NCBI GenBank assembly: GCA_964247055.1
Contig: OZ176056.1
Location: 1,364,001 to 1,428,000 of the forward strand
Source of the DNA: Paragordius varius
Lineage: Eukaryota; Animalia; Nematomorpha
Length of the DNA stretch: 64,000 nt
Direction of reading: 5' to 3'
This document shows, piece after piece, positions 1 to 64,000 of this stretch. The notes under the pieces were generated by a model, which saw only the letters and a list, made by a program, of their open reading frames with translations, did not search any database and was not told where the DNA came from. The stretch's first letter is position 1, and every line of letters begins with the position of its first letter. The translations under genes were made by a program, and so were the position numbers.

Positions 1-2722
1 TTTAGTCCATTACAGTAAACTCAAGTTAGCCAAGTCTTTACAATAAACCGTCCGGCAAAATCTGTTTTCAATTAATTCTCAACTCGTTAACAACCAAAAC
101 ACCATCTATCTTGTTACTGAATTGGGGCTTCGGTGATGAGTGGATGTACACAATAATACTTTAATCTGTTTAGTCCTTTACTGTAAACTCAAGTTAGCCA
201 AGTCTTACAATAAACCGTCCGGCGAAATCTGTTTTCAATTCTCAACTTGTTAACAACTAAAACACCATCTATCTTGTTACTGAATTGGGGGTTCGGTGAT
301 GAGTGGATGTACACAATAATACTTTAATCTGTTTAGTCCTTTACAGTAAACTCAAGTTAGCCAAATCTTACAATAAACCGTCAGGCAAAATCTGTTTTCA
401 ATTAATTCTCAACTCGTTAACAACTAAAACACCATCTATCTTGTTACCGAATGGGGGCTTCGGTGATGAGTGGATGTACACAATAATACTTTAATCTGTT
501 TAGTCCTTTACAGTAAACTCAAGTTAGCCAAGTCTTTACAATAAACCGTCCGGCAAAATCTGTATTCAATCAATTCTCAACAACTAAAACACCATCTATC
601 TTGTTACTGAATTGGGGCTTCGGTGATGAGTGGTTGTACACAATAATACTATAAGTAAACTCAAGTTAGCCAAATCTTACAATAAACGGTCCGGCGAAAT
701 CTGTTGTCAATTCTCAACTCGCTAACAACTAAAACACCATCTATCTTGTTAGTGAATTGGGGCTTCGGTGATGAGTGGATGCACAAAATAACTTAATCTG
801 TTTAGTCCTTTACAGTAAACTCAAGTTAGCCAAATCTTACAATTAACCGTCCGGCGAAATCTGTTTTCAATTCTCAATTTGTTAACAACTAAAACACCAT
901 CTATCTTGTTACTGAATTGGGGGTTCGGTGATGAGTGGATGTACACAATAATACTTTAATCTGTTTAGTCCTTTACATTAAACTCAAGTTAGCCAAATCT
1001 TACAATAAACCGTCAGGCAAAATCTGTTTTCAATTAATTCTCAACTCGTTAACAACTAAAACACCATCTATCTTGTTACTGAATAGGGGCTTCAGTGATG
1101 AGTGGATGTAAACAATAATACTTCAATCTGTTTAGTCCTTTACAGTAAACTCAAGTTAGCCAAATCTTACAATAAACGGTCCTGCGAAATCTGTTTTCAA
1201 TTCTCAACTCGCTAACAACTAAAACACCATCTATCTTGTTACTGAATTGGGGCTTCGGTGATGAGTGGATGCACAAAATAACTTAATCTGTTTAGTCCTT
1301 TACAGTAAACTCAAGTTAGCCAAATCTTACAATAAACCGTCCGGCGAAATCTGTTTTCAATTCTCAACTTGTTAACAACTAAAACACCATCTATCTTGTT
1401 ACTGAATTGGGGGTTCGGTGATGAGTGGATGTACACAATAATACTTTAATCTGTTTAGTCCTTTACAGTAAACTCAAGTTAGCCAAATCTTACAATAAAC
1501 CGTCCGGCGAAATCTGTTTTCAATTCTCAACTTGTTAACAACTAAAAGACCATCTATCTTGTTACTGAATTGGGGTTTCGGTGATGAGTGGATATACACA
1601 ATAATACTTTAATCTGTTTAGTCCTTTACAGTAAACTCAAGTTAGCCAAGTCTTTACAATAAACCGTCCGGCAAAATCTGTTTTCAATCAATTCTCAACA
1701 ACTAAAACACCATCTATCTTGTTACTGAATTGGGGCTTCGGTGATGAGTGGTTGTACACAATAATACTATAAGTAAACTCAAGTTAGCCAAGTCTTACAA
1801 TAAACCGTCCGGCGAAATCTGTTTTCAATTCTCAACTCCTTAACAGCTAAAACACCATCTATCTTGTTACTGAATTGGGGGTTCGGTGATGAGTGGATGT
1901 ACACAATAATACTTTAATCTGTTTAGTTATTTACAGTAAACTCAAGTTAGCCAATTCTTACAATAAACTGTCCGGCAAAATCTATTTTCAATTAATTCTC
2001 AACTCGTTAACAACCAAAACACCGTCTATCTTGTTACTGAATTGGGGCTTCGGTGATGAGTGGATGCAAACAATAATACTTTAATCAGTTTAGTCATTTA
2101 CAGTAAACTCAAGTTAGCCAAATCTTACAATAAACCGTCCGGCAAAATCTGTTTTCAATTAATTCTCAACTCGTTAACAACCAAAACTCCATCTATCTTG
2201 TTACTGAATGGCGGCTTCGGTGATGAGTGGATGCAAAAATAACTAATCTATTTAATCCTTTACAGTAAACTCAAGTTAGCCAAATCTTACAATAAACCGT
2301 CCGGCGAAATCTGTTTTCAATCAATTCTCAACAACTAAAACACCATCTATCTTGTTACTGAATTGGGGGTTCGGTGATGAGTGGATGTACACAATAATAC
2401 GTTAATCTGTTTAGTCCTTTAAATTAAACTCAAGTTGGCCAAATCTTACAATAAACCGTCCGGCAAAATCTGTTTTCAATCAATTCTCAACTCGTTAACA
2501 ACCAAAACTCCATCTATCTTGTTACTGAATGGCGGCTTCGGTGATGAGTGGATGTACATAATAATACTTTAATCTGTTTAGTCCTTTACAGTAAACTCAA
2601 GTTAGCCAAATCTTACAATAAACCGTCCGGCAAAATCTGTTTTCAATCAATTCTCAACTCGTTAACAACCAAAACACCATCCATCTTGTTACTGAATTGC
2701 GGGCTTAGGTGATGAGTGGATA
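1..2722. repeat. Tandem satellite array 1, monomer ~163-168 bp, ~16 units visible, open at the left edge
   Basis: Repeating unit ...ATCTTGTTACTGAATTGGGGCTTCGGTGATGAGTGGATGTACACAATAATACTTTAATCTGTTTAGTCCTTTACAGTAAACTCAAGTTAGCC...; the array ends at GTGGATATAAAAGACTAG. Confidence 0.98.
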
Positions 2723-3371
2723 TAAAAGACTAGTTTTTTATCGATACAACAAAAACTAACAGTACCGTATTTTGCTTTTCATATACTCCCAATTTGCCTT
2801 TCTCACTCTTATTTTTGTCATATATCTTATTCTCCACGTCTCGATTCCAATTACAAAAGAATTGCAACCATTACCATTATTTTGCAATATTTATTAATGT
2901 TTTATTAAATAATACATATATAACCCATAAAAATGGGGGTCATAACACCTTACAAAATAAAAAATAAATAATTTTAATCGTGTATAATATTCAAATATTG
3001 TATGGTTATTTTTTATAAAATGATTTAGATATATTGACATAAATCAATTAAGGCAGACATCGATTCCGTATACTACCTTCAATTTTTTAACCAAATTAAA
3101 AGTTATTGGCAAGATTTATTTCAAAAATACAAAAATTCTAAAAATTAAAATTTTACAGTGGACAAAACGTAAAAACTAAAAACATATGAGTTTTATAAAA
3201 AATTACCATATTTCTTAACCTTATTTTATAGAATCACCGTTTTTAAGTGCTGACAATATCATATTATATACTTAAAAAGATTTATTTTTGTTTATTTAGG
3301 AATTATCTAGGTTTAAAAGAGTCGGTTGTCTTTTTAGATTGTTATTTAATTTTTGTTTTATCTGTAAATAA

Positions 3372-4488
3372 CACTAGAAAACAAATTTTAACTTTTTTTA
3401 ACTGCCATTCTTGTAAATTTAAAATTTATTTCATTAAAGTACATAATTAGTATATCTGAAAAGAAAATTGGTCTTACATGGAAGAATTTTTTTATATTAG
3501 AGTTTATTGATAATTTTTGGCCCCGATTTAACATTAAACTCGAAATTTCGAAAATTTAAAGTTTTATATATGAAGCCATGTATTTTATATCATGCGAAAG
3601 AGCGCAAAAAACTGCATCTTTTAAATGGTAGTAAGTCATTTAAATCCATCGGATGTAAAAGTTATTTGGATTTAAATGGTCAAAATTTTCAATCCTTAAA
3701 TAAGTCAAGAATTTTCACAGACAAACTAATTTAAAAATCATATAAATTATTTAAATATAATTATTAGGGTTATATTAGTATTTAATTTAAAAAAATGTTT
3801 GGAAAGGCTGGTTTGCTTTTTTAATAAAAAATATTATTATCATAAATATTTAACCTGGTGGATACTAAAATGCATAGTTTTAACTGTAAATTTATTACAT
3901 AATGGCTATAAAAGATCAAAAATACCTTAAACTTTGTTTTTATCTTTAAATTTTCGAGATTATCAGCCTTGTGAAGAAAATAAATTAATATTGATGAGAT
4001 GGTAATTTTTAAAAAACAAAAAACTTAAAAATGGCAGTTTTGAGTGACATAAAGGCAATAAAAAATGTTTTAATTAAAAAAAACTTTCTTATGTTATCTT
4101 TTTTGGACATTCATCTCCATCTAAACAAAGTTTGAGCTATGTTCATCTATTTTTAAAAATATAATAATTAAAATAAATGCTCTCGCTTCGCGCGTTTGTC
4201 GCTCTTTGTGTCCAATATTAACTGTCGATGTAATACATATTAGTATACATTTTATAGAGTTTTTAATACTCTTTCCAATGATATATTACAAATGGGCATT
4301 ACTTGTATATTTTCAAAGAAAAACATTTTTTAGTAAAATTTTGATAAAGAGGGCGCATTATCAAAAAAATCAAATTATACAAAATTCTTCCAACGAGTTA
4401 TAATTTTTATTTCAGATTTACTGTTAAAATGATATTAAATATCAAAAATGCAAAAGACTCGAGTGGCAGAAAAATTTGTTGTCTAGTG
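3372..4488. mobile_element. Non-autonomous CACTA/EnSpm-like DNA element, copy-1 specific
   Basis: Termini CACTAGAAAACAAATTTT...CTGCCA and TGGCAGAAAAATTTGTTGTCTAGTG; 3-bp TAA on both sides (3369-3371, 4489-4491); empty site GTAAATAATTGTTATTG in copy 2 near 41855. Confidence 0.8.
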
Positions 4489-5050
4489 TAATTTTTATTG
4501 TAAAATCGTAAATAAAAATTTAAATGTGCACCAAATTGGGGGAGGGGGGTAGTTATGTCAAAAAATACCCAATTATATATTCTGAAAAAAAATGATAAGA
4601 ATTCTATGTTGCTTTTGTTTTGGGTCTTACCATTAGATTTCGAAAAACTGACAGTTACTAAAATGAATGGTTATTCTAAAATAAATCAAAATGGCGAGAT
4701 TGCGCGACAAAATATTGAATACCTATGACATTAAAAAAAATTAATTTTAAGAAAAAGTTTTAAAACAGGGGCTCTTTTTTTACAATTTATATTAAATTTG
4801 AGCCCCCCTTCTATTTTGCGGAGGCTCAATATTATTACCTTTTTTATTTTAAATATGTAAATAATGTTTCCTGATTCTAAATATACTTAGCAAAGAATAA
4901 AGAGAAAAGTAACTAAAATGAGTGAAGTAGAAATTATCAATCCAGCTAAAAATTTAATGATTAATTATCCAAATGATTTGAGTGAATATTTTTTGATTCA
5001 AATACTGTCGGTTTCTAATTCTCTAAAGGATAAGATCGCTCAAATTAACA

Positions 5051-5326
5051 ATGCCAGGCAACTTAGAGTTTATTACCCCAACAGTTTCAGCCAGTTATGA
5101 TGAAGTTATAACAGCATTATTGTTTTTGACTTTACCAGTTACGGTTGCTTCAGCGGAACGTTCATCAAAGTTAAAAATAATTAAAAATTATATTAGAAGC
5201 ACGATTGCTGAAAAAAGGTTAAACTATTTATCATTACTAGCAATTGAAGCGGAGATGGCGGATCAAAAGGATAAAAAAGATAAAAAAGATATAATTAGAA
5301 AATTTGCTTATGCAAAATCGAGATAA
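5051..5326 (+). pseudogene. hAT transposase C-terminal dimerisation-domain remnant
   Basis: LFLTLPVTVASAERSSKLKIIKNYIRSTIAEKRLNYLSLLAIE matches the hAT motif LTxPVTxASAERSFSxLKxIKxYLRSTMxxxRLxxLxLLxIE; upstream frames are broken. Confidence 0.85.
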
Positions 5327-5585
5327 CGAAATTTTAAAACATGATTTTCTGATTAATACATGTTCTGAAAAAGTTATTTAATTGAAACCTGGAAAAATGA
5401 ACGTTAAGATTAAGGAATTGGCGGTGGTTAGGGAGGGCGGGTTGTTACTAACCATTATATATAAAAATACCAGGAACGCAAAACATTAGACTCAAGATGC
5501 CAAGTCATGTAAATATTATCGTTTTTAAATAATATTTCTTTATGAATCTAAGTGATGCGTGGACTTCTGTTATCAAAAATAAACC

Positions 5586-5760
5586 ATTTTTCACATGGGG
5601 TGGGCCCGAACTGGAGGCCCAATTCAAAAAAAGGCGAAGCTATTGTCGGGGCATTCATTAATGATTTTATTTTTTCGATATTTGAATTTGAATGGGTCAA
5701 CCGGTTTTCCTGTACCAGATCACAAAGCCAGCATTTTCCATTTTTATAAATATATAGATT
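5586..5760 (+). mobile_element. 3' fragment of the Helitron/HINE-like repeat family seen in full at 54231-55401
   Basis: Shares GGGGTGGGCCCGAACTGG...GCGAAGCTATTGTCGGGGCATTC...CACAAAGCCAGCATTTTCCATTTTTATAAATATATAGAT with 55215-55401 and 42931-43110. Confidence 0.75.
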
Positions 5761-6359
5761 CAACTTTTTACTTCTTCCCAATATTTATTGCAATATGTAA
5801 TTAATTATATGGTGGCTGTAATGGTCTTGCGTTTTAACTCTATCAAAAATATTTGACGATTTATTTGAGCTGAGCTGACTGCCTTCAATTTGAAGGAATC
5901 AATTATAAATTAATCCATCCTTTTTGCAAAGTTCCATAATTAGCGAAACTTAAATAACAAATGGCCTAAAAAATTAAAATATTACAGGAATAAGTATATA
6001 TAGATATATACTTAACCTGAAATAATGTGAAAAAAGATGTTTTTTGCTTCAAATTATACATTTATTCATTCTAAAAAACTTATATTGTTGCTTAAATACT
6101 TGTATTTGGCATGGATTTACAAATCCCTTAATAATTAAAATTGTTCACAAAGTATTATTGCAAAATATTTTTGAATCTTAAACGCAATTCAACTTTGTTC
6201 TTAGGCTGTTATAACTTTTAAGTAAGAATGTTTGTTAAATTGTTTATATATTACATTGTAGTGGAGCGTACCTTGTACTATGTATATCTGACCTTATAAA
6301 ATGTTTTTTAACGTGAATATCCAAATATTTTTTTAAATAGTATTTTATTAAATATTCCG

Positions 6360-9300
6360 ATGATGAATGCCATTATGCGAACATTAAGTTATAGTTTTAT
6401 AGCATGTATTCTACTAACTCAAACGACAGGTAATTTGAGCCAATTTGTGGTTTTAGGAAAACTTTTTGACTGCTTTAAATAGTAAATTATGTCAATTTTT
6501 AATTTTAAAATAATTTACAAATTCTTTAGATTTTCACTAAAACTTATATTTCGAGTGATATGGTGTTCTGATTAGATAGAGTAAGGATTCGTCAATGTTA
6601 GTAAATAGATTTAAAAACAATCAGTCATTTATTAGTTACCTTTAACAATAATAATATGTCTCTACTTCAGATCCGTCCAATAACCTTTTTAGACTTTAGC
6701 TATGCAGTAATTTTCTAAATTTTGAGTTTCTATAAAATGCCAACAATATATAAATTTGATATTATAATGCTAAACAAATATGACTAAATGGATATGTAAA
6801 ATCGATCATTATATAAACGATTCATCATCAGTATGATCTGTGGCATTCTTATATTTTAGCATTTTATTTTAGGCTTGTCGGTTTAATATTTCTTTAGAAT
6901 ATATAATAACGCAATAATTAACCTTAGTGACTAACCTATAATTAGGTATTTGATAGAGAAATTCATTTTATTTACTTCATTTTAACTGCAAAAGATCTAA
7001 AATTTTTCAAATGATATCATTGTATTATTTATATTAAAAGTCAATCGATAGGTTTAGTTTATATTATAAGACACCTCTTTACCTTGAGAATTTTGAACTT
7101 ATTTATTGTTTGGTTAAATGCCATGGCATTTTATTCTGTATTGTGAAAATCATAAAATTTTTATTAAAGATAAATATACGTAATTTAAGATGTTCAAAAA
7201 CACATAATTTTTACAGTTTTAAAATACTTGAAGGTAAATTTAAAGTTTCAAGAATAAATTGAGAAGCTAATGTTTTTTTTAAATATTGATAAAAGCTTGC
7301 GAATAATTGTATTAGAAAGCCAATCTACCGGTTTTTTAAATTGATTCGTGCTATACAAAGTTTAATAAATTTTTTTATATATCATATAGCGTATCGTAAA
7401 CAAATTGTATTCGGTAAAGATATATATACACTTACATATTATTATATTTTTACCTGATTATGATTTATTAAATTACTTCAGAATATTAATAATTATGATT
7501 AACTAATATAAATATAATTTAATAAAAAAAATATTTTAACAAAAGTCAATTGATATTTATTACATATAGATATTTATTAACATGTTAAATTAGTTATTGA
7601 GATCAAGGATGATAATTATTCACCTAATACTAATCAATCCAGAACGGATATTGAACAAAGTATAAATATAGCTTTTGTCGAAAAAAATATTTAAATATGT
7701 TCTACAATGGTTGATACTAGAATTATTTTTAAAATTGGTTCCAAATAAACATTTTTTGTTTTGACTTTTCCACATGTTTTTTGAAAATAAACTTTCGTGG
7801 TTTTGTAAGTCATTGTCAAATCTCGATTCCATATTTTTATAATACCATTTTTATGGAAAAAATGTATAACCAGACATCGTATGATTCTAAATCATACAAT
7901 ATAAGAGATTTTTAAAAAAGAAAATGATTAAGCCGTTTATTACCGCGGTTTACAATGCTGTTTCAATCGATATTATAATTAATATTTTTATACATATTTA
8001 TTATTAGGAATTTCAGAAAATATACAAGTTATAATTAAATATATCCCTTTTTCGTTACCATAATTATTTTTATTATGCAATTATTAACTGGCTAATTCAA
8101 ATTTTTTATTTTGAAGAATCTCACTAAAATACCAAACGTGTCAGTTACTGAATACGCAATAAGTAATACTTTTTGGATTAAAATATAATTTATGCAATAT
8201 TTAAAGCAGGGGTGTACCACACTTCCGTGATCCGTGCGTCACTCGGAAAATTTGGAAATATATTTTTAAAAAATTTTCTTGCGAATATAAAATTAATATT
8301 TCCTAAAAAATTTTAGCTTCTCTGGCAACAAACTCGAAATCAATGTATTTGTTTAAAATTTTATTTCTTATGTCTGAATGATAATGTATACCATTAATTC
8401 AAATTTACCTTTGAGCAATTCAAATTCCCCCTCGAACCACTCAAATTCACTCTAAACAATTCACCCTCTCCCTTAACATAAATTATGTGTTTTCGGAATG
8501 ATATAATTCATTCTTGATATGAAACATATTTTTACGACATAGATTATTTTTCAGCATTATATTAAATTTAAACGGAATTTGATATTTTAAAAATATTTTA
8601 AAAAGGTAATTTTTAATCTTAAAAAACACAATTTATTTTAGGGTGAATTTGAAATCTTCGAGGGTGAATTTTTGTTCAAGGTTGAATTTGAACTGTAAAA
8701 TTTAGCTTATATATATTTCAAATGCCGCTCGCCGATTTTTTGATTCAAAAAACCCGCGAAACTATTTTATGTTGGATACCCCTTGTTTTAAGGTTGAAAT
8801 TAAATACTTAAATGATATATTTTACGTGGTACATAGGGTTCCATATATTAGAAATATTGATTTAGCCGATAAAAAATAACGGTATTATTGCTTAGAAATG
8901 CAATTCTAATAATATAAAGAGTTAAATGGTTTAAATAGTGAAAATTCAATTTTTCTATGACCATATATATTATTAAAAATACTTATTTGGTCAGAAAATT
9001 AAGTTTACTATAGTCGAATTCATATTTCTATTAGCCATATCATATGGTTGTTTAAGTATTGACTGGTTATTTTTAATACTTACAAGCAGGAATTTGTAAC
9101 CGGGGTCAGTCTCAATAAGGATTTATAGTAAAATTTGTTTTATTTTTTCAGATTCAATTGAAACTCAGTTATGGATAAATATTATTATGAACAGGTCTCG
9201 TAATTATAAAACTTATATCTTCTGTATACTAATATTTACAGTAAATTTAAATTATACAGACTCGTAAAAATATAAATACAAATATCATTTTAACATGGAT

Positions 9301-12300
9301 ATAGTTTTTGAGACTTGATTATTTCAATTATAACTCATTGTTTTAAAATGCAAAGTATGAAATAGAGATGTATATTGGTAACACAATTTATATATTCTAC
9401 GAATGTAAATAATAGTTTATTTAGAAAAAATAAAGATTTTAAAAAGTATGATTGCTTTTCAAAAAAATATTTGTTTCTTTATGTTTTCAGTTTTGTCTTA
9501 GAATTCCAATTTTTACTGTACAATATAAATTTAGCTTTACAAAAAATTTTAAATATACTTTTTTAGGCAGGGCCAGGAGAAACAAGTAAAAGCGTGAGGG
9601 TTTTTTTCTATCTAAATTTTATGTATTTGAACATGTTTTAACAAAGATAATAGATAAATAAGAAATATAAATTTTTATTACAGTATGCATTTTAATGGTT
9701 GATTATTTCACAGTACAGTATAGTTGGGCAATTTGCAACACAGTAATTAGTGTATGGAAAAAACAACAAAATGTTGAATAAACAATTTCCTTTCTTTTTT
9801 CCATACATACACTCCTGTGTTGCAAATTGCCCTACTATAAAATAAGCAACCATTAAAATGCATAATAATGTATATTAATTGCCTTTGCTCATTGTATAAA
9901 TCTTATTTTTATGTTAAAGAATTGATTACCTCATTTTTTAGTCTAGAGGTTTTTACATTTTTACACAATGTTAACCAACGATCTTTATAAATATAAAAAA
10001 TTTTGTTGTTAAAATGGTTAAAGATTTTAATGCGGAGTTTTTTAACAATAATTGTGAATATTATTCATTTTTAATTTAGCTGCCAATATAAATAAACACT
10101 CTAATAAAACGGTTATTATATTTGTAAATTGCATTAATAATCAGGCTTTATTTTTGTGTTGATCCAATGAAGTTATAGGAATTTAACGAATATTCATTAA
10201 TGAATTTATTATTAATTTTGCTGATATTGCATCAAATTATTCAAAAAAAATAATTTGCTACTTTTTTATATTCATAAGATTTTATACTCCGTGCTTAAAA
10301 TTTGGTAAAAAATTTCGAAAATCATAGCGACACGTTTGAAATAAATGCAGTGATATGACATTAAATAAAACTTTATAGTAATATTAATCTTAGAAGATAT
10401 ATGAAAGGCCGAATAAAACAAGCCCAATTTACCAAGGTCGGACTCAAGTATCAAAATATATTTAATATAAAAGGATCCTGGCATTGATGGAAAAGAACTT
10501 TTAGCTGCTTCTCCTGGTATACTATTTCTACATAAATTTATATAATTTAAAATAAATTTTAAATGAGACTCCTTGAAATAGTTAGACATTATGGCATTTA
10601 TTGTCAACATTTACATGATGTTAATCAGAAGAATATTTAAGGATTTTATAAATAAAAATAAAAACAGTACATTTACATTTTAAGATTAAATAAAATCACT
10701 TACTTTGATTGACTCACAATTTAATATAAGAATGGGTAAAAAACAGGGGTAACTAATACAAATGGCTTCATGGAACGCATTTTCAACTTACAGTCATGTA
10801 TCCTTTATTTTATTAAAATTTATTTTTTTTTCTTTAAATGGGTATAAATATTTGTTAAAGAATGGAAAAAACAAAAGTTCTATGGTATTAACAATATCAT
10901 ATTCATCAAAAAAGTATAAGAATTACCATAGAGCTCTTGTTTTTTCATTCTTTACCAAATATTTATACCCGTTTACGAAAAGAAAAATAAATTTTTGATA
11001 AAATAAAGCATACATGACTATAATCGCATTCGTAATATATATATATATATATATATATACTAATTATTCACAAATTTAGCAAAATTTTTCCAAAAAATTT
11101 GAATAAAATAAATGGACATATTTTTGCCAATTATTATATTTCATATTTAATTGATAATTCACAAAAATGTTGGAGGACAGCGGTTCAAGATACCCCTGGA
11201 TAACATTATTTTTAGGATTACATCATTTTTAAGCTAAAAAAGTTTAATTATACCAGTTATTTAAAAAATTTTGTGTAAATATCGAAGAGTTTTGTCTTAA
11301 AAATTTTATTACTAATTTAATTTTATCATTGATTTAAATTAGTTGTTGCAGCGATCGGAATTGGTATGATACATATTTGTCTTTTCTATCAATCTCTCGA
11401 AATATATTTTTGATTTATAAACTTCTTAGGTGCCCTAGCTCCACAAGGTATTTCTTCGTAATTGCTTTATATCTAACATAAGAGTTGGTTATTCTAACCG
11501 TTAAAATTTAGATTAAAAAATATAGAAATAATTAAAACTAAATTATATTTTATCCAATATTTGATAAATTATTTATATTTTTTATAGTGAGTTAATGTAA
11601 AATTGATTTAATTTTTTTCACAACTATATAATTTATTTTTTTTACGCCTGGAATTTTTTTTTAAATTATTCATATATATTTCAAACTAATTATTATTAAT
11701 GGTTAAAATGAGGATTTATTAGGCTCAGCAACGTGTAATTCTTTTGTTTAAAATTTACCAATTTAAAAAAAATTCACACTAAAAATATTTTTTATTAAGT
11801 TATATTATTTAATACTTTTAGTGGCAGGTAAACGTTAATGATTTAATTTAATTGCAAATATTTTAATATTACCCGATAAAGTTTGGGTGTTTATTCGACG
11901 TAAAATGTAATTTTGAATTTTAATATTTATTTTAATCATAGTAAAATAAATAAATTACCTTAATGCAAAAAACGGAAAAACTCAAAGAAGGATTTATTTT
12001 TATAAAAGACAACTCTTTCTTAAAATGTTGACTTTTATAAAATCAACTCAGCCTTTTGTGGTTTCCAAAATGATTTATTGAGATTTAATAAAAACATGAA
12101 ATTAAATTTTGGAAAAAATCAAGGCAAAAAAATGTTTGACTTTTTTGAGAAATCTTTGTACGTTTTGTCCATATTTTCACAGAATTAAGTCTTACAATAA
12201 TAAATGTTTTGAATCAAAAAGTTAGCTGATTTGACCTTTTTAAGATATAAATTTTTATTAAATTATATTAGCTTGTATTAATATATCTGGTGTCATTTCC

Positions 12301-15300
12301 TAACTCTCCCTATTTTATATTCAAAATTATTGCAAGTATAAATATATAAATATTGTTTTAGTCCAGTCATTTCTTATTTTCTTTGAGTCGCATTTAATGT
12401 TGCGTCATTTCAACTTATATATATATATATATATATATACAGTACAGTAAAATTGATATTATACGGACAAAAAAATATAATGACAAAATTTTTATTTTAA
12501 AAAATCCAACCATATTTTTTAACCCATAAATTTATCCTATAAATATCGCAATAAAATACATAATTAAATTATGTTTCCAATATACATCTCTATTACATAC
12601 TTTACAGTTTAAAACAATGAATTATACAGTAATAACTGAAATTATACGGACAAAATGTAAAAATATAAAGACAAATATTTTTTTAAAGATAACCATACTT
12701 TTTTAAAACTAAATTTTGCCATATAAATTATTTACTTACAAAATATAAAATATGTGATTGATTGTGTTATCAATATATTTATATAACCTATTTTGCATTT
12801 TTTAACAATTATTAAAATTTTAAAAATCTAAGATTCATAAAGTGTGGCTGTCTTTTAGAAAAAAATATTTGTCTTTATATTATTAGGTTTTGTCCGTATA
12901 ATTTCAAGTTTTACTGTATTTAAATAAATTAAGATTAAAGTATGGTTGTCTTGTAGAAAGAAAATATTTGTTTTTATATTATTACAATTTATCCATATAA
13001 TTTAATTTTTTACTGTATATTTATTATTCTAAACCGACAACTTCCCAAGAAATTTGATAATAAATAAAAAAATACAGATTTATTTGCAAGAACTGTAAAA
13101 TATCAACAATATATCTTTACTATTTTTAAAGGTTTGAAATAATTACATTTTAATTGATTTTATTGCTTTTTTTAAAGAGTTAACTGAAAATTGCAAAAAA
13201 TATATAAAATTTTAATATAATTTTCTTTAAAGTAGAGTTTATATAAGTTATTCACCTAATACCATAAAAACATAAACTTTAGCCTTGTGATTTAATTTTT
13301 TTGCAACTTTATTTTAGTATTTTAATTAAATAATATTTTTTACAAATTGCTTTGTTAAAAAAACGGTCACTTCATTATTTTTAATTATATAAAAATATAA
13401 TTTTAATACATATTTACATTTAGCTACTATCCTCACAGGTAAAACTCAAATATTTTTTACAAATGTAAATATTGTAGATGGAGGTATATAATTCAATGAC
13501 CCTAAAAATTATATATTATTAATTAATTATCAAATTAACCATATATTATAAAATTTACTTTGGTTTATAAATTTTATTTTATTTTGAAATAGTTGAAATC
13601 ACTGAAGCAGCTAAATTGGTTGAAACAATTGCTAATACTGGTAAAATATATAAATATAATTAAATATTTTTATATAAAAATAACTTTTTGTTTTATAATT
13701 TCTGGTTTTTCAATATTACAATAAGACTGAAAATTGTATAAAATTATTTAATTATTTCGCTATACTATACCAATTAAAATCTATTTTGGAAATTTTTATG
13801 CATTGAATAAAAATATATCTAAAAATCTAGAAAATGGAGGCGAATTGGCTCAATTAGAACCTGGTAATGACAAGTTTTTGTTAATTTTTGGGTGACAAAG
13901 TAATTAACAAATTTTAAAACTTGTTCAAATACCGTTGTTTTTAGAAACAATTTTTACTTTTTTTGACTGTATTATACCCTAACCTAAGTATCTTTGGCGG
14001 TTTATGTTCAAAAATCAAAAAATCCTACTTTATAACTAAAAGCAAATATTTAATTTTTATCAGGGCCCAGTGTAAATCCACCATCAACTAAAGGTATTTT
14101 TTAAATTAGTCTCTAATTTTACATTATCAAATATTGTCTATACAAGTTGAGACTAATATTAAGGAAGTAGGAAATACTATTATAAATCAATTGCGATTTA
14201 TATAAATTTGAACTAAAAATTATCTATTTTCTCTTTAGTTTCAGATAATGCCATAAATGAAATCACTCCACAAAGCTCATCTGGTTTTAATTATTATATA
14301 TGCTCTAATCTTTTTAAATGTTTTACGGATCTTAAATTAAAAATTTATGATAACTATATTAATTTTTTCCAATTTAATTTTGAACAGAGGCCACAGAACC
14401 CCAACCTGGACCATCTGGCCTTCAAAGAAGTAGTTTTCGTAAAAAATTATTTTAGATATGACCTTAGCCGTGCCCGCTTTTAAAATTTCTAAAAATATCA
14501 TATGATATAGTGGATTCACAATTAATTAGTTAAAATAAATTTTTAGTTAAAAAATTTGCAAGCGTATTAATTAAAATAATTTTCAAAATAACATTTATTA
14601 ATGATTTGTTATTATTAAAATGATTTAAAAAAGCCAACTTTTTTTAAATATATTGTTTTTGCTACCAAAGTTTTTAAACATATAAGCAGTTTAACCCTAA
14701 TTAGGCTATTATATCAATTATGAAATGTATGAGTCCAGATCATATTTATATAACGTGAAACAACCAAATTATAAATAGTTTTCCAAAAAACTGATAATTT
14801 TTTAACCTTTTAATTAATATGCAATCAAAATAGACACCTTTAAAAGATGGATAATTTAAAAAACCATATTTTACATAAAAGTTGAAAAATAATCACGAAA
14901 TATTATTTTTTTATATAAAATTTGGCTAATTTATATTATCCTTGTAAAGATTAAAGCATAACATAGGTCAGTTGACGGATATTCACAATTTAAGGCCGAA
15001 ATTAAATTATTTCTTAAGACTCCATTTTAATTTTGCTGATTCAGTTCTGATGGAATATATATATTTCCCTAAATTTAGATTCTGATGTAGTTGACGATGA
15101 TATAAGCGGTATAATTTAGATTTTAATGCAAAAAAGAAATATTAATATTTCAAAAGCCGATATTTTTTGAAAATAAAAAATTGTTTAAATATAGAGATAC
15201 AATCTTGGTTAATTTATAAAATAAATTTTAAAAAATAAATTGAGTATTCAGACTTTAAGAACATAAGTGAGTAATTAGTTTTTTAAGTCGTTTGAACGTA

Positions 15301-17176
15301 AATTCCTTTTAGTTAAGCTTCATTTAATTAAAAAAAATATATATTTTTTTAAAAAAGGTAACCAAAAAACTTTGCATCACTTTAGCGTTTCTCATATTTA
15401 GAACCTCAACCAAGTAAACCATCCATAATATTTTACATAAGGCAAAAAATTTAAAACTAGTCATGACAGAATCGTTCAAGGTACAATTCAAAAAATTATA
15501 TTATTAAACTTTTTTTTAAAAAAAGAATTTTATTTCACTTTAATTTTATAGGCCGACAAATATTGGAGCGTATGTTTTTCAAATCTAAATTTCTTTCATA
15601 TTAAAATATTTTAAACACATATTTTAAAGCTAATTGAGCAATTTTTGAAAACCATTTTTGCACATATATCGATTTGATTTTATTGATATAAACCATATAC
15701 TTCAGATGTCGAAAATTTGAATACAGGTATTTAGTAATTTACTGATATATTGAATATATTTATTTTACCTCTGCAGAAGGATCCAATCTTATGGAAGGTA
15801 TATGTCTTACTTATAATCTATATTAATAAAAATTAAAATTATAAGGGCAAAACATGTAAACTAACGCCTAGACAACCAGGTCAAAAAAAGTGGAACCAAA
15901 ATTTCAATGGTTTCTGCTCGTTCATAATCACAATCGGGTTGTAAAAAATTTAAAATAAACAGTATATGTCTTAAAATTTGGAAAACATGGCTTATAGTAT
16001 AACTTTTAATACCGGTATTTAACATTGGAACCGTTCTCTTAGATGGTTACTGACTTTTCATAAAATACGTTTTATAAAATATAAACCATAATTCAACTGT
16101 TATAAATTAAAATTTATTGGAAGATCGATGAAAGTTAATGTATAATTTATTCATTAGCTTTAATGAATTGTAATGATCCAAAATATTTGTAAAAATAAAA
16201 AATATTCAAGAAGTTTTGTATAAATACAGAGTCTTACTAAAAACTTGATTTGCCTATGTGGTAATTATATTGCTGACTAATTTTTATAAATCAGGTCAGT
16301 AGTCTTCATAATTCTCCACTCTTTTTAATTGGCGTAGTTTGTGAATTTCCCCTTGTACGCTTTTAAGAGACTTAGGTTTTTGTATTAAGCCAATAGATTA
16401 ATTAAAACCGCGGCCCTAAAAGTGCTTTCATACAGCCTGTTTAAATTTTTAAGGAAAAACCACTACGATTGACTTTCAAATTCCCTTAAATCCTTATGAG
16501 AGGCCAGCGCCTTAAAAGATAAATAAGCGGAAATAACCAAGAGAAACAAATGTTTTGTGTTTTAACTCTTTTAAAATGTAGAACATTTAAAAGCTTTACC
16601 CTATTTGTAATAACAAAAAACTTCAAAACATAAAAATCGAAAAAACTTAAATCTCATGTTTTATATCTAAATGTATGACTTATAATAATTTATAAAGATT
16701 CCAATAAGGTTTTTAAAATTACTTTATGGCAGCTGATATATTTTGATTTTTTTAAAATTTTATAATTTTCAAAAAGCCCGTCTAATTCTAATTATACCAT
16801 TTTAGTTCAAAAGCAACATTTATTCGTCGCAACATTTTTTAACTAAAAGAAAATTTTTTATCATTTGGATAGAAAATGTAGCGTTTGGTTAAAAAATGGT
16901 TTATAGAATCATGTGATTTAAGACGGAATAACTTAAAAAAGATTTTTTATGATTATATGATTATTGAATTTTTCCCAGGAACTATTGAAGACTCTATAAA
17001 CTTTTCAATACCTTAAAATTTTAATTTTTTGGCGCTTTTTATTAATTAAGCTCTTATTTTTAAATCAAAATGGCTTTGCGTTATACATTTTAGGGTTTAA
17101 TTTAATCTTAATCCTATCATTTTTATGTTTTATTTTGCAGCAATTTTAATTATTACTTTTTTAAAATATCTTAAAT

Positions 17177-17214
<38 letters not shown>

Positions 17215-19104
17215 TAATTAGAATCAAAAAACTTTTTGGAGGAAACGCGAAATATTAGTAATATATTTTTATTATATAGTTTTCATTATAAAATTTATAT
17301 TTTAAAATATTTAATTCGTGATTAGGTCCAGAAAATATAAGTAATTTTTATTATAATTTATAAAATTATAAATTAATCATTAAATTTTGGATAGATCGGG
17401 CCAAAATTGGTAATTATTCTATATAATTAATAAAACCTGGTTTACTGAAAAAAAAATTGTATGTAAAGATTACTATAAGAGCCCACATTGGGATAAATTT
17501 TGCAAGAAAAGTTAAGTATTTTATATAAATTATGTTTAAAATAATTATTGTGATTTAATTGGCGACATTAGTTTAAAAATCACCTAAATTACTATCAATT
17601 ACAATAAAATATTTGAGCTAAACTAAAACTGCCGGTTTTTAAAAAGCCATTAAGGTTTCAAACAGACTTTCAAATAGTGATTTTCCAATCTTTTCTAAAT
17701 TTAAATCACATGGAATATGGGATTAAAATTGTTAAATATTTTTAAAAGTGACATTCTTTAACTTTACTCTTTGATGGAAATTAGCTTTAAAGTTAATCTT
17801 TTGTGTTTTATTTTAATAGTAATATGAATTATTTTATAGATGACATGAAAATATCCATAAAATGTATGCTTTATATTAATAAAAATTGAAAAAAATTTAA
17901 CAAATTAATAAATTAAAATACCAAATTTAGCTTTGAAAGAGCGCATTAGCAGTATATTTTTTGTATTTTAATTTAAACTTCAATATATATTTATAATATT
18001 TTTGACATTAAACAATATATACATAGATATGATGGACACTATTCAAGGTATAAAGCCTATCTTTTTATCAAACGCAAAAACTTCTCGGAAAGTGCTTTAT
18101 AACTTTACATATTACTTTAAAAATAAATCATTTTACTCCGCTTATAGTTATTAATTATATTTTAAAGTTAATTACAATATGGGGATATATATATATAGTT
18201 TCAATTTGAAAGAACATCCATGAAGCATATAGTTTTAATTTGAAAGAACATCCATGAAATAATATATTAAAACCAAAACATGAGGTTTTTAATAAAATTA
18301 CTTTAAAAATGGTTCCATAAAAACCATAATTCAATTTTTAAAGATATTCTTTTTATCCATTTAACAACAAAGGATCCTTATATATAGCGGGCTTCATTTT
18401 TTTATAATTATGTTACCTTAAATTAGATTTAATCGACAAAGCAACTGAAAGTAATTAATTTTTATATTATTATTATTAATTGTAAATAATGCAGGAAAAA
18501 AATTTATCAAAAAACTTGACAATACTTAATTAATTATATAATTTTTTTTATTAAAATATTGTTAATTTAAATATATCAAATAGTTGGTTATATGGCATAA
18601 CTTTATATATTTTTCTTAATGATATAGGCGCCATGTTTCCAGAAGGAGTTGAAAGTAATTTATTATTTATGAAAATTATTTTATTAATTTTTATATCGAT
18701 TGTAATATAAGCAAATTGATAATCCTGTCACACAAACTCCAAATAATTAAGAACTAGAAAATTTGAAACCCTCGGTATAAATTGACAATGAAGTTTTATT
18801 TACAGTATACATCCTAAGATATAAAAAATATTTAACAATACGCAATACATTTTCTAATTTGTTATTTACTATAATAAAATTCCAATTTAACCAAATAAAC
18901 AATTTTTTATAATAATCCTAGATGCATTAGGATTGGAGGATCCTGAAATATCAAAAGGTATATATATAGATAACAAATAAATTTTAAACTATAACATACA
19001 GTGTTAAACATTATAATTATAAATTTAATCATAACTGTATTTAATATATAATTTTAGAAGTTTCGGAAGAAGCCATTAGAAATCTAAAGTCGGCACCTGA
19101 ATAA
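6360..19104 (+). CDS. Micro-exon gene, copy 1: secreted ~350 aa protein of unknown family, 36 exons
   Basis: Exons: 6360-6429 (signal peptide MMNAIMRTLSYSFIACILLTQTT), 7594-7659, 8008-8027, 8117-8162, 9152-9194, 9567-9585, 10080-10111, 10397-10447, 10474-10516, 11343-11363, 11439-11447, 11822-11827, 12272-12289, 13424-13438, 13478-13483, 13593-13640, 13831-13863, 14064-14093, 14239-14283, 14388-14429, 15079-15108, 15402-15413, 15442-15480, 15552-15569, 15706-15726, 15777-15797, 17326-17340, 17395-17409, 17469-17501, 17840-17863, 17931-17951, 18027-18047, 18427-18450, 18628-18654, 18922-18957, 19058-19104 (EVSEEAIRNLKSAPE*). Each is flanked by AG and GT (one GC) and is conserved in copy 2, with many synonymous changes. 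Exon 9152-9194 is 1 nt out of frame in this copy. Confidence 0.85.
8207..8785. mobile_element. hAT-type MITE with a nested second MITE
   Basis: Ends CAGGGGTGTACCAC and GTTGGATACCCCTTG; internal GCGGCCCGC-like motif (clear in copy 2 at ~45899); present but more decayed in copy 2. Confidence 0.6.
8389..8700. mobile_element. MITE of the TACCATTTACAGTTCAAAT family
   Basis: Inverted TTCAAATTCACCC / GGGTGAATTTGAA subterminal repeats; same family as 26820-27072 and 31099-31381. Confidence 0.7.
9239..9518. mobile_element. TA-flanked CAGT...ACTG MITE (Tc1/mariner-type)
   Basis: TA|CAGTAAATTTAAATTATACAGAC ... GTCTTAGAATTCCAATTTTTACTG|TA; related to 12445-13015. Confidence 0.6.
9681..9868. mobile_element. 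Palindromic MITE
   Basis: Long inverted repeats TATGCATTTTAATGGTTG..TATAGTTGGGCAATTTGCAACACAG vs CTGTGTTGCAAATTGCCCTACTATA..CAACCATTAAAATGCATA; relatives at ~29945-30090 and ~46836-47030. Confidence 0.75.
10791..11020. mobile_element. Near-perfect palindromic MITE, TA-flanked, copy-1 specific at this site
   Basis: CAGTCATGTATCCTTTATTTT... / ...AAAATAAAGCATACATGACTA; absent at ~48110 in copy 2; a half copy sits at ~44066-44208. Confidence 0.8.
12445..13015. mobile_element. TA-flanked CAGT...ACTG MITE, compound or nested
   Basis: CAGTAAAATTGATATTATACGGACAAAA vs TTTGTCCGTATAATTTCAAGTTTTACTG (ends 12916), with a second end at 13015; shorter form in copy 2 (~49480-49763). Confidence 0.7.
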
Positions 19105-20281
19105 TCAATTTGTTATATATAGTAATTTTGGAAAATTTTCCACATGAATAATATAGATTAAATATTTTAGCAAAACTATTCACAAAGTTATTTATCCAAT
19201 AAATAAATTTGATATGTGTTAATATTTCTAAAATTGAAGGGAAAAATAAAGCTGGCCGTTTAGTTATAGTTAATATTAGATATAACCTGTAAAATACAAT
19301 TAAAAAATTAATTTAAATTTATTAGCTAAGTGTTATATTTTATAAATTCTAGTTTATTAACTCTTAATTTTACACTTAAAACCAACGACTCACTCCAAAA
19401 CTAAATAAATGGTCAACAATTTATTACATTATCTGTACGAGATGGCATGTTGAGGAGGTTTTCTAATCCAGAGCTTTTCGTAACATAACTGTTTCAAAAT
19501 CAGTTTGGCTGAATTTGTTTATATGACTTCTAGATAAAAATATTTATAATTTTTACAGTTAACATTTTTAATTCTAACGGATAACTCCAAAATATGATTG
19601 AAGCAAATAGCTGATATTAGATAAATATCAAAAATTTCTATAATCCGAAAGCTTTTTCATAATGATACATTTATTTGCCTGTTGTATTTGCGATATAATA
19701 AATTAATGAAAAAAATTATTATAAAAAAGTTTACAGGCATTTTTACCTTATTTTATCATACTAAGAGGCTAAAACAGCATATCATAAAATTTAGCCTAAC
19801 GCTAAAAATATTTTTAGGATATTTTACGGGGCACTTGGTTGTAACACTACCTCAAAAGGTTATAAAGGGTTAAAATGAAAAATATAAAAAATTTTAGTTT
19901 TTTTTAAAATATACACCAAAAAATAGGTTTAAGTAAATTTTTTAAATCATACAGTTTTAAATATAATATTTTCGCACACTGCACCAAAGCCATAGAATAC
20001 GTGTTTTAAGATTTGGATACCATTGGGAGCACTCTCGATCAATAATCACCCTATATGTAATCGCGGTCAAAAATATTAAGCACAAATCATAATTACCAAA
20101 CATATATTCTAAACTAATTTATAAACTCCTTTTTATCTTGAATTTATAATATTATTTTTTTTAGTTTTTATTTGGCTAGTATTTTGCATCAGTAAAGTAT
20201 TTGCCATACTTCATAAATAAATCATAACTAAGGACCTACAAAAATAATTTTGAGCTTAACAAAAGTACCCTTGTTCTCGTA

Positions 20282-20345
20282 TAATAAATTGGCACAGCTT
20301 CAATATCATACAATCACGTAAAAACGCGTGTTTTTTCGCTTTAAA
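20282..20345 (+). promoter_or_regulatory. Conserved block directly upstream of the ACC ATG (putative core promoter or 5' UTR)
   Basis: ATAAATTGGCACAGCTTCAATATCATACAATCACGTAA.AACGCGTGTTTTTTCGCTTTAAA is nearly identical in both copies; it contains a reverse CCAAT and an ATCACGT E-box-like half site. Function is inferred. Confidence 0.35.
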
Positions 20346-20360
20346 TCATAATCAAATTTT

Positions 20361-23300
20361 ATGTCATCCGATATTAGTGTTTTGGATACATCGATTAATA
20401 ATATAAGTACTTCAAAACATGGTTCGCTTACACTATCTAATCCCGAAGAATTTGTTATAAAATTTGGAGGAACCACTCTAATTCAAAAGGTAATTTTTAT
20501 AATGTTTAAATTTAGATCCTTATTGCCAACAATGGTATAGCTGCGGTTAAATGTATGCGATCTATTCGAAGATGGGCATACGAAATGTTTCGAAACGAAC
20601 GAGCGATAAAATTTGTTGTTATGGTGACTCCCGAAGATTTAAAAGCAAATGCTGGTAAAAATCAATCATTAAAAGCAAAAGCAATTATAATTAATTTTAT
20701 AATTACTTTTTTCTATTTTGAATTTGTTTAATTTAAAGTCTTGTTTTTTTAATGTATCTATAGTTTTCATTTAATTAAATATAAAATAAAAATGAAAAAT
20801 TGATGAAAAAATTAATTTATGGACATAATATAATTTTTGTTCCGATAAGAGTGTAGTCTCCATAATTACCTCATATATTATATATTTTTTTACTTTTCTG
20901 ATTTTTTAATTAAACCCTAATATAATTGTTTAAAAGTGAACACTTTCCCAAAAATAAATTGTGGTTTTTATAAAACCCTCTAATGGATCATTAAATTTTA
21001 TTAAAATAGTTATTTTATCTAAATTAATTATTTTTTAAGTCTCACAATTTAACTTTAATATATTCTTAAAAAAAGCATGATTGATGCGTAAATAAATTAT
21101 GTATTTTTCCAACATTTGGGGTTCTTATGGAGAAGGTTATCTTATTAGATAATTAAATATATATAATTATAAAGTGAATATCATTCCTTAGTTTTACAAT
21201 AATTAAAATATACTTTCCTTTAATTATTAATTTCCCCCTTAATAATGTTAATATGAATATGAATATAGAGTACATAAAAATGGCGGATCAATATGTCCCG
21301 GTTCCAGGCGGTTCTAACAATCACAATTACGCCAACGTTGAACTCATTGTAGAGATTTGTGTGCGGACAGGGGCTGATGCAGTTTGGGCCGGTTGGGGTC
21401 ATGCCAGTGAGAATCCGGTCCTGCCTTTCGCTTTAGCGGACCGCTGCCTGGCTTTCTTGGGCCCTTCGGCCTTTGCTATGCATGCCCTGGGTGATAAAAT
21501 AGCCTCCACGCTGATTGCACAAAGCGCGCATGTTCCCACCCTGGCTTGGAGTGGATCAGGTTTAAACGTAAAAAATTTGTTGAGGTTTTGTGGTTTCTAA
21601 ACTTTTTAAGTTTTGAGGAATTTTTATTAATTTTTATTATTGTAACGGTTATTGTGAGTTTTGGTTTGGTTAAGAATTGAATATGATATTAGAATTTAAA
21701 GGTTTGAAATGTGGTTTAACGGTTAAAAATACCGAAAGGTTTAAATGGTTTTGTGAGTTTTTTGGCGCAGAAATTGAATATATAAGGTAATATTTATAAG
21801 AATTTAAAGGGGAGTTTTTCAACAAGGTTAGAAATACCGAAGGGTTTAAACGGTTTTGTGAGTTTTTTTTCTAAGAAATTTAATATATAAGCGAATGATT
21901 TTTTTGGAATTTAAAGAGGAGTTTTATTTCCAACAAATGCTTTTTGTTTTATGGCTATTTGAAAACCTATAAGTTTGGGCGTACGTACGTTTCTATTTTG
22001 ATTTGATGGGGATTAGTTAAATCAATTAATAATTTTAAATGATTCATCAATTAAAGAATTAGACCATAAGCTACATACTTTCCAAATCTACTTTGAATTA
22101 TAAATATATATGATATTGTGCATATAATAATTTTAAAGTAAGAACCAATATATGATTGAATGGTAAAAAATATTGTTGTATTAAAATAAATTATAGTGAT
22201 ATTTTATAATTTTAATGTTGCAACTTATTATAAGACTTATATCGCTGTAAATTTTTTAGTTGTACCGGAATATTAAAAAACCCTTTTGTCATACCGTAAT
22301 ATAATGCATTTTTTTAAAAAGCCAATTCTTAAATTATATTTATGTTATAAACCTTAAGCAAATACTTAAAGTAAAATTATATATTATCATATTGAGATTA
22401 TGTAAAAATAAAAATTTATTACCGTTTTTTAGTTAATTTACAGTAAAAATTCAAATTATACAGAAAAAACATGGAATCTAAAAGAATCAAAGACCCATAT
22501 TATTGTATCTTGATTTTTTTAATTTAACTTATTGTTTTGGTTACAAAAAATAGATATATAAATTGTTATTTAACTCAATTACATAATTTTAAATTTTGAT
22601 TTAATAATTTATGTGGGATTAAACAATATAGCGGACCTTTGAAAAATATTTTCCCTAATGTTTTTAAGTTTAATCCGTTTTTTAATTGAAACAATTTTAT
22701 TATTGAAACTTAAATGCAGGCATAGAGATTGAAAATTTAGAGGTCAAAAGTCGCTCCCTACAACAAAGTATAAATGCCGAACATTTTGCTAATCAATCCC
22801 TCATGACTAAAAATATTAGTGTTTCAACAACCAAACAAATAACCAATGCAGGAAATAGTGTTTCTACTTCAGCATCGCAAAACTCCACAACCTATTATGA
22901 TTTGGATAATTTGAATAACCTTATTCCAACTGAAATATATGAATCGGCTTGTATCTCAAACTGTGAACAAGGATTACAAGTTTATAGAGATTTTTTTTCG
23001 AGTTTTTTGGGGTTCTTTAAGGGTGTTTTAATAAAATTTTAATAATTTTTGAAGGTTTAATTGGAAAAAATTTAGTAAAATGATGTATATATATTCAAAG
23101 TTATGAATTATGTTTAAAAACAAATGAAGGATAATATATTTTTGTAAAGAACCATATTGATATCTTTAGGTTTTATAACCTGCGTAATTGAGAGAAATTT
23201 ATAATGAAATTACCAATTATTATATTTTAATTGTATCGCAACTCAAAACCACATATATTGTATAATAAAAATTATGGTTTAAAAGAATAGTTTTTTTTCT

Positions 23301-24626
23301 TTTTAAAAAGAAATATCTGTTTTTACTTAAAGTTTGAATAAAATTTTGGCATTTATATATAATTTTTTATATTTTTTTATATTTTTATTAACAAAAAATT
23401 TTTTTTTCAGATGAGCAAAAAAATTGGATATCCCATTATGATAAAAGCTTCCGAAGGTGGTGGAGGTAAAGGGATACGTAAAGTATTAAAGCCTGAAGAT
23501 TTTCCAATAGCTTTTAAACAGGTATCATTTTTTTAATATGAATTTTTTTTTAAAATTGAAATTATTAAATTTACATTATTTGTTTCAAAGAATTATGTAC
23601 ATATTAGTAAAATAGGTCATAAAAAACAGTGCATGATAAATTATATTTTTATTATCACTTTGGAAATTTATTATCTAAAAAGTTTGGTTACATTAATTAA
23701 TTTGCCTCTTTAAAAAAACCATCCATTTGTTTTATTTTTTTCAATATACATATATATATGCAGTATTTTTATTGAAAAATATGTAATTTTTTTCTCATCA
23801 CAATTTTAATATTGACTTTTCGCCTTAAACTAAATAATGGTGCAATTGCAATAATTTTTTCTATTTATTCATGCAAGGAAATTGTTAATATCACAGTATA
23901 CATATATTGCAAAAATTTCTGTTATAAACTTAATATAAAATTACATATTTGAGCCAAAATTTATTTTATCAATAATAAATGTTATTTAACTAAAAGGTTC
24001 AAACTGAAGTCCCAGGATCACCCATTTTCTTGATGGCCCTTGCTAGCCATTGTCGGCATTTGGAAGTTCAATTACTGGCTGATAGTTATGGAACAGCTAT
24101 TTCTCTCTTTGGTCGAGATTGTTCCATTCAAAGACGTCATCAAAAGATTATTGAAGAAGCACCCGTTACTATAGAAACCGCCCACGTGATTGAAGAAATG
24201 GAAAAGGTTGATTTTAAAGTTTTAGAGTTTTTTGGTTTTGCGGAATATTAAAAGGTACTAGGTAATTAAATTGTAAAATAAATGATAGAAATGTTCTAAT
24301 ATTTGGTCAATTTTTTAAAAAACATCAAAAAGCGTAAGTTTCTTGTGAGCTAGCGAAAAGGTAATACTGAGTCTTGTGATGCTTTTTAGCTTATATTATA
24401 GTTTATAACATTAAAAAACTTGCCTTATCAATGTATACATTTATCTTCACAGCCAAATTTACAGAATCATTCGTTTTTGTTAAAATAATGCAAGTTTTAT
24501 TATCCAACGTAACTAGATTTGCACAATCTATAATTTGTTGTTGGGCTCATAGAAGTAGCTACATTTGTTTTAGAAAAATTAAAATTACCATAAATATTCG
24601 CTTTTATTATACTGAAATATTTGCAA

Positions 24627-24678
<52 letters not shown>

Positions 24679-27600
24679 TAAGCACATTTGTGTTGTCCAA
24701 TTCACATAATTGTTACTGTAAAATATAAAATAAATCAAATTTTGTCCACAATTTAATTAACTAAATTAATGAGATGCAAATAGGGAAAAACTCTTTTTAT
24801 ATGTATGTAGGCCGCTGTAAGGTTAGCCCGTATGGTAGGCTATGTTAGTGCAGGAACTGTTGAATACTTGTATGATACTGCGAAAGGCACTTTTTGCTTT
24901 TTAGAACTAAATCCTAGACTCCAAGTTGAACACCCGTGTACAGAAATGATTTGTGACATTAATTTACCGGCTTGTCAATTACAGGTAATCTAAGATTATA
25001 TAAAAGCTCAAAAAATTAAATTTCTTAACAATTCAAAGAGTTTTAAATATTATTTAAAGTCTTTTAGATTTGGAATTTAAATTAATTAATATATATTTTT
25101 GAAGTTTTTTGTGACAAGGATTATTGACGCAATATATAAGTTAGTTTAATTAAGTTTTTGTCAACTTTAATTCCATATATATTATATTGTATTTGGAAAA
25201 ATAAATTTTTGATTTTTTTGAATATATATTCTATATTAGTTATGTTATAAGGGAATATTATAATTAACTGAAAGTTTTTCTTTATCACAAAAAATACTTT
25301 TTTTAATTGTTTAAGATTTTCCTGTCAAAAAATTTGTAATACGCTTAATATATTTTACAGTACAAATTATTATATATGTATCAATGTAAGATTTACAAAA
25401 GAAATCTGAGCGAATAGTGTTTAATACATAAAATATAAATTACACCAAATAAAGTAAATATTCGAAAATTAAATTTTTTGAATTTAAATATATAGATTGC
25501 TATGGGCTTACCACTTTACCGTATAAAAGATATTCGAGTTTATATGGGTTTATCTCCGTGGTTTATGGTGGAAACACCTCTTCAAAGTACATATTTTTAG
25601 GATAATTTTTAATTTTTGACCAGAAAATGTAAAATAATTATTAAAAATTATTTAGGAATTGGTAAATGAATCAGGAATTTTTGCGGGTTTTTATAAAATA
25701 ATAAATTTAATTTTATAATTTTTTCTTATAAATCTAAATGTGAAAAAAATAATTTTATAGATACATCTATCTTGTTTTGGATTGTAAATTAGATTTATTT
25801 TAATAATATAGATTATAGACGCTTGAAACCATTTGATTTATATTCAAATACAAATAATTTGCTTTAACAAAAAATTTACTTAGATTCATTCTTAAATGCC
25901 TTATTTTATTAATCTTTTATGGTGTTTTTAGTACCCATTACTGCTAACACAAATGCCATAATAAAACAAGCTGTTACGGAAACTCCCCTTACAAACCAAA
26001 ATGAGAAAATGCAAATTTCAAGCCAAAAAACTAAAATATCTGAAAATTTTATTAATGAAAATGAAAATGCGCTAGAAAATATTTTGGTTCGAAATCAACG
26101 CTTAAATAACTCAATCACTGATGGATATTCAATCTTGTCAGCAGCCAGCGTAGATTCTCAATATAAACCTCGACCCCGGGGACATGTCATAGCTTGTAGG
26201 ATAACGAGTGAAAATCCTGACGAAGGTTTTAAACCAACGTCGGGGCAAATTCAAGTAAGTTGGCTTTTTTTGAAAATTTTTTTGTTAAATATTTGATTTT
26301 AAGGGTTTTAAGTTTTGTAAAGTTTTGTAAAGTTTAGTTTAATAATTCATTTTAACTTGTGTATCCATTATTTATTCAATTAATTTTTTGTATAAATATT
26401 ATTTACACACATACTTTACTTGATTTTTTTGGTTGTTTAGGAACTAAATTTTCGGAGTAACAAAAATATTTGGGGATATTTTAGTGTTGGGGCTTCGGGC
26501 GGTTTGCATGAATTTGCCGATTCCCAATTTGGACATTGCTTTTCGTGGGGTGAAAACCGAGATGAAGCTAGACAGTATTCCGTTAAATCTTTTTTTTGAA
26601 ACTTCTATCTTTTAAATCTGTTTTAACTTTAGAAACTTTTGACAATCAAGGCTTATAATTTATAAAAATTTTGGAGTTATTTAACCTAGTAATGTATATA
26701 TTTATCTAGTAATTTATACTCGAAATAGCAAAATTTATTAAAATTAGTAAATTTATAATTTTTAGCAAAATTTTGGGTTATTTATATATATAATGAATAT
26801 ATATATATAATGAATAATACCATTTACAGTTCAAATTTACCCTCGAACAATTCAAATTCACCCTAAATTAAATTAAGTGTTTTTAAGATTAAAAATTATA
26901 AAATATTTTTTATGTTTTAAAAATGAAATTTCATTTAAATTTAAATAATACTGAAAAATTAAACTATGTCATTAAGATATTCCTATTAATGATGAGTTAT
27001 ATTAGATCGAAAACACATAGTTTATTTTAGGGTGAATTTGAATTTTTGAGGGTGTATTTGAACTGTAAATGGTATATATGAATTGTAAATGGTATATATA
27101 TTTATTGGTCTATTATAAAAACCTATCATATATATATATATATATATATATTTTAAATTCTTTAATTGATATGATAAATTGTTTACAACGTGGTTTATAG
27201 CGGCGTGTCCATCATAAATGGCCTCGCACGCATTTTTAACTCAAAAAAAATTTTGTGGTCGCATCAAATATATATATATAAATATATATATGGGCATATT
27301 CATAAGTAATCTATTTCATACTCAGGACTTTAAAATGCAAACATAATATAACAATTTTTTTATTTATCTCCTTGCCATTTAAATAGAGACTCATTTAAAG
27401 AAATTTTTGTTTAAGAAATATTCATTTTATTGTGATTTATTTGAGCATATTTTTGCATATTATGGATAATTCCATTTCCGATTATTGATAAAAAAATTAT
27501 AATTTTAGTATCAAATGAGTTTTTTTACAAATTTAGTTTTAATGAATAATTTACAATTAATTTCGCTTAATTCTTAATTTATTTTTGAGGAATTTGGTTG

Positions 27601-30600
27601 TTGGCCTTAAAGAATTATCGATTAAGGGTGATTTTAGAACCACTGTTGAATACCTTATAACTTTGTTGGAAACGGAAAGCTTTCAAAAAAATAATTTTGA
27701 TACGGAATGGTTGGATAAACTTATTGCTGAAAAATTTCAAGTATATATTACCAAATTATAATTTTTTATTTCATAATTCGCTATTCAATAAAGATTTAAA
27801 GTATTAAATATTTGCTTAATTATATTTAAATTTATGTATCTGAGGCCCTTATATTTATTACAAGTATATATAAAATGGAATTTTATACATTTTCTTACTT
27901 TTACTGATTACCGTAAAATCCAATCTTAGATGTGATTAATTAAAAATTTTCTTAGTTATCTGGTCTTTTAAAACAATTGAACGTGTCATATAATTATAAA
28001 TAAGGCCATAATAATCAAAAAGTTAAAGATTTGGTTTTTTTATATTGGTTTTAATTAGATCGATGTTTGAATGATTTTAAACTACACATATATACGGTTT
28101 TGCAAAAAACTTTTACCCTAATTATATAGAATTAATTATTTTTTTAAATGTAAATATTTTTATTTAAAATCTTACATAAATTTTTCACTTTCAAACAATT
28201 ATATAATATTAGTCCGAAAATTCTGATACTTTGATTGGAGTTATACACATAACTAATCATATGATTAATTTCAATATTTAAAGTTTTCAGATTTTGATTG
28301 GGATAAAATTTTAAATTAATTATTTTTTACTTTTCAAGAAGTGAAATCTATCAGAATATATATTTTATTTTTTATGGTTTTAAATATTTTTACATTTTTT
28401 AAACAATTTATCTAATAATTAGAAAAATTGAGAAAATTACCCATTATATATTATGAAATTTATTTTAATAATTAGTCTGAAAAACCGGATACCTTGATTG
28501 GAGTTATATGTGCCAGTATACATATAGCTGATCAAAAAATTTGTTCGAGCGTAGATCGATTTCGAAATGCGTTGGCCCGTGGACAATGCCTACCTGCTAC
28601 TACGTTAATTCACACCCTTTCAGTTGATTTAATACGTGAAGGCATTAAATATAGTGTACAGGTAATTAGTTGGTTTTTTAAATAAATATAAGTAGTTTTT
28701 AAGCAAATTTTTGGATATTTTTAACGAATTTTTAAATATTTTTTATAGTATAAATAACTTTTTTTGAAAGAAACAGAAATTTTACATATTTTTTGGTTGA
28801 TTTAATACGTGAAGGCATTAAATATAGTGTACAGGTAATTAGTTCATTTTTGGAAATTATTCAATAAAAATAGTTGGTTTTTGGGTATAAAATATTTGCA
28901 ACTTTTAATTAATTTTTGGATATTTTTAAACCTCTTTTAAGCTACTTTTGTAAGAACCAGAAATTATAAACACATGTTGATTCACACTCTTTCGGTTGAT
29001 TTAATACGTGAAGGCATTTAATATAGTGTACAGGTACTTAGTGGGTTTTGTTACTTTGTTAATTAGTTGGTTTATTGATTTTCTTTTTGGAAAAAAATAT
29101 AACTAGTTTAAAAGGACGATTTTTAGCAAATTATTTTGAAAACACATGTTAATTCACACTCTTTCAGTTGATTTAACACGGGAAGGCATTAAATATAGTG
29201 TACAGGTTAGTGTTACTTACTTAGTTAGTTAGTTGGTTTTTGGGTAAAAAAAGTTTTTACAACTTTTAATAAGTTTTTGGATATTTTTAAACTGTTTTAA
29301 GCTTCTTTCTAAAAGAACCATAATTTTTAAACACATGTTAGAAACTATTTCGGTTGATTTAATACGAGAAAGCATTAAATATAGTATACAGGTCAGTTGG
29401 TTAATTGGTTTTGTTTTTGGAAATTAAGATACTATTTTTGGAAATTAGGATATAAGTAGATTTTAGCAAATTTTTGTTTATAGTATATACTTTTTTTGAA
29501 AGAAACAGAAACTATAAAACTCATCTTTAATCATGTTTTTTTCGGTTGATTTAATACGTGAAGGCATTAAATATAGTGTTCAGGTTAGTTTGTTTTTTAA
29601 AATTAAAATATAAATAGTTTAAAAGGACAATTTGTAGCAATATTTTTTAAAAAAAACATAAGTTTTATGACACATGTCGATTCGAAATCTTTCTAATTAT
29701 ACGTGAAGGTATAAAATATAGTGTACAGGAAATGTTTTTTTAATAGAAGTTTAAAAATTTTTTAATATTTAAAGTATTTCAATAAAATAGGGGCCGAAAA
29801 TGGCTTCGCGGGTCGCTTTTGAAACCAGGGCATTAATATTTAGATTTTTATGGCAATTTTATTTATTATTTATCCCTTCAATTTTCGCTTATTTTTTGCC
29901 ACGTAGAAAAACGTATTAATTTTTTTAACAAATATTAATTTTAGCATATTAATGGTAGCTTATTTCACACTATAGTTGAGCAATTTGTGACACAGTTAGT
30001 AGTGCATGGGAAAAAGAAAGGAAAAAATGTTTATTTAATATATTTTTTTTCATACACTCCTGTGTTACAAAATTATCAAAAGGCATACTGTATATAAGGA
30101 TATCTTTAAATTTTAAGAATTATTTTATTATATTTTATTTGTTTATACATAATATTTCACACATGTTATCATAATTTAAGCTTTGAATTTCTTTGAATCA
30201 ATTTTAATTGTTTTTTAATCTTTAAACCAATATTTTGATTGGAACCGTTAATTTTAAAGATGTAAGTATTAGATATTATTTTACACGCTTTAAGTCGATT
30301 AATAGGCGAATGCATAAAATTAAGTAAGCACGTTTGTGTAAAAAGTTGTTTAGCATGTTTAAATTATCTTTTAGGTGAGCTGTTAGAAATTTTCAGCGAA
30401 TCTAAATGAGTATTAAATTAATTTCTTAAATAAAAAATTTCATTATTTGTGATTTTTGGTTAAAAATATATTAATTGTAATATTTTATTTTTGGAAAAAT
30501 ATTTTAATTTCACCCTGAAATATATTCCTCTAGGTAACTAAAACGGGACCAAACAGTTATTTTTTGCTCATGAATGGCAGTTTTATCGAAATTGATGCCC

Positions 30601-30948
30601 ACAGGTAAAATTTTAATATCTTTACAATTTTATTTTAAATTTAAAATTTTTTATCGTAAAACAATAATATTTTAAAGCGTATATATAATAACACTTTTGA
30701 ATAGTTTATAGATAATTTAAGGAATTTGAGAATTTACTTATTTCACAAACCATAATTTTAGTTATATTATCAAGGATTAAAAAATATGGTGTTTATAAAA
30801 ATATTTAATGTCTTTTTATAAATTTATTTTTATTACTTAAATTATTTTAGATTAAGTGATGGAAGTTTATTGTTCAATCTCAATAATCAATCCTTTAATA
30901 GCTATGTTAAGGAGGAAGTGGGCGGTACCAAATTTAGAGTTGTTATAG
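20361..30948 (+). CDS. ACC: Acetyl-CoA carboxylase, 5' part only (biotin carboxylase and following linker domain, ~789 aa); ends before the biotinyl domain
   Basis: Exons 20361-20489, 20516-20654 ([23 protein letters not shown]), 21269-21559 ([13 protein letters not shown]), 22720-22979, 23411-23521 ([16 protein letters not shown]), 23997-24206 ([17 protein letters not shown]), 24811-24984 ([16 protein letters not shown]), 25496-25586, 25932-26254 ([16 protein letters not shown]), 26441-26574 ([13 protein letters not shown]), 27590-27740, 28476-28661, 30534-30604, 30851-30948. Phases are consistent and there are no stops. No EVMKM biotinyl exon follows. Confidence 0.95.
21644..21925. repeat. 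Short degenerate tandem repeat (~105 bp, ~3 units) in ACC intron 3
   Basis: Recurrent AACGGTTTTGTGAGTTTT...GAATTTAAAGG...AAATACCGAA. Confidence 0.6.
24630..24675. repeat. (TA)n microsatellite; others at ~11035, 12415, 17180, 27130, 31165, 51965, 52160, 60742
   Basis: Direct reading. Confidence 0.95.
26820..27072. mobile_element. MITE, TA-flanked, TIR CCATTTACAGTTCAAAT
   Basis: TA|CCATTTACAGTTCAAAT ... ATTTGAACTGTAAATGG|TA; perfect 17-bp terminal inverted repeat. Confidence 0.85.
28610..29730 (+). repeat. Tandem amplification of the 3' end of ACC exon 12 plus its donor site (original + 6 copies, spacing 145-199 bp)
   Basis: GTTGATTTAATACGTGAAGGCATTAAATATAGTGTACAG|GT recurs, ending at 28661, 28834, 29033, 29205, 29391, 29583 and 29728. 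Confidence 0.9.
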
Positions 30949-31098
30949 GTATAATTAATTTCATTTTTTTTATTTCAAATATTTATTTAAAAATAAATTT
31001 TACAAAAGTGCAAATGTTTTCTATATAAAAAAACATCCATACTTTTTTAAATTTTATTTTTTCCTACATTATTTATAATATAACATAAATTGAATTAA

Positions 31099-31159
31099 AT
31101 CCATTTACACTTCAAATTTAAACATTATGAATTTACATTTTTGATGTTAAAAATTACCG

Positions 31160-31198
<39 letters not shown>

Positions 31199-31381
31199 TC
31201 TAAAATTGAAAATTTTATTAAAATTAACATAATACTGATAAAAAATATGAATATGGTAAACAATATATATAATATTAATATATTACCCCGGAAACACATA
31301 ATTGATATATAGTGTTAATTTGAATTGTTCAAGGCTGATTTGTATTTTTAATTGTTTGAGGATTTGAAATGTTAAAGGTAT
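31099..31381. mobile_element. Decayed MITE (same family as 26820-27072) between the last ACC exon and the first FN3-like exon
   Basis: CCATTTACACTTCAAATTT ... ATTTGAAATGTTAAAGGTA; internal AATACTGA..AAAAT and GAAACACATA motifs are shared with 26820-27072. Confidence 0.65.
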
Positions 31382-31556
31382 ATGATGATGAATTTAATTA
31401 CTTTAACTAGAGCTACAGTAACTTAAACATATCCATTATTTACATTTAAATTATTTCTTACCTAATTTATCTTTGCGAAATGTAGGACAAGTAATAATAA
31501 ACTCTAAATCAAACTAATAAATTTTGGTTGTTTAATTTTAAAAAAATTTGCATTAG

Positions 31557-32835
31557 CAAACTCAATTCGAAATCAAGGGACTCACTTTGTCCACCGAGTA
31601 TTTGGTTAAGGTTACACCTGCTTATGAAAATCTACCGCTTATCGGAGCATATTCAGCTTTTAAATGTATATCAGGTAATGAATGCATTTAAAGTTAGACT
31701 AGTTTTTGATCATAAAGTTATTGAAATATTTGCATTTTCTAATTATATTATATCTATTTATGTATATATGGTGTAGTTAATCTTAACGATACAGGTCAAT
31801 ATGTTCTTAATCAGGAAGGTAAAGTATATTAAAGTTTTTATTTTTACTTATATTTATATTCTAAATTTATTGTTTAAAGATTTGTCCAGGTGGGTGGTCA
31901 AAATAAAAGGCGTGTCCCTAATAAATGGCACAACCGCTGGAAATACAAATTCTTTAGATTTATTAGTTTTTCTTGCCAACCCCTTAATCAATTATCCTGA
32001 AAAAGCAAAAGACATCCGTGCCCTAGACATTTTTTTGAGTAGCCCGGGGAAAGATTTACCTGCTAGAAGAGGATTTATTTCGGTATATTTTTGATAGATT
32101 TTTAATAATTTTAAATTTATGACAAGCTTTTTTACCCAAAATCTAAAACTATAAATATCTTCGGTTTTAAACGACGAAATATAAGTTTTTATGACAATGT
32201 ATATATGGTTAACGGGAGTCATATTTGAATCATAATATAAAGGCAGACGAGTACGTTTTATAACTAGTTGTCTAAATTTATATAATATAATTTTGCCTTT
32301 TTTACAGTAAATCATGAAATTGTACGGACGAACGTGAAAATATAATGACACTGCTGTAATTTATTAAACGTATTATTAAATATTATTCATAGTTTTGGAA
32401 TTTTAAAGTATGAAATAAAAATCTATTTTAATGATACGATTAATTATGTTATTTTCCAATTGTATTAAAATAATTTTTGTAAATGGTTTATAGTATGATT
32501 ATCTTGAAAAAGTATATGTCTTTATATTTTTACTGTTTTCTCTATAATTTCAATTTTTACTGTAAAATATTTTGAGAGATGTTCTGTCTGTATAAGCATC
32601 AATTTTTACTGTATTTCTCTATATATATATTCGTACGACCCAAAAATTTTATGTATTTGTATAATAACTAATGTGTGCATTTCTTTTTTAGGCGGTTTCT
32701 GATAATTATCGCTTCCCATATGTTTTGCCCGATACGGAATACGAGATTGTGGTTAGACCAGTCTTTATAGATCAAGATGCCGCATCCACAGAAGCAAGTT
32801 CCCATCGCGTTTATGTTCAAACGAATCACTGCTAA
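31557..32835 (+). CDS. 3' exons of a fibronectin type III-like domain gene; its 5' part is not in front of it
   Basis: Exons 31557-31674 (QTQFEIKGLTLSTEYLVKVTPAY), 31795-31818 (24 nt, phase 1), 31880-32082 and 32692-32835 (YRFPYVLPDTEYEIVVRPV...QTNHC*). Two LxPxTEYxVxV-type FN3 signatures; the phases chain correctly. Confidence 0.65.
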
Positions 32836-33239
32836 TCATGAAACTAAATTTCAAAAAAAACTATTATATAATTAAAATAAATATGGGGGGTTATCGGGCG
32901 GTGGTTTAAACTACGATGTGATATGTTTAATTAATTCATTTACAGATTAACCCCTTTTTTAATGATCCATCTATAGTATATCCTGGAAAGTACAAATAAA
33001 TTTTAGTTATTATGTCTAATAGATATAAATATATACCTGATCGAATGTGTTAGGGTTTTATTTGCTTAATATTCTACATTACGCTTTTGTTGATAAAAGA
33101 TCTCTCTCCGATGTTTCAATATCTACCCGTGATTTATTTTATGGACCCCAGTTTGAATTGAGAAATATTAGGAGATGACTTGTTGTAATACATTAATCAA
33201 TATCAATTTATTTATTATCACTAACCTACGGATAGGAAT

Positions 33240-33352
33240 CTAACTTGATTTTACTGTAACGGTCTACACAGATTATCGTATTATTGTGTTTTACATCCAC
33301 TGATTACCAAAGTCGCCATTTTTCAGTAACAAGATTGATGTTTAAGGTTGTC
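33240..33352 (-). repeat. Single diverged satellite monomer in inverted orientation
   Basis: Reverse complement reads ATCTTGTTACTGAAAAATGGCGACTTTGGTAATCAGTGGATGTAAAACACAATAATACGATAATCTGTGTAGACCGTTACAGTAAAATCAAGTTAG, which aligns to the satellite consensus. Confidence 0.85.
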
Positions 33353-33904
33353 TTATACGAGTAAATTGCAAGCAGATTATGGAGGTCGGTTTATATCAAA
33401 ACTTAAATTGGTTTGAAGAAATATGAGACTAACACACTAGGTGGATATCCTATAAAAAGTCGATTTTCTTATAAGTTATTATCTTTAATATTTTCAAATT
33501 TTCGCTAATTTTTGTATGAAACTTACAGTAATTTAACTTACACAGACAACATGCAAAAATTAAAAATAACCATTTCTTTTTTTTTGTTTTTTTTATTTAA
33601 CTCTTTGGGTTGTGAAATGGGGATTAGAGATGTAAATTGGTAAGAGCTTATTTTTATAATCATAGGAATTATAATTTATGAATAAGTAGAGTAGTCTTTT
33701 AAAAAAATATTTTTCAATTTTTCCATGTTGTGTTTGTAATATTAATATTTGTGAAATAGCTTTTTCTCGTTATTGTACAAAATGCTTAAAACATGAGCAT
33801 ATATAATTTAAGCAACAATCATTTTATGAAAGTTAATGTTTTTTAAATAATAACACACAAATAGAATACATAAATCCTACAACCTTCTCTTGTTTTGAAA
33901 ATCG

Positions 33905-36900
33905 GTGGGTTCGGTGATGAGTGGTGGTAAAAAACAATAAAACGGTAACCTATTTAGTATTTTACAGTAAACTCAAGTTAGCCAAGTCTTATAATAAACC
34001 GTACGGCAATATCTGTTTTCAATCAATTCTCAACTCGTTAACAACCAAAACACCATCTATCTTGTTACTGAATGGCGGCTTCGGTGATGAGTGGATGTAC
34101 ACAATAATACTTTAATCTGTTTAGTCCTTTACAGTAAACTCAAGTTAGCCAAACCTTACAATAAACCGTCCGGCAATATCTGTTTTCAATCAATTCTCAA
34201 CTCGTTAACAACCAAAACACCATCTATCTTGTTACTGAATGGCGGCTTCGGTGATGAGTGGATGTACACAATAATACTTTAATCTGTTTAGTCCTTTACA
34301 GTAAACTCAAGTTAGCCAAGTCTTACAATAAACCGTCCGGCAAAATCTGTTTTCAATCAATTCTCAACTCGTTAACAACCAAAACACCGTCTATCTTGTT
34401 ACTGAATTGGGGCTTCAGTGATGAGTGGATGTACACTATAATACTTTAATCTGTTTAGTTCTTTACAGTAAACTCAAGTTAGGCAAGTCTTTACAATTAA
34501 CCGTCCGGCAAAATCTGTTTTCAACCAATTCTCAACTCGTTAACAACCAAAACACCGTCTATCTTGTTACTGAATTGGGGCTTCGGTGATGAGTGGATGT
34601 ACACAATAATACTTTAATCTGTTTAGTTCTTTACAGTAAACTAAAGTTAGCCAAGTCTTTACAATAAACCGTCCGGCAAAATCTGTTTTCAATCAATTCT
34701 CAACTCGTTAACAACTAAAACACCATCTATCTTGTTACTAGATTGCGGGATTCGGTGATGAGTGGAAGCACAAAATAACTTAATCTGTTTAGTCCTTTCA
34801 GTAAACTCAAGTTAGCCAAGTCTTAGAATAAACCGTTAGGAGAAATCTGTTTTCAATCAATTCTCAACTCGTTAACAACTAAAACACCATCTATCTTGTT
34901 ACTGAATTGGGGCTTCGGTGATGAGTGGATGTACACAATAATACTTTAATCTGTTTAGTCCTTTACAGTAAACTCAAGTTAGCCAAGTCTTTACAATAAA
35001 CCGTCCGGCAAAATCTGTTTTCAATCAATTATTAACTCGTTAACAACCAAAACACCGTCTATCTTGTTACTGAATTGGGGCTTCGGTGATGAGTGGATGT
35101 ACACAATAATTAATCTGTTTAGTCCTTTACAGTAAATTCAAGTTAGGCAAGTCTTTACAATAAACCGTCCGGGAAAATCTGTTTTCAATCAATTCTCAAC
35201 TCGTTAACAACCAAAACACCGTCTATCTTGTTACTGAATTGGGGCTTCGGTGATGAGTGGATGTACACAATAATACTTTAATCTGTTTAGTTCTTTACAG
35301 TAAACTCAAATTAGCCAAGTCTTTACAATAAACCGTCCGGCAAAATCTGTTTTCAATCAATTCTCAACTCGTTAACAACTAAAACACCATCTATCTTGTT
35401 ACTAGATTGCGGGATTCGGTGATGAGTGGAAGCACAAAATAACTTAATCTGTTTAGTCCTTTCAGTAAACTCAAGTTAGCCAAGTCTTACAATAAACCGT
35501 CCGGAGAAATCTGTTTTCAATCAATTCTCAACTTGTTAACAACTAAAACACCATCTATCTTGTTACTGAATTGGGGCTTCGGTGATGAGTGGATGTACGC
35601 AATAATACTTTAATCTTAGTTCTTTACAGTAAACTCAAGTTAGCCAAGTCTTTACAATAAACCGTCCGGTAAATCTGTTTTCAATCAATTCTCAACTCGT
35701 TCACAACCAAAACACCATCTATCTTGTAACTGAATTGGGGCTTCGGTGATGAGTGAATGTACACAATAATACTTTAATCTTAGTTCTTTACAGTAAACTC
35801 AAGTTAGCCAAGTCTTTACAATAAACCGTCCGGTAAATCTGTTTTCAATCAATTCTCAACTCGTTAACAACCAAAACACCATCTATCTTGTTACTGAATT
35901 GGGACTTCGGTGATGAGTGGATGTACACAATAATACTTTAATCTGTTTAGTTCTTTACAGTAAACTCAAGTTAGCCAAGTCTTTACAATAAACCGTCCGG
36001 TAAATCTGTTTTCAATCAATTCTCAACTCGTTCACAACCAAAACACCATCTATCTTGTTACTGAATTGGGGCTTCGGTGATGAGTGGATGTACACAATAA
36101 TACTGTTCTTTACAGTAAACTCAAGTTAGCCAAGTCTTTACAATAAACTATCCGGCAAAATCTGTTTTCAATCAATTCTCAACTCGTTAACAACCAAAAC
36201 ACCATCTATCTTGTTACTGAATTGGGACTTCGGTGATGAGTGGATGTACACAATAATACTTTAATCTGTTTAGTTCTTTACAGTAAACTCAAGTTAGCCA
36301 AGTCTTTACAATAAACCGTCCGGTAAATCTGTTTTCAATCAATTCTCAACTCGTTCACAACCAAAACACCATCTTGTTACTGAATTGGGGCTTCGGTGAT
36401 GAGTGAATGTACACAATAATACTTTAATCTTAGTTCTTTACAGTAAACTCAAGTTAGCCAAGTCTTTACAATAAACCGTCCGGAGAAATCTGTTTTCAAT
36501 CAATTCTCAACTCGTTAACAACCAAAACACCGTCTATCTTGTTACTGAATTGGGGTTTCGGTGATGATTGGATGTACACAATAATACTTTAATCTGTTTA
36601 GTCCTTTACAGTAAACTCAAGCCAATTACAATAAACCGTCCGTCAAAATCTGTTTTCAATCAATTCTCAACACGTTAACAACTAAAACTCCATCTATCTT
36701 GTTACTGAATTGGGGCTTCGGTGATGAGTGGATGCAAAAATAACTAATCTATTTAGTCATTTACAGTAAAATGAAGTTAGCCAAATCTTATAATAAACCA
36801 TCCGTCAAAATCTGTTTTCAATCAATTCTCAACACGTTAACAACTAAAACTCCGTCTATCTTGTTACTGAATTGGGGCTTCGGTGATGAGTGGATGCAAA

Positions 36901-39900
36901 AATAACTAATCTATTTAGTCCTTTACAGTAAAATGAAGTTAGCCAAATCTTACAATAAACCATCTGTCAAAATCTGTTTTCAATCAATTCTCAACACGTT
37001 AACAACTAAAACTCCATCTATCTTGTTACTGAATTGGGGCTTCGGTGATGAGTGGATGTACACAATAAAACTTTAATCTGTTTAGTTCTTTACGGTAAAC
37101 ACAAGTTAGCTAATTCTTACAATAAACTGTCCGGCAAAATCTGTTTTCAATCAATTCTCAACTCGTTAACAACCAAAACACCGTCTATCTTGTTCTGAAT
37201 TGGGGCTTCGGTGATGAGTGGATGTACACAATAATACTTTAGTCTGTTTAGTCCTTTACAGTAAAATGAAGTTAGCCAAATCTTATAATAAACCATCCGT
37301 CAAAATCTGTTTTCAATCAATTCTCAACACGTTAACAACTAAAACTCCGTCTATCTTGTTACTGAATTGGGGCTTCGGTGATGAGTGGATGCACAAAATA
37401 ACTTAATCTGTTTAGTCCTTTACAGTAAACCCAAGTTAGCCAAGTCTTACAATAAACCGTCCGGCAAAATCTGTTTTCAATCAATTCTCAACTCGTTAAC
37501 AACCAAAACACCGTCTATCTTGTTCTGAATTGGGGCTTCGGTGATGAGTGGATGTACACAATAATACTTTAGTCTGTTTAGTCCTTTACAGTAAAATGAA
37601 GTTAGCCAAATCTTATAATAAACCATCCGTCAAAATCTGTTTTCAATCAATTCTCAACACGTTAACAACTAAAACTCCGTCTATCTTGTTACTGAATTGG
37701 GGCTTCGGTGATGAGTGGATGCACAAAATAACTTAATCTGTTTAGTCCTTTACAGTAAACCCAAGTTAGCCAAGTCTTACAATAAACCGTCCGGCAAAAT
37801 CTGTTTTCAATCAATTCTCAACTCGTTAACAACTAAACCATTATCTATCTTGTTACTGAATTGGGGCTTCGGTGATGATTGGATGTACACAATAATACTT
37901 TAATCTGTTTAGTCCTTTACAGTAAACTCAAGCCAATTACAATAAACCGTCCGTCAAAATCTGTTTTCAATCAATTCTCAACACGTTAACAACTAAAACT
38001 CCATCTATCTTGTTACTGAATTGGGGCTTCGGTGATGAGTGGATGCAAAAATAACTAATCTATTTAGTCCTTTACAGTAAAATGAAGTTAGCCAAATCTT
38101 ATAATAAACCATCCGTCAAAATCTGTTTTCAATCAATTCTCAACACGTTAACAACTAAAACTCCGTCTATCTTGTTACTGAATTGGGGCTTCGGTGATGA
38201 GTGGATGCAAAAATAACTAATCTATTTAGTCCTTTACAGTAAAATGAAGTTAGCCAAATCTTACAATAAACCATCTGTCAAAATCTGTTTTCAATCAATT
38301 CTCAACACGTTAACAACTAAAACTCCATCTATCTTGTTACTGAATTGGGGCTTCGGTGATGAGTGGATGTACACAATAAAACTTTAATCTGTTTAGTTCT
38401 TTACGGTAAACACAAGTTAGCTAATTCTTACAATAAACTGTCCGGCAAAATCTGTTTTCAATCAATTCTCAACTCGTTCAAAACTAAAACATTATCTATC
38501 TTGTTACTGAATGGCGGCTTCGGTGATGAGTGGATGTACACAATAATACTTTAATCTGTTTAGTCCTTTACAGTAAACTCAAGTTAGCCAAGTCTTTACA
38601 ATAAACCGTCCGCCAAAATCTGTTTTCAATCAATTCTCAATCGTTAACAACTAAACACCGTCTATCTTGTTACTGAATTGGGGCTTCGGTGATGAGTGGA
38701 TGTACACAATAATACTTTAATCTGTTTAGTCATTTACAGTAAACTCAAGTTAGCCAAATCTTACAATAAACCGTCCGGCAAAATAAGTTTTCAATCAATT
38801 CTCAACTCGTTAACAACTAAAACACCATCTATCTTGTTATTAGATTGCGGGGTTCGGTGATGAGTGGAAGTACAAAATAACTTAATCTGTTTAGTCCTTT
38901 CAGTAAACTCAAATTATACAAATCTTACAATAAACCGTCCGGCAAAATCTGTTTTCAATCAATTCGCAACTCGTTAGCATCCAAAACACCATCTATCTTG
39001 TTACTGAATTGGGGCTTCGGTGATGAGTGGATGTACACAATAATACTTTAATCTGTTTAGTCCTTTACAGTAAACTCAAGCCAAGTCTTACAATAAACCG
39101 TCCGTCAAAATCTGTTTTCAATCAATTCTCAACACGTTAACAACTAAAACACCATCTATCTTGTTACTAGATTGTGGGGTTCGGTGATGAGTGGAAGCAC
39201 AAAATAACTTAATCTGTTTAGTCCTTTCAGTAAACTCAAGTTAGCCAAGTTTTACAATAAACCGTCCGGAGAAATCTGTTTTCAATCAACTCTCAACTTG
39301 TTAACAACTAAAACACCATCTATCTTGTTACTGAATTGGGGCTTCGGTGATGAGTGGATGTACACAATATTACTTTAATCTGTTTAGTCATTTACAGTAA
39401 ACTCAAGTTAGCCAAGTCTTTACAATAAACCGTCCGGCAAAATCTGTATTCAATCAATTCTCAACTCGTTAACAACCAAAACACCGTCTATCTTGTTCTG
39501 AATTGGGGCTTCGGTGATGAGTGGATGTACACAATAATACTTTAGTCTGTTTAGTCCTTTACAGTAAAATGAAGTTAGCCAAATCTTATAATAAACCATC
39601 CGTCAAAATCTGTTTTCAATCAATTCTCAACACGTTAACAACTAAAACTCCATCTATCTTGTTACTGAATTGGGGCTTCGGTGATGAGTGGATGCAAAAA
39701 TAACTAATCTATTTAGTCCTTTACAGTAAAATGAAGTTAGCCAAATCTTACAATAAACCATCTGTCAAAATCTGTTTTCAATCAATTCTCAACACGTTAA
39801 CAACTAAAACTCCATCTATCTTGTTACTGAATTGGGGCTTCGGTGATGAGTGGATGTACACAATAAAACTTTAATCTGTTTAGTTCTTTACGGTAAACAC

Positions 39901-41186
39901 AAGTTAGCTAATTCTTACAATAAACTGTCCGGCAAAATCTGTTTTCAATCAATTCTCAACTCGTTCAAAACTAAAACATTATCTATCTTGTTACTGAATG
40001 GCGGCTTCGGTGATGAGTGGATGTACACAATAATACTTTAATCTGTTTAGTCCTTTACAGTAAACTCAAGTTAGCCAAGTCTTTACAATAAACCGTCCGC
40101 CAAAATCTGTTTTCAATCAATTCTCAATCGTTAACAACTAAACACCGTCTATCTTGTTACTGAATTGGGGCTTCGGTGATGAGTGGATGTACACAATAAT
40201 ACTTTAATCTGTTTAGTCATTTACAGTAAACTCAAGTTAGCCAAATCTTACAATAAACCGTCCGGCAAAATAAGTTTTCAATCAATTCTCAACTCGTTAA
40301 CAACTAAAACACCATCTATCTTGTTATTAGATTGCGGGGTTCGGTGATGAGTGGAAGCACAAAATAACTTAATCTGTTTAGTCCTTTCAGTAAACTCAAG
40401 TTACCCAAGTCTCACACTAAGCCGTCCGGCAAAATAAGTTTTCAATCAATTCTCAACTCGTTAACAACCAAAACACCATCTATCTTGTTACTGAATGGCG
40501 GCTTCGGTGATGAGTGGATGTACACAATAATACTTTAATCTGTTTAGTCCTTTACAGTAAATTCAAGTTAGGCAAGTCTTTACAATAAACCGTCCGGGAA
40601 AATCTGTTTTCAATCAATTCTCAACTCGTTAACAACCAAAACACCGTCTATCTTGTTACTGAATTGGGGCTTCGGTGATGAGTGGATGTACACAATAAAA
40701 CGTTGATCTGTTTAGTCCATTACAGCAAGCTCAGGTTATCCAAGTTTTACAAAAAACCGTCCAGCGAAATCTGTTTTCAATCAATTCTCAACACGTTAAC
40801 AACTAAAACTCCGTCTATCTTGTTACTGAATTGGGGCTTCGGTGATGAGTGGATGTACACAATAATACTTTAATCTGTTTAGCCTTTACAGTAAACTCAA
40901 GCCAAGTCTTTACAATAAACCGTCCGGCAAAATCTGTTTTCAATCAATTCTCAACTCGTTAACCACCAAAACACCGTCTATCTTGTTACTGAATTGGGGC
41001 TTCGGTGATGAGTGGATGTACACAATAATACTTTAATCTGTTTAGTCCTTTACAGTAAACTCAAGTTAACCAAGTCTTTACAATAAACCATCCGTCAAAA
41101 TCTGTTTTCAATCAATTCTCAACGCGTTAACAACTAAAACACCATCTATCTTATTACTGAATTGCGGGCTTCGGTGATGAGTGGAT
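33905..41186. repeat. Tandem satellite array 2, same ~167 bp family, ~44 units
   Basis: Same monomer as array 1; right junction (GTGGATTTAAAAGACTAG) homologous to that of array 1. Confidence 0.98.
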
Positions 41187-42411
41187 TTAAAAGACTAGGG
41201 CACGTTTTATCGATACAGCAAAAACATCTTATAGCAGTACCACATTTTGCTTTTCATATAATTCCAATTTGCCTATCTCACTCTTATTTTTGTCACATAT
41301 TTCTTTATCCAACTCTCGAAACAGACTACAAAAGAATTACAGCCATTTCATTTATTTTGATATCCAATATATTTTAATGTTTTATTAAATAATATATATA
41401 TAAACCCAATGGGGTCATAACACCTTACAAAATAAAAAATAAATAATTTTAATCGTATATAATATTCAGATATTGTGTGGTTTTTTTTATAATATAATTT
41501 AGATTATAAAGATCATTTAATACAGACGCAGCGATTCTGTATACTACCTTCAATTTTTTTACCAAATTAAATGTTTTTGGTAAGATTTATTTCAAAAATA
41601 AATAAATTTTTAAAAATTAAAATTATACAGTAGACAAAACGTTAAAACTAAAACATATAAGTTTTATAGAAGATTACCATATTTCTTAACCAAATGTTAT
41701 CACCGTTTTGTTTTGCAAAGTAAGGTATATTGATTTAAGTGATGACACTATCATATTATATACTTAAAAATATTTATTTTTGTTTTAGGAATTATCTAGG
41801 TTTAAAAGAGTCGGTTGTCTTTTTAGATTGTTATTTAATTTTTGTTTTATCTGTAAATAATTGTTATTGTAAAATCGTAAATAAAAATTTAAATGTGCAT
41901 CAAATCGGGGGGTAGTATGAAAAAATACCTAATTATATATGGTAAGAAATGATAAGAATCCTATGTTGCTTTTGTTTTGGGTCTTACCATTAGATTTCGA
42001 ACAAACGGACGGTACCTAAAATGAATGGTTCCTCTAAAATAAATCAAAATGGCGAGATTGTGCGACAAAATATTGAATACCTATGACATTAAAAAAAAAT
42101 AATTTTAAGAAAAAGTTTTAAAACAGGGGCTCTTTTTTTATAATTTATATTAAATTTGAGCCCCCTTTCTATTTTGCGGAGGCTCAAAATTATTACCTTT
42201 TTTTTTATTTTAAATATGTAAATATTGTTTACCTGATTCTAAATATACTGGCAAAGAATAAAGAGAAAAGTAACTAAAATGAGTAAAGTAGAAATTATCA
42301 ATCCAGCTAAAAATTTAATGATTAATTATCCAAATGATTTGAGTGAATATTTTTTGATTCAAATACTGTCAGTTTCTAATTCTCTAAAGGATAAGATAGC
42401 TCAAATTAACA

Positions 42412-42690
42412 ATGGCAGGCAACTTAGAGCTTATTACCCCACCAGTTTCAGCCAGTTATGATGAAGTTATAACAGCATTATTGTTTTTGACTTTACCAGT
42501 TACGGTTGCTTCGGCGGAACGTTCATACTCAAAGTTAAAAATAATTAAAAATTATATTAGAAGCACGATTGATGAAATAAGGTTAAGCTATTTATCCTTA
42601 CTAGCAATTGAAGCGGAAATGGCGGATCAAAAAGGATAAAAAAGATATAATTAGAAAATTTGCTTATGCAAAATCGAGAAAACGAAATTT
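42412..42690 (+). pseudogene. hAT transposase C-terminal remnant, copy 2
   Basis: LTLPVTVASAERSYSKLKIIKNYIRSTIDEIRLSYLSLLAIEAEM; paralogous to 5051-5326. Confidence 0.85.
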
Positions 42691-42930
42691 TAAAACATGA
42701 TTTTCTGATTAATACATGTTCTGAAAAAGTTATTTAATTATAACCTGGAAAAATGAACGTTAAAATTAAGGAATTGGCGGTGGTTAGGGAGGGCGCGGGT
42801 TGTTACTAACCATCATATATAAAAATACCAAGAACGCAAAACATTAGACCAAGTCATGTAAATATTATCGTTTTTAAATAATATTTATTTATGAATCTAA
42901 GTGATGCGTGGACTTCTGTTATTAAAAATA

Positions 42931-43110
42931 AACCATTTTTCACACGGGGTGGGCCCGAACTGGGGGCCTAATTCAAAAAAAGGGCGAAGTTATTGTCGGG
43001 GCATTCATTAATGATTTTATTTTTTCGACATTTGGATTTGAATGGGTCCACCGGTTTTCCGGAAACACATCGCAAAGCCAGCATTTTCCATTTTTATAAA
43101 TATATAGATT
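42931..43110 (+). mobile_element. 3' fragment of the Helitron/HINE-like repeat, copy 2
   Basis: Paralog of 5586-5760, ending TTTATAAATATATAGAT. Confidence 0.75.
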
Positions 43111-43717
43111 CAACTTTTTGCTTCTTCCCAATATTTATTGCAATATGTAATTAATTATATGGTGGCTGCAATGGTCTTGCGTTTTAACTCTATCAAAAAT
43201 ATTTGACGATTTTTTTGAGATGAGCTGACTGCGTTCAATTTGAAGGAATCAATTATAAATTAATCCATCCTTTTTGCATTTAAATTCCATAATTAGCGAA
43301 ACTTAAATAACAAATGGCCTAAAAAATTAAAATTAAAATATTACAGGAAAAGTATATATTATACTTAACCTGAAATAATGTGAAAAAAAATGTTTTTTGC
43401 TTCAAATTATACATTTATTCATTCTAAAAAACTTATATTGTTGCTTAAATACTTGTATTTGGCATGGATTTACAAATCCCTTAATAATTAAAAATGTTCA
43501 CAAAGTATTATTGCAAAATATTTTTAAATCTTAAACGCAATTCAACTTTGTTTTGCTTAGGCTGTTATAACTTTTAAGTAAGAATGTTTGTTAACTTGTT
43601 TATATATTACAGTGTAGTTGGAGCGTACCTTGTACTATAGATATCTGACCTGATAAAATGTTTTTTTAACGTTAATATCCAAATATTTTTTTAAATATTT
43701 TTTTAAATTATATTACG

Positions 43718-46700
43718 ATGATGAATGCTATTATGCGAACATTAATTTATAATATTATAGCATGTATTCTGCTAAGTCAAACGACAGGTAATACTGCTTT
43801 AAATGACAAATTATGTCAATTTTTAATTTCCAAAGTATTTTACAGATTCTTAAATTTTCACAACAAAACTTATATTTTGGGAGTAAAGGTCTTATTATAA
43901 TTAAATAGAGTAAGGATTCGTAATGCAAGCTTGCAATTATTCGTTATTCGCTTTTTTACCACCTCTACAATGTTAGTAAATAGATATAAAAACAGTCAGT
44001 CACTTATTAAATACCTTTTAACAATAATAATATGTCTCTACCTACTTGAAATCCGACCAATGACCATTATGGTATTAACAGTATATCATATTCATCAAAA
44101 AAATATAAGAATTACCATAGAGCTCTTGTTTTTTCCATTCTTTACCAAATATCTAAATCCGTTTAACGAAAAAAATAAATTTTTGTTAAATAAAGGATAT
44201 ATGACTGTATTTATTGATTGGTTTCTCAATGCCATGGCATTGTTTTTCCGTATTTAATAATAATATTCCAATTTTGTTTTACAAAAATATGTGTAATATA
44301 AGATATTCAAAAACACATATTTTTTTAGAGTTATTTAAAAATGCTTGAGGGTGAATTTAAAGTGTTTAAAAATAAATTTGAGGAGCTAATAATATATATA
44401 TTAACTAATGATGAAAGTTTATAATTATCTGCATTACAAAGCCAATAGATCGGTTTTTATATATTGACCCCTGCTAACAAAGTTTAATTTATTATTTTAT
44501 CATATAGCATATCGTGAACAAATTGTATTCGGTAAAGATATACAATTATTTTCTTATCTAATTTAACTTATTATTAACAAATATTTCAATATAATATTAA
44601 GAATGTTTTTACAAAATTTAATTAATATTTATTTATTTAATCAAAAAAATTTATTTAATATTGTGACACTGGGTTTAGTTATTGAGATCAAGGATGACAA
44701 TTATTCACCTAATACTAATCAATCCAGAACGGACATTGAACAAAGTATATCTATATATATGTATATATAGCTTTTTTCAAAAATATTTAAATATGTATCG
44801 CAATGGTTGATATTAGAATTATTTTTTAAAATTGGTTCCAAATCATCAATTTTTTGTTTTGGCTGTTCCACATGTTTTTTGAAAATAAGCTTTTATGGTT
44901 TCATCTTAAATGCCATTTCGCTTTTGATTTTAGTTTATTTGCTACCCCTGGTTTTTAAAGTAATTGTCAAATCTTGATTCCATATTCTTTAAAATATCAT
45001 TTTTATGGATAAAATATATAACCGGAAATCATAGAAGCCAAAATAATTCTCTTACTGATTCCTAAGATAATTTTTAAACAGAAAATGAGAAATAAATTTT
45101 TTATTACCGCTGTACAAATACAATGCTGTTTTATTTGATATTAAAATTTATATTTTTATATATATTTATTATTAGGAATTTCAGAAAATATACAAGTTAT
45201 AATTAAATATAATCCCTTTTATGTTAGCATAATTATATATACTAAGCAATCATTATTTATCTAATTCAAATTTTTGAATTTGCAGAATCTCACTAAAATA
45301 CCCAATGTGTCGGTTACTGAATTCGCAATAAGTAATATTTTTTGGATTAAAATATAATTTATGCAATATTTAAAGTAAGGGTGTACCACACTTCCGTGTT
45401 CCGTGCGTCACTCGGAAAATTTGGAAATATATTTTTAAAAAATTTTCTTATGAATATAAAATTAATATTTCCTAAAAAATTTTACCTTCTCTGGCAACAA
45501 ACTAGAAATCAATGTATTTGTTTAAAATTTTAATTTTTATGTCTGAATGATAAAATATACCATTTATAATTCAAATTTACCTTTGAGCAATTCAAATTCC
45601 CCCTCGAACCACTCAAATTCACCCTAAACAATTCACCCTCACCCTTAACATTAATTATGTGTTTTCGGAAATTCATCATTGATATGAAACATATTTTTAT
45701 GACATAGATTATTTTTCAGCATTATATTAATTATAAACGGAATTCGATATTTTAAAATATTATAAAAAGATAATTTTTAATCTTAAAAAACACATCATTT
45801 ATTTTAGGGTGAATTTCAATTCTTCGAGGGTGAATTTATATTATGCAAGGGTGAATTTTAACTGTAAATGCTATATTTAGCTGATATATACTTCAAATGC
45901 GGCCCGCCGATTTTTTGATTCAAAAAGCCGCCAAAGCTATTTTATGTTGTTGTTTTAAAGGTTAAAATTAAATATTTAATATGATAATAACTTATTTTAA
46001 GTGGTACAATGATTAATTAGAGCTCCATACTAGAGAAATAATGGTTTGACCGATTAAAAAATAACGGTCTTATTGCTTAGAAATGCATTTTCTAATAATA
46101 TAAAGAGTTAAATAGTTTAAATAGTGAAAATTCAATTTTTCTATGACCATATATATTATTAAAAATACTTATTTGGTCAGAAAATTAAGTTTACTATAGT
46201 CAAATTCATATTTCTATTAGCCATATCATATGGTTGTTTTTGACTGGTTATTTTTAATACTTACAAGCACGAATTTGTAACCGGGGACAATCTCAATAAG
46301 GATTTAAAATAGTAAAATTTGTTTTATTTTTTCAGATTCAAATGAAACTCAGTTGATGGATAAATATTATTATCAGGTCTCGTAATTATAAAACTTAATT
46401 ATCTTCTGTATAATAATATTTACAGTAAAATTAAATTATACAGACTAAACGTAAAAAATTAATACAAATATCATTTTAACACGGCTATAGTTTTTAAGAC
46501 TTGATTATTTCAATTATAACTCATTGTTTTAAAATGCAAAGTATGAAATAAAGATATATATTGAAAACAATTTATATATTCTACAATTGTAAATTGATAG
46601 TTTACATAGAAAAAATATTTGTCTTTATGTTTTCAGCTTTTGTTTTAGAATTCCGATTTTTACTGTACAATAATTTAGGCTTTACAAAAAAACTTAAACA

Positions 46701-49700
46701 TACTTTTTTAGACATGGCCTGGAGAAACAAGTAAAAGCGTGTGGGTTTTATTCTATCTATATTTTATGTATATTTGAACAAGTTTTTAAAAAATAAAAGA
46801 TAATTAAGAAAACGTATAAATTTAAATTTTTATAGCAGTATGCATTTTAATGGTTGCTTATTTCACACTATAGTCGGGCAATTTGCAATTCACAGGAGTT
46901 AGTGTATGGAAAATGCAACAAAATGTTGAATAAACAATTTATTCCTTTCTTTTTTCCATACACTACTTAACTGTGTTGCAGATTGCCCCCAACTATAGTG
47001 TGAAATAAGCAACCATTAAAATGCATAATGTATATTAACTGCCTTTGCTCAATTGTACATATCTTATTTTTATGTAAAAGAATTGATTACCTCCTTTTTT
47101 AGTCTAAAGGTTTTTATTTCGGTTACAATAAAAATTAAATTATTTTTATAAAGTGTTAACCAACGATCTTATAAATAAAATTTTGTTAATATAATTGGAA
47201 AAATTGACTTATTGGGCAGTATTTTAAAGCTCATTGTCAGGATTGAAATAAAGAGCGTTCATTTGAATTAGAAAAGCTTAACAATAATAATTACGAATAA
47301 AAAATAAACTTTGCCTTCACCGATTCGGAATACAATGTCGAATCATTTATATAACGTGTTGTTAAAATGGTTAAAGAATTTCAATGTTAAGTTTTTAAAT
47401 AATAATTGTGAATCTTATTCATTCTCAATATAGCTGCGAATATAAAGAAAGACCCTAATAAAACGGTATTTATATTTGAAAATGCATTAATAATCATGCT
47501 TTATTTTTGTGTTGATGCGAAGATGTTATAGGAATCTAATGAAAATTCATTAATAAATTTATTATTAATTTTGCTGATTTTGCAGCATATTATACAAAAA
47601 AATTTAATTTATCTTTACTTTTGTATATTTATAAGATTTCAACTGACATTTTTCCGTGCTTAGAATTTTAGCATTATAAAATTTATGTTATAGCCACATT
47701 GAAATAAATGCAGTGATATGACATTAAATAAAACTTTATAGTAATAATAATCTTAGATATATGAAAGGCCGAATAAAACCAACCCAATTTTCAAAGGTCG
47801 GACTCAAGTATGAAAATATATTTGTAATATAAAAAGGATTCTGGCATTGATGGAAAAAAACTTTTAGCTGCTTCTCCTGGTATACTATTTTTATTCATAT
47901 TTGATTTATTTTATACATCTTAAATGGGACAGTTTGGACAAATAATTAGACATAATGTCATTTATTGTCAATTTTAAGGATTTAATTTAAAATAATAAAA
48001 TCATTTACTTTGATTGACTCACAACTTATAAAAATAAATAATATAAATAACAGGTCAAGAATCGTTAAAAACAGGGAACAAATAAAAATGGCTTTATGGA
48101 ACGCATGTTCGACTTAATACCAATCAACCAATTTAGCAAAATTTTTCCAGAAAATTTGAATAAAATAAGTGGGCATATTTTTGCCATTCGTTATATTTCA
48201 TATTTAATCTCTAATTGACAATTCACAAATTTTTGACTGCGTTTAGGATACTTCTGATTAAACCATATTTAGGATTATATCATTTTTAAGCTTGTAAAAA
48301 AATAATTAAACCAGTTATTTAAGTTTTTATTGTAAATATCGAAGAGTATTGTCTTAAAAAAATTTTTACCAATTTAATTTTATCATTGATATAAATTAGT
48401 TGTTGCAGCGATCGGAATTGGTATGATACATATTTGTCTTTTCTATCAATCTCTCAAAATATTTATAAATATTTAAGGTACTCTAGCTCCACAAGGTATT
48501 TCTTCATAATTGCTTTATATCAAACATAAAATTTAGTAATTTTAACCGTTTAAATTTAGAAAAAAATAGAAATATTGTATTTGATCCAATTGATAAATTA
48601 TTAAGTTTTTTATTGCTAAAATGATTTATGATTTTAAAATTACTTTAAATTAGTTTTTATGTTATATTTTGGAAAAAAAATTTAAAATTTTACTTACATA
48701 TTTCAAACTAGTTATTATTTATGGTTAAAATGATGATTTATTAGGCTCAGCAACGTGAAATTCTTATGGTTAAAATTTACCATTTAAAAAAAATATCACA
48801 CTAAAAATATTTTTTATTAAGTTATATTATTTAATATTTTTAGTGGCAGGTATACGTTAATGATTTAATTTATATTTCAAATATTTTAATATTACCGGAT
48901 AAAGTGATAACCGCAACCGCAATTTAATACAGAATTTATTATATATTCGATGTAATATTTAATATTTGAATTTTAATATTTATTTTAATCATAGTAAAAT
49001 AAATAAATTACCTTAATCATACAAACAAAACGGAAAAACTCAAAGAAAGATTTCTTTTCACAAAAGACAACTCTTTCTTAAAATCTTGACTTTTTATAAA
49101 ATTAACTCAGCCTTTTGTCGTTTACAAAATAAAAAATTGAAATTTTTAAAACCTGAAAATAAACTTTGGGGAAAATCAAGGCAAAAGAATTTTTTAATTT
49201 GTGAGAAATCTTTTTTTGTACGTATAGTTTCACAGAATTAAGTCCTACAGTGTAATATATGTTTTGAATCAAAAAGTAGCTGATTTGACCTATTTAAGAT
49301 ATATTTTTATTAAATTATATTAGCTTGTATTAATATATCTGGTGTCATTTGCTAACTCTCCCTATTTTATATTCAAAATTATTGCAAGTAAAAAATGTAA
49401 ATAATGTTTTAATCCAGTCATTACTTATTTTTTTGAGTCGCATTTAAAATTGCTTCATTTAGACTTATATATATACAGTACAGTAAAAATTGATATTATA
49501 TGGAAAAACGTAAAAATATAATGACAAAATTTTTATTTTAAAAGACAACCATATTTTTTAAACCATAAATTTATCCTATAAATATCGCAATAAAATACAT
49601 AATTGATTTTGTTTCCAATATGCATCCTCTATTTCATACTTTACATTTCGAAACAATATATTATATTTAAATAAATTAAGATTCCAAAAGTATGGTTGTC

Positions 49701-51963
49701 ATTTAGAAAGAAAATATTTGTCTTTATATTAATACAATTTGTCCGTATAATTTAATTTTACTGTATATTTAACATTCTAAACCGACAACATTACCAAGAA
49801 ATCTGATGAGGAATAAAGAAAAAAAACAGATTTATTTGTAAGAACTGTAAAATATCAACAATATATCTTTGCTATTTTTCAAAAGCTTAAAAATGGTTGC
49901 ATTTAATTGATTTTATTGCTTTTTGCTCTTTATGAGGTCCCCAAAAAACTAACAACTAGTCAAAACTATTATTTAAAGTCAAGACTCTATTTAAACATCG
50001 AAACATGAGCTTATTTTTTAGCGCGTTATATAGTTTGCTGTGAAGGCTATTTAAAACGGGACGAATGTATAAGGACTCTGATTTTCATAAAAATTAATTT
50101 TGGCATATTGTCATTTTTTTCCTAATAAAATTGAAAAAAATATAAAAATTTTAATATAATTTTCTTTAATAACGAACAAGTTTTGATAAGTTATTCACCT
50201 ATATAGCCATAAAAACATAAACTTTAGCCTTGTGATTTAATTTTTGTGTGATTTTGCAACTTTATTTTGTTATTTTAATTAAATAAATTTTTTTTACTAA
50301 TTACTTTGTTTTAAAAAACGGTCACTTCAAAGATAATTTTTTATATTTTTAAATAATTTATAAAACATATTTTTAAAAAATGTAGCCACTGTACTCACAG
50401 GTAAAATTCAAATAATTTTTACAAATAAAAATATTGTAGATGGAGGTATATAATTTGATCAAAAAATTATATGTTATATAAAAATTGTATCAAATTAACC
50501 ATATATTATAAAATTTACCTTGATTTATATTTATTTTATTTTGGATTAGTTGAAATCACTGAAGCAGCTAAATTAATTGACACAATAGCTAATACTGGTA
50601 ATATATATATATATTAATTAAATATTTTTATATAAAAATAACTTTTTGTTTTGTAATTTCTGGTTTTTTAATATTACAATAAGTAATTAAACACACTGCA
50701 AATTGTATAAAATTATTTAATTGATATATTTACTTCGCTAAACTATTTGAAACCAATTAAAATCTATTTTGGAAATTTTTATGCATTGAAAAAATAAATC
50801 TAAAAATCTAGAAAATGGAGGCGAATTGGCTCAATTAGAACCAGGTAATGACAAGTTATTGTTAATTTTGGGTGACAAAGTAATTATCAGTTGTGATTTT
50901 AAAATTATTATTATATTAAATTTTTTTATTTTTTTGACTGTATTATACCCTAACCTAAGTATTTTTGGCAGTTAGTGTTCAAAAATCAAAAAAGCTTAGT
51001 TTTTAACTAAAACCAAATATTTAATTTTTATCAGGGCTATAGATCCACCAACAACTGAAGGTTTTTTTAATTCGGCATTATCTATTTATACATTGTTTTA
51101 TGGTAATATAAATAAAAGAATTAGAAAATACTATTGTTGTTGAAAAATTAAGACATTAGCCTATGATTTATATACTTTTTATCTGAAAGTATATTTTCTT
51201 TAGGTTATGATAATACCATATCTGAAATTACCCCACAAAGCACATCAGGTTTTAATTAAAATACTAGCTAAATATTTTTATGAAATACATTTTAATATTT
51301 TCCAATTATATTTTAAACAGAGGCCACAGAACCCCAACCTGGACCATCCGGTCTTCAAAGAAGTAGATTTTTATAAAAAAAATTATTTTAGTTTATATGA
51401 CCTTCGTGCCCGCTTTCAAAAATATTCAAAAACATCATATGATATAGTGGATGTACAATTATGTTTACAATAAATTTTTAGCTAAAAAAATTTGCAGTAT
51501 TAATTTAATTAATATTACGTTTATTAATGTTTTGTAATTTTTTAAATAATTTTAAAAGCAAACTTTTTTAGCACATATATTTTTTTTTGTTACCAAAGTT
51601 TTTTAACATATAAGGAGTTAAACCCTAGGTCGGCTAAATATTATATCAATTATGAAATGTATGAGTCCATATCACATTTATATAAATGAAACCAAATTAT
51701 AAAAAATAGTGCTCCTGATAATTTTTTAACCTTTTAATTAATATGCAATTAAAATAAAAAAGATGTATGATAATAAAAATCATAATTTACATAGAAGTTG
51801 AAATCACGAAATATTATTTTCTTTATAATTTGCCTAATTTATTTTATCCTTGTAAAGATTAATGCATAAACTTAGAGGTCAGGTGACCGATATTCAAATT
51901 TTTAAGGCCGAAATTAAGTTAGTTCTTAAGACTCCATTTTAATTTTGCTGATCAGTTATGATG

Positions 51964-51999
<36 letters not shown>

Positions 52000-52159
52000 C
52001 CATAAATTTAGACTCTGATGTAGTTGACGATGATATAAGCGGCATAATTTACACTTTAATCCAAAAAAAATATTAATATTAAAGCTGATATTTTTTGAAT
52101 GCATTGTTTAAATATAGAGATTATTTTATAAGTATAAGTAATCTAGCTTCATTTTTTGT

Positions 52160-52190
<31 letters not shown>

Positions 52191-55100
52191 AATACAAAAA
52201 AATAAATTGGGTACTCAGCCCTTTTTAAAACAAAAGGGGATAAAGTCATTTGAGATTGTAAATTTCTTTTTAATTAAACTTCATTTATTTGGATAAACAA
52301 TATATATTATTTAAAAAAAGGTAACCATAAAACTTTTCATCACTTTATATAAACACATAAAACTCCTCTATCAAAATTATTTCAAATCGGATCAATTTAA
52401 CTTAAATATTATTAAGTATGATTTAATCAACAATTTATAATTCGTTTCCTATATCATTTAGAACTTCGACCAAGTATACTATTTAAATATTTTACATAAG
52501 GCAAAAGATTCAAAACCAGCCATGCCAGAATCGTTCAAGGTAAAAACTAAAAAAATAATATTTTTTATACTTTTTTTCCACTTCAATTATAAAGGCCGAC
52601 AAATATTAGAAGGTATGTTTTTAAAATCTAAATTTCCTACATGTTAAATATTTTTATAAATCACATCTTTTGAAGCTAATTAAGCAATTTTTCAAAACCA
52701 TTTTTGCACATATATCGTTTTGATTTTAACGATATAAACCATATATTTCAGATGTCGAAAATTTGAATACAGGTATTTAGTAATTTACTGATATATTGAA
52801 TATATTTATTTTATTTTACATCTGCAGAAGGATCCAATCTTATGGAAGGTATATGTCTTACTTATAATCTATATTTAATAAAAGTTAAAATTATAAGGAC
52901 AAAACATGAAAATTAACGCCTGGAAAACCAAGTCAAAAAAAGTGGAACCAAAATCAGAATGGTCTCTGCTCGGTTATATTCACAATCGGGTTGTATAAAA
53001 TTTAAAATAAACAGCTTATCTCTTAAAATTTAGAAAACCTTGGCTTATAGTATAACTTTTTAATACCGGTTTTTAACCTTGAAACCGATCTCTTGGATGG
53101 TTTACTTTTTTAGAAAATACGTTTATAAAATATATTTATTTTTAAAATATAAAATAAAATAATAAATTTAAATTTATTGGAAGAATGATCATAAAAAGTA
53201 TAAATTAGTGTATAATTAATTCATTATCACATTCTTAAAAAATTATTTAGCTTTAATGAATTGAAATGAGCAAAAAGTATTTGTATAATTAAATATATGA
53301 TTTTAGAGAAGTGTAGTTTAAATACTTAGTGTTACTAAAAGCTTGAGTTGCCTATATGGATATTTGGTTAATTTTAATAAATCAGGTCAGTGGTCTTCAT
53401 AATTTTCCACTCTTTTTAATTCGCGTAGTTTGTTACCGGTTGTACGCTTTTAAGAGACTTGGGTTTTTGTATTAAGCTAATAGATTAATTAAAACCGCGG
53501 CCCTAAAAGTGCTTTTACGGCTCATTAAAATTTTTAAGGAAATACCACTGCGATTGACTTTCAAATTCCCTAGCCCCCTAAAAGATAAATAAACGCAAAT
53601 AACCAAGCGAAACAAATGTTTTCTGTTTAACTCTTTTATCTAAAATGTAGTACGTTTAAAAATTTTACCATTTTGTAATATAAAAAACTTCAAAACATAA
53701 AAATCGAAAAAGCTTAAATCTGATTTTTTATATCTAAATGTATAACTTATATTATAAAGATTCCAATAAGGTTTTTAAAATTACTTTATGGCAGCTGATA
53801 TATTTTGATTTTTTTAAAATCTAATTTGAATTTTCAAAAAGCCCGTCTAATTATAATTATACCATTTTTAGTCAAAAGCGACATTTATTCATCGCAACAT
53901 ATTCTCAACTAAAAGAAACATTTTAATTTCTTTTGGATGGAAAATGTTGCGTTTGGTTAAAAAAAGTTGTTTTTGAGTGAAAAATGGTGTATAAAATCAT
54001 GTGATTTAAGACGAAATAACTTAAAAAATAGTTTTTGGTTGTATGATGTATTTTTCTCAAGAACTACTAGACTCTAATAAAGTTTTTAAATCCATCAGAT
54101 TTTTAATTTTTTGGCATATATACCGATTTTTATAACCCAATGACCTCTTATTTTTAAATAAAAATGGCTTTGTGTTACAAACTCTTTAATACATTTTAGA
54201 TCTAATCTTAATTCTATCATTTTTATGTTATACTAGCGTGAATCTCGTGCTGCTACGCAGCCCGAGGGTTCGAAGTTTGGATTTGAATGGGTCTACCGGT
54301 TTTCCTGTACCAGATCACAAAGCCAGCATTTTCCATTTTTATAAATATATAGATTACCATAAATAATGTTTTAATATCCATATATCTTTTAACATGCTAT
54401 ACATATGATAGATACCCCCAACTCAGCATCTATCATCAAAGAAACGCTTGACTAAAATTTTTGCCTTTTAACAGGCAATACGAAAAATCTTTATTGAATT
54501 TTTACGGTCTCATACCTAGGGCGAAAAATCGATTTAAAAAATTATTTTTGTGGACTTTGTTTTTTGAAAAAATGGCATTTACGGGGGGAGCGGGTAAAAA
54601 GAGGGCGTAAATCAAAAGTCGGCTATGTTCAGCGCAATCGAAAATAGGTAAACAAAAATCATATTTAAAATTGAATTGTTTAACACGTTCTCCAAAAAAT
54701 TGACTTAACCCATTTTTTACACGGGGTGGGCCCAAACTGGGGACCTAATTCCAAAAAAGGGCGAAGCTATTGTCGGGGCATTCATTAATGATTAAATTTT
54801 TTCGATGTTTGGATTTGATTGGGTTCACCGGTTTTCCGGAAACAGATCACAAAGTTATATGAAAAATCAGTTTTTAGCGGGTAGCTCCTTACCCAGCAGC
54901 TATCATCAAATAAACGGTAGACTAAAATTTTTGCCTTTTAACAGGGAATACGTGGAATCTTTATTGATTTTTTACGGTCTCATACCTAGGGCGAAAAATC
55001 GATTTAAAAAATTATTTTTGTGGACTTTGTTTTTTAAAAAAGGTGGCATTTCACGGGGGGAGCGGGTAAAAAGAGGGCCTAAAATAAAAAAGTGGCTCGG

Positions 55101-57574
55101 CTATGTTCAGCGCAATCGAAAATAAGTAAACAAAAATTATATTTAAAATTGAATGGTCCAACACGTTCTCCGGAAAATTGTCTCAAAGACACGATTTTTG
55201 TGGACTTGTGTTTTCAAAAAAAACCCGTTTTTCATACGGGGTGGGCCCGAACTGGGGGCCTATTTCAAAAAAAGGGCGAAGCTATTGTCGGGGCATTCAT
55301 TAATGATTATATTTTTTCGATATTTGGATTTGATTGGGTCTACCGGTTTTCCTGTACCAGATCACAAAGCCAGCATTTTCCATTTTTATAAATATATAGA
55401 TTTTGCAGCAATTTTAATTATTATTTTTTAAATATAATTAAAATTTTCCATATATATATATATAATTAGAATCAAAAAACTTTTTGGAAACGCGAAATAT
55501 TAGTAATATATTTTTATTATATAGTTTTCATTATAAAAATTATATTTTTTGATATTTTGATTCGTGATTAGGTCCAGAAAATATAAGTAATTTTTATGGC
55601 AATATAGTTTATAAAATTTTAAAATCATAAATTTCGGATAGATCGGGCCAAAATGGGTAATTATTCTATATAATTAATAAAACCTGGTTTAATGAAAAAA
55701 AAAATTGTATGTAAAGATTACTATAAGAGCCCACATTGGGATAAATTTTGTGATAATTGACGACATTAGTTTAAAATCACTTAAATTACTATTAATTACA
55801 ATAAAATATTTGAGCAAAAATAAAACTGCCGGTTTTTAAAAAGCCATAGTTACAAAGACACTTTCAAATAGTGATTTTCCAATCTTTTCTAAATTCAAAT
55901 CACATGGAATATGGGATTAAAATTGTTAAATATTTTAAATAATGACATTCTTTAACTTTACTTTTTGATGGAAATCAGCTTTAAAGTTAATCTTTTGTGT
56001 TTTATTTTATTATTTATATGAATTATTTTATAGACGGCATGAAAACATCCATAAAATGTATGCTTTATAATAATAAAAATTGGAAAAAAATTCAACAAAT
56101 TAATAAATTATATATTTCAAATTTAGCTTTGAAAGAGCGCATTAGCAGTATATTTTTTGCTTGGCTAATTTTATTGCAGACTTTAATATATAAAAATAAT
56201 ATTTTTGGCTTTAAACAATATTTTTATAGATATGATGGACACTATTCAAGGTGACATAAAGTTTATCTTTTTAACAAACGCAAAATTTTCCAAAAAGATT
56301 TTATTTAGGCTTTAAATAAAACTTTTATATTTTTAAAATTAGTTTTTAATAGCATTTCTATTTTATTATTTATTAGTTTACTAATTAAAGGAAAAATTGG
56401 AATTACACGGACAAAACGTAGTTTTTCCTAAAAAACAACCATACTATAAAATCTTATTTTTTTTTATTTTTAAGTCATCTTATGAATATTGGAAAAACAA
56501 TCAATTTTATATTTTACAGTGGTAAATAAATATTTTATATAAGAAAAATCAAGGTATTAATAAGTATGGTTGTATTTTGAAATAACATTTAGTCTGTATA
56601 ATTCAATTTTTACTGTATTAAAAGTTAATCACAATATAGGGATATTTATAGTTTTAATTTGAAAGAACATCCACGAAATTTTTTATTAATACAAAAAAAT
56701 TAATTGGGTTTAATAAAAAATACTTTAAAAATTTGGTTTTAATTTATAAAAGCAACAAATTTTTATCCATTTAACAACAAAGGATCCTTATATAGCGGGC
56801 TTCATTTTTTCATAATTATGCTATCTTAAATTAGATTTAATCGACAAAGCAAATGAAAGTGAATAATTATAATATAATTATTATTAATTATTAAATAAAA
56901 TTGAAAAAAAATATATTTAAAAAACTTGACAAATTACTTAATTAATTATATAATTTTTTTCTTTTAAAATATTGTTACTTTGAATATATCAAATATCTGG
57001 TTATATGGCATAATTTTAATTATTAATTTTATTTTTTTAGGTGCCATGATTCCAGATGCAGGAGTAGACGGTAATAAATTTTTTATAAAATTGTACAATA
57101 TAATTTTATTTTTTTTAAAAAATTATTTTTATTAATTTTATTATTTCGATTGTAATTTAAGCAAATTGATAATCCTGTCATACATGATGTCAAAATCAAT
57201 AAATATAATTTGGAATAGAAAATTTGAAACCCATGTATAAATTGACTGTAAAATTGTATGTACAATATATTTCCTATGATAAAGAAAAAAATATTTATTT
57301 AATATTAATTATGAGTTCTTTATTTTATTTGTTATTCATTATACTCGATATAATCAATATAAATTCTAATTTGGCAAAATAAACTATTTTTTATGATAAT
57401 CCTAGATGCATTAGGCTTAGAGGATTCTGATATATCAAAAGGTATATATAGATAACAAACTATAACATACAGTATTAAACATTAATAATATATATTTGCT
57501 CATGTGATATATAATTCCTAATTTTAGAAGTTTTGGAAGAAGCCATTAGAAATCTAAAGCCGGCACCTGAATAA
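43718..57574 (+). CDS. Micro-exon gene, copy 2: secreted ~351 aa protein, 36 exons, frame fully open
   Basis: Exons: 43718-43787, 44679-44744, 45176-45195, 45286-45331, 46336-46376, 46712-46730, 47434-47465, 47757-47807, 47837-47879, 48400-48420, 48487-48495, 48844-48849, 49324-49341, 50386-50400, 50440-50445, 50550-50597, 50812-50844, 51043-51060, 51204-51248, 51321-51362, 52012-52041, 52462-52473, 52501-52539, 52595-52612, 52752-52772, 52828-52848, 55572-55586, 55642-55656, 55717-55749, 56034-56057, 56127-56147, 56230-56250, 56835-56858, 57041-57070, 57406-57441, 57528-57574. Sum 1056 nt, a multiple of 3. Confidence 0.87.
54231..55401 (+). mobile_element. Helitron/Helentron-like non-autonomous repeat (HINE/DINE-like) with an internal tandem dimer, copy-2 specific
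   Basis: Starts TACTAGCGTGAATCTCGTGCTGCTACGCAGC and ends TTTATAAATATATAGAT in T-rich flanks; two ~470-540 bp internal units; absent at ~17127 in copy 1; no TIR or TSD seen. The class is inferred from resemblance of the ends. Confidence 0.6.
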
Positions 57575-57830
57575 CTTATTTGTCATATTGAATATGATAG
57601 ATGAAATATTGTAGCAAAACTATTCACTAAGTTATTTATCCAATAAATATATTTGATATGTGTTTATATTTCTAATTGAAGGGAAAAATAAAACAAAGAC
57701 TAATCGTTTAGAAATAACTTTAAGTTAATTTTAGATGCTTGTAAAATATAGAAACTGCATTAGCCTTAAGAAAAAATTTACGTATAGATACTTTTCGAAA
57801 TAGACATGCATCGCAAATATTGATTTAATT

Positions 57831-58080
57831 CAGGGTTGTCCAACGAACAACCCTCCAAGACCTCACGTGCGCCCCGCGAAATATTCGGAAAATCATAATT
57901 GGCAACATTTGCTCACAAAACCATATGAAAATTTATGTTTAAAAAAACATTTCTACATATACATCTACCCGATTGGCAAAAACTGGAAAAGTTGTTTTTA
58001 CGTTTGAAATAATAAATTATTTATAAATGCTCATAGATATTTTAAATGCGGCCCGCGAAATACTTGCTCTGGCACTCCTG
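57831..58080. mobile_element. hAT-type MITE, copy-2 specific
   Basis: CAGGGTTGTCCAAC ... TGCGGCCCGCG ... GGCACTCCTG; 8-bp flanks ATTTAATT / ATTTAAAT (7/8 match). Confidence 0.7.
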
Positions 58081-58904
58081 ATTTAAATTGTAAACATACT
58101 GTTAGTTTGCCCATTTTACTCATCTTTTTTATTTTTTCAAACAATATTCTTTATATAAAACCGCTGTTCTTTGAATGTTACCTCAATAAATATACATTTC
58201 TTTCATTTTATGCAGGTGGAATACCAGATAAAAATATTTTAGGGTATTCGTACGTCAGAATCATAAAATATAAAAAATAATTTAAAATTTATCAGAAAAG
58301 ATAAATTCTGGTTTCTAAAATATAGAAAACACCTAATTTCACAATTAAAACCAACGACTCACTCCAAAACTAAATAAATGGTTAACACTTTATTACATTA
58401 TCTGTACGAGAGCATGTTGAGGGTGGTTTTCTAGTCATTGCTTTTAATGCTACTGTTTTAAAATCTGTTCGGCTAAATTTATTTTCACAATTTTTACATA
58501 TAACTTTTATATCCTAGCGGATACTCCAAAACATTGAAGCAAGTAGCTGATATTAATAAATATCAAAAATTTCTATGTAATTTGAAAACTTTTTCATCAT
58601 AATACATTTATTTACATGTTGTATTCGCAATTAAAAAAAATTAATGGTAAAAATGTCACCAAAAAGTTTATAGCCATTTTTTACCTATTTATTTTATAAT
58701 GCGCCTAGGAGGCTTAAACAGCACATCCTTAAATTTTGCCTAACGCTATAAATATTTTTGAAATATTTTAAGGGACACTTGGTTGTAACACTTTGTCAAA
58801 AAATCATAAAGTGTTATGGAAAAAATAATTAAATTTTTATTTTTTAACAATTATACACCAAAAAATGAAGTTTAAGTAAATTTTTTTAAATCATACTTTG
58901 TTAA

Positions 58905-59444
58905 CACTTGGATAAAACACATTGATTTTAGTCATTCAATTCAAATTAGGGTAGTTAAATACCCCAGGCCTGTTTAAAATAAAATATTTTTAAAATATGG
59001 AAGGAATTGAAGCCATGGCAAACTTTTGCCCTTATATAACATTAATAAACCGCTTGATATTACTTTTAAGCTAAAACTGAATGGTAAAAATTTAGTCAAC
59101 GTAACATGTGTGCAATGATAAAATTGAAAATAATACAAAGTAAAATGCTTTTTCTATTTTTATTGACGTTAGATGTAATTTAAATAAAAATTTAGCTTTA
59201 ATTTTACCCTTAAAATTAAAAGGACGATATTTTGCCAAAATTTTGTAAAATAAAAATGTCGAAGTATTTTGACATGGAACTTTTTATTCAAACAAAATTT
59301 TATTAAGATACTTTAGCTTATTAAAATAATCTTTATTCGGACTGAGGTATAAATTTAAATTAGGACCGTTTCTCTCAATAGTTTTTTAGAGTTTAATTTT
59401 AATTTAGTATGGGGTATTTAGATACCCCAAATATAATCGAAGTG
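58905..59444. mobile_element. piggyBac-like MITE, copy-2 specific
   Basis: TTAA|CACTTGGAT ... ATCGAAGTG|TTAA, with internal inverted repeat GGGTAGTTAAATACCCCA / TGGGGTATTTAGATACCC; empty TTAA site near 19955 in copy 1. Confidence 0.75.
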
Positions 59445-59804
59445 TTAAATAAATTTTTTCGCACACTACACATGGCCGTAGAATATTTTTTTAAGATTTG
59501 GACCATATTTTAAAACGTACCTCCTCTTGAATAATGAATTACCCTATAAAAATTGTAGAGGTCAAAAAATAATAAGCACAAATCGAATTACCAAACATAT
59601 ATTCTAAACTAATTTAAATAATTATTTTTTGATCTTAAATTTACAATATTATTTTTAAGTTTTATTTGGCTATTTTCATACTTTATAAAGAAATCATTAA
59701 CGATAAATTTTGAGCTTAATAATAAAAATACCCTGTTCTATTATAAATTGGCACAGCTTCAATATCATACAATCACGTAATAACGCGTGTTTTTTCGCTT
59801 TAAA

Positions 59805-59900
59805 GGCGTGTGAAAGCGTAGGAAGGCGGTAAGGGTCGTCCTGTGCGGACAGTGACGGTAAGGAGCAAGCCTGTCACACCCTTTTCTGGATACCTGGATT
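59805..59900. mobile_element. ~95 bp GC-rich insertion just upstream of the ACC copy 2 ATG (possible 5'-truncated retroposon)
   Basis: GGCGTGTGAAAGCGTAGG...GGATACCTGGATT followed by ATAATAAT; absent in copy 1 (20344). Confidence 0.5.
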
Positions 59901-59916
59901 ATAATAATCAGATTTT

Positions 59917-60211
59917 ATGTCATCCGATATAAGTGTTTTGGATACATCGATAAATAATATAAGTACTTCAAAACATGGTTCGCTTACGCTATCCAATCCC
60001 GAAGAATTTGTTATAAAATTTGGGGGAACCACTCTAATTCAAAAGGTAATTTTTATAATGTTAAAAATTTAGATCCTTATTGCCAACAATGGTATAGCTG
60101 CGGTTAAATGTATGCGATCTATTCGAAGATGGGCATACGAAATGTTTCGAAACGAACGAGCGATAAAGTTTGTTGTCATGGTGACTCCCGAAGATTTAAA
60201 AGCTAATGCTG
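59917..60211 (+). CDS. ACC: Acetyl-CoA carboxylase copy 2, exons 1-2 (59917-60045, 60073-60211); presumably continues beyond the window
   Basis: Same 89-residue sequence as copy 1 (MSSDISVLD...FGGTTLIQK|[12 protein letters not shown]...LKANA); intron 2 carries the RTE insertion. Confidence 0.93.
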
Positions 60212-60761
60212 GTAAAATATACGTCATTATAAGCAAAAACAATTGTATTCAAAATTACTTTTTTCTATCTTGACTGTTAATTAATTTAATATTCGGCTTG
60301 TTTTTTATCCATAGTTTCATTTTTTAATAGATTATAAGTTCCGAAATTAAAATTTGAATCAAAAATTAATTTATTGACGTAATTTAATTTTCATTTTCTA
60401 TTATGAGTGTACCCTCTTTATAATTACCTCATATATAAGATTTTCTAATAAAATAATTAACCTCTGGTGTTTTTCATGAACTTTATAATTTAAATTAAAC
60501 CCTAATATAATGGTAAGTGAACCTCTTCCCGAATATTTGTGGGTATGATAAAACCCTATAATCCACTATTTAATTTTGAAATTATTTTAAATTTCATGTA
60601 AAATAAAAATTTTATATATCACAAAAGATAAAATTGTAAATCTCACAATTTAACTTTATCTTCAAAAAGCATAAGCATGATTGATGCGTAAATAAAAATA
60701 TCTATTTTTCCCACATTTTGAATATCCTATTAAATAATTAAATATATATATATATATATAT

Positions 60762-63630
60762 GGTTGGTTAGTTTTTCCTAGGTCGTAAACGACTTTTTGG
60801 ATATAGTTTTAACTATTTCTTTCCATTTTTTTCTATCTTTAACCGCTATATTGATCTCTTTCAGTGTCATTTTGGTCTCTTCTTTTATCATATCCAACCA
60901 CCTCATCGGTGGTCGGCCTCGTTTCCTTTGCCCTTCTACCTTCCCAAACATTGTATCTTTCTCCAGAGAATTCGATCGCATGACATGACCAAAATATGTT
61001 AACTTTCTTTTTAGAATTATCTCCATGATGTTTGTTTTAGGTTATATTTCTGTAGTTAGATTTTCATTCTTAATTTTATCCTTCCAGGTGTATCCTAGCA
61101 TCCTACGCAAGCAACTCCTTTCAAAAGCCATGAGCCTTTCTTTGTCCCTTTTTCTGAGAGTCCAACTCTCACATCCATATGTGGTGACCGGGAGAACGAA
61201 ACAGTAGAGTAATCTTTTTTTGGTTTCAACTCATACGCTTTTGTTTTTCCAAATCTTTATTAATTTGGTCATCGCTTCTCTACCCAATCCTATTCTCTTT
61301 CTGATGTCAGGAGTTGAAGACCCATCCTCTGAAATTATTGCGCCCAAAAACGTTAACTGTTTAACTATTTCTATTTCTACTCCTTCTATTATAATTGTAG
61401 GCTTTTTTCCTGTACATAATATTTTGGTTTTGTTAGGATTAAGCCTAAGACCTTACCTCAAACTTTCCTTTCAAATCTCTTCAATCAATTCCTTCAAATC
61501 ATTTGCACTTTCAGCTATAAGAGTGGTATCGTCTGCAAACCTTAAATTATTGATTGTTCTCCCTCCTATTCTTACTCCAATATTTTTATCATCCAACCTC
61601 CTCATTATCATTTCTGTGCACATATTGAACAGATAAGGGGATAAGCAACACTCTTGTCTAACTCCTTTCAAGATTGGTATTTCGTCTGTGTCCCCCGCTG
61701 GTGTTCTAATAATCGCTCTTTGTTTTACATACAGAGAGCTAATCACTTATTAAGTGAGACGATACCCCTACTAACTTTAATGTTTCCCACAAGGAGTCAT
61801 AGTTAATTGAATCGAATGCTTGTCTGTAATCAATAAAACACATGTATAATTCTTTCTGGAACTCTTTTGATGTTTCCATTATCCTTCTCATGTTTGAGAT
61901 ATGGTCTCTTGTGCTTTTTCCCTTCATAAATCCGGCTTGATTTTCTGGTATTTCTGTCTGTATGATACTGTGCATTCTGTTTTGTATTACTTTTAGTAAG
62001 ACCTTACTAGCGTGGCTAATAAGAGATATGTTCCGATAATTCTCGCATTGGAGTACATCTCCTTTTTTATATATTGGGAGATATACAGATGATGCCCAAT
62101 CGTTTGGCCACTCACATGTTTCCCACACCTTTTGACATAACTGGTGTAACTTTTCAACGGGAATAGCTTTTATGAACTCTATTGGGATATTGTCTAATCC
62201 CATCGCTTTGTTGTTAGGAATTTGTTTTAAGGCTAATTCAACCTCCTCTCTTAATATATCTGGATCACGTTCTTCTTCTTCTTTTGATTGCAACACTTTT
62301 GCTTGAGGAGCCTGATAGAGTTTTTGGGTGTTTTCCTTCCATCTTTCTCGTACTTCTGTTTGTTTGCACAATATGGTGCCATTCTCTTTTTTAATCTTTT
62401 GTGATGATATAAAAGGTTTATGAGTCATTTGCTTCAGTTTCTGGAACATTGGTTGCATTAATCCTTTTTTGTTATTAAATTCCACTTCCAGACATTGTTT
62501 ATTAAGAAAATCTTCGTAATCCTTCCTTGTTTGTCGTTGAAATTCTATGTTATATAGTTTTACCATTTTATTATCACCTCTTGATTTAGCTTTTCTCCTC
62601 TTTTCTGCTATCTCTATACTCTTTTCTGATATCCATTTGTTATCTTTCCTCTTTACTCTCTGCACTTTTTCTTTTGCCACTTCATTAACAACATTTTTTA
62701 TCGTTCCCCATAATTGTTCTGAGCTACATCCATTGTCCAATCTTCCTAATCTATCTTTGGTTTCTGTTCTAAAACTATTTGGAATGTTCCGAGTGTCATA
62801 TCTGTATATCTGTTTAACCTTATTTTTAGTTATTTTAAGTTTGATTTTGGTTATTAAAAGCTCATGATTGCTAGAGCAATCGCTGCTTTTGCTTGTTTTG
62901 GTATCGATTATAGAGCTTTTCCATTTTTGAGGACACATTATGTAATCAATTTGATTCTTATAATTACCACATGGAGAGGTCCATGTGTATAACCTCCTAT
63001 TGTGTTGTGGAAACCATGTGTTGGAATTGATCAGTGCTTCCCCGGCCTCGTTTCGTTCTACCGATCCATATGGCCCGACTATTTGATCTACTCTACCTCT
63101 ACCAACTTTGCTGTTCCAATCCCCTCCTATGATAATCATATCTCCTTTGTTCGTTTCATCCAAAACTATTTGCAACGTTGCATAAAAGTCCTCTATGTCT
63201 TCTTTGGGAGCGTTTGACGTAGGAGCATAGACTACTATGTATGTAAATTTAAGTGGCTTGGCATTCAGCCTAATACTCATGATTCTGGGTGTATATGGTG
63301 TATAACTAATGAGACTTCTATTTAATTTGTTTTTTATTAATACTGCAACGCCTTCAGATTTCTGGTCATCTCTCCCCGATCTCAACAATGTATAATTTTC
63401 GTTTTGTACTTTCGCGCTACCTTTTTGCTTGGTTTCCGTTAGACCCAGTATATCTATGTTCAATCTTTCCATTTCCTTTTCAATTATCACCTGTTTAGTT
63501 GATGTTAAGGAACGTACGTTCCAGCATCCAACTTTGAAAAGTCTTGTTAAGTTCATTTAGTAAAACTATTTTTTGGCAGTAATAAAGGAGGGTGGTTTGC
63601 CATTGCCTTCCCTCTCACTTACCCTCTTTA
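60762..63630 (-). mobile_element. RTE-clade non-LTR retrotransposon, near full length, antisense in ACC copy 2 intron 2
   Basis: APE endonuclease (GCWNVRSL, LGLTETK, GGDWNSKVG, IDYI) plus RT (YRNISLISHASKVLLKVI, QAGF, FIDYRQAFDS, GVRQECCLSPYLF, LRFADD) and C-terminal GKVEGQRKRGRPPMRWLD; 5' motif GGAAGGCAATGGCAAACCAC; 3' end abuts (TA)n. Confidence 0.95.
60778..63556 (-). pseudogene. RTE endonuclease-reverse transcriptase ORF, broken by at least one frameshift (~61740)
   Basis: The 605-aa frame ends ...GVSSHLISD*, and the RT continues in another frame (61471-61746); C-terminal piece at 60778-61026. Confidence 0.9.
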
Positions 63631-64000
63631 CAAAAAATAAATATCTAGAATAATTAAAATAATTAAAATTAAAGAGTAATCTTTATAAATGTTGTTAATT
63701 TGGATAAATTATAAATATTAATATTTTACTCTGTCTGGCAATTATAAAGAAAAAATATAAAGAAATAATGGCTAGGCTAGTAAAAATAAAATAATTAGGC
63801 ACCAAGGAGTAGAGAAAATAAAAAGAAAAGAGAGATCTGTATAACAATGATTTTTGATGACTTAAGAATTATGTTACTCTTTAAATTACATACTTAGCAT
63901 ACAAATAAAATAAAAACTCTACAAAACAAAGAAAAAGATTAATAATTACTAAAACAAAACCTATTTTTTAAATAATTTATAGTATATAATAAAATAATAC

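Follow-up and report, generated by a model that had tools for sequence, protein, structure and literature searches.

Micro-exon genes (MEGs) have been described as a class, within the searchable literature, only in parasitic flatworms, where they are prime candidates for the host interface and are notoriously overlooked by annotation. By the operational definition (Olson et al., 2020, PMC7653826), a MEG has no fewer than seven exons; half or more of these are micro-exons (shorter than 70 nt and divisible by 3), of which four or more stand in a row. In Schistosoma mansoni the exons of MEGs measure 3-81 bp and their introns reach up to 5 kb, and none of 87 aligned MEG proteins exceeds 189 residues (PMC10526429). 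Tapeworm MEGs lie in tandem clusters and are hard for both gene finders and RNA-seq aligners to handle (PMC7653826).

Within the window (the whole 64,000-nt stretch of DNA analysed), we find a gene that, judged from its sequence, is a selectively constrained and genuine protein-coding gene with MEG architecture. It has 34 exons in the full model and 27 in a conservative one (the definition asks for seven), 26 of the 34 are micro-exons, and 25 exons between positions 11343 and 18957 follow one another in phase 1-1, contributing 84% of the coding sequence of the 27-exon model and about 63% of the 948-nt model. The layout that an earlier, sequence-only reading had proposed, a signal-like exon followed by a run of symmetric micro-exons, falls within the published operational definition (PMC7653826).

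The gene shares with S. mansoni MEGs a first exon that encodes a signal peptide or something like it, a long run of micro-exons divisible by three, long introns, a low-complexity or disordered product of the secretory pathway (here inferred), a hydrophobic stretch soon after the signal peptide and tandem gene duplication (PMC10526429; PMC7653826). It differs from them in its larger protein (315 residues against at most 189), its longer symmetric run of 25 exons, its seven upstream exons, in which frame-shifting pairs restore phase 1 and which encode a predicted glycosylated N-terminal part, a tail that lacks Cys or Phe motifs, and introns that are far more AT-rich. The likeness to schistosome MEGs drawn here is one of layout and predicted product, and a schistosome is an improbable source of the DNA. 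The same operational definition also covers the MEGs of the tapeworms Echinococcus multilocularis and Hymenolepis microstoma (PMC7653826), but the window has a GC content of 26.3% against 36% in Hymenolepis, and the conserved Cys-containing N-terminal motif that marks the Hymenolepis cluster is absent from this gene. Structural genes built of one exon per repeat (collagen-like, mucin-like) likewise have many consecutive short symmetric exons and encode extracellular proteins; here, in contrast, the exons are not repeats of each other, and a comparison of 27 exon-plus-flank units found no similarity beyond trivial overlaps and no internal exon duplication.

Gene Model and Upstream Exons

The gene lies on the plus strand and runs from an ATG at 6360 to a TAA at 19104; the model joins 34 exons into 948 nt encoding 315 aa. 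The micro-exon gene and its open reading frame from a signal-peptide-like exon to the TAA were thus recovered much as the sequence-only reading had drawn them, but with 34 rather than 36 exons and 315 rather than about 350 residues. That reading had also reported duplicate copies, which we confirm: positions ~4489-21171 correspond to 41858-60756 with 75-88% identity, and a paralogous copy of the whole gene (43718-57574, plus strand) keeps the same exon order and a frame that is open over the shared exons. A primary transcript, modelled from the sequence, would span about 12.7 kb of AT-rich DNA. Introns average 21% GC and exons 39%, and intron sizes range from 28 nt to 4.9 kb. The 28-nt intron has a match in the neighbouring ACC gene, where an intron measures 26 nt. 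In the exon model of copy 1, 25 of 26 donors read GTA and 25 of 26 acceptors YAG, and 17 of 26 exons that precede an intron end in G (24 of these 26 belong to the symmetric run).

A candidate promoter element, a TATAAAA box read directly at 6295-6301, stands about 60 nt 5' of the ATG. Exon 1 (6360-6429, 70 nt; MMNAIMRTLSYSFIACILLTQTT) carries the start codon and the signal-peptide-like region and ends in phase 1 at a GTAAT donor; it is intact in both copies, which differ at six sites (two synonymous) and both keep the donor. Exon 2 (7594-7659, 66 nt, phase 1-1) encodes the sequons NYS and NQS and differs between copies at two sites, both synonymous, with indels starting immediately outside its splice sites. 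Exon 3 (8008-8027, 20 nt, phase 1 to 0) is probable; it is identical in both copies, as are its flanks, and without it exon 2 could not join exon 4 in frame. Exon 4 (8117-8162, 46 nt, phase 0 to 1; NLT and NVS) has 0/1/3 differences at codon positions 1/2/3 and a CAG acceptor in copy 2. Exon 2 and exons 3 plus 4 measure 66 nt each, with sequons six residues apart, but the match that would make them a 22-residue glycosylated repeat was not significant.

Exon 5 (9195-9199, 5 nt) is tentative. A 48-nt alternative (9152-9199) is in frame only in copy 1, and the long form, whether 9152-9199 or 9152-9194, was not accepted as common to both copies, since a difference of +1/-3 nt puts copy 2 out of frame. 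Three further exons are probable: exon 6 (9567-9585, 19 nt), which has strong sites in both copies and belongs to the only upstream chain that outscores the antisense controls, exon 7 (10080-10111, 32 nt), which encodes an NKT sequon, and exon 8 (10474-10516, 43 nt), which restores phase 1. A candidate exon at 10394-10447 was picked by the frame-blind scan described below and rejected for its phase-1 stops. Both copies keep the chain of upstream exons free of stops (pS 0.137 against pN 0.044), and its score is two to three times that of antisense and intron controls. These seven exons within 6430-11342, which the conservative 27-exon model leaves out, are probable from sequence and less certain than the downstream run; they depend on the model, the 5-nt exon most of all, and control regions also give short false chains.

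The Symmetric Micro-Exon Run

From 11343 to 18957 we count 25 consecutive phase 1-1 exons of 6-48 nt, every one a multiple of 3 and open in the phase-1 frame, some in that frame only; the run had been put at 26 exons, and apart from this count its description stands. It begins with exons of 21 nt (11343-11363; a frame-blind pick, identical in copy 2) and 18 nt (11430-11447), followed by a 12-nt exon of copy 1 only (11723-11734), whose donor has changed from GT to GA in copy 2, and by a 6-nt exon (11822-11827) with very strong sites on either side in both copies. Candidates at 11882-11899 and 12887-12895 were discarded, being without conservation in copy 2. A 15-nt exon (13424-13438) is separated by a 39-nt intron from one of 6 nt (13478-13483), after which come the longest exon of the run (13593-13640, 48 nt) and a 33-nt exon (13831-13863) with a single, synonymous difference between copies. 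For the 30-nt exon at 14064-14093 phase 1 is the sole open frame, and its counterpart in copy 2 is degenerate (26 nt, weaker donor). The 45-nt exon at 14239-14283 is the most diverged between copies (about 78% identity), yet it is open in both, and the 42-nt exon at 14388-14429 has two differences, both synonymous.

Phase 1 is again the sole open frame of the 30-nt exon at 15079-15108, which has a GC donor in copy 2. A 12-nt exon (15402-15413) and the 28-nt intron lead to exons of 39 nt (15442-15480), 18 nt (15552-15569), 21 nt (15706-15726 and 15777-15797), 15 nt (17326-17340 and 17395-17409) and 24 nt (17840-17863). The run closes with a 21-nt exon open in phase 1 alone (17931-17951), a 21-nt exon identical in copy 2 (18027-18047), exons of 24 nt (18427-18450) and 27 nt (18628-18654; 30 nt in copy 2 through a 3-nt in-frame indel) and a 36-nt exon, open in phase 1 alone (18922-18957). 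The coding part of the last exon (19058-19104) ends with the TAA, and two overlapping AATAAA motifs, read directly at 19198-19207, are candidate poly(A) signals about 95 nt past the stop.

The sequence-only reading had itself cautioned that frame-preserving exons were looked for preferentially. Our frame-blind scan took AG...GTA segments with exon GC of at least 0.36, flank GC of at most 0.25 and a pyrimidine-rich stretch upstream, with each donor counted once, and gave the same excess of multiples of 3, so that the pattern is no artefact of that preference. On the plus strand of copy 1 (6.3-19.1 kb) 19 of 23 islands were multiples of 3 (binomial P 1.7e-6), and in copy 2 (43.7-57.6 kb) 14 of 15 (P 2.2e-6), against 14 of 45 in the control (antisense strand plus the remainder of the window). 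The phase-1 frame was open in 18 of the 19 blind-picked exons and was the sole open frame in five longer ones. Because the blind-picked exons were the training set of the splice-site matrices, the matrix scores of these exons are circular.

Selective Constraint Between the Copies

Exons are 91.7% identical between copies and aligned introns 87.2% (Fisher P 3e-4), and exon indel events are eight-fold fewer than expected (2 observed against 16; P 1.4e-5). The claim of conserved AG...GT islands therefore holds in that exons exceed introns and indels are depleted, but the argument is weakened because the introns are also 87.2% identical where they can be aligned. Splice dinucleotides are kept at 49 of 52 sites. 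The shared exons, 648 nt in all, can be read without interruption from the ATG to the TAA in either copy. The differences number 10, 14 and 26 at codon positions 1, 2 and 3, a bias towards the third position, and give a dN/dS of 0.31 (Fisher P 1e-4). For a housekeeping function a dN/dS of about 0.3 would count as relaxed.

These comparisons bear on two doubts about the gene. The chain might be a chance result of choosing AG...GT segments that preserve the frame where the DNA is rich in AT, since a dynamic-programming search can also assemble short open chains from control DNA and, with introns 87% identical between copies, conservation alone is a weak discriminator. Against this, the frame-blind excess is specific to strand and locus (P ~2e-6 per copy), and indel depletion, third-position bias and a dN/dS below 1 indicate coding constraint; we consider such an artefact very improbable. 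It is also improbable, though somewhat less so, that both copies are pseudogenes, inactivated recently enough to look like coding sequence still. Sampled 3'-exon words occur in none of the RNA runs listed, and in copy 2 one exon has decayed and two donors have changed. However, some 650-950 nt are open in both copies despite a dS of about 0.18, in a genome where ~6-9% of random codons are stops, and pN lies well below pS. For the sampled words the matching fraction was 0.00 in RNA runs carrying the species label, with matches in DNA runs only (0.34-0.45 in four of them, and 0.05-0.23 under five other organism labels). From the sequence, 6360-19104 would be a functional protein-coding gene and 43718-57574 a second functional copy; the fuller proposal, in which both are functional and spliced, the product enters the secretory pathway and the phase-1 exons are modular, we regard as probable.

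The Predicted Protein

Spliced according to the model, the gene encodes a protein of 315 aa, 33.8 kDa and pI 4.5, to which the largest single exon contributes 22 residues. By hydropathy, exon 1 encodes a charged n-region together with a hydrophobic core of 13 residues. All five N-x-S/T sequons (NYS, NQS, NLT, NVS and one NKT) fall within a hydrophilic part about 77 residues long; among the sequons listed previously, NQS, NLT, NVS and one NKT are present, but a second NKT and NIS are absent from the 315-aa spliced model. A hydrophobic segment of 20-30 residues (residues 94-123, again by hydropathy) follows the sequon-rich part, and the remaining tail of about 190 residues is acidic, with helix-prone stretches and neither Cys nor Trp.

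We infer that the product would enter the secretory pathway and be secreted or surface-anchored. The position of the hydrophobic segment, directly behind the sequons, suggests an alternative to a freely secreted protein, to which we give a real but minority chance: a type I membrane glycoprotein that spans the membrane once and has its acidic tail in the cytoplasm. All five sequons come after the signal-like exon and before the hydrophobic segment, the 190-residue tail has none despite its many Asn, the top 19-residue hydropathy window (1.65, residues 94-112) exceeds the signal region, and in copy 2 the hydrophobic stretch runs uninterrupted for about 20 residues. On the other hand, Pro, Gln, Gly and Ser occur within the segment, which lies at the usual threshold, its acidic C-terminal flank contradicts the positive-inside rule, and with ~2 sequons expected in the tail, zero is not significant.

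Exon Modularity and Splicing

With 25 consecutive symmetric phase-1 exons, and with 17 of 26 intron-preceding exons ending in G, exons can be lost, gained or skipped in frame, and such events would leave the frame whole and almost never create a stop at a junction. The statement that any subset can be skipped without frameshift applies to the 25 symmetric exons, but 6 of 351 possible exon-to-exon joins place a stop in the junction codon. Frame-neutral loss and alteration of exons in evolution is seen directly between the copies: a decayed exon, a lost donor, a donor changed from GT to GC and an indel of 3 nt set them apart, and despite this the frame is open in both. By analogy with schistosome MEGs, splicing may use the same modularity to make protein variants.

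A real gene with one constitutive isoform is a quite considerable possibility, its micro-exon layout being a by-product of a genome in which extracellular proteins have many short phase-1 exons and tiny introns are mixed with huge ones. Purifying selection on all shared exons, which have strong sites, fits normal inclusion, whereas the copies differ in exon content with the frame retained, and alternative splicing has been reported for schistosome genes built in the same way (PMC7653826; PMC10526429).

Lineage and Significance

The GC content of the window (26.3%) lies close to that of the Gordionus genome (26.93%), and by composition a horsehair worm is a possible source. Introns of 26-28 nt occur in the window. 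Of other lineages with introns below 30 nt, a dicyemid and a myxozoan (PMC13644364) were weighed and discarded, since their genomes are compact, with 36.7% and 29% GC, whereas the DNA here is full of introns of kb size, satellites and transposons. Neither an RTE reverse-transcriptase ORF nor the ACC exon has a near relative among annotated sequences: the ORF reaches at most 42-43% identity among its top matches, in taxa as scattered as Paragonimus, lizards and Rotaria, and the ACC exon reaches at most ~70% over most of its length, alike in insects, nematodes and protists. An Rfam search of the sequence gave no match.

A MEG-like system outside flatworms is plausible, and no described MEGs of horsehair worms were found in the literature searched. 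One nematomorph annotation comprises 10,320 genes, on an assembly with a metazoan BUSCO score of 71.6% (bioRxiv 10.1101/2023.06.26.546503). A broader, joint proposal, which we put forward as speculative and rather doubtful as a whole, is that the DNA comes from a parasite outside the flatworms, with a horsehair worm (Nematomorpha) the likeliest, that the gene is one of dozens of unannotated MEG-type genes with an origin separate from those of flukes and tapeworms, and that their phase-1 micro-exons are skipped combinatorially, varying glycoproteins, secreted or on the surface, that are exposed to the insect host; such genes may explain part of the 'missing' nematomorph gene content.

The two copies show evolution of the MEG type directly, single exons having been dropped or altered with the frame unharmed. 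If the gene belongs to another phylum, a signal exon followed by a symmetric phase-1 run would have evolved more than once in parasites, which would provide a second system for testing whether this layout serves protein variation and a warning that standard gene finding omits whole classes of secretory genes in such genomes.

Exon Pattern and Gene Model

By reading, copy 1 of the gene (6360-19104, + strand) contains many short, GC-richer segments with a T-rich tract ending in YAG on the left and GTA on the right, and 23 of the 25 segments picked by eye were multiples of three. Since the sequence-only reading that had proposed a micro-exon gene (MEG) here admitted a preference for frame-preserving exons, the search was redone without frame information, counting one candidate per donor among AG...GTA segments of 6-60 nt with exon GC ≥0.36, 30-nt flanks of GC ≤0.25 and a pyrimidine-rich upstream 12-mer. 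Multiples of three accounted for 19/23 candidates on the + strand of copy 1 (binomial P = 1.7e-6) and 14/15 in the paralogue, copy 2 (43718-57574, + strand; P = 2.2e-6), compared to 14/45, the third expected by chance, on the antisense strand and in the rest of the window. The core exon pattern is therefore strand-specific, locus-specific and far beyond chance. The gene structure originally proposed proved essentially right. The phase-1 frame was open in 18 of the 19 blind-picked exons and was the sole open frame in five longer ones among them.

Between exon 1 and the run of 25 consecutive symmetric (phase 1-1) exons at 11343-18957, a matrix scan found no excess of multiples of three, and the dynamic-programming search builds open chains rather freely, control DNA included, so additional evidence is needed for this upstream part. 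At exon 7594-7659 (66 nt, phase 1-1) the copies differ at only two positions, both synonymous, with flanking indels that begin just past the splice sites, while exon 8117-8162, whose frame requires a 20-nt connecting exon (8008-8027), shows differences of 0/1/3 by codon position. After 8162 the best chain open in both copies (9195-9199, 9567-9585, 10080-10111 and 10474-10516) scores two to three times above antisense and intron controls and, together with exons 2-4 and leaving exon 1 out, gives a pS of 0.137 vs. a pN of 0.044. We regard the seven upstream exons as probable, and the 5-nt exon among them (9195-9199) as tentative; a longer form of the latter (9152-9199) was rejected as it fits copy 1 only.

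In the full model, 34 exons totalling 948 nt encode 315 aa, compared to the 36 exons and ~350 aa first suggested. Intron phases run 1,1,0,1,0,1,0,1 and then 1 throughout, and the asymmetric exons are thus paired, each pair restoring phase 1. Donors are GTA in 25/26 cases and acceptors YAG in 25/26, and only 6 of the 351 possible exon-to-exon joins create a junction stop, because 17 of the 26 exons preceding an intron end in G. Among the RNA runs listed in the sequencing-run search, none matched the 3' exon. Introns range from 28 nt to 4.9 kb; at 15414-15441 (28 nt) and 13439-13477 (39 nt) tiny introns adjoin tiny exons, and such flanking introns may aid recognition of the exons. The neighboring acetyl-CoA carboxylase (ACC) gene also has a 26-nt intron (GTA...TAG; 20490-20515), adjoined by introns of ~0.6 kb and longer. 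Among animals, reports of a median intron below 30 nt are limited to Dicyema and the myxobolid myxozoans (PMC13644364), neither of which fits the present DNA, as their genomes are compact and differ in GC content.

Duplication and Coding Constraint

Self-comparison of the window revealed a large tandem duplication (~4489-21171 vs. ~41858-60756, 75-88% identity) that covers the gene, which is therefore present twice. When the copies were aligned with MAFFT, model exons were 91.7% identical, compared to 87.2% for introns where alignable (Fisher P = 3e-4). Exons are thus more conserved, as had been claimed from conserved islands between the copies, but with introns so similar this argument is weaker than first thought. 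Model exons contain only 2 indel events, whereas the rate seen in introns predicts 16 (Poisson P = 1.4e-5), and the copies agree in 49 of 52 splice dinucleotides. The 24 shared exons of equal length (648 nt in total) give an intact frame from ATG to TAA in each copy, with their 50 differences distributed 10/14/26 over codon positions 1/2/3 (chi-square P = 0.016) and Nei-Gojobori estimates of pS 0.160, pN 0.054 and dN/dS 0.31 (Fisher P = 1e-4). The encoded protein is thus under purifying selection, albeit of a fairly relaxed kind.

Copy 2 has diverged at several exons. The counterpart of 14064-14093 is shortened by a 4-nt deletion and its donor is weaker, that of 11723-11734 has GA as its donor, that of 15079-15108 has GC rather than GT at 52042-52043 with the exon identical at 29/30 positions, and that of 18628-18654 is longer by one codon. 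These changes leave the reading frame of the shared exons intact, which shows directly that exon turnover is tolerated by the symmetric design, in an evolutionary sense only and silent on splicing choices within one animal. A 45-nt AG...GTA segment (50022-50066), a multiple of three open only in phase 1, lies inside a 200-bp insertion specific to copy 2 and could represent either recent exonisation or coincidence. Another copy-2-specific insertion of ~1.2 kb (54232-55400), in the intron matching 17132, includes internal repeats whose units match 5559-5760 as well.

Genomic Surroundings

The window is AT-rich eukaryotic DNA with a GC content of 26.3% overall and 20-25% in the region of interest; the Gordionus montsenyensis genome has 26.93%. 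Coding palindromes in mitochondrial genes have been published for Nematomorpha (PMC6649704). Both copies lie downstream of a satellite array with a 163-167-bp unit (1-2721 for copy 1; 33910-41186, 44 copies with ~90% matches, for copy 2), and because each duplicated segment has an array upstream, the duplication unit may have been satellite plus unique DNA. Just upstream of each gene copy, within the duplicated segment, a remnant resembling the C-terminus of a hAT transposase was noted by eye (5051-5326 and 42412-42639). The long introns are filled with MITE-like inverted- and direct-repeat elements (9679-9864, 12400-13030 and 8200-8700), and other parts of the window carry related copies in either orientation. 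An RTE/BovB-type non-LTR retrotransposon on the - strand (60778-63556) has endonuclease and reverse-transcriptase domains, with its frame broken near 61740, and matched proteins from scattered animal taxa at no more than 42-43% identity among the top matches listed. The ACC gene starts at 20361-20654, and its exon had best protein matches of ~70% identity over most of its length; no close annotated relative of this exon or of the RTE element was found in the protein collection searched. Partial DNA matches in the sequencing-run search came from different studies and carried five other organism labels, a spread that would be consistent with a parasite having been sequenced together with its hosts.

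Predicted Protein and Comparison with Known MEGs

The spliced model predicts a protein of 33.8 kDa and pI 4.5 with no Trp and one Cys, in the signal region. Residues 1-23 are signal-peptide-like, and a hydrophilic part (residues 24-100) contains each of the five sequons (NYS, NQS, NLT, NVS, NKT). Residues ~94-123 are hydrophobic (best 19-residue window 1.65) and precede an acidic remainder of ~190 residues, which is rich in Pro/Ser/Thr/Glu in its middle and has helix-prone stretches towards the C-terminus. With a signal-like start followed by sequons, secretion of the product is plausible, and the hydrophobic segment that follows makes a type I membrane protein a serious alternative to a secreted one. 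Comparison of the exons did not find them to be copies of one another; a suspected 22-residue repeat was discarded, as its match was not significant.

MEGs number 109 in Schistosoma mansoni, 35 in Echinococcus multilocularis and 52 in Hymenolepis microstoma (PMC7653826), and in exon number, micro-exon share and run length the present gene falls within the operational definition of that study. The MEG proteins of S. mansoni, which share nothing beyond a signal peptide followed by a hydrophobic stretch, are shorter than the 315-aa product predicted here (PMC10526429). We found no MEG described from Nematomorpha in the searchable literature, in which the sole text containing both 'Nematomorpha' and 'micro-exon' is a flatworm phylogenomics study. 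Taken at the sequence level, our data argue strongly for a real, constrained and duplicated gene of MEG architecture in Paragordius varius, and that it is secreted, generates variants, is directed at the host and arose independently is a reasonable hypothesis.

Follow-up and report, generated by a model that had tools for sequence, protein, structure and literature searches.

Truncated ACC copies with borrowed tail exons in an amplified array: a possible stand-alone BC module in Paragordius varius

The window, a stretch of 64,000 nucleotides from the nematomorph Paragordius varius, carries on its plus strand the first fourteen exons of a gene for acetyl-CoA carboxylase (ACC), an enzyme of fatty-acid metabolism (window 20361-30948), which we rebuilt into 789 open codons (Table 1). 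All of the introns of this copy are of the GT-AG type, its exons contain no stops and no indels, and its coding sum of 2368 nt amounts to 789 codons plus one nucleotide, so that exon 14 ends in phase 1. Exon by exon, Pfam finds Biotin_carb_N, CPSase_L_D2, Biotin_carb_C and ACCA_BT, the last of these matched as far as profile position 112 of 120, and at exon 7 there is ~80% identity to the biotin-carboxylase (BC) domain of human ACC1 (2YL2). In the full-length gene, the exon that follows exon 14 is the biotin carrier, with its EVMKM motif and a match to PF00364. The window copy therefore stops exactly before the carrier exon, as a first-pass annotation had proposed for an intact 14-exon copy of ~789 aa, and on this the exon rebuild and Pfam agree. 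The duplicated sequence upstream of the copy likely includes a putative ACC promoter.

Table 1. Features of the window, with the basis for each assignment
Feature	Position	Strand	Basis
167-bp satellite array, left bound of unit	1..2721	.	spacing 162-168 nt; self-BLAST match to 33900-41186
Duplicated sequence upstream of ACC 5' part	17474..20360	+	76-94% identity, collinear with full-length ACC upstream
ACC exon 1 (ATG, 43 codons), then 26-nt intron	20361..20489	+	intact in 14/14 copies
ACC exon 2 (Biotin_carb_N, first part)	20516..20654	+	exon rebuild, Pfam, copy comparison
ACC exon 3 (Biotin_carb_N)	21269..21559	+	Pfam E 2e-17
ACC exon 4 (variable insert)	22720..22979	+	exon rebuild, copy comparison
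ACC exon 5 (ATP-grasp, glycine-rich loop)	23411..23521	+	PF02786
ACC exon 6 (ATP-grasp)	23997..24206	+	Pfam; 10 places on C7, all open
ACC exon 7 (ATP-grasp, catalytic stretch)	24811..24984	+	Pfam
ACC exon 8	25496..25586	+	exon rebuild
ACC exon 9 (lineage-specific insert and Biotin_carb_C start)	25932..26254	+	Pfam
ACC exon 10 (Biotin_carb_C)	26441..26574	+	Pfam
ACC exon 11 (BC domain end; last ACC exon of medium copies)	27590..27740	+	Pfam, copy comparison
ACC exon 12 (BT domain, first part)	28476..28661	+	PF21385
Degenerate repeats of exon 12 3' end, array in intron 12	28604..29700	+	full-length gene has array too
ACC exon 13 (BT domain)	30534..30604	+	exon rebuild
ACC exon 14 (BT domain; phase-1 end; final ACC exon here)	30851..30948	+	rebuild, Pfam
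ACC intron 14, 5' part, to end of homology with full-length gene	30949..31329	+	30518-31329 at 76% identity
Dispersed repeat, ~200-250 nt, ACC-side breakpoint	31164..31411	.	matches on several other contigs
Donor-gene exon F0, final 8 nt, natural GT donor at 31491	31483..31490	+	aligned with fuller donor copy L003
Fa (phase 0 in, 1 out)	31557..31674	+	open-frame chain, copy comparison
Fb' micro-exon (42 nt, phase 1 to 1)	31777..31818	+	acceptor and donor kept in every copy having Fb'
Fc (phase 1 to 0)	31880..32082	+	open-frame chain, copy comparison
Fd with TAA stop	32692..32835	+	open-frame chain, copy comparison
AATAAA, possible poly(A) signal, 41 nt past stop	32876..32881	+	read from letters; weak evidence in AT-rich DNA
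167-bp satellite array, right bound of unit	33888..41186	.	spacing and self-BLAST
Second ACC copy: exon 1 (59917-60045), 27-nt intron, exon 2 (60073-60211) only	59917..60211	+	
Non-LTR retrotransposon ORF (endonuclease and reverse transcriptase), interrupts second copy	61742..63556	-	

That this ACC part is followed by borrowed tail exons is confirmed. The first of these, Fa, begins at 31557 on the same strand, 609 nt past exon 14 (a gap earlier put at ~600 bp), and the chain Fa-Fb'-Fc-Fd forms a single open frame of 168 codons that runs to a TAA at 32833-32835. Joined directly to Fa, ACC exon 14 is out of frame; Fb' (31777, with an inner acceptor at 31795) and Fc (31880) are both entered in phase 1, in frame with exon 14. 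The phase-1 joins suggested at first pass for 31795 and 31880 hold in this comparison, as does a suggested 5-nt exon, since the piece 31486-31490 is present with its GT donor and would restore the frame into 31557. The FN3 label given to the tail fared less well: Pfam returns nothing significant for these exons (the best being Interfer-bind, E 0.057, for Fa), Fc has no match among 1.84 billion representative proteins in a library without this genome's own proteins, and the sole FN3 lead is a weak one, from Fd to fn3 clusters by language model (scores 0.87-0.90). The donor gene of the tail, with fuller copies at C7:0.79 Mb, 9.34 Mb and 9.52 Mb, is an orphan, taxon-restricted gene, possibly FN3-like.

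At the junction, ACC intron 14 is joined to the final 8 nt of donor-gene exon F0, and the dispersed repeat on the ACC side recurs, inverted, within a different intron of the true ACC. The same junction is found in two other copies (C7:1994787-1998295 and C7:2055665-2057076), 1-9% diverged around it, a pattern that marks it as old and recurrent. Being common to two diverged copies, it is not a haplotype mis-join, the caveat attached to the first reading. One might still suspect an assembly artefact, be it mis-joined haplotypes or collapsed repeats, with the junction absent from the animal: satellites and 32-75 kb units make this repeat-rich region hard to assemble. Assemblers, however, do not make identical breakpoints in diverged contexts, and here one junction recurs in three units with a dS of 0.15-0.16 between their ACC parts, while a second common junction, 28038|31764, is present in ~10 units differing by 2-7%; the window, moreover, contains no N. 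We regard an artefact as scarcely credible.

A duplication junction between ACC and the inside of another gene, as first proposed, is thus real and seen in three units. The accompanying idea of a single tandem duplication, with breakpoints in an FN3 gene and in ACC, is rejected. Left of the window, where an intact FN3 gene had been predicted, there lies instead another truncated unit made up of ACC exons 1-5 and 11, the tail from 31764, and satellite. Right of the retroelement, where ACC exons 3 onward and the EVMKM exon had been predicted, the next 30 kb hold no further ACC exons, the EVMKM exon being elsewhere. With both flank checks failing, the junction old and recurrent, and the unit amplified, a one-step origin no longer fits.

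The amplified units form a satellite-flanked array on C7 of 13 truncated ACC copies (3 long, ~6 medium, 4 short). These flank the sole full-length ACC (minus strand, C7:1.754-1.794 Mb) on either side and are found in both orientations relative to it. C7 has just one EVMKM exon, one central domain and one carboxyltransferase (CT), all within 1.754-1.781 Mb on the strand opposite the window copy; the carrier exon has a single occurrence genome-wide, and the only central and CT domains found on C7 are those of the full-length gene. The truncated copies share its introns and 97-100% of its amino acids, and in a copy-by-copy comparison all of their ACC splice sites are kept. Exon 3 is found at 14 places on C7 (99-100% amino-acid identity, no stops), exon 9 at nine, eight of them open (with a TAA in the copy at C7:1955639), and exon 12 at only four (100% amino-acid identity). 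Defects are seen in two copies, a 1-nt insertion at C7:741 kb and the TAA at C7:1.956 Mb.

The window copy is the most complete of the three long ones. About 10 of the 13 copies lack exons 12-14 and Fa through the common 28038|31764 deletion, which leaves exon 11 (phase 0) facing Fb' (phase 1) and hence no in-frame join; the third long copy lacks Fa-Fc, and its exon 14 meets a stop three codons into Fd; the short copies consist of exons 1-5 and an orphan exon 11. Because most copies are without a frame link to the tail, what is conserved is the truncated ACC and not the ACC::FN3 fusion. The chimeric gene first envisaged stands insofar as a BC-BT-only frame can continue into borrowed exons, but most copies have lost the link, and we consider that interpretation, taken as a whole, partly supported.

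The main new result is that the substitution pattern places the truncated copies under strong purifying selection at the protein level. Across the ACC exons, all copy pairs give dN/dS of 0.02-0.07; the window copy differs from another truncated copy at 75 synonymous and 17 nonsynonymous positions (dS 0.16, dN/dS 0.06). Some 80% of exon differences fall at codon position 3, and amino-acid changes concentrate in two variable inserts. Events confined to truncated copies number 120 synonymous against 22 nonsynonymous (p 1e-56), those in exons 1-3 across 13 copies 52 against 3 (p 3e-29), and copy-specific singletons 11 against 2. Introns read as codons, our control, give pN/pS of 0.67-0.97, and gap openings amount to 44-57 per kb in introns as opposed to none in the exons of truncated copies. 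Since selection has kept their protein code intact, the shortened copies are probably of use. Constraint looks just as strong on the short copies, although a protein encoded by them would be unable to fold as a BC domain. Their deletion must be recent, unless selection operates on them in a way that we do not understand.

Could the copies nonetheless be dead, that is, unexpressed pseudogenes whose exons are cleaned by gene conversion or unequal crossing-over with the full-length ACC? Exchange with an essential gene would expose harmful variants to selection, and some exchange there has evidently been: the site patterns are incongruent, with 12, 10 and 9 synonymous sites backing the three possible splits, and in the tree the full-length gene falls within the copies, whose long, medium and short types are themselves scattered; together these point to sequence passing between the copies and the true gene. 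Identity also peaks beside the satellite, the short copies, plainly crippled, and the stub of exons 1-2 are as clean as the others, and the two defective copies fit as well. Against this, synonymous divergence in the exons (0.15-0.20) is as high as intron divergence, so that exchange must have been too rare to homogenise them or to impose a dN/dS of 0.05, and singletons are as large a share in exons as in introns (0.37), which argues that exons were not separately homogenised. By our own derivation, one-way overwriting by the true gene cannot bring pairwise dN/dS under about 0.5. The tail-bearing segments, which occur in truncated units only, are 8-13% diverged, and neutral decay over such a time would have raised dN to ~10 times what is observed and introduced stops and indels. 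We judge dead copies to be quite improbable.

Constraint on the tail exons is, by the same measures, modest. Their dN/dS is about 0.2-0.5 overall and 0.35-0.43 array-wide (p about 1e-3); a span of 0.35-0.48 compares with 0.05 for ACC. One could argue that a functional truncated ACC leaves its tail unused, the FN3-like exons serving only as 3' UTR or poly(A) donor; the transcript would then end in intron 14, or enter Fa out of frame and stop after 17 codons, giving a bare BC-BT protein of ~790-815 residues. Fa, the first natural acceptor past exon 14, is indeed the out-of-frame one, the frame link is missing from most copies, and the early stop in the third long copy points the same way. So does the weak constraint itself, which on the most recent branches (6 synonymous, 16 nonsynonymous) is near neutral. 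On the other hand, ~10 copies keep every tail splice site and have no stops, nonsynonymous variation in the tail lies below neutral (p about 1e-3), and constraint peaks between the two copies with Fb'-Fd in frame (9 synonymous, 6 nonsynonymous; dN/dS 0.20, p 0.002). Fa, an exon left out by the in-frame route, has 0 synonymous and 5 nonsynonymous changes when the two long copies retaining it are compared. A stop in Fa followed by three introns would, in addition, usually trigger RNA decay. An unused tail is in our estimation unlikely, if the most serious of the alternatives.

Retained exons are as constrained as those of the true gene whatever the truncation point, and in each form the last donor is intact and in phase with the exon that comes next in the full-length gene. 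These features would also be expected if the copies were alternative 5' modules joined to a single downstream set of ACC exons, by very long cis-splicing for the minus-strand copies, which are located upstream of the true gene and share its orientation, and by trans-splicing for those on the plus strand. At three conserved positions, too, the copies keep a residue, which we take to be the usual one in ACC, that is changed in the 5' part of the full-length gene. The window copy and four others, however, lie on the opposite strand, and with the single carrier exon, and the only central and CT domains on C7, belonging to the full-length gene, cis-splicing is impossible for the window copy. The encoded proteins are nearly identical (97-100%), with no obvious gain from the choice; intron 14 near the donor is poorly conserved (76%); and constraint on the tail exons would be left unexplained. 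We rate this explanation below even that of dead copies.

By a modest margin of belief, we favor the view that the window holds one unit of an old, amplified rearrangement product whose truncated ACC is under selection. An ancestral break inside ACC intron 14 would have joined the 5' part, carrying upstream sequence, the ATG and exons 1-14 (a complete BC domain plus the BT domain), to the end of the donor exon. The composite unit, bounded by 167-bp satellite, would then have been multiplied and reshuffled into the 13 copies that now flank the full-length gene, and these would be transcribed from the co-duplicated promoter. That the truncated ACC is selected and translated we think quite likely from the sequence comparisons. 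In the likeliest product, exon 14 would run on into the 42-nt exon at 31777, with phase 1 on both sides of the join, for a fusion of ~918 residues (789 BC-BT and ~129 from Fb', Fc and Fd), although we would put inclusion of the tail in the window copy's protein at slightly below an even bet.

Without a biotin carrier and carboxyltransferase, such a product would make no malonyl-CoA alone. Structures have been solved for BC-only constructs of 540-587 residues, so that a BC domain can by itself be a stable protein, and because ACC activity depends on BC dimerisation, we propose that the product may be a stand-alone BC module that pairs with the BC domain of full-length ACC, acting as a regulator or as extra BC capacity with copy number as dosage. 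This pairing mechanism we hold as rather doubtful.

The Sdic cluster of Drosophila melanogaster consists of tandem chimeras between a truncated dynein intermediate-chain gene (Cdic) and annexin X (AnnX), lying beside their parents. Here, too, a partial duplicate of an essential gene has acquired part of a different gene, been amplified near its parent, and been retained. The ACC array departs from Sdic in several ways: its truncated portion comes from a metabolic enzyme and is the catalytic BC domain, the 13 members form two inverted arms with satellite spacers and differing cut points, and the tail donor is not a neighbouring gene. SRGAP2C, a truncated paralogue in human segmental duplications, binds and antagonises its full-length parent. 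The ACC copies resemble it in keeping the 5' exons and a dimerisation-competent domain, with pairing to the parent as a plausible action; they differ in their much greater age (dS about 0.16), their far stronger constraint (dN/dS about 0.05) and their 13-fold multiplication, and in that their pairing is conjectural. In the bacterial-type multi-subunit ACC, the biotin carboxylase AccC is a separate protein that works on a separate carrier. The truncated product would likewise be a BC protein without carrier or carboxyltransferase, with catalytic ATP-grasp motifs intact, but it descends by truncation of the animal's own multidomain ACC and keeps the eukaryote-specific BT domain; we know of no separate carrier protein for it.

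Transcriptional fates of duplicates in segmental duplications are among the subjects of one study (PMC6169893), and partial and chimeric duplicates are among those of a review (PMC3449122). In their introns, variable internal deletions, retroelements and satellite flanks, the ACC copies look much like unprocessed pseudogenes in pericentromeric or satellite-rich segmental duplications; such pseudogenes drift, with dN/dS near 1, stops and indels, whereas the ACC copies do not. The array itself sits in satellite-rich DNA, which is often silent.

Within this very AT-rich eukaryotic genome (110.6 Mb in 44 contigs), the ACC copy of the window can be rebuilt on the plus strand as 14 exons running from 20361 to 30948, with introns that are all GT-AG. 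Its coding length is 2368 nt, or 789 open codons and a single further base; exon 14 accordingly ends in phase 1. Pfam, applied exon by exon, recovers Biotin_carb_N, the ATP-grasp domain CPSase_L_D2, Biotin_carb_C and the BT domain (PF21385, on exons 12 and 14, reaching position 112 of the 120 in the profile), while exon 7 is ~80% identical to the biotin-carboxylase (BC) domain of human ACC1 and keeps its catalytic ten-residue stretch. In the full-length gene, on the minus strand of the same contig (OZ176056.1, hereafter C7, of which the window covers 1364001-1428000), the exon following exon 14 is the biotin carrier with EVMKM; the window copy thus stops exactly before the biotin carrier, and the intact, 14-exon, ~789-residue copy described in the first-pass annotation is borne out. 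Missing from it are the biotin carrier domain with its MKM biotinylation motif, the central domain and the carboxyltransferase domain. These parts occur once each, the carboxyltransferase being counted on C7, at C7:1.754-1.781 Mb on the minus strand, and the biotin-carrier exon is unique in the genome. Splicing of exon 14 across a giant satellite intron to a downstream biotin-carrier exon is therefore ruled out for the window copy. The copy is free of stops, frameshifts and lost splice sites, and hence of the disabling mutations that define an unprocessed pseudogene.

Two introns have unusual structures. Intron 1 is just 26-27 nt long (20490-20515, 60046-60072), beside introns of >1 kb in the same gene. 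In intron 12, the 3'-terminal 60-75 nt of exon 12 recur as a series of degenerate copies (28604-29700), many of which include the donor site; this array is also present in the full-length gene (C7:1.783-1.784 Mb), and is conserved between that gene and the long truncated copies.

A single tandem duplication, with breakpoints inside an upstream FN3 gene and inside ACC, had been proposed as the origin of this arrangement, and would place an intact FN3 gene to the left of the window and the remaining ACC exons, EVMKM included, to the right of the RTE. Instead, a short truncated ACC unit lies on the left, no further ACC exons lie in the 30 kb to the right of the RTE, and the downstream parts of ACC occur once, on the minus strand. 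Moreover, C7 carries ACC exon 3 at 14 places, in the full-length gene and in 13 truncated copies, and a second junction is shared among the latter. Taken in isolation, one repeat unit misleads: what seems a plain tandem duplication belongs to an array that has been reshuffled. The structure of that array was derived in part from sequence and, for the remaining loci, from the coordinates of genome-search matches. Exon 6 is present ten times on C7, exon 9 nine times and exon 12 four times, and from these counts the copies fall into three classes, long, medium and short (see table). The second junction (28038 joined to 31764), common to medium and short copies, deletes exons 12-14, the original junction and the first tail exon, Fa; the long copy at 2.05 Mb is without 31483-32138.

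Coordinates of ACC-derived, donor-derived and neighboring features (bare positions are those of the window)
Feature	Position	Strand	Basis or content
Tail exon Fa	31557-31674	+	reconstructed chain
Tail exon Fb'	31777-31818	+	reconstructed chain
Tail exon Fc	31880-32082	+	reconstructed chain
Tail exon Fd	32692-32835	+	reconstructed chain
Plus-strand exon 3 copies	C7: 1.242, 1.274, 1.312, 1.351, 1.385 Mb (1.385 = window)	+	exon 3 matches
Minus-strand exon 3 copies	C7: 0.741, 1.868, 1.923, 1.961, 2.009, 2.069, 2.107, 2.140 Mb	-	exon 3 matches
Full-length gene, exon 3	C7: 1.793 Mb	-	exon 3 match
Full-length gene, biotin-carrier exon	C7:1780360-1780623	-	single occurrence in genome
Full-length gene, central domain	C7:1767646-1777942	-	only PF08326 matches
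Full-length gene, carboxyltransferase	C7:1754529-1761260	-	only PF01039 matches on C7
Long copies (n=3)	window, C7: 1.99-2.01 Mb, 2.05-2.07 Mb		exons 1-14
Medium copies (n= about six)			exons 1-11
Short copies (n=4)			exons 1-5 and exon 11
Donor-gene copy L019	C7:9336767-9338476	+
Donor-gene copy L020	C7:9521043-9522757	-
Micro-exon gene	6360-19104, 43700-58000		upstream of ACC
Non-LTR retrotransposon ORF	61742-63556	-	605 residues

The two halves of the window repeat each other (1-20878 against 33900-60436, 76-93% identity), each beginning with a 167-bp satellite. The second ACC copy consists of exons 1-2 only and is interrupted by a non-LTR element, the ORF of which (endonuclease plus the start of reverse transcriptase) sits in intron 2. 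The micro-exon gene adjoining ACC upstream is duplicated with every unit. In this and other comparisons between units, identity is 92-93% beside the satellite arrays and ~76-85% mid-unit; in a tree of the exon 1-4 region the full-length gene is nested among the copies and the three classes are scattered. Together these patterns indicate that the units are mosaics from repeated exchange, and exchange seems to begin in the satellite and to spread outward from there.

At the junction, homology between the window and the full-length gene extends over 17474-31329, that is, into intron 14, and ends in a dispersed repeat of ~200-250 nt. From 31483 onward the window aligns with a more complete donor-gene copy (C7:0.79 Mb), from which 31483-31490 can be recognized as the 3'-terminal 8 nt of exon F0 of that gene, followed by its natural GT donor. 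The "5-nt exon" of the first-pass annotation is present as sequence and would restore the frame to 31557; it is part of this 8-nt remnant. Could the entire arrangement be an artefact of assembly? The same junction between ACC intron 14 and F0 is found in three diverged units; it is real and inherited, and a haplotype mis-join is ruled out as its source. The short dispersed repeats at 31164-31411 and 32299-32566 match several other contigs, and the former, at the ACC-side breakpoint, may have mediated the rearrangement. The donor gene has two further copies of 80-85% identity, at C7:9.34 Mb and 9.52 Mb (L019 and L020), which are inverted and nearly identical to each other and lie 185 kb apart near the other end of the contig; across four exons compared, 6 synonymous changes and 1 nonsynonymous change separate them.

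Borrowed from this donor gene, the tail begins 609 nt downstream of exon 14, and Fa-Fb'-Fc-Fd form one open frame of 168 codons that ends at the stop originally assigned to it. A phase 1 to phase 1 join from exon 14 is in frame into Fb' (31777), into an inner acceptor at 31795 or into Fc (31880), while the direct join to Fa is out of frame and that through 31486-31490 into 31557 is in frame. The entries originally suggested at 31795 and 31880, and the 5-nt route, are accordingly in frame; the FN3 label attached to the tail has no significant profile match behind it. Single exons served as queries in all searches. Pfam gave nothing above threshold for Fa, Fc, Fd or the donor-gene exons, the best sub-threshold match being Interfer-bind, an FN3 model, on Fa (E 0.057). 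Fc had no match among 1.84 billion representative proteins, nor in an Atlas look-up, and for Fd a language model points to look-alikes in fn3 clusters (0.87-0.90), which constitute a lead and not a test. The putative tail domains are each split across two exons. The 3' flank beyond Fd (33240-33394) is similar to an inverted monomer of the 167-bp satellite, at 75-83% identity to many monomers, and the two may share a common origin.

In every examined copy all ACC exons present are open and keep AG and GT, apart from two of the 13 copies with one defect each, a 1-nt insertion (0.741 Mb) and a TAA (1.956 Mb). Pairwise dN/dS (Nei-Gojobori) falls within 0.02-0.07 throughout, also where two truncated copies are compared; the window copy and the 2.0-Mb copy are separated by 75 synonymous and 17 nonsynonymous differences (dS 0.16). 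Some 80% of ACC exon differences fall at codon position 3, with the amino-acid changes in two variable inserts. Counting each variable site once, the truncated copies display 120 synonymous and 22 nonsynonymous events; separate counts are 52 versus 3 for exons 1-3 of all 13 copies and 11 versus 2 for copy-specific singletons. As a control, introns read as codons by the same counting give 0.67-0.97. Gap openings number 44-57 per kb in introns and zero in truncated-copy exons, and in the gap-free columns of a 14-copy alignment 63% of intron sites vary, as opposed to 9% of exon sites.

Several explanations other than direct selection were considered for this pattern. A mutation-rate effect behind the gap in identity between introns and exons is ruled out, as synonymous sites are as diverged as introns. 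The share of singletons is 0.37 in exons and introns alike; the exons have thus not been separately homogenised, which disposes of exon-limited gene conversion. Nor are these recently truncated, once full-length paralogues: the tail-bearing segments, found only in truncated units, are themselves 8-13% apart, and most ACC divergence therefore post-dates truncation. There is also the rival view that the copies are dead and their constraint second-hand. By our own derivation, overwriting of neutral copies by a selected gene cannot yield a pairwise dN/dS below ~0.5, because the time for which each copy has decayed neutrally after it was last overwritten is never shorter than the selected path separating the two overwriting times; exchange frequent enough for such indirect selection would, furthermore, have erased the 15-20% silent divergence. 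Purifying selection has acted on the ACC part after the rearrangement, and we conclude from these sequence comparisons that the truncated copies are probably translated and useful now, or were until very recently.

Among about ten copies the splice sites of the tail are all kept and no stop is found, with a 4-nt deletion in Fd in one copy. For the tail, dN/dS is 0.2-0.5 (array-wide 0.35-0.43, p about 1e-3), and the donor gene is fast-evolving itself (~0.3 against array copies). An open frame across the junction is possible in two of the 13 copies. The exon phases also allow exon 11 of a medium copy to be joined in frame to Fd. Between the two copies with an in-frame tail, Fb'-Fd differ by 9 synonymous and 6 nonsynonymous changes (0.20, p 0.002) and Fa by 0 and 5, a pattern that, small as the numbers are, fits a splice by which the long copies join exon 14 to 31777. 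In broken-frame copies the ratio is 0.48, and on recent branches the tail looks near neutral (6 synonymous versus 16 nonsynonymous). A rival reading accordingly has the same BC-BT protein made with the tail left untranslated.

What might such proteins do? The array is best read as encoding stand-alone BC or BC-BT proteins, a family that arose from ACC and has been retained, the window copy's product probably carrying ~129 borrowed residues at its end. Alone, this product is unable to carboxylate acetyl-CoA. BC-only constructs are stable proteins, as known structures attest, and eukaryotic ACC needs BC dimerisation; from this we infer that the truncated product may pair with full-length ACC. 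One possibility, which we put forward only tentatively, is a stand-alone BC-BT protein, amplified in dosage, that would pair with, regulate or shield the full-length enzyme. Short copies and the exon 1-2 stub look as clean as other copies, which this reading does not account for. A further reading, which we consider very improbable, treats the 13 copies as 5' halves of a single enzyme that could stand in for one another, with transcripts that would be joined to the single set of ACC exons 15 onward (or 12, or 6 onward). This would account for full-length-like constraint on every retained exon in every truncation class; it would call for very long cis-splicing from upstream same-strand copies and, for opposite-strand copies such as that of the window, for exon-to-exon trans-splicing of the kind known from mod(mdg4).

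Partial and chimeric duplicates are usually dismissed as pseudogenes, above all in satellite-rich repeats. Here, the duplicated part is only the catalytic head of a metabolic enzyme that is itself essential and single-copy; its 13 copies have preserved their protein code, while silent sites and introns have diverged by 15-20%. Partial or chimeric duplicates amplified near their parent are of a known kind, as in Sdic, and so are truncated paralogues acting on their parent, as in SRGAP2C. We know of no ACC case, and our literature search returned nothing that describes a truncated ACC family in an animal. If expressed, these copies would be the first case, as far as we are aware, of an animal with a family of stand-alone ACC biotin-carboxylase proteins; a multidomain enzyme would here have been split again by nature, providing a natural experiment on the control of ACC by BC dimerisation.

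A minor observation concerns the full-length gene itself, which has changed at three positions: exon 3 codon 10 (P to R in the YVPVPGG stretch), exon 13 (D to E) and exon 14 (V to A). The other residue is kept in the truncated copies compared (13 for exon 3, 3 for exons 13-14), and is presumably the usual ACC one.
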